Shown here one piece after another: positions 1-20,000 of a stretch of DNA of 20,000 bases. The stretch's first letter is position 1. Each line of letters opens with the position of its first letter. The notes beneath the pieces were generated by a model, which was given only the letters and a program-made list of their open reading frames with translations, was not told where the DNA came from and did not search any database. The stretch lies in IMG/VR virus record IMGVR_UViG_3300025630_000012. One strand, given 5' to 3'. Both the position numbers and the translations under genes were made by a program. Source of the stretch: an uncultured virus (IMG/VR IMGVR_UViG_3300025630_000012) (taxonomy: Duplodnaviria; Heunggongvirae; Uroviricota; Caudoviricetes).

Positions 1-225
1 AGCGCACAAAGCCAACCACAACAACCCGCGTTGGATAGTGGTGCTTTGCAAGGATTGCAACAACAAATTGCGTTGATGCAACAACAATTTATGGCACAAC
101 AACAGGCCATGTTTGAATCACAAAAAGCATCGCAAGCAGGAGTCGGTAGCGGTGTGCCTACATGGGCTATTATAGGTGGCGTAGCCGTAGTTGGTCTACT
201 CACCTTTATTGCAACAAAAAAGTAA
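1..225 (+). CDS. 5'-truncated Gln-rich protein with C-terminal membrane anchor
   Basis: Frame is open from base 1 (SAQSQPQQPALDSG...). Gln-rich helix, then VPTWAIIGGVAVVGLLTFIATKK (TM + basic tail). Confidence 0.8.
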   Translation, partial: SAQSQPQQPALDSGALQGLQQQIALMQQQFMAQQQAMFESQKASQAGVGSGVPTWAIIGGVAVVGLLTFIATKK

Positions 226-228
226 ACT

Positions 229-1380
229 ATGTCACTCCCTTATCAATCCCAATTCTGCACATTTGACTCCTTGCCACAAATGGTAAGTGTCAACTCTTCG
301 GGTACGGCTATTTCGAACGGAGACAAAAGACAAGACGTTCGTGATGGTATTCGCAAGTCAACTTGTTTCAAAGTAAGCGATGCCCCGCAGAATGTTCGTT
401 CAAAGTGTAGCAACTTCTCTGCACTCAACGCGATTGACAATGGCGATTGTTGTCACCCCGTAGTCAAAAATGCACTTGAAAGCCTCAAAAGAATAGTTGA
501 CCTCGGAGGCACAGGTAGTGGCATATCTTCATCGAATCTCAATGAGATGATGAATAGGTGTGTCAATAGTTGGAACACCTACGGCAATTTCAGCAACTCC
601 GAAAAGGAGCGTGTAGGACGTTACTGCCGTCAGATGGCATCGCAATACTACAATGAATTAAGGGGAAAGTACACGACTTGTAAAGCCAACTTCAACCCTG
701 CAAATTTCAACGAGACGAATACCAACGAGATTTGCGGTTGTATGGACGATGTTGCGGTCAACTACGACCCGTCAGCAACGAATAGCAACGGAATTTGTGG
801 TATTTGTGAGTATGCTGATGACAGACCCGAAACCGCTTGGGGTACGGATAGTCAAGGCAATGAGGTTGTTTATGTAGGTAGCGGTAACGACGATAAGCCA
901 CCAATGGGGGGCACTTCGCCCGTTGGCGGAGGTGGTTCAAATTCGTATGGGCCGATTTGTTGGTCGCCATGCCCTAATACAACGTCAGTTCAGTCAGCTA
1001 CAAGCTACTGCCCGCCTTCTTACCCCTATTATTCAAAGCCTACGTGCGATAGACCTTCGAGCAATCTTTCGTTGGATAGCATAACTGACCGAATAGCAGA
1101 ATTGACCGATATTCTCGCCAATAGACCTGCGCCAACTACGGCTACTTCTAATGCCGAAATTGAGGCGTTGCGTAGTGAGATGTCGATGTTGCAAAACCTT
1201 TATATGCAGGGTCAGCAGAGTATGCCTTATGGCGAAGAGCCTAAAACTTCGGGTATGGGCAACATCCCCGCTTGGGCTATCGTAGGCGCAGTAGCCGTCA
1301 TAGGCTTGGTTGTGGTGTTGAACAAGCGCAAAGGAGCAGGAGTATCCATGCCCGCCCCTTCCCCTATGCCCGTAGCTTAA
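229..1380 (+). CDS. Cys-rich protein (383 aa) with one GCxD-type repeat and C-terminal membrane anchor; putative virion membrane protein
   Basis: 16 Cys; CGCMDDVAVNYDPSAT repeat unit; coiled coil then IPAWAIVGAVAVIGLVVVLNKRK; no N-terminal signal peptide. Confidence 0.8.
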   Translation: MSLPYQSQFCTFDSLPQMVSVNSSGTAISNGDKRQDVRDGIRKSTCFKVSDAPQNVRSKCSNFSALNAIDNGDCCHPVVKNALESLKRIVDLGGTGSGISSSNLNEMMNRCVNSWNTYGNFSNSEKERVGRYCRQMASQYYNELRGKYTTCKANFNPANFNETNTNEICGCMDDVAVNYDPSATNSNGICGICEYADDRPETAWGTDSQGNEVVYVGSGNDDKPPMGGTSPVGGGGSNSYGPICWSPCPNTTSVQSATSYCPPSYPYYSKPTCDRPSSNLSLDSITDRIAELTDILANRPAPTTATSNAEIEALRSEMSMLQNLYMQGQQSMPYGEEPKTSGMGNIPAWAIVGAVAVIGLVVVLNKRKGAGVSMPAPSPMPVA

Positions 1381-1399
1381 TGATGCCCAATGAAAGTTG

Positions 1400-1693
1400 A
1401 TGGGATACCGAATCAAGCCATACACGAAAAAGCGAGCCAAAACTCTCGGAGTAGAGGTGAAGCCGTCACGTGTAAAGGGAAAAAAGATAGATGTATTCAA
1501 AAAGGGGGAGAAGGTTGCAAGTGTTGGCGCAATAGGGTACAACGATTATCCGACATGGATGGAGTTGGAGAGCAAGGGCAAAGTGCCAAAGGGGACGGCA
1601 AACAAGCGACGGAGGCTATACAAGATTCGTCACAAAAAAGACAAAGACCAAAAAGGGACTGCGGGTTTTTACGCGGATAAACTTTTGTGGTAA
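1400..1693 (+). CDS. Small basic viral protein, DUF5754/Tlr6F-like
   Basis: ATG at 1400. Motifs KPSxxKGKKIDVF, VGAIGYNDYPT, RRRLYKIRH, GFYADKLLW match my recollection of this virus-associated family. Confidence 0.7.
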   Translation: MGYRIKPYTKKRAKTLGVEVKPSRVKGKKIDVFKKGEKVASVGAIGYNDYPTWMELESKGKVPKGTANKRRRLYKIRHKKDKDQKGTAGFYADKLLW

Positions 1694-1723
1694 TTATTTA
1701 TTATTTTAGCAAAAACAATTACG

Positions 1724-1948
1724 ATGAGACAACAAACGAACAGAAGAGCGTCAGCACGTGCTTCAAGAGCACAAGCCGCTCGTCGCCAAGCCCGTAAGAA
1801 GGCAGTCGCCCGCTCTACGGGTGGCATGATGAATGCTACGGGCGCACAAACTCGTTTCAGAACACCCGCAGGAGGCTTCACTAACGCCACAGGAAACGGG
1901 CGTGACAAGGCACGTAAGGCCGCGAATATCTTAACACCCTTCTTGTGA
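1724..1948 (+). CDS. Arg/Ala-rich basic protein (74 aa), putative DNA-binding/core protein
   Basis: RRASARASRAQAARRQARKK; almost no acidic residues; A-rich leader; stop overlaps the next ATG (TGATG). Confidence 0.7.
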   Translation: MRQQTNRRASARASRAQAARRQARKKAVARSTGGMMNATGAQTRFRTPAGGFTNATGNGRDKARKAANILTPFL

Positions 1949-2067
1949 TGGCAGTACCAAAAAGATTACAACCTTGGATGAATCACTTGAATAAGGTGAG
2001 AAAGGCAAACCCTTCGCTTTCGCTTAAAGACGCGATGAAGAAGGCCAAAAAAACTTACAAAAAATAA
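1948..2067 (+). CDS. 39-aa basic micro-protein MAVPKRLQPWMNHLNKVRKANPSLSLKDAMKKAKKTYKK (HMG-box-like helix pair)
   Basis: Not in the ORF track; read manually. ATG overlaps upstream TGA; stop lies 2 nt before the next ATG; W..H..KVRK.NP.LS.KDAMK.AKKTY pattern. Confidence 0.7.
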   Translation: MAVPKRLQPWMNHLNKVRKANPSLSLKDAMKKAKKTYKK

Positions 2068-2069
2068 TC

Positions 2070-2282
2070 ATGGAAAATATCTATGCTTGGTTCGGAGGCA
2101 GAAAACTCTTTTTTGGGCTTTTGCTCTTCGTTATCTCGACCCTGTTGTTCTTGACGAGTGACAAAACTGATTTTGATGGTTGGTCTACCTTGGTGATGTG
2201 GATTTTCGGAATCTACGCAGTTGGTAACGTAGGCGAACACCTGTCTGATGGCATGAAGTCATCGCCCAAAGCAAAAAATTAA
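2070..2282 (+). CDS. Two-TM small membrane protein, holin-like
   Basis: GGRKLFFGLLLFVISTLLFL and WSTLVMWIFGIYAVGNV segments; charged C-tail; aataatc-ATG start. Confidence 0.6.
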   Translation: MENIYAWFGGRKLFFGLLLFVISTLLFLTSDKTDFDGWSTLVMWIFGIYAVGNVGEHLSDGMKSSPKAKN

Positions 2283-2300
2283 CCCCTTAAAAAGAAGAAG

Positions 2301-2411
2301 ATGAAAGGATTTCTCGACATCAAAGACCCCAACACGTTCTTGGGAGGTCAGAATGTTCACAATCTCTTGATTTTGGGCGCACTCGCGTTCATCATCACGA
2401 AGATTAAGTAA
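2301..2411 (+). CDS. 36-aa membrane micro-protein MKGFLDIKDPNTFLGGQNVHNLLILGALAFIITKIK
   Basis: Read manually. A-rich leader, C-terminal hydrophobic stretch + KIK, followed directly by a terminator. Confidence 0.6.
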   Translation: MKGFLDIKDPNTFLGGQNVHNLLILGALAFIITKIK

Positions 2412-2430
2412 TATCATAGAACATTTCAAG

Positions 2431-2465
2431 AGAAGCCTCTTCAAGCGAAGGGGTTTCTTTGTTTT
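2431..2465 (+). terminator. Rho-independent terminator
   Basis: AGAAGCCTCTTC-AAGC-GAAGGGGTTTCT 12-bp stem (two G:U pairs) followed by TTGTTTT. Confidence 0.75.
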
Positions 2466-2470
2466 AAGTC

Positions 2471-2893
2471 ATGGCGAATAAGAGAGCAGGTCGTAAAGGT
2501 GTAGCGCAGACGCCCGCACCCAAGAAGGAGCGCATACGAGGGAGCAAAAAGAACCCCGTAGGTAGTGCCTCTAAAAGCACGTCCAAACCTATCAATTTTA
2601 GTGAGGCTTTGGTTAAAAAAATTCGCTCATTTCTGAAAGAGTATAACGAAGCCAATCCAAGCAAAAAAATCACCCTTCCTACTGCCAAAAAGGTGGTGCG
2701 AAGAGGTATGGGCGCATATAGCGCAACGCATCGACCTACGATTACAGGCGGAAGACCCAATTCAAGGCAAGCATGGGGTTTAGCGAGGCTTCATGCCTTC
2801 GCTCGCAAAAAGTCGGGTTCTACCACCGCAAAAGGCGTGGTAAGGAGCAAAGCAGTTAAAAAGGCGTACACACAAGACAACGACCTGCTATGA
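2471..2893 (+). CDS. Basic viral protein, DUF5824-like
   Basis: KKVVRRGMGAYSATHRP...SRQAWGLARLHAF motif recalled from aquatic viruses; Lys/Arg-rich. Confidence 0.6.
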   Translation: MANKRAGRKGVAQTPAPKKERIRGSKKNPVGSASKSTSKPINFSEALVKKIRSFLKEYNEANPSKKITLPTAKKVVRRGMGAYSATHRPTITGGRPNSRQAWGLARLHAFARKKSGSTTAKGVVRSKAVKKAYTQDNDLL

Positions 2894-3558
2894 CAAATCA
2901 AGATAGAGAGAGGTACACCTTCAAAAATATATCTACCGCCCTATGTGTGATTTTGTTTTTTCTCTATGGGACGGAGAAGTTTCAAAGCGCGAAAGAAAAA
3001 GATGAGGCTTTGTCAACGATTATGACCCTACAAGACCAAAAAGAAAACTATGAATTGCAGGTCGATGAGTTGGGTCGCACGACCGCCACGCAAGCCGTCA
3101 TGCTGATTGATGCAAAAAAGGACTATGAAAGCCTACTCTCGGACTTCACTCAACTGAAAAACACCAAAAGTGAGACCAAGGTCTATACCGAGACGCGGGT
3201 AGATAGCGTGTACGTCCCTACGACCATCGTAGACACGATGTTTGTTGATTTGGACACCCTTCCTGTTTACCGCTTTGTCAAAGATGACGAATACTTTTTT
3301 ATTTCGGCAAGGGTGGGGGCAACAGAAACGCTTATTGAAAAGGTTTCATTTAAGAACGACATTACCTTTTCCCATCGGTGGGAGCGCAAAAATTTCTTGT
3401 CAAAAAAGACGTATTTTGTGGAGGTAAATAACACCAACCCATACGTCAGCATTCAAGGGCTTCAAAACTACACGATACAAGAGGATAAGAAGTTTTACGA
3501 GAGGGGTAGATTTTGGTATTTCGTTGGCTTGGGAAGTGGATTTTTATTAGCAAAATAA
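2890..3558 (+). CDS. Membrane-anchored coiled-coil protein, Bacteroidota-phage spanin-like (DUF6549-like)
   Basis: N-terminal TM, coiled coil, beta region with VEVNNTNPY, C-terminal KKFYE..FWYFVGLGSGFLL hydrophobic end; ATGA overlap. Confidence 0.55.
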   Translation: MTNQDRERYTFKNISTALCVILFFLYGTEKFQSAKEKDEALSTIMTLQDQKENYELQVDELGRTTATQAVMLIDAKKDYESLLSDFTQLKNTKSETKVYTETRVDSVYVPTTIVDTMFVDLDTLPVYRFVKDDEYFFISARVGATETLIEKVSFKNDITFSHRWERKNFLSKKTYFVEVNNTNPYVSIQGLQNYTIQEDKKFYERGRFWYFVGLGSGFLLAK

Positions 3559-4178
3559 TGGCAAATCAGAGCAAATCATTTGGTATATTCAGCGGTTCAG
3601 GCGGTGGCGGAGGTGGCGGTAGCATCACCATAAACAACCAAGCCGACACCCGTCTAATTACCTGTACGGGCACGGCAGATACTTTGGATGCGGAATCCAC
3701 TTTGACATTTGACGGGACAACGTTAAATATTGGCGGAGAGATGAGAGCGGAGCAAGTGTATGTGAATATGCGCTTCACAGGCTCACCTGTAAATGGAAAT
3801 TTCCTTGACGGCTCTCGCCTTGCAAGAGGACTTTTTTCTTCGGGGTCAGTTACGGGCGGAACAATTTACTATTTAGGGAGCGCAAGTATGGTAGTGGCTA
3901 ATGCCTCTTCCGTAGCTACGGCATCGGGCTTGTTAGCCGTGGGCACGGATGCGGCTTCACCAACAGAGATGCTTTTAGAGGGTGCGGTTAAAGTGCCTAA
4001 CAATGAGTTTTCTTCCGCCACCAAAGGCGATGTATTGTATCTCTCTGCCACATCAGGGGCGGTCACGGCTACTGCACCATCATCGGCAGGAGAGGTTGTG
4101 AGAGTTGTAGGGTATGTTTTAACTCCTGCGAGCGGTTATATTTATTGGTCTCCCGACAAAACTTGGCTTGAAATATGA
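3558..4178 (+). CDS. Virion spike/fibre-like structural protein (206 aa)
   Basis: Start reassigned to ATG 3558 (TAATG overlap). Poly-Gly linker; GDVLYLSATSGAVTATAPSSAGEVVRVVGYV module typical of aquatic phage structural proteins. Confidence 0.65.
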   Translation: MANQSKSFGIFSGSGGGGGGGSITINNQADTRLITCTGTADTLDAESTLTFDGTTLNIGGEMRAEQVYVNMRFTGSPVNGNFLDGSRLARGLFSSGSVTGGTIYYLGSASMVVANASSVATASGLLAVGTDAASPTEMLLEGAVKVPNNEFSSATKGDVLYLSATSGAVTATAPSSAGEVVRVVGYVLTPASGYIYWSPDKTWLEI

Positions 4179-5476
4179 GTAGCATAAACGGCATCAATAC
4201 GGCAGATATTGATAACATCAATGGGCTTGGTGTAAATCACGGAGTCCCTGTCGGCACATCGGGAGTCCTGTGGACTAATCCCCTTTTTGTGGCTGAACGA
4301 CCTACAAGTGGATTAAATATAACAGGCCAAACACGAGTCAACTCTTGGCAGTTCAGCACACGAACTGACATCATAGACATTAAGTATAGCCTGTACTCTA
4401 CTTTTGCTTTAAGTTCAGCAAATGTCCTCTATTCCTCCACTTATCCAACTCAAAAGCAAAACATAGGTAGACCAAGTGGTCTGACCGACTCGGAATATGC
4501 GGAGTTGGGGGAGTCGCTTACCAACGTTGCAAAGTTTGCGCCATCTTTCAATGTTTGTTTCGCGGTTAAAACTGACGGCACTTTATGGTGGTGTGGACAA
4601 GGCAATCAATATATTACCACTTCAGGTTCAGGACAAGGAACGACAAATTCTTTTTATGGATGGTTGCAATATGGTACGGATACCGATTGGGTAGACGTTG
4701 TAGGTTTTGCGTCGTATCCTTACACCGTCCTTGCAATAAAAGGTAGCGCAGGTTCACAATATCTTCATGGGGCAGGATATAACGCGAATTACAGGACGGG
4801 TCAAGGAACGACAAGTGGAATAGTATATGACTTTGCTCGCGTAAAAAGTGGTGCAGCCGTCGATTGGTCTGCGAGCATAAGTAAAGTTGCTATGGATTCG
4901 AATGTCGCAATCGCAGTTACGGAATCGGGAGAGTTATACACTTGGGGAGAGGGTCAAAATGGAACTCTCGGTACAGGCACTTTAACTGATTACCTATATC
5001 CCAACCAAATAGGTGTCGATACCGATTGGCAGATACCATTTGCGGAGGCACGAGCATCCTACGTTATCAAAACGGATGGCACTTTATGGGCTTGTCTTCA
5101 AAGTAACACTTACTTTCGTATTATCGGCAATGGAGGAGTCCCCACTCTTACATTTAATCAAGTCGGCACGGATACTGACTACGAATACATCACGACTATG
5201 GGAAGTGTCAGCCCGAACGTTGATAATCGCGGTTTGATATGCGCTAAAAAGAATGGCTCGTGGTATGTCAATGCGGCCTTGAAAGTGGGTGATTGGTCGC
5301 AGACGCTCGTAGACATTTATGATACTTATTCAGGCATTGACACTTGGTATGCTTACAATGATGCGCTTCAAGCCAATGACGTAACTAAATCAATAAACTT
5401 CCTTTCGCCCACCGCTGAACAATTCCAATCGAGCCTTTATGGGCAGGGGATAATAGTAGCCCTCGCCGCGACATGA
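4175..5476 (+). CDS. RCC1/BLIP-II-like beta-propeller protein, putative receptor-binding virion protein
   Basis: Repeats AVKTDGTLWWCG, AVTESGELYTWGEGQNGTLGTG, VIKTDGTLW, and G(T/V)DTD(W/Y) three times; N-terminal INGI..IDNING motif. Confidence 0.7.
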   Translation: MSSINGINTADIDNINGLGVNHGVPVGTSGVLWTNPLFVAERPTSGLNITGQTRVNSWQFSTRTDIIDIKYSLYSTFALSSANVLYSSTYPTQKQNIGRPSGLTDSEYAELGESLTNVAKFAPSFNVCFAVKTDGTLWWCGQGNQYITTSGSGQGTTNSFYGWLQYGTDTDWVDVVGFASYPYTVLAIKGSAGSQYLHGAGYNANYRTGQGTTSGIVYDFARVKSGAAVDWSASISKVAMDSNVAIAVTESGELYTWGEGQNGTLGTGTLTDYLYPNQIGVDTDWQIPFAEARASYVIKTDGTLWACLQSNTYFRIIGNGGVPTLTFNQVGTDTDYEYITTMGSVSPNVDNRGLICAKKNGSWYVNAALKVGDWSQTLVDIYDTYSGIDTWYAYNDALQANDVTKSINFLSPTAEQFQSSLYGQGIIVALAAT

Positions 5477-5745
5477 TAGCTGACAACCTATACACTTCAA
5501 TCGTCACGTCCGAGGACGAATTGCATACATTTTGGTACGACCCAAGCCTACCCTCTTATGCCTTTACTTTCATAGAGCAAAGCCTCGATGAATGTATAAA
5601 TAATGAGGACGGAACGTACACCGCCTCGTACTACGCAATCGAGGTTCTTGATGGAGAAAGTTTTTCATATAGTTATATGACCACAACGGGAGTTGTGCGA
5701 GGATTGGTTGGAGCGGGTATTTATGGCATAAAACCTGACGAATGA
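5473..5745 (+). CDS. Hypothetical acidic protein (90 aa), possible partner of the upstream propeller
   Basis: ATGA overlaps on both sides. Confidence 0.65.
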   Translation: MIADNLYTSIVTSEDELHTFWYDPSLPSYAFTFIEQSLDECINNEDGTYTASYYAIEVLDGESFSYSYMTTTGVVRGLVGAGIYGIKPDE

Positions 5746-6845
5746 CAAATCAAACACTACAATCATTCGGTATTCAGTCGGGTAGCGGTGGTGGTAGTGC
5801 TACGGATGCACAAAGAGTCATCGCAACCGCCAAAAACAAATCGGGCGGTACTTTGTTGAAAGGCACTCCCGTACACGCAATTACACCCATCTCTTCGGGA
5901 CAAATTGTGGAAGTCATCGCGGCACGTGCTGATACGCCTTCCGCGATGCCCGCGACGCTTGTTTTGGATGTAGAATTAGATGATGAGGAGGAGGGTGATG
6001 CCATCATTGTTGGCTTTATACAGGGCGTAGACACGTCAGGATTTACCGCAGGTGATGTTGTCTATGTTGGGACAACGGGGGGATATACCAAAACAAAACC
6101 TGTTTACCCTAACCTTATTCAAAATATCGGAGTAATCGTAAAAGTGAGCGCGTCTGCGGGGTCGGGTATTGTATATGGTTCGGGCAGGTCAAATGACGTT
6201 CCAAATCTTGCCGAAGGCACACTATTTATTGGCTCGTCCACGAACACAACGACAACCCCTTACAGGTTTCCTACATCGTCGCCAAGCGACAATCAGTTCT
6301 TACTTTACGATTCGTCGAGTACCGCATTTCTTGCTTCCGACTTAAAACCCCGTATGTCTTATTTTATGGGTGGCACAATTACGGGGTGGGGAATAGGGGC
6401 AAAATTGGTTATGAATAAAACGCCTAATGGCAGTTTACTCTCATCGTCAGTAGCAAGCCCTGTTTTGAGCACAACGAGCGATTTAACGGAATATACGATA
6501 CCCAACCTTGATGACTCTTTGCAGACAACCATAAGGTTTTCAGGATTTGTAACGTGTGAGGGCACGATAGCTTCGTCCATCACATTTCGGGTAGATATAG
6601 GTCTTTCAACACCCTCGAATGGCGCAACATCAGCCACATTTACGATGACGAATGGCACATCGCAATTTGCAGTATCTACCACATCAGGAGCGATGAACTT
6701 CTTTAACTATACGGCCTCATTTACCTCCGTATCCAACCAACTTATCATAGTATCATTAGCCAATACAAGCGCAATAACTGCAATTACGTCGGGTGATGTA
6801 AAAATCAATGCGCGAGTCGATATTGAGCAAAACTACACTTCATAA
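5742..6845 (+). CDS. Virion spike/fibre-like structural protein (367 aa)
   Basis: N-terminus similar to the 3558 protein; KN.SGGTL.KG.PV...GDVVYVG.TGG.T.TKP...LIQNIG...GSGRSNDVPNL module; Ser/Thr-rich beta C-terminal domain. Confidence 0.7.
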   Translation: MTNQTLQSFGIQSGSGGGSATDAQRVIATAKNKSGGTLLKGTPVHAITPISSGQIVEVIAARADTPSAMPATLVLDVELDDEEEGDAIIVGFIQGVDTSGFTAGDVVYVGTTGGYTKTKPVYPNLIQNIGVIVKVSASAGSGIVYGSGRSNDVPNLAEGTLFIGSSTNTTTTPYRFPTSSPSDNQFLLYDSSSTAFLASDLKPRMSYFMGGTITGWGIGAKLVMNKTPNGSLLSSSVASPVLSTTSDLTEYTIPNLDDSLQTTIRFSGFVTCEGTIASSITFRVDIGLSTPSNGATSATFTMTNGTSQFAVSTTSGAMNFFNYTASFTSVSNQLIIVSLANTSAITAITSGDVKINARVDIEQNYTS

Positions 6846-7012
6846 TGAACGAAGAAAACGCTTCAATGCAGGTATCATATCAGATTCCTGAAAATATGGG
6901 ACAAACCCTCTCGGAAATTTTCGCATGGACATTTTTTCTTATCATGTTAGGCGAAGTTGTATATGGTGAGACGGAAAAAAAGAAGATTCTTGCTTTTTGG
7001 GGTATTAAATAA
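6845..7012 (+). CDS. 55-aa hypothetical protein MNEENASMQVSYQIPENMGQTLSEIFAWTFFLIMLGEVVYGETEKKKILAFWGIK
   Basis: Read manually. TAATG overlap with the upstream stop; central hydrophobic segment. Confidence 0.5.
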   Translation: MNEENASMQVSYQIPENMGQTLSEIFAWTFFLIMLGEVVYGETEKKKILAFWGIK

Positions 7013-7045
7013 TAATTTTCAACATAATTCCATTTTTTTGGGTTA

Positions 7046-7053
7046 TATTTTTG
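7046..7053 (+). promoter_or_regulatory. Bacteroidota-type -7 promoter box (TAnnTTTG)
   Basis: TATTTTTG in an AT-rich gap, 17 nt upstream of ATG 7071; no clear -33 box. Confidence 0.4.
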
Positions 7054-7070
7054 CTTGAAATTGAACGAAA

Positions 7071-7286
7071 ATGTTAGAAGCCTTATCAAGCTACGAGTGG
7101 ATAGTGTTGTTGACGGGACTCGTAGGCGTGTATTTTAAGCTAAACAACGATATGTTGAAGGTCAAGAGTCGTGTTATGGTTCTTGAACGTAGCGAAACCG
7201 AGGTGAAGAAGATGCTTCAAAGCCTTCTCGACGCGGTAAACGACATCAAGTTGCTTTTAGCAGAACACGGCATCAAGTCCAAATAA
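7071..7286 (+). CDS. Single-TM + coiled-coil protein upstream of the endolysin; holin/antiholin candidate
   Basis: WIVLLTGLVGVYFKL followed by a heptad helix; adjacent to the amidase. Confidence 0.55.
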   Translation: MLEALSSYEWIVLLTGLVGVYFKLNNDMLKVKSRVMVLERSETEVKKMLQSLLDAVNDIKLLLAEHGIKSK

Positions 7287-7288
7287 TC

Positions 7289-7726
7289 ATGCGTGAGTTA
7301 AAGAAGATTGTCGTTCATTGTAGCGCAACGCAGGAGGGAAAGGATTATAGCGTTGAGACGATAAGAAAATGGCATACCGACCCCAAACCCAAAGGCAGGG
7401 GGTGGTCGGATGTGGGATACCACTATATCATAAGAAACGATGAACATGGAACGATTGAGTTAGGTCGTGATGTTCAGCGTTCGGGTGCTCACGTCAAAGG
7501 AGAAAATGCTGATTCTATTGGCATTTGTTACGTCGGGGGTGTTGATAAAGACATGAAGGCAAAGGATACTATGACCGATGTTCAAGAGGCTTCTTTGCGT
7601 AAACTTGTCGCGTCCTTACGGATGGTCTTTGGCGACTTGAAGTTGTACGGGCATAATGATTTTACAAATACGAAAGCGTGTCCAAGTTTCAAGGTCAAGG
7701 AAAAGTTCCCCGAATTGGTCGATTGA
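7289..7726 (+). CDS. N-acetylmuramoyl-L-alanine amidase (Amidase_2, T7 lysozyme-like endolysin)
   Basis: VVHCSAT, RGWSDVGYHY, GAHVKG.N..SIGICYVGG, GHND, KACPSF zinc-amidase motifs. Confidence 0.93.
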   Translation: MRELKKIVVHCSATQEGKDYSVETIRKWHTDPKPKGRGWSDVGYHYIIRNDEHGTIELGRDVQRSGAHVKGENADSIGICYVGGVDKDMKAKDTMTDVQEASLRKLVASLRMVFGDLKLYGHNDFTNTKACPSFKVKEKFPELVD

Positions 7727-7881
7727 GCGACCCGTTCATAAATAGCATTGAATTTATCAAGGCTTCATCGTCACTCACAAATGACGAAAAAAATTTATTG
7801 ATTTCCCTTATCTTGCAGGACAGAAATGAAGCCGTCTTGAATGCTATTCAGCAGGATAGAACATTAAACCGAAAAAAATAA
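7723..7881 (+). CDS. Hypothetical 52-aa helical protein
   Basis: Likely TTG start overlapping the amidase TGA (TTGA); fills the gap up to the next ORF. Confidence 0.4.
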   Translation: MSDPFINSIEFIKASSSLTNDEKNLLISLILQDRNEAVLNAIQQDRTLNRKK

Positions 7882-7886
7882 GAATC

Positions 7887-8009
7887 ATGGCAAAAGCAGG
7901 AATGGGTTCAGGTCTTGTAAAGACCGCAGTTGCATTGGTAAGCCTCGGCTTGACCATCTTTGTTGCGGGATACGCTTGGACAATGGGTAAGAGTAAGGGC
8001 GCGAAGTAA
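7887..8009 (+). CDS. 40-aa single-TM micro-protein MAKAGMGSGLVKTAVALVSLGLTIFVAGYAWTMGKSKGAK
   Basis: Read manually. aagaatc-ATG start, one TM + basic tail, followed by a terminator. Confidence 0.7.
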   Translation: MAKAGMGSGLVKTAVALVSLGLTIFVAGYAWTMGKSKGAK

Positions 8010-8034
8010 TCGACGCTTTTACGGAACACATTTT

Positions 8035-8055
8035 AGGGGCTACGTGCCCCTTTTT
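8035..8055 (+). terminator. Rho-independent terminator
   Basis: AGGGGC-TACGT-GCCCCT followed by TTTT. Confidence 0.75.
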
Positions 8056-8103
8056 GTGTTGTCGTATTTTTGCTATATTAAATGATAACCAAAATGTATT
8101 GCT

Positions 8104-8592
8104 ATGCGACGAGTGCTCACTACGACGATAACCTTTTTCGTCTTACTTCTTGGTGTAGGCGAAAACCCCGTTCAAGAAATCATTAACGCCCAAGAAAAAG
8201 CAGGTTGCCAAGACCCTTACGCGCTCAACTACTGCCACACCTGTACGATTTCAGGAGGCGTTTGCTTTTACGACGAAGAGTTCAGGAAATCATGCGAAGA
8301 CCCATCAATTCATTGGAAATCAAAATACAATCCGCTAAATGAGCACAAGGCTCACTACAAGGTCGTCAGCTTTGAAGAGTGTTGGAAAGATTGGGACGTG
8401 AATATCTATGATTCCTTGGGAAGAACGCTTTGGTTTTCTGATATGCCAAATCAGAAATGGAACGGAAAAGATTTAATAGGCGATTATCTTCCGACAGGTG
8501 TTTATTTTATGACGATAAAGGGCGAGACACGTGGAAATACAAAAGAGGTTGACATCTTGACCGAAATTGAGATTTATTATCCTGAATTTTAA
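8104..8592 (+). CDS. Secreted protein made of one GCxD repeat plus a degenerate T9SS type-B (gliding-motility-associated, CHU_C-like) C-terminal domain
   Basis: N-terminal signal/TM; GCQDPYALNY; IYDSLGRTLW...WNGKD..G..LPTGVYF; colinear with the C-terminus of the 10698 protein. Confidence 0.7.
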   Translation: MRRVLTTTITFFVLLLGVGENPVQEIINAQEKAGCQDPYALNYCHTCTISGGVCFYDEEFRKSCEDPSIHWKSKYNPLNEHKAHYKVVSFEECWKDWDVNIYDSLGRTLWFSDMPNQKWNGKDLIGDYLPTGVYFMTIKGETRGNTKEVDILTEIEIYYPEF

Positions 8593-8598
8593 TATGAT

Positions 8599-8606
8599 TA
8601 GATTTG
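8599..8606 (+). promoter_or_regulatory. Bacteroidota-type -7 promoter box
   Basis: TAGATTTG, 19 nt upstream of ATG 8626. A similar TATTTTTG sits at 8065-8072 before the 8104 gene. Confidence 0.35.
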
Positions 8607-8625
8607 TGAGACGCAACTTAACTCA

Positions 8626-10701
8626 ATGAAAATCACTAACATAATTTTACTTCTTGTGCTTTCAGTAACATCTGCCATTGCACAAAGTCAGCAATGTGGA
8701 ACGGATGCGCTTATCATGGGACTGCCTCGTCAAGTGCGCTCAATGCCTCCTCCCGAAGTAGATTTAGATACGGCAGAAGTCATTGTAATTCCTGTTGTAT
8801 TCCATGTCGTACACTTGGGAGAACCGATAGGAGAAGGCACAAACATTAGTGATGAGCAGATACAAAGTGCAGTCGTCGCTCTGAACGAGGACTTCCGAAA
8901 GATTGAAGGGACAAATGGTGACGGCTTGGGTGTCGATACGAAGATTGAGTTTTGCTTGGCTTCGCGCACCCCCGACAATCAGCCTACGACGGGTATCGTA
9001 AGGCATGACGGCTCTGACCTATTCTATGAGGTCACTTTTTCGGGGCAGTATCAAATCGTCTACTATGCACAAGATGGTGTAACAAGTGCGGGGCAATTTA
9101 CATCTTCCCTTCAAGGTGTTCCTGCCTCTTACATGAAGCAGACCTTGGGGTGTTGGGACACCGATAATTACTTCAACATTTGGGTGGTAACGGAAATTGA
9201 TGGCAACGATGGGGGTAATGGTATCCAAGGATTTTCTTTCGTGGGGTATGGTAGCAGTTTTTGTGCCGACGGCCCTGTTCAGTTATACAACGTAACAGGC
9301 ACTACGGGCAACATCAAAACGGGCAATCTAAATAAGACAACGACTCACGAAGCGGGTCATGCCTTCAACTTGTTTCACACCTTTGGTTTGTCGGGTGTGT
9401 CAGGTGGCAGTTGTACCGAAACGAATTGCGAAACGCAAGGCGACCAAGTGTGTGATACTCCGCCAACTTCGGCAAACACAAGTTGTAATCCTGAATTTGC
9501 GTCTTGTCCTGACGCGCAGTTGGAGAACTACATGGATTACACACCGCAGTCATGCCGAAATACTTTTACACAAGGTCAGGCAGAGCGTATGCGTGATGAG
9601 TTGTGGAATAAAGTCAATGGATTCACTCAAAGCCTCGGTTGCTTGCCTGTCGTCGATTTAGATGGCGGTATATCGGCTATGTCTATTGGCAATCCAAACT
9701 GCGAAACTACATTCGACGTAAGCGTTACCATTGCTAATTATGGGGTTCAAGATTTGACCAATCCGACCATCACATTTTCTTTTGGTTCAAACATTCAAAA
9801 TTTTGACTTGGAACTCACGTTGGTGGCGGGTCAAACACACACCCAATCCTTTGAATTGACCTCCTTATCGTCAGCGACGATAGATGCGAATGTAACATTT
9901 CAAGAAGATGAGGACTACCTCGCTAACAACACGGAAAGTACGGAGTTCATTTATGAGCAAGGCAACGTGCTTCGGGTAGAAATTTCACCTGACGTTTGGT
10001 CAAATGAAATAGATTGGGAACTATTTGATGAGAGTGGTGAGGTCATCGCGTATGGCGGTAACTACCCTGTATTTTCGCAAGATTCAACGTTTGTTGAAGA
10101 GGTTTGCTTGTATGGGGCTTGCTACACTTTTGTGATGACTGATGGCGCAGGTGATGGTATGTGTCAATGGGATTTGAATGGTGATGGGATTTGTGATGGT
10201 TCATCCGATGCCTTCTTAAAAATCTATTTGAATAACGAGATAATCTATGATTTAAGCGCATTAGAAGACATTGATTTTGGGTCGATGCTCACCTTTGAAT
10301 TTTGCGACCAAATCGTAGATTGTGAAGGCGATGTAGATGGCGATAACATGGTTGGGGTGAACGACCTATTAGCTATTCTTGCCAACATTGGTTGTATATC
10401 AACGTCAGAGCCGTGTGAGGGCGACCTTGATGGCAACGGCACTACTGACAATGCTGATTTACAAGCGGTACTTGCCAATTATGGAAATTTTTGTTCGGGA
10501 ATTGCCCTTTCAGAAATAGTGAATGAAAAAGAGCCTACACTTATGCCAAAGGCTTTTGACTATGAAGCCCCTATCGGGTTGTATGATGTAATGGGTCGAA
10601 AAGTGTCAAACGACAAATCCGTATTGCGTAGAGGCATCTACATCGAGGTGTATGTCGATGACGCGGGTAATGTGGCTACACGCAAGATTTTCCTTCAATG
10701 A
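8626..10701 (+). CDS. Secreted M43 (pappalysin/ulilysin-like) zinc metalloprotease with Ig/CARDB-like domain, dockerin-like domain and T9SS type-A-like CTD
   Basis: Signal peptide; QCGT cysteine switch; IPVVFHVVH; HEAGHAFNLFH; DQVCDTPP; ENYMDY Met-turn; FTQGQ..RM; GDVDGDNMVGVNDLL/GDLDGNGTTDNADLQ; LYDVMGRKV...GIYI...TRKIF. Confidence 0.9.
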   Translation: MKITNIILLLVLSVTSAIAQSQQCGTDALIMGLPRQVRSMPPPEVDLDTAEVIVIPVVFHVVHLGEPIGEGTNISDEQIQSAVVALNEDFRKIEGTNGDGLGVDTKIEFCLASRTPDNQPTTGIVRHDGSDLFYEVTFSGQYQIVYYAQDGVTSAGQFTSSLQGVPASYMKQTLGCWDTDNYFNIWVVTEIDGNDGGNGIQGFSFVGYGSSFCADGPVQLYNVTGTTGNIKTGNLNKTTTHEAGHAFNLFHTFGLSGVSGGSCTETNCETQGDQVCDTPPTSANTSCNPEFASCPDAQLENYMDYTPQSCRNTFTQGQAERMRDELWNKVNGFTQSLGCLPVVDLDGGISAMSIGNPNCETTFDVSVTIANYGVQDLTNPTITFSFGSNIQNFDLELTLVAGQTHTQSFELTSLSSATIDANVTFQEDEDYLANNTESTEFIYEQGNVLRVEISPDVWSNEIDWELFDESGEVIAYGGNYPVFSQDSTFVEEVCLYGACYTFVMTDGAGDGMCQWDLNGDGICDGSSDAFLKIYLNNEIIYDLSALEDIDFGSMLTFEFCDQIVDCEGDVDGDNMVGVNDLLAILANIGCISTSEPCEGDLDGNGTTDNADLQAVLANYGNFCSGIALSEIVNEKEPTLMPKAFDYEAPIGLYDVMGRKVSNDKSVLRRGIYIEVYVDDAGNVATRKIFLQ

Positions 10702-12662
10702 TTCGAGGGTTAATTTTCATACTATCGCTACTGACGTTCTCGCAAGCGAACGCACAATGGTGCGATATGGAAATTCTTGGGTTTGACCCTGTAACTCTTG
10801 AAATAACGTTAGCTATCAATGGTGCGGAGTGCGGTACGGAAGCGGACTCCATAGGAGAATTTATTTTGGGTTTGACATTCGACCCGCCCGTACCTGCCGA
10901 AGAAAATCCTTTTGATTGCTTTTACCAAGAAGGCTTTTCTCTTTTGCTTTTCCCCCTTGATTTCCCCTTTGTCAATATCGGTCAAGGTTCAGACGAAATT
11001 ATTCAGCAAGGCGATACATTATCCTTCAATATCATAGAAAGCCAACCCTTTGGTTTCGATGCCTCCCTTTGTTGGCAAGAGGCTATCAATAGTGGGGCTT
11101 TTGATGAGTGCATAACAATATACATCCACCAAATCAACGATAGCGACAGCTATTACGGAGATTCGGGTCTTGGGGGATTTCCGTATCCTGACTTAATCCC
11201 CGAAAACAATACACTTACGTTTTCTTTTACGGATGCCTGTGGAGGATTGCCCCCACCCCCACTTGACGGAGGGTGTACTGATGAGGATGCTATCAACTAT
11301 GATGAAGATGCGGACTTCGACGATGGTAGTTGTTTGTTTGTAGACCTCTCAATTCCATACACACTTATTCAGTTTGGTTGTGATACTGCAACCTTCGATT
11401 GGACATTTCAGCCTGATATTAAGGTGTGGAACTTTGGCGACGTTATGCCTGACGAATACTGCATAGACGTTTTTCTCAATGGCGAGACCGAACCATACCA
11501 AACGGAGTGTTACAATACACCTATCCCTTATGGAGAGTATGTTCTGATAGAAATGCCCACATACTTTCCCGAACAGGATGGATATAATATCCCGTTGGAA
11601 TCAATAGCTTTTGTCCTATCAAACGTTGAGGGAGACAACAACCCTTCTAACGATGACATCTTTGTAGGGGAAATCGGCATCATTTATCCCAATAACTGCA
11701 TAATAGAAGGTTGTACTGACGAATCGGCATCCAATTACGACCCCGAAGCTAACGTAGACGATGGCTCGTGCGAGTATCCCGTAATGGGTTGCACCGACCC
11801 CGAAGCATTGAACTACAATCCACTTGCCACGGAAGACGATGGCTCGTGCGAATATCCTGTTTTGGGTTGTACCGACCCCGAAGCGTTGAACTACAATCCA
11901 CTTGCCACGGAAGATGACGGCTCGTGTGAGTATCCAATTTTAGATGCAGAATTGGAACTATTGACCAATGCGGGCTTGTTCTGCGACACGTTGCTTGGTG
12001 AATACTTTATACCCGTTGTTTACTTTATCAATACGGGTAACGTGCCTATCACGAGCCTTTGTGCGATGTACTCTACCAACGTCGAAAGTGTCTTTGCTTG
12101 CGACTATCAAATTACTTACGAAGGTGAGCAAGTGCTTGTGATTTTCCCCGAAATTTATGAGCAAAATAATGGCGAAATATCGGTCGAGATTTTAAGTATT
12201 AACGGCTTTCCCGTAGAAGGAAATCTCTACACGGCATCGGACATCATTACGTTTGGGACGTTTGAATGTATTGAGGGTTGTATGGATGAAAATGCTCTGA
12301 ACTACGACCCTTTAGCACAAACGGAAGACGGGAGTTGTCAATACGAGGGCAACCCAAACGGGGATTGTGATGACCCCCCTCTTTATATTCCAAACGTTTT
12401 CAGCCCGAACAATGACGGAAAAAATGATTATTGGAAGGCGGTAACTCCCGCTGAATGTTGGAGGGAGTTTGAGTTAATCGTATTCAACCGATGGGGAGGA
12501 ATCGTTTGGCAAACCGACGACCCTAATGCTTTTTGGCTTGGAGAGGGAGAAGGATTAACCCACTACGTTGCCGATGGGGTATATGTCTATAAGGTGAGTG
12601 CCGTAGGTTATGATGTCTCGAATTGGGTTGTTCGGACAGGTCACGTGACGATTTTCCGCTGA
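10698..12662 (+). CDS. Secreted acidic surface protein with five GCTD..A.NY..DDGSC repeats and T9SS type-B CTD (TIGR04131/CHU_C-like)
   Basis: Signal peptide (..ANAQ); LYIPNVFSPNNDGKND, FNRWG, DGVYVY, GHVTIFR. Confidence 0.88.
   Translation: MIRGLIFILSLLTFSQANAQWCDMEILGFDPVTLEITLAINGAECGTEADSIGEFILGLTFDPPVPAEENPFDCFYQEGFSLLLFPLDFPFVNIGQGSDEIIQQGDTLSFNIIESQPFGFDASLCWQEAINSGAFDECITIYIHQINDSDSYYGDSGLGGFPYPDLIPENNTLTFSFTDACGGLPPPPLDGGCTDEDAINYDEDADFDDGSCLFVDLSIPYTLIQFGCDTATFDWTFQPDIKVWNFGDVMPDEYCIDVFLNGETEPYQTECYNTPIPYGEYVLIEMPTYFPEQDGYNIPLESIAFVLSNVEGDNNPSNDDIFVGEIGIIYPNNCIIEGCTDESASNYDPEANVDDGSCEYPVMGCTDPEALNYNPLATEDDGSCEYPVLGCTDPEALNYNPLATEDDGSCEYPILDAELELLTNAGLFCDTLLGEYFIPVVYFINTGNVPITSLCAMYSTNVESVFACDYQITYEGEQVLVIFPEIYEQNNGEISVEILSINGFPVEGNLYTASDIITFGTFECIEGCMDENALNYDPLAQTEDGSCQYEGNPNGDCDDPPLYIPNVFSPNNDGKNDYWKAVTPAECWREFELIVFNRWGGIVWQTDDPNAFWLGEGEGLTHYVADGVYVYKVSAVGYDVSNWVVRTGHVTIFR
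11709..11936 (+). repeat. 78-bp tandem coding repeat x3 (GCTDPEALNYNPLATEDDGSCEYPV[LM])
   Basis: Units start at 11709, 11787 and 11865; units 2 and 3 are nearly identical in DNA. Dispersed copies near 11271 and 12275. Confidence 0.9.
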
Positions 12663-13378
12663 TAGTTCATAATTGTTTCCCAATGCCAATCAAGATTCTG
12701 ATTGACAAGCCTTATTTCGTCGTCAGAGAGGCTTAAATCGCGCTCTTCGTAGAGCGGAAGGGTGGTGTTGCCCTTGTAGTGCAAAAGGTCTTCAAAACGC
12801 TCATTTCGAGGTTGGATGCGAAACTTTTTTGATAGTAAACGCAAATTGGCCTCGAAATCTTCTTGTAGGTCTTCAAGACGGAGCACTACCATGTTCTGAC
12901 ACATCTTTGGAAATTCGTGAAAGATGAAGTTCAGCTTGTAGCTACGAAGAGCAAAGAGGTTCTTATGCCTTTTCATCGTAACAAGATTCCTGTCAGCCAT
13001 AATTTCTTCTCCCACTTCACCCGCAATGTTTGGTATGTTTTGGTCTTTTATCGAAAAAAATTCAGAGGTAATAAAATCTGAAAAATTCAATGAATGAAAG
13101 TGTTCGGGAACGTGCCACTTTTTTCGGTAAAAACTTTCAGCCCACGTGTATGGGTCACGCACCATGATGACAAGCAGTAAATCCTTGGGATAGTTCTCCT
13201 TTCTCTTTGTCCAAAAGTGCTTGTGACCATAGTCCTCGCAATGCTCGATATTCAAGTTGTGCTGAATGAGGCGTTGTGCATAGTAAGTACCGCTACAACG
13301 CTCTCCAAGTATTTTGAATCGGGAAACACCTTTTCCCTTCCGCAAAAAAGGCTCGTTAGGGTAGCTGAACTTTATCAT
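12641..13378 (-). CDS. Sulfotransferase-like (P-loop/PAPS-binding) protein, 245 aa
   Basis: Start reassigned to ATG 13378, right after the recT stop. ILGERCSGT (5'-PSB-like), VRDPYTWAES (3'-PB-like), LRLEDL. Confidence 0.65.
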   Translation of the reverse strand: MIKFSYPNEPFLRKGKGVSRFKILGERCSGTYYAQRLIQHNLNIEHCEDYGHKHFWTKRKENYPKDLLLVIMVRDPYTWAESFYRKKWHVPEHFHSLNFSDFITSEFFSIKDQNIPNIAGEVGEEIMADRNLVTMKRHKNLFALRSYKLNFIFHEFPKMCQNMVVLRLEDLQEDFEANLRLLSKKFRIQPRNERFEDLLHYKGNTTLPLYEERDLSLSDDEIRLVNQNLDWHWETIMNYQRKIVT

Positions 13379-13379
13379 A

Positions 13380-14252
13380 TCAATCAAACAACCCCTTTGG
13401 CTCTTCAACTTCCTCCGCCTCTACAACTTCTTCTTCGTTGTTGCCGTCGGAAAGTGCTTGGGCAAAAACATTGGACTTGCCAAAGTTCCGTGCTGAACGC
13501 TTATTGACTTCGATGATTTCGTCGCCATCCAACGTAAGGAAGCCACCACCTTCGACCACGTTGTCGTAGTGAAGCGAAGACCCAAGTTGAAACTCTTTGG
13601 GAACGAGTTTTAAGAGTTGTTTAAGGCACGTCTTTTTCAGCATCCAACCCTGCGGGTCTTTGTCCCGATTAAACCAAATACCTTTGTTTCCTGCCTTGCT
13701 GATGGACTGAATTTCCTGCAATTCAGAACGCGACATCACCTTAAACATAGGCTCTCCTTCTCGAAACTTGACGACCGAGTAAACGTGCGTCAGTTGACCT
13801 CTCTCTCCCGCAGAGGGCTTATGATTCAAGAAGGGGTCAAGGCCAAGACCATATTCAAAGTCGTCGGTTTCATAGACGAGTTCTGCGCTGATGGATTTGA
13901 TAGCGGGATTGCGATATGCCAACTTTACAAGCCCCTGATAGCCCAACTGAAATTGGCAAACATCGCCATACGGAATGAGCCAACACTCACCGACTTCGGG
14001 TGAGGGACTCAAGCCATACTCTGCACATAGAAGGAGCGAAGCAAAAAGCGAGGCAGGGTTCTTCTCCACGACGGCAAGCAACTTCTTATCACGCTTTACG
14101 GCATTGTAAGCCATAGCAAGAAAACGCTCAACATTGATGTTAGGATTTGTGGTTAGCAAGTCCGTAATCCTGTCCTTATAGGCATAGAGTTGGTTCTTAA
14201 AGAGCGTGACGTTAGCCTTGCGCTTATCGGTTGTTATTTTTGATGTAGACAT
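13380..14252 (-). CDS. recT: RecT-family single-strand annealing recombinase
   Basis: SLFASLL.CAEYGLSP, CWLIPY, CQFQLGYQGLVKLAYR, VYE.D.F.Y.LG, W...MLKKT.LKQLLK.VP; acidic C-tail. Confidence 0.92.
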   Translation of the reverse strand: MSTSKITTDKRKANVTLFKNQLYAYKDRITDLLTTNPNINVERFLAMAYNAVKRDKKLLAVVEKNPASLFASLLLCAEYGLSPSPEVGECWLIPYGDVCQFQLGYQGLVKLAYRNPAIKSISAELVYETDDFEYGLGLDPFLNHKPSAGERGQLTHVYSVVKFREGEPMFKVMSRSELQEIQSISKAGNKGIWFNRDKDPQGWMLKKTCLKQLLKLVPKEFQLGSSLHYDNVVEGGGFLTLDGDEIIEVNKRSARNFGKSNVFAQALSDGNNEEEVVEAEEVEEPKGLFD

Positions 14253-14535
14253 TGTATTCGTGGTATTGGTCTAACTTGAACGTCTTGGTGAATCCTTCGT
14301 GTCGTATTTCTTCGTAGTTCAGATGTCCTACAATTCTATTTGAATTTTCATCAATTTTTTTAAGGACATTGATTACCTCGCGCTTGAAACCTTCAATTTC
14401 TCGCTCGTGGATGTCGTGCTTGGGTGGGTCTACAAGAATTTCTGAAAGGTGAACCAAGTAGTCAAAAAGTTCTTTGCCTTGCTTGGACAAAGCGCGTATG
14501 TCTTTACGACTTTCTTTTTTGCTTTTCAGGTACAT
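14224..14535 (-). CDS. Hypothetical protein (103 aa)
   Basis: Overlapping co-oriented ORF within the minus-strand operon. Confidence 0.6.
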   Translation of the reverse strand: MYLKSKKESRKDIRALSKQGKELFDYLVHLSEILVDPPKHDIHEREIEGFKREVINVLKKIDENSNRIVGHLNYEEIRHEGFTKTFKLDQYHEYNVYIKNNNR

Positions 14536-14830
14536 CTTTTAGCCCTTTGGTGATTTGCTTCATCATGCGGGCAAGTTGATACCACGCCTTAAATTTTTTG
14601 TACGAAAGTTGTACTGCCTTGTATGCCTTCTGAACAAGTATCACACCGCCAAAAACGATGCTCACAAGCATATTCGACAACAACATTTTCGCCTTCTTAT
14701 GCCACGCTTTGTCTTTGGCATGAAAGCGGACATAGAACACATTTTCCTGAAACGTAGCCAAGAAGTAAATCAGCGAAAGTGCAAGATAGATTTGCACGAG
14801 TCGCAGGAGGATAAGTAGGACAATGCTCAT
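14504..14830 (-). CDS. Two-TM membrane protein with basic C-tail (108 aa)
   Basis: Hydrophobic segments at about residues 3-26 and 50-66. Confidence 0.65.
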   Translation of the reverse strand: MSIVLLILLRLVQIYLALSLIYFLATFQENVFYVRFHAKDKAWHKKAKMLLSNMLVSIVFGGVILVQKAYKAVQLSYKKFKAWYQLARMMKQITKGLKDVPEKQKRKS

Positions 14831-14850
14831 GGTTTGTAATTAAGTTCTTT

Positions 14851-15207
14851 TTATTTCTCGAAACCCAAGTACACGAGTTCGCTATAAAGTTGTTTCAGCG
14901 ATGCGCTCTCAACACTCTTCCCTGCCCGCGCTATCTCACCAATCATATACATCTCGGTATCATAAAGTTCAATCGCATCTATTCCGTAGACCTCGCTAAT
15001 TTTTTGCACATTAACGTGCATCACGTTGCCTCCTTTACGCCATTTTGAAAGCGTCTGACGTGATATTCCTGTGTCTTTTTCTACATCGTTCATGGTCTTG
15101 CCTTTCACATACATCATAAGGAAAAGACCTTGCACAAAACTTTCTTTTGTCTTGTCGAGTAGGCGCAATAATCGAACGTCGTTGGGTGTGTAGTGGTATT
15201 CGCTCAT
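14851..15207 (-). CDS. XRE/Cro-type helix-turn-helix transcriptional regulator (118 aa)
   Basis: Start reassigned to ATG 15207 (ATGA overlap). KGKTMNDVEKDTGISRQTLSKWRKG...KISEVYGI. Confidence 0.85.
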   Translation of the reverse strand: MSEYHYTPNDVRLLRLLDKTKESFVQGLFLMMYVKGKTMNDVEKDTGISRQTLSKWRKGGNVMHVNVQKISEVYGIDAIELYDTEMYMIGEIARAGKSVESASLKQLYSELVYLGFEK

Positions 15208-16001
15208 ATCTGACTTGTATAGTAGACCTTCTCCACCTCTGCAAACTCCGTCTTGTGCTTGCAGTCGTATGCGAGAGGACAATTTCTGCATCTTAACATA
15301 GAGGGCTTCGCCTTGAAACCATCTTTGAGTTGCTTTTCCAAATACACCTTTGCATCGGCTAACTCGCGCTCGTGCAAATCGTATTCGTCTTCGTCAACTT
15401 CAACTTTTATGATTCGATAATCTTTTTCATTTGTGGTACTAAAAACCCAAAAGTAAAATGGCACATCGTCAGTTTGAAAGAGGTTGCGAGCGATATACTT
15501 GTAATGCACCGCTTGCGTCAATAGCTTCATCTTTGGCTTATATGGGTTGGCTATATCCTCCCATCCAATCGGATTCCACTTGTCACGTATCAGACCCGAA
15601 GCCTTCAAATCAATAATCGCCAATTGCCCATCCACTTTCGCTATAATGTCCGTTGTGCCACGAGCATTGCCATATTCGATGTCTTCGCCTACGCTTTTGA
15701 TTTCTATGTCGTAGTGCTTCAAGAGAGCCTTAAAGTTTGCTACCTGATACTCCATGCGCTCATAAGCCTTGGCAAGATTGCCATTTTTCAAACGCTTGGC
15801 TTCGGGAACTCGCTCACTATCGTAGGGTGGCAATGCCCCCGTACATTCATATTCAAACCATTGACCGAGAAGTTGGGCTTCGGAAGGTGGAAAGACAACC
15901 TTGTCCACATATTGCGCCTTGATTTTAAGACCACACTCTTCGCCCTCGATGTATGCCCGCATCGTTTTAAGGATGCTTTGGCTGATTTTTCTATCACTCA
16001 T
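15204..16001 (-). CDS. PD-(D/E)XK nuclease (Cas4/RecB-like exonuclease) with C-terminal Cys cluster
   Basis: ISQS.LK N-terminus; GTTDII...IIDLKAS; QAVHY; CRNCPLAYDC. Confidence 0.85.
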   Translation of the reverse strand: MSDRKISQSILKTMRAYIEGEECGLKIKAQYVDKVVFPPSEAQLLGQWFEYECTGALPPYDSERVPEAKRLKNGNLAKAYERMEYQVANFKALLKHYDIEIKSVGEDIEYGNARGTTDIIAKVDGQLAIIDLKASGLIRDKWNPIGWEDIANPYKPKMKLLTQAVHYKYIARNLFQTDDVPFYFWVFSTTNEKDYRIIKVEVDEDEYDLHERELADAKVYLEKQLKDGFKAKPSMLRCRNCPLAYDCKHKTEFAEVEKVYYTSQI

Positions 16002-16179
16002 CGGTTGGGAATTTTTTCAGGGTGTAGTGATTGATGGAAGCTGTGAAGTATCTCATCATAATTGTTTTTACGTCTTCACGACCAAATCCCTCGGTTGCCA
16101 AAAACTCACGCAAAACGGGATAGCTGACAGGATACTTGCCAAACTTTTGTTCAAGCATATCGTAGAAGGGCTTTTTCAT
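15994..16179 (-). CDS. Hypothetical protein (61 aa)
   Basis: Overlaps its neighbours in the tight operon. Confidence 0.6.
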   Translation of the reverse strand: MKKPFYDMLEQKFGKYPVSYPVLREFLATEGFGREDVKTIMMRYFTASINHYTLKKFPTDE

Positions 16180-16436
16180 TTAATCAAATAATCTTCATCG
16201 CCATTTACTACTCTTACATCTGCCTTCGTTTCTATCCACACCTTTGCACCACATGACAACGGCTTACACGGAGCGTAAACCACCTCTGCGATGACGACTC
16301 CATCCTTGTCAAGGATATGCAACTTTTCAGCGTAATGATTCTTCTTCGATGTCTTACAGGTAATGACCGCTTCTTGCTCGTCATGCTTGGCATTGGAGCG
16401 AATCTTGTGCTTATTGATGTGGATACGTTTGAGCAT
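16176..16436 (-). CDS. Conserved aquatic-phage hypothetical protein (86 aa)
   Basis: KRIHIN.H.IR.N...VITCKTSK.N.YA...VVY.P.KPLSCGAKVWIET pattern recalled from marine phages. Confidence 0.75.
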   Translation of the reverse strand: MLKRIHINKHKIRSNAKHDEQEAVITCKTSKKNHYAEKLHILDKDGVVIAEVVYAPCKPLSCGAKVWIETKADVRVVNGDEDYLIK

Positions 16437-16446
16437 TTGCGTATTG

Positions 16447-16522
16447 TGGTGCGCCCAACAGGACTTGAACCTGTAACCGCCTGATTATGAGTCAGGAGCA
16501 CTAACCATTGTGCTATGGGCGC
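16447..16522 (-). tRNA. tRNA with CAU anticodon, most likely tRNA-Ile2 (lysidine, reads AUA); CCA encoded
   Basis: GCGCCCA/TGGGCGC acceptor; CCTGA-CTCATAA-TCAGG anticodon arm; GGTTCAAGTCC T arm; C4:G69 and C5:G68; no initiator GGG/CCC. Confidence 0.9.
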
Positions 16523-16527
16523 AGATG

Positions 16528-16671
16528 TTAGGTCAATTCATTAAAAACATTGATTCCCATAAGAACAAAGGCATACAACAACGCAATAAGCAAGGCATAT
16601 TGAATCGTTTTGAAAATGACAGGCAAAACCTTGCTCCAAAAGAACCGCTCTAAATTGTGATATAATTCCAT
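16528..16671 (-). CDS. 47-aa single-TM micro-protein between tRNA genes
   Basis: MELYHNLERFFWSKVLPVIFKTIQYALLIALLYAFVLMGINVFNELT; ATG at 16671, 16 nt after tRNA-Leu. Confidence 0.55.
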   Translation of the reverse strand: MELYHNLERFFWSKVLPVIFKTIQYALLIALLYAFVLMGINVFNELT

Positions 16672-16687
16672 GTTCAATAGTTTTTCG

Positions 16688-16773
16688 TAGTCGGGGCGGG
16701 AATCGAACCCGCACTCTCCGTTCGGAGAAAAGCAGTTTAAGTGCTTCGTGTCTACCAATTCCACCACCCGACC
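16688..16773 (-). tRNA. tRNA-Leu(UAA)
   Basis: GGTCGGG/CCCGACT acceptor; AAGCA-CTTAAAC-TGCTT; long variable arm TCTCC-GAAC-GGAGA; GGTTCGATTCC; no encoded CCA. Confidence 0.92.
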
Positions 16774-16776
16774 AAG

Positions 16777-16850
16777 TACCCCCGACAGGACTCGAACCTG
16801 TAACCTACGCATTAGAAGTGCGTTGCGCTATCCTGTTGCGCTACGAGGGC
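16777..16850 (-). tRNA. tRNA-Arg(UCU)
   Basis: GCCCTCG/CGGGGGT acceptor; ACGCA-CTTCTAA-TGCGT; GGTTCGAGTCC; no encoded CCA. Confidence 0.92.
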
Positions 16851-16899
16851 ATGGGGGCAAATTAGCCCCTATACAATCAAAGCCAACGTGAAGTTGAGA

Positions 16900-17556
16900 T
16901 TACTTTTGAACACTTCGATGTAGTTTGGTCACGTCATAATTAGCGAGACCTTTTCCGCGATTGGCTCTCCACCATTGGCGGTTTTCCGCCTTACGATTTT
17001 CGTGCATGAACTCCTCGCAGTATTGCGCGTATGTTACCAATTCAGAGGTAAAGTTTGAAGTCCTACGCATGAATTGCACGATTTGCGTCTTGGAGAATGA
17101 CTTGCGCTTACGCTTGCGCCCTCGCCCATCGCTCTTTCGTGGGTCTCCCTGTTTGCCCAACGACCACTCGTGGCGGGTCTTGGTATCACTCGACTTTCTC
17201 AAATCCCTCTTTACCTGTTTCTTGACCAAAACTTCGATTTGAGGCTTTGAATCTGCCACAAGGTTTACATCGAGGTTCATGATTTTCGAAATCATGAGTT
17301 CCTTTACCCCCACAATCATTTCCTGATATGTAGGGTATGAAAGAGGCGACTTGTCATCACCTACAATCGTTCTAAAAGCCTCACCATTGTAATTGATAGT
17401 GATGGGCTGACCCGTTACTCGATGAAACGCCTTCATCAATTTCTCAAAGTTCTCCATAGATGGTTTTTTGGAGTTGGACAAATAGTTGACGGGTGCAATG
17501 TATGGAGTGTCGGGTTTACTTCCAAATGACATCGCAATTTTGTAAATTCGCATCAT
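16900..17556 (-). CDS. Basic hypothetical protein (~218 aa), possible N-terminal HTH-like DNA-binding domain
   Basis: Start taken at ATG 17556/17553. NYLSNSKKPSMENFEKL resembles the end of an XRE HTH; RKSDGRGRKRKRK basic patch. Start is uncertain. Confidence 0.6.
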   Translation of the reverse strand: MMRIYKIAMSFGSKPDTPYIAPVNYLSNSKKPSMENFEKLMKAFHRVTGQPITINYNGEAFRTIVGDDKSPLSYPTYQEMIVGVKELMISKIMNLDVNLVADSKPQIEVLVKKQVKRDLRKSSDTKTRHEWSLGKQGDPRKSDGRGRKRKRKSFSKTQIVQFMRRTSNFTSELVTYAQYCEEFMHENRKAENRQWWRANRGKGLANYDVTKLHRSVQK

Positions 17557-18463
17557 GTTCAACAACCCAATTTTTGAATATGCGGGATTCAACAATCCTT
17601 TGGGTTCTGACCCGTATATAGTGTCGTTGGTGAACACAAATGACTTTGAAGAGGAAATCAGCCTTTTTAATGCCCAAGAAAATCTCATAAAAGAAAATTT
17701 AGGACTACCACAGGGTGTTACATCGAATGCCGAATGGATATTTGAGATGCCGTCAGAGCAAACCTTTACGTGCTTTGAGCCGTTGGTTGGATTCAACAAT
17801 AACACCGATTTTTTCTTGGAGGACGAAAACGGGAATGTTTTACGCCAATTCAGGGTGACGGCAACGATAGATTCTTTTAAGGCCATTACGGAGGCTTTCA
17901 ACGGGATTACAAATGAGGCTCTTTATCGGTTTGATAGCGTACCCCCAAGAATCATATTGAATGCTACCTCTGAATTTGCATCTTTCCCATTTGTCCAAGA
18001 TGCAAGATTTGTCTTTTTTGTTACAAGTTTGCAGGAGGCGACTAAGGGTTTGCAGTTGGTGGAATTACGTGCCGTAAACTCTACTACCTATCCGTGCTTG
18101 GATAGATTTGCATTGACCGCAATACAAACGGGATTTAACAACAATGATTCGACGAATGCCTCGTCTTATGCAGAAATTTTGCAGACGACAAACTTTGCCC
18201 CCTTCGGTGTCGATTCTTTGGTTTTGCAGTCGCCAAAAATCACGAAGTTGGCAGAAAACCCCGTCTATGTTACTGAAAAGGACGCCAACGGCAACAGGGA
18301 GCAACAACAAGTCACTCTCTTGCGTAGCCCATATATGCGACCCAACCAAAGAGTCATCAGCAACCTCCGTAAAATTGATGGAGCGACTGAAATAAGTTTT
18401 ACCTTGCCTAAAAGCACCTCTGCCACCCTATTTATCTACGACAAATACCGAATGATGCCATGA
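17555..18463 (+). CDS. Beta-rich protein A (302 aa), paralog of the next gene; candidate jelly-roll capsid/penton protein
   Basis: SDPYI...LFNAQENL and SSY.E.LQ...DANG...PYMR..QR...IDG.T blocks shared with the 18460 protein. Confidence 0.7.
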   Translation: MFNNPIFEYAGFNNPLGSDPYIVSLVNTNDFEEEISLFNAQENLIKENLGLPQGVTSNAEWIFEMPSEQTFTCFEPLVGFNNNTDFFLEDENGNVLRQFRVTATIDSFKAITEAFNGITNEALYRFDSVPPRIILNATSEFASFPFVQDARFVFFVTSLQEATKGLQLVELRAVNSTTYPCLDRFALTAIQTGFNNNDSTNASSYAEILQTTNFAPFGVDSLVLQSPKITKLAENPVYVTEKDANGNREQQQVTLLRSPYMRPNQRVISNLRKIDGATEISFTLPKSTSATLFIYDKYRMMP

Positions 18464-19410
18464 TAAGACGAGAGCAATATGACGTAGCACATGACAATCC
18501 CATTTTGGCGCGTGTAAGACAATTCCACGAATCCAAAAAGAGCGACCCATACATCATTTACGTTGAAAACAAGAACACTTCAAGTCAGCAGGTAACTCTT
18601 TTTGACGCCCAAAACAATCTTGGGGTAAAAGGCAACAATTTATCAGCGGGAATTTCCGTCAATACTGCGTACAATTATACTACGGGCGCAAACTCCACTA
18701 CGTCATTCAATACGGGGACTCAAACGTTCAACGCAGGAACGAACGCTAACTTTACAGAATATCCAAGCGTTATCTATGACTTGGGGGGAAAAACACTCGC
18801 CCAAGCCGAAAGCGAATTTAGCACGAATCCTGATTTTCCGATTTCGGTGCTCATTGTACAAACAGGCGTTACTGACACACTTGAATTTAAGTTTGCCACT
18901 TCGGATAGCACATTAACTAACCTTGACGTGGGACTACAATCTTTTGGCCTCACGCAGTCAACAACGCCTTTTTTCACCTATGGTCAGGCAGGGTCTTCTT
19001 ACAACGAATTTTTGCAACAAATTTCCATACGCCCTATGCACATGGAAGGAAACTTCATCGAGTCAACAAACATCGCGGTAATTCAAACCAATGACTTCAT
19101 CGTGGAGCAAGCTGATGTAACAGGACAATCCGCAAAAACATACATGGTGCTTAATCTCGACCCATATATGAGGTCTTCGCAACGCACGATGCCGACGTTC
19201 AATCTTATAGACGGAACTACATCGCTTACTCTTACGATTGGGCCAAATTCCAAGCAGACCATGTTCTTGTATGCCCTTGAAGAAATGGATAGTGCGGAAG
19301 AACTCGATGAAGCCGTGACACCCGAAACGATGGTCGAGGCAGATGTGTCCAAGCCCACGCGCCCCTTTGACGATTACGAACTACCAACGGATGGTTTTTC
19401 ATCCTTTTAA
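18460..19410 (+). CDS. Beta-rich protein B (316 aa) with acidic C-tail; candidate jelly-roll capsid/penton protein
   Basis: ATGA overlap; colinear conserved blocks with the 17555 protein. Confidence 0.7.
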   Translation: MIRREQYDVAHDNPILARVRQFHESKKSDPYIIYVENKNTSSQQVTLFDAQNNLGVKGNNLSAGISVNTAYNYTTGANSTTSFNTGTQTFNAGTNANFTEYPSVIYDLGGKTLAQAESEFSTNPDFPISVLIVQTGVTDTLEFKFATSDSTLTNLDVGLQSFGLTQSTTPFFTYGQAGSSYNEFLQQISIRPMHMEGNFIESTNIAVIQTNDFIVEQADVTGQSAKTYMVLNLDPYMRSSQRTMPTFNLIDGTTSLTLTIGPNSKQTMFLYALEEMDSAEELDEAVTPETMVEADVSKPTRPFDDYELPTDGFSSF

Positions 19411-19459
19411 TCCGTGTTGAAAAAAGGCAATAAAGTGAACTAATTTTTACCATGCTTCA

Positions 19460-19491
19460 TTTGTAATGATGAGCCACAAATCGTAATCTTG
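19460..19491 (+). promoter_or_regulatory. Bacteroidota sigma70-type promoter (TTTG-N20-TAATCTTG)
   Basis: -33 TTTG at 19460-19463; -7 TAATCTTG at 19484-19491 (one mismatch to TAnnTTTG); 16 nt before ATG 19508. Confidence 0.55.
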
Positions 19492-19507
19492 TGGCAAAAT
19501 CATCAAA

Positions 19508-20000
19508 ATGAATAAAAAGGTTTTATGGATTAGCTTGGCTTCCGTAGCTACATTGGGAGTTGCAGGTTTCTTTGTTTGGAGAGCGGTCAAAAAAAAGAAG
19601 GCAAATAAAGCTCTCGAAGAAAAAACACAAGATGCTGACTATGTAGAGGTGCAGGGTGCGGAAGACACGCAAGACGCTCCGCAGGAACAAGCCGAAGAAC
19701 CGCAACAACAAACTCCGCCTCACATTGACATTGAGGAGAATGTAGTGTACTTATCTGCAAAGTGGTGTCCTGCCTGTAAGCAAAACCAAGAGGTAGCTGA
19801 AAAGCTATACGCTAAATACAAGGACAAGGTAGAGTTTATCATGCTCGATGCTGATGACGAAGACGCGAAAAGCTACGGATACCAATTGCAGATTCGCCAT
19901 ATCCCTACCCTCGCTTTTGTCAATGATGGCGAAAAAATTGATGAACTCGTCGGCCCACAAACGATGGAGCAATACGAGGAAAAAATGGCAAAGTATTTCC
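19508..20000 (+). CDS. Membrane-anchored thioredoxin-family protein (runs off the window end)
   Basis: Read manually: MNKKVLWISLASVATLGVAGFFVWRAVKKKK, acidic Q/E linker, LSAKWCPACK, IRHIPTLAFVNDGEKIDELVG; no stop before 20000. Confidence 0.88.
   Translation, partial: MNKKVLWISLASVATLGVAGFFVWRAVKKKKANKALEEKTQDADYVEVQGAEDTQDAPQEQAEEPQQQTPPHIDIEENVVYLSAKWCPACKQNQEVAEKLYAKYKDKVEFIMLDADDEDAKSYGYQLQIRHIPTLAFVNDGEKIDELVGPQTMEQYEEKMAKYF

Follow-up and report, generated by a model that had tools for sequence, protein, structure and literature searches.

T9SS (type IX secretion system) cargo accounts for a large share of the surface and secreted proteomes in the Bacteroidota, which are major degraders of proteins and polysaccharides in waters and guts. 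Type-B cargo, of which SprB of Flavobacterium johnsoniae is an example in bacteria, normally remains attached to the cell surface and often, though not universally, needs a PorP/SprF-like outer-membrane partner. The M43 group of peptidases includes cytophagalysin, ulilysin and pappalysin, and among phages the Llp protein of T5 is a receptor-masking protein. Prophage-encoded FimU mimics belong to the class of morons and receptor-masking proteins (PMC12952977), and in Flavobacterium, gliding and T9SS genes determine phage sensitivity (PMC9804748). Phage-encoded T9SS cargo was reported by Bellas et al. (2020, Nat Commun, PMC7468147) in 'Cryophage', in which type-A domains are borne by three gene products, an endoglucanase, a GH39 protein and a PA14 protein, described in that account as a unique occurrence; our literature search found no prior art on such cargo beyond this report. 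A first-pass annotation of the locus analyzed here had not known it as a described phage module; the Cryophage report shows that this kind of module has been described. Since phage T9SS cargo is already published, the new part of our data is the recurrent form in which an M43 peptidase is paired with a CHU_C protein.

The locus lies within a 20,000-nucleotide stretch of viral DNA (hereafter the window) and consists of three genes set between a lysis module and a convergent operon:

6845-7012 and 7071-7286: small membrane ORFs of the lysis module, in the left flank with the amidase
7289..7726, plus strand: N-acetylmuramoyl-L-alanine amidase endolysin (phrog_822, E 3.7e-56; PF01510, 54 bits)
7887..8009, plus strand: 40-aa ORF with one hydrophobic helix (best 17-mer hydropathy 2.14), the final gene 5' of the terminator
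8035..8060, plus strand: intrinsic terminator, hairpin AGGGGC-loop-GCCCCT with a T run, ending the lysis operon
8065..8072, plus strand: TATTTTTG, candidate Bacteroidota -7 promoter box, 32 nt 5' of the P0001 ATG
8104..8592, plus strand: P0001, 162 aa, with a signal-peptide-like N-terminus, one degenerate Cys motif (35-54) and a CHU_C-like C-terminal beta domain (84-147)
8599..8606, plus strand: TAGATTTG, candidate -7 box, 20 nt 5' of the P0002 ATG
8626..10701, plus strand: P0002, 691 aa, with, in order, putative signal peptide, pro-segment with Cys24, M43 domain, weak CARDB-like Ig, beta domain, dockerin-like module (~562-625), linker and 4-strand beta tail (~647-691)
10698..12662, plus strand: P0003, 654 aa, with putative signal peptide (ANA/Q), N-terminal beta domain, Ig-like domains and type-B C-terminal domain (CTD, 564-635+)
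12641..13408, minus strand: conserved, convergent ORF with no family match, the right boundary of the cassette
13380..14252, minus strand: RecT-like recombinase (phrog_148, E 2.7e-59; PF03837, 122.8 bits)
16447..16850, minus strand: tRNA cluster Met-CAT, Leu-TAA, Arg-TCT (ARAGORN), inside the minus-strand operon

The three cassette ORFs are intact; they are co-oriented and placed as the first-pass annotation had described them, and its two flanking landmarks were also recovered: a lysis-module terminator 5' of the cassette, whose hairpin is kept 5' of the P0001 homologue in the related contigs L081-L087 (see below), and a convergent operon 3' of it, in which RecT is followed on the minus strand by an HTH protein and a PD-(D/E)XK exonuclease. 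P0003 and the ORF at 12641-13408 meet tail to tail with a 22-nt overlap at the P0003 stop, and no terminator was found 3' of P0003. The TAnnTTTG boxes proposed for the cassette are present at 8065 and 8599, but the number of such sites in the window (17 observed versus 16.9 expected by chance) is not above chance; only L081, the closest relative, retains both exact boxes, and L082-L084 have TATTTTTA at the place of the 8599 box.

Profile searches of the window ORFs found no capsid, portal or terminase gene and no integrase within the 20 kb. The genes flanking the cassette also include a match to phrog_8676, the nearest ESM Atlas clusters of ORF 5742-6845 are 92-100% viral (a lead only), and RecT matched proteins in 807 GenBank phage records, all of them distant (31-35% identity). 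The 20-kb window had no DNA match among GenBank phages, ORF 229-1380 had neither a protein match among those phages nor a usable match in the ESM Atlas, and searches of PHROGs gave no match for P0001, P0002 or P0003. Contigs of run X11 left most of 7927-10746 uncovered at a likeness of at least 85%, and none joined across the gap. The tRNA cluster hints at a lytic lifestyle.

The same cassette, which the first-pass annotation had suggested looking for in related viral contigs, was present at the same site in eight relatives (L081-L088, metagenome contigs of 3.4 to 84 kb). These share the order amidase, P0001 homologue, M43 peptidase, P0003 homologue, ORF 12641-13408 (w12641) and RecT. Homologues of P0001 (45-50% identical, 86% in L081) occupy the same place in L081-L087, those of the amidase (65-72%) in L082-L087, and those of ORF 12641-13408 (58-94%) in L081, L085, L087 and L088. 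Identity was 45-63% over the cassette versus 58-85% over the flanks, and 83-93% versus 94-99% in close relatives. Between the window and L081, dN/dS was 0.33, 0.21 and 0.10 for P0001, P0002 and P0003, respectively, and 0.013-0.13 for seven flank genes; the HTH ORF and ORF 16900-17901 were left out of this calculation (5' extensions probably noncoding; in-frame stop in L081). These comparisons show that the cassette has been passed on together with the rest of the phage genome and that purifying selection acts on it.

All three products begin with signal-peptide-like segments, in keeping with the earlier claim of signal peptides: each has a hydrophobic N-terminal core (9-residue hydropathy 2.7-3.5), with putative cleavage sites at AIA/Q in P0002 and ANA/Q in P0003 and a less canonical N-terminus in P0001. 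At the other end of P0003, residues 564-635 of 654 scored 56.3 bits against PF13585 (cut-off 27) and 36.3 bits against TIGR04131 (cut-off 35), and on these profiles P0003 is a clear, canonical predicted T9SS type-B (CHU_C/TIGR04131) cargo protein. Five CxDxxAxNYxxxAxxDDGSC modules (at 193, 339, 365, 391 and 528) lie between its Ig-like domains. The predicted structure (pLDDT 74) gave tandem beta-sandwich, adhesin-like matches, and a Foldseek search with the full model returned generic tandem Ig/adhesin matches only (TM about 0.1).

A second type-B-like CTD had been assigned to P0001. This protein scored 30.3 bits against PF13585 (cut-off 27), 16 against TIGR04131 (below the cut-off of 35) and 19 against TIGR04183 (below 23), and it aligns to positions 17-79 of the 86 in the PF13585 profile only, without the N-terminal PNxFTPNxDGxND part. 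Thus, of the pair of type-B domains originally proposed, the one in P0003 passes both curated cut-offs, but the one in P0001 passes that of Pfam and not that of NCBIfam. Since CHU_C is matched (at E <= 0.1) by 8/8 members of the P0001 family, we regard the predicted domain as borderline but real, and P0001 as a nearly cargo-less CHU_C-like protein whose sorting domain is degenerate.

P0002 matched PF05572 at 60.7 bits (cut-off 23) and has a complete zinc site (HEAGHAFNLFH, 241-251) and Met-turn (M303), as expected from its earlier designation as an M43 protease. Residues H241, E242, H245, H251 and M303 are invariant in 26 homologues and the Cys in the pro-segment is conserved; P0002 is, by these residues, an intact and catalytically complete predicted M43 zinc peptidase. 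The type-A-like CTD once proposed for it failed every profile test: the whole protein gave no Por_Secre_tail/TIGR04183 match at E <= 1, its last 90 aa gave no type-A CTD match even at E <= 10, only 1 of 27 homologous C-termini had a type-A match (E 0.059), and PF18962 occurred in none of 120 homologues among the matches listed. In the predicted structure, the tail comprises about 45 aa in 4 strands (pLDDT ~90), and its best structural matches are solved T9SS CTDs, which it resembles weakly (5y1a, Z 3.7; 8qb1_A, 3.3). Further weak matches were 8glk_D (Z 3.3), 8gl6_D (3.1) and 8gl8_D (2.8), along with 8glj_D (Z 2.7, rmsd 2.6 over 42).

Upstream of this tail, residues ~562-625 of P0002 are predicted to adopt a two-helix, Ca-binding dockerin-like fold (Z 9.2 and rmsd 2.1 Å over 60 residues to 2y3n_B), with a profile match to dockerin at E 2.2e-8. 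PF00404 scored 14.7-18.6 bits on P0002, under its cut-off of 22.9, and was matched at E <= 1 in 18 of 27 relatives (best 3.9e-7). No cohesin was recognized in P0003 or P0001.

Our data place M43 and CHU_C genes side by side in other phages as well. Contig G001 of IMG/VR belongs to a T4-like myovirus, with Gp23 (E 1.2e-78), a prohead protease, sheath, gp32 and PolB, and its backbone is unrelated to that of the window phage. Its M43 peptidase, 62% identical to P0002, stands beside a CHU_C protein; a SusC-like TonB-dependent receptor adjoins this pair, and a 1170-aa Por_Secre_tail protein is encoded on the same contig. A scan of IMG/VR for the P0003 family gave 629 pattern matches, of which 599 encoded relatives. 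Among the best 79 loci, the CTD was covered in 35, and an M43 gene lay within ~2 kb upstream in 10, abutting in 7 of these 10; all four annotated loci (4/4) have the pair among RNR, primase-helicase, ThyX, DHFR and amidase genes. Three of the IMG/VR phages with the pair (L171, L183 and L195) measure ~55-60 kb.

In a midpoint-rooted FastTree phylogeny of 175 M43 homologues (collection rows being those among the matches listed), P0002 falls in a clade that counts 48 rows at support 96, or 50 at support 62, made up of the window, its 8 lineage relatives, 9 (11) rows from IMG/VR and 30 unclassified rows from metagenomes. This clade holds 20/20 viral or window-lineage copies and 0/85 bacterial-genome or MAG rows (among the matches listed, where 'MAG' labels may conceal binned phage contigs), and the M43 of G001 nests within the window lineage (support 95). 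A CHU_C gene lies at most 4.5 kb 3' of the M43 gene in 24 of the 30 clade loci with room for one versus 3 of 97 outside the clade, and 39 of 50 clade rows have the full C-terminus (dockerin-like module plus short beta tail) versus 2 of 125 others. The closest M43 peptidase among 185,579 species genomes is 43% identical (among the matches listed), and copies in phage contexts are 56-93% identical to P0002. Bacterial M43 relatives have a Flavobacteriales/Cryomorphaceae affiliation. These data show that a predicted M43 and CHU_C pair of this clade recurs across phage lineages and that the bacterial genomes sampled lack it.

Taken as a whole, we consider it probable that the cassette is a conserved phage-borne module encoding three Sec-exported proteins, with a T9SS route through P0003 and probably P0001, and that its carrier is an uncultured large tailed phage (contig Ga0208644_1000016, 102 kb) with a Flavobacteriales-type host. 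After Sec export, the host T9SS would deliver P0003 to the cell surface, and probably P0001 as well. P0002 may exit by the same T9SS route through its short CTD-like tail; alternatively or additionally, its dockerin-like module may anchor it to the surface. We infer the host T9SS from the type-B tags together with the placement of bacterial M43 relatives in the Flavobacteriales/Cryomorphaceae.

As to function, we tentatively suggest surface-tethered proteolysis that feeds the infected cell, which is quite possible; the SusC-like TonB-dependent receptor adjoining the pair in G001 is noted in this regard. Destruction or masking of protein receptors, leading to superinfection exclusion or to progeny being spared from debris, appears somewhat unlikely. 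A more elaborate arrangement, improbable when its parts are taken jointly, would have P0003 displayed through the T9SS as a scaffold on which P0002 docks through its dockerin-like module, with P0001 occupying or retuning the type-B cargo receptor. The peptidase would then be a receptor-destroying enzyme, stripping receptors from the infected cell and from debris so that rival phages are excluded and progeny spared. That arrangement would also involve a virus-evolved M43 family exchanged between phage backbones, an idea drawn from the viral or unclassified content of its clade and from the lack of members in sampled bacterial genomes.

It is unlikely, in our assessment, that the three proteins are exported only as far as the periplasm or outer membrane and serve as envelope or lysis accessories, for example with the protease cutting envelope tethers or surface layers at burst and the CHU_C-like domains acting as Ig-like binding modules, not T9SS signals. 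Both in the window and in L082-L087, the cassette comes directly 3' of the lysis genes, yet a conserved terminator stands between it and the lysis operon. Likewise, some distant M43 and CHU_C pairs sit beside an amidase (L147, 57% identical; L172 and L095) or beside a homologue of ORF 7071-7286 (L157, L171, L175 and L183), whereas the pair is away from lysis genes in G001 and several IMG/VR loci. An accessory role would also suit the absence of a recognizable CTD from P0002 and of a PorP/SprF-like gene from the window ORFs (none among 28 flank ORFs at E <= 0.01), but the type-B domain of P0003 lies above both curated cut-offs and at the extreme C-terminus.

Under another reading, which we judge very improbable, P0003 and P0001 are fibre or decoration proteins of the virion and the Cys-motif modules are receptor-binding units. 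The Cys-motif region of P0003 (326-421) is 46% identical to a protein of Synechococcus phage S-CAM3 annotated 'virion structural protein', and P0003 is modelled as a chain of Ig-like domains; homologues, however, bear the name gliding-motility-associated C-terminal-domain protein and have PF13585 or PF18962 tags at their ends. The cassette is at the end of a late, structural-looking region but is set apart from the late operon by the terminator, and the Sec-type N-termini of P0001, P0002 and P0003 fit poorly with virion assembly in the cytoplasm.

That the block is host chromosome beside a prophage, or a chimeric assembly, which the first-pass annotation had named as the case that would count against it, is hardly credible: bacterial Flavobacteriales genomes do hold many M43 and CHU_C proteins, and the window lineage was not found in the IMG/VR collection searched (with P0003 patterns, ORF 5742-6845, RecT and an exonuclease alignment), but this explanation is largely refuted by phage-type genes on both sides of the cassette, by a gene order shared with 8 independent contigs, in which cassette and flanks have diverged to a similar degree, by other runs whose contigs bridge the left junction (X12 record 17, spanning 7884-8673) and the right junction (X12 record 21, 12240-13011; X11 record 14, 12404-12711), and by the M43 identities of 43% to the closest species genome among the matches listed versus 56-93% in phage contexts. 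The synteny and bridged junctions, together with the lysis and RecT/exonuclease modules and the tRNAs, support the view that the cassette is virus-borne and internal to the element.

If our preferred reading of a phage module exported through the host T9SS is true, infected cells would differ from uninfected cells in what is degraded or displayed, and CTD fusions together with the peptidase would provide a testable handle on viral use of a host secretion system. Viral change of the host surface through T9SS-tagged proteins and a zinc protease would be a rarely described route. The M43-dockerin clade seems confined to viral contexts, which also suggests that part of the 'bacterial' peptidase diversity of metagenomes is viral.

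Compared with known systems, P0003 resembles bacterial type-B cargo in its putative N-terminal signal peptide, repetitive Ig-like body and CTD above cut-offs, and its homologues carry the name 'gliding motility-associated-like protein'; it differs in being phage-encoded and in having no adjacent PorP/SprF-like gene among the flank ORFs, and P0001 departs further from such cargo, with the distal two thirds of the domain only and almost no cargo. P0002 is like other members of peptidase family M43 in its PF05572 match, its HExxHxxxxxH motif and Met-turn, and its conserved pro-segment Cys, and unlike them in belonging to a separate clade with a dockerin-like module and short beta tail. The modeled fold at ~562-625 recalls the enzymes of cellulosomal cohesin-dockerin systems, from which P0002 differs in a Pfam score under the cut-off and in the lack of a recognized cohesin in P0003 or P0001. 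Like phage morons, the cassette would be an autonomous block behind a terminator, with predicted envelope-bound products not required for virion building; unlike morons and lysogenic-conversion cassettes, it shows no sign of lysogeny, with no integrase in the window, and its mechanism would be enzymatic or T9SS-based.

The closest parallel is Cryophage as described by Bellas et al. (PMC7468147). In both cases, the genes lie inside an uncultured phage genome and have products ending in T9SS sorting domains, and the cargo genes are more variable than the core (here, 83-92% identity versus 94-99% for the flanks, window versus L081). The tags described for Cryophage are type A, whereas those here are type B (CHU_C), and its cargo differs from the M43 peptidase, adhesin-like protein and nearly cargo-less tag found here. 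In contrast to the unique occurrence described for Cryophage, the present set is kept in 8/8 relatives and recurs in other phage backbones.

The three genes of the cassette, P0001, P0002 and P0003, have the same orientation and are closely packed, as the first-pass annotation had described, and they lie between a lysis-type region on their 5' side and an opposing operon that includes RecT:

6845-7012: small ORF with a hydrophobic segment (lysis-type region)
7071-7286: small ORF with a hydrophobic segment (lysis-type region)
7289-7726: Amidase_2 endolysin (phrog_822, E 3.7e-56)
between the endolysin and the 40-aa ORF: 67-aa ORF (lysis-type region)
7887-8009: 40-aa single-helix ORF (lysis-type region)
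8035-8060: terminator, a G+C-rich hairpin plus T run, closing the lysis-type region
8104-8592, +: P0001, 162 aa
8626-10701, +: P0002, 691 aa
10698-12662, +: P0003, 654 aa
12641-13408, -: conserved hypothetical ORF w12641, with a 22-nt overlap across the P0003 stop
downstream of the cassette, opposite strand: RecT (phrog_148, E 2.7e-59)
downstream of the cassette, opposite strand: XRE-type HTH protein
downstream of the cassette, opposite strand: PD-(D/E)XK exonuclease
downstream of the cassette, opposite strand: phrog_8676 gene
16447-16850, -: three tRNA genes (Met-CAT, Leu-TAA, Arg-TCT), clustered within the minus-strand operon

The terminator sets the cassette apart from the late operon, and its hairpin is kept in the related contigs L081-L087. 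The TAnnTTTG boxes noted earlier at 8065 and 8599, candidate promoter elements, do exist, but their number is that expected by chance (17 versus 16.9); exact copies are conserved only in L081, and L082-L084 have TATTTTTA ahead of the peptidase gene.

Elsewhere in the window, an ORF at 16528-16812 overlaps the tRNA cluster and is probably spurious. Another (16900-17901) overlaps the opposite-strand gene at 17555-18463 by 346 nt, with a TTG start that probably lies too far upstream; the overlapped gene and its neighbor (18460-19410, also +) are adjacent hypothetical paralogues, ~26% identical to each other and kept in L081, L087 and L088. The 5' extension of the HTH ORF (14851-15291, -) runs into the exonuclease gene, and since the matching stretch of L081 contains an in-frame stop, the true start is probably a Met ~28 codons in. 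A 433-aa RCC1-repeat protein (4175-5476, +; PF25390/PF00415; PHROGs 7220, 4219 and 16766) is encoded in the late region, adjoining a weakly Phage_cement_2-like ORF (3513-4178).

The window corresponds to ~59.7-79.7 kb on L080, a metagenome contig 102,007 bp long. Its lysis module, RecT/exonuclease module and tRNA cluster are phage-type content, its RecT has relatives in 807 GenBank phage records, and, as a lead only, ESM Atlas look-alikes of the ORF at 5742-6845 are 92-100% viral. The strongest support for a phage origin of the cassette is comparative: among the matches listed in a metagenome scan with an alignment of M43 peptidases (the family of P0002), eight contigs, L081-L088, have the window's backbone and, as far as their DNA reaches, the same order of amidase, small ORF, P0001 homologue, M43 gene, P0003 homologue, w12641, RecT and, further on, exonuclease. 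Contigs from other sequencing runs bridge the left junction (X12, 7884-8673) and the right one (X12, 12240-13011; X11, 12404-12711). That the cassette is a host flank or a product of chimeric assembly would fit the finding of no capsid, portal or terminase gene in the 20-kb window, and of no match to this lineage in IMG/VR or GenBank phages in searches with window DNA or proteins, but the phage modules, syntenic relatives and bridged junctions make it very unlikely and bear out the earlier view of a virus-borne cassette.

In distant relatives, cassette proteins are 45-63% identical and flanks 58-85%, while in the close relatives L081 and L088 the values are 83-93% and 94-99%, so the cassette has long been carried with the backbone, evolving at a somewhat higher rate. 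In the comparison of the window with L081, dN/dS was 0.33 for P0001, 0.21 for the M43 gene and 0.10 for P0003 (0.013-0.13 for seven flank genes, two other flank rows with faulty coordinates being left out), and dS was 0.59 for the M43 gene and 0.10-0.26 for its neighbors. The phage carries three intact, conserved genes under selective constraint, whose products are predicted to be exported by a Sec-type route. L081 has an extra M43 copy in tandem (608-2632 and 2645-4717, with 56% and 83% identity to P0002), against a single copy in the window; tandem copies also occur in the metagenome loci L089, L095, L102 and L104.

The first-pass annotation had assigned a type IX secretion system (T9SS) C-terminal sorting domain (CTD) to all three proteins; the tags of P0003 and P0001 stand, and that of P0002 does not. 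By its sequence, P0003 is a canonical type-B cargo protein, with a CTD above both curated cut-offs (PF13585, 56.3 versus 27; TIGR04131, 36.3 versus 35). Its N-terminus is signal-peptide-like, ending ANA|Q, and its beta-rich body has five Cys-bracketed CxDxxAxNYxxxAxxDDGSC modules among Ig-like domains; its AlphaFold model (pLDDT 74) matched only generic tandem-Ig adhesins. Most of the 5,649 relatives detected end in PF13585 or PF18962, and those with a source-given name are called 'gliding motility-associated-like protein'. Among GenBank phages, the Cys-module region (residues 326-421) is 46% identical to a protein of Synechococcus phage S-CAM3 labelled 'virion structural protein', and the CHU_C (PF13585) region (556-633) is 40.5% identical (E 8e-6) to part of the 634-kb uncultured phage LR745206.1 that carries no annotation.

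P0001 is predicted to be almost a tag alone: a hydrophobic N-terminal segment, one degenerate Cys module and a CHU_C-like beta domain covering only profile positions 17-79. This domain scored above the Pfam cut-off (30.3 versus 27) and below that of both NCBIfam models. All eight members of its small family matched CHU_C at E <= 0.1 and five of the eight also matched Por_Secre_tail weakly, consistent with a degenerate type-B tag. A 149-aa CHU_C-only protein at another locus (L108, 6557-7003) resembles P0001, but follows the M43 gene and a 1290-aa CHU_C protein rather than preceding the pair.

P0002 is a complete, active-looking M43 metallopeptidase (PF05572, 60.7 bits), with HEAGHAFNLFH (241-251) and the Met-turn M303 invariant across 26 homologues and Cys24 of the pro-segment nearly so. 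The type-A-like CTD reported earlier was not recovered: the whole protein had no Por_Secre_tail/TIGR04183 match, its last 90 residues had none even at E <= 10, and only 1 of 27 homologous C-termini matched (E 0.059). Modeled from a 27-row alignment (pLDDT 78.7), the last 130 residues form a two-helix, Ca-binding-type dockerin-like module, a disordered linker and a confident four-strand tail of ~45 residues. The module matched chain 2y3n_B by structure (Z 9.2, rmsd 2.1 A over 60 residues) and profile (E 2.2e-8), and PF00404 matched 18 of the 27 relatives. The best structural matches of the tail were CTDs of T9SS substrates (HBP35, mirolase, NucA, RemA, RemZ and FspA), at Z 2.7-3.7, below significance according to the comparison tool's notes, so the tail may be considered only a candidate minimal CTD.

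The module evidently reaches beyond this phage and recurs in unrelated phage backbones. In an IMG/VR scan with the P0003 family, 599 of 629 pattern hits were confirmed relatives; of the best 79 loci, 35 included the CHU_C tag, and 10 had an M43 gene ~2 kb or less upstream, which in seven of these 10 abutted, as in the window. Four annotated IMG/VR loci place the pair amid class II RNR, primase-helicase, ThyX, DHFR, amidase and UvdE genes. We built a quick, midpoint-rooted FastTree of 175 M43 homologues from the matches listed (1 window, 8 lineage, 11 IMG/VR and 70 other metagenome rows, and 85 species-representative bacterial genome or MAG rows, the MAG labels being imperfect). The window, lineage and IMG/VR rows grouped with 30 metagenome rows in a clade of 48 (support 96) or 50 rows (support 62), which included 0 of the 85 bacterial rows. 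A CHU_C gene followed within 4.5 kb at 24 of 30 clade loci with room versus 3 of 97 outside, and the dockerin-plus-tail C-terminus occurred in 39 of 50 clade rows versus 2 of 125. The closest bacterial-genome match to P0002 among those listed was 43% identical, with alignments mostly ending near residue 512. The clade looks virus-associated. Eleven unclassified metagenome loci with clade M43 genes were annotated: L147 carries PolA, helicases and an amidase; L157 carries ERF, a PD-(D/E)XK protein and a primase-helicase; ThyX occurs in L091, L097 and L099, the last with 7-deazaguanine genes; and L089, L095, L102 and L104, with ClpP, M23 peptidases, a DenV-like glycosylase and an amidase, are ambiguous. 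Around its pair, L099 (1055-3082 and 11192-12148) encodes QueC, QueD-like, radical-SAM, FolE2, ThyX and MazG-like proteins. L089 also carries a bacteriorhodopsin-like gene (117-755; PF01036, E 5e-15) and a PG_binding domain with its M23 peptidase.

The sole IMG/VR match to P0002 (62% identity) lies on a 113-kb contig, G001, and nests within the window lineage in the FastTree (support 95). G001 has 100 ORFs of at least 120 aa, nearly all on one strand, and its Gp23 capsid protein (E 1.2e-78), prohead protease, tail sheath, gp32, UvsX-like RecA, PolB, RNR and PhoH genes identify it as a T4-like myovirus. Four cassette-relevant genes lie near one end, the receptor gene directly 5' of the CHU_C and M43 genes:

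G001: 1170-aa protein bearing Cys modules like those of P0003 and, as type-A tag, a Por_Secre_tail (39.3 bits)
G001: 632-aa CHU_C protein
G001: M43 peptidase, 62% identical to P0002
G001 103024-105738 (L164 3024-5738): SusC-like TonB-dependent receptor, 904 aa, full length (CarboxypepD_reg, Plug and barrel)

To our knowledge, an outer-membrane transporter encoded by a phage is unusual. At 60-80 kb (L162), G001 carries an extended series of sugar genes (NeuB, cytidylyltransferase, UDP-glucose dehydrogenase, epimerase and at least five glycosyltransferases), as well as two Mom-family genes, a DruA-like gene, IMPDH and GroEL.

Since bacterial M43 relatives among the matches listed are almost all from Flavobacteriales, Cryomorphaceae or Crocinitomicaceae, the host may be a T9SS-bearing member of the Flavobacteriales. 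Its T9SS would take P0003 and P0001 to the cell surface, and P0002 could go along via its short tail or be held there by the dockerin-like module. We weakly favor a role in surface-tethered proteolysis, in support of the infected cell, because bacterial cousins of P0002 are secreted peptidases and the G001 pair abuts a SusC-like receptor; a surface enzyme combined with an importer follows Bacteroidota logic. Receptor destruction or exclusion is a live alternative, as is a role as a lysis accessory, and the repeated lysis-gene neighborhood favors both.

The cassette was initially regarded as an undescribed phage module, but phage-encoded T9SS cargo has been published: Bellas et al. 2020 (PMC7468147) describe a 'Cryophage' with three variable type-A-tagged cargo genes, termed a unique occurrence. 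No further report was found in the literature searched. Given this precedent, we count the cassette as a variation on published phage T9SS cargo. It differs in that its tags are type-B, where those described for Cryophage are type-A; its cargo comprises a protease, an adhesin-like protein and a tag-only protein; its gene content is stable across the phage lineage; and the module recurs in unrelated phage backbones, with a peptidase clade that looks virus-associated.
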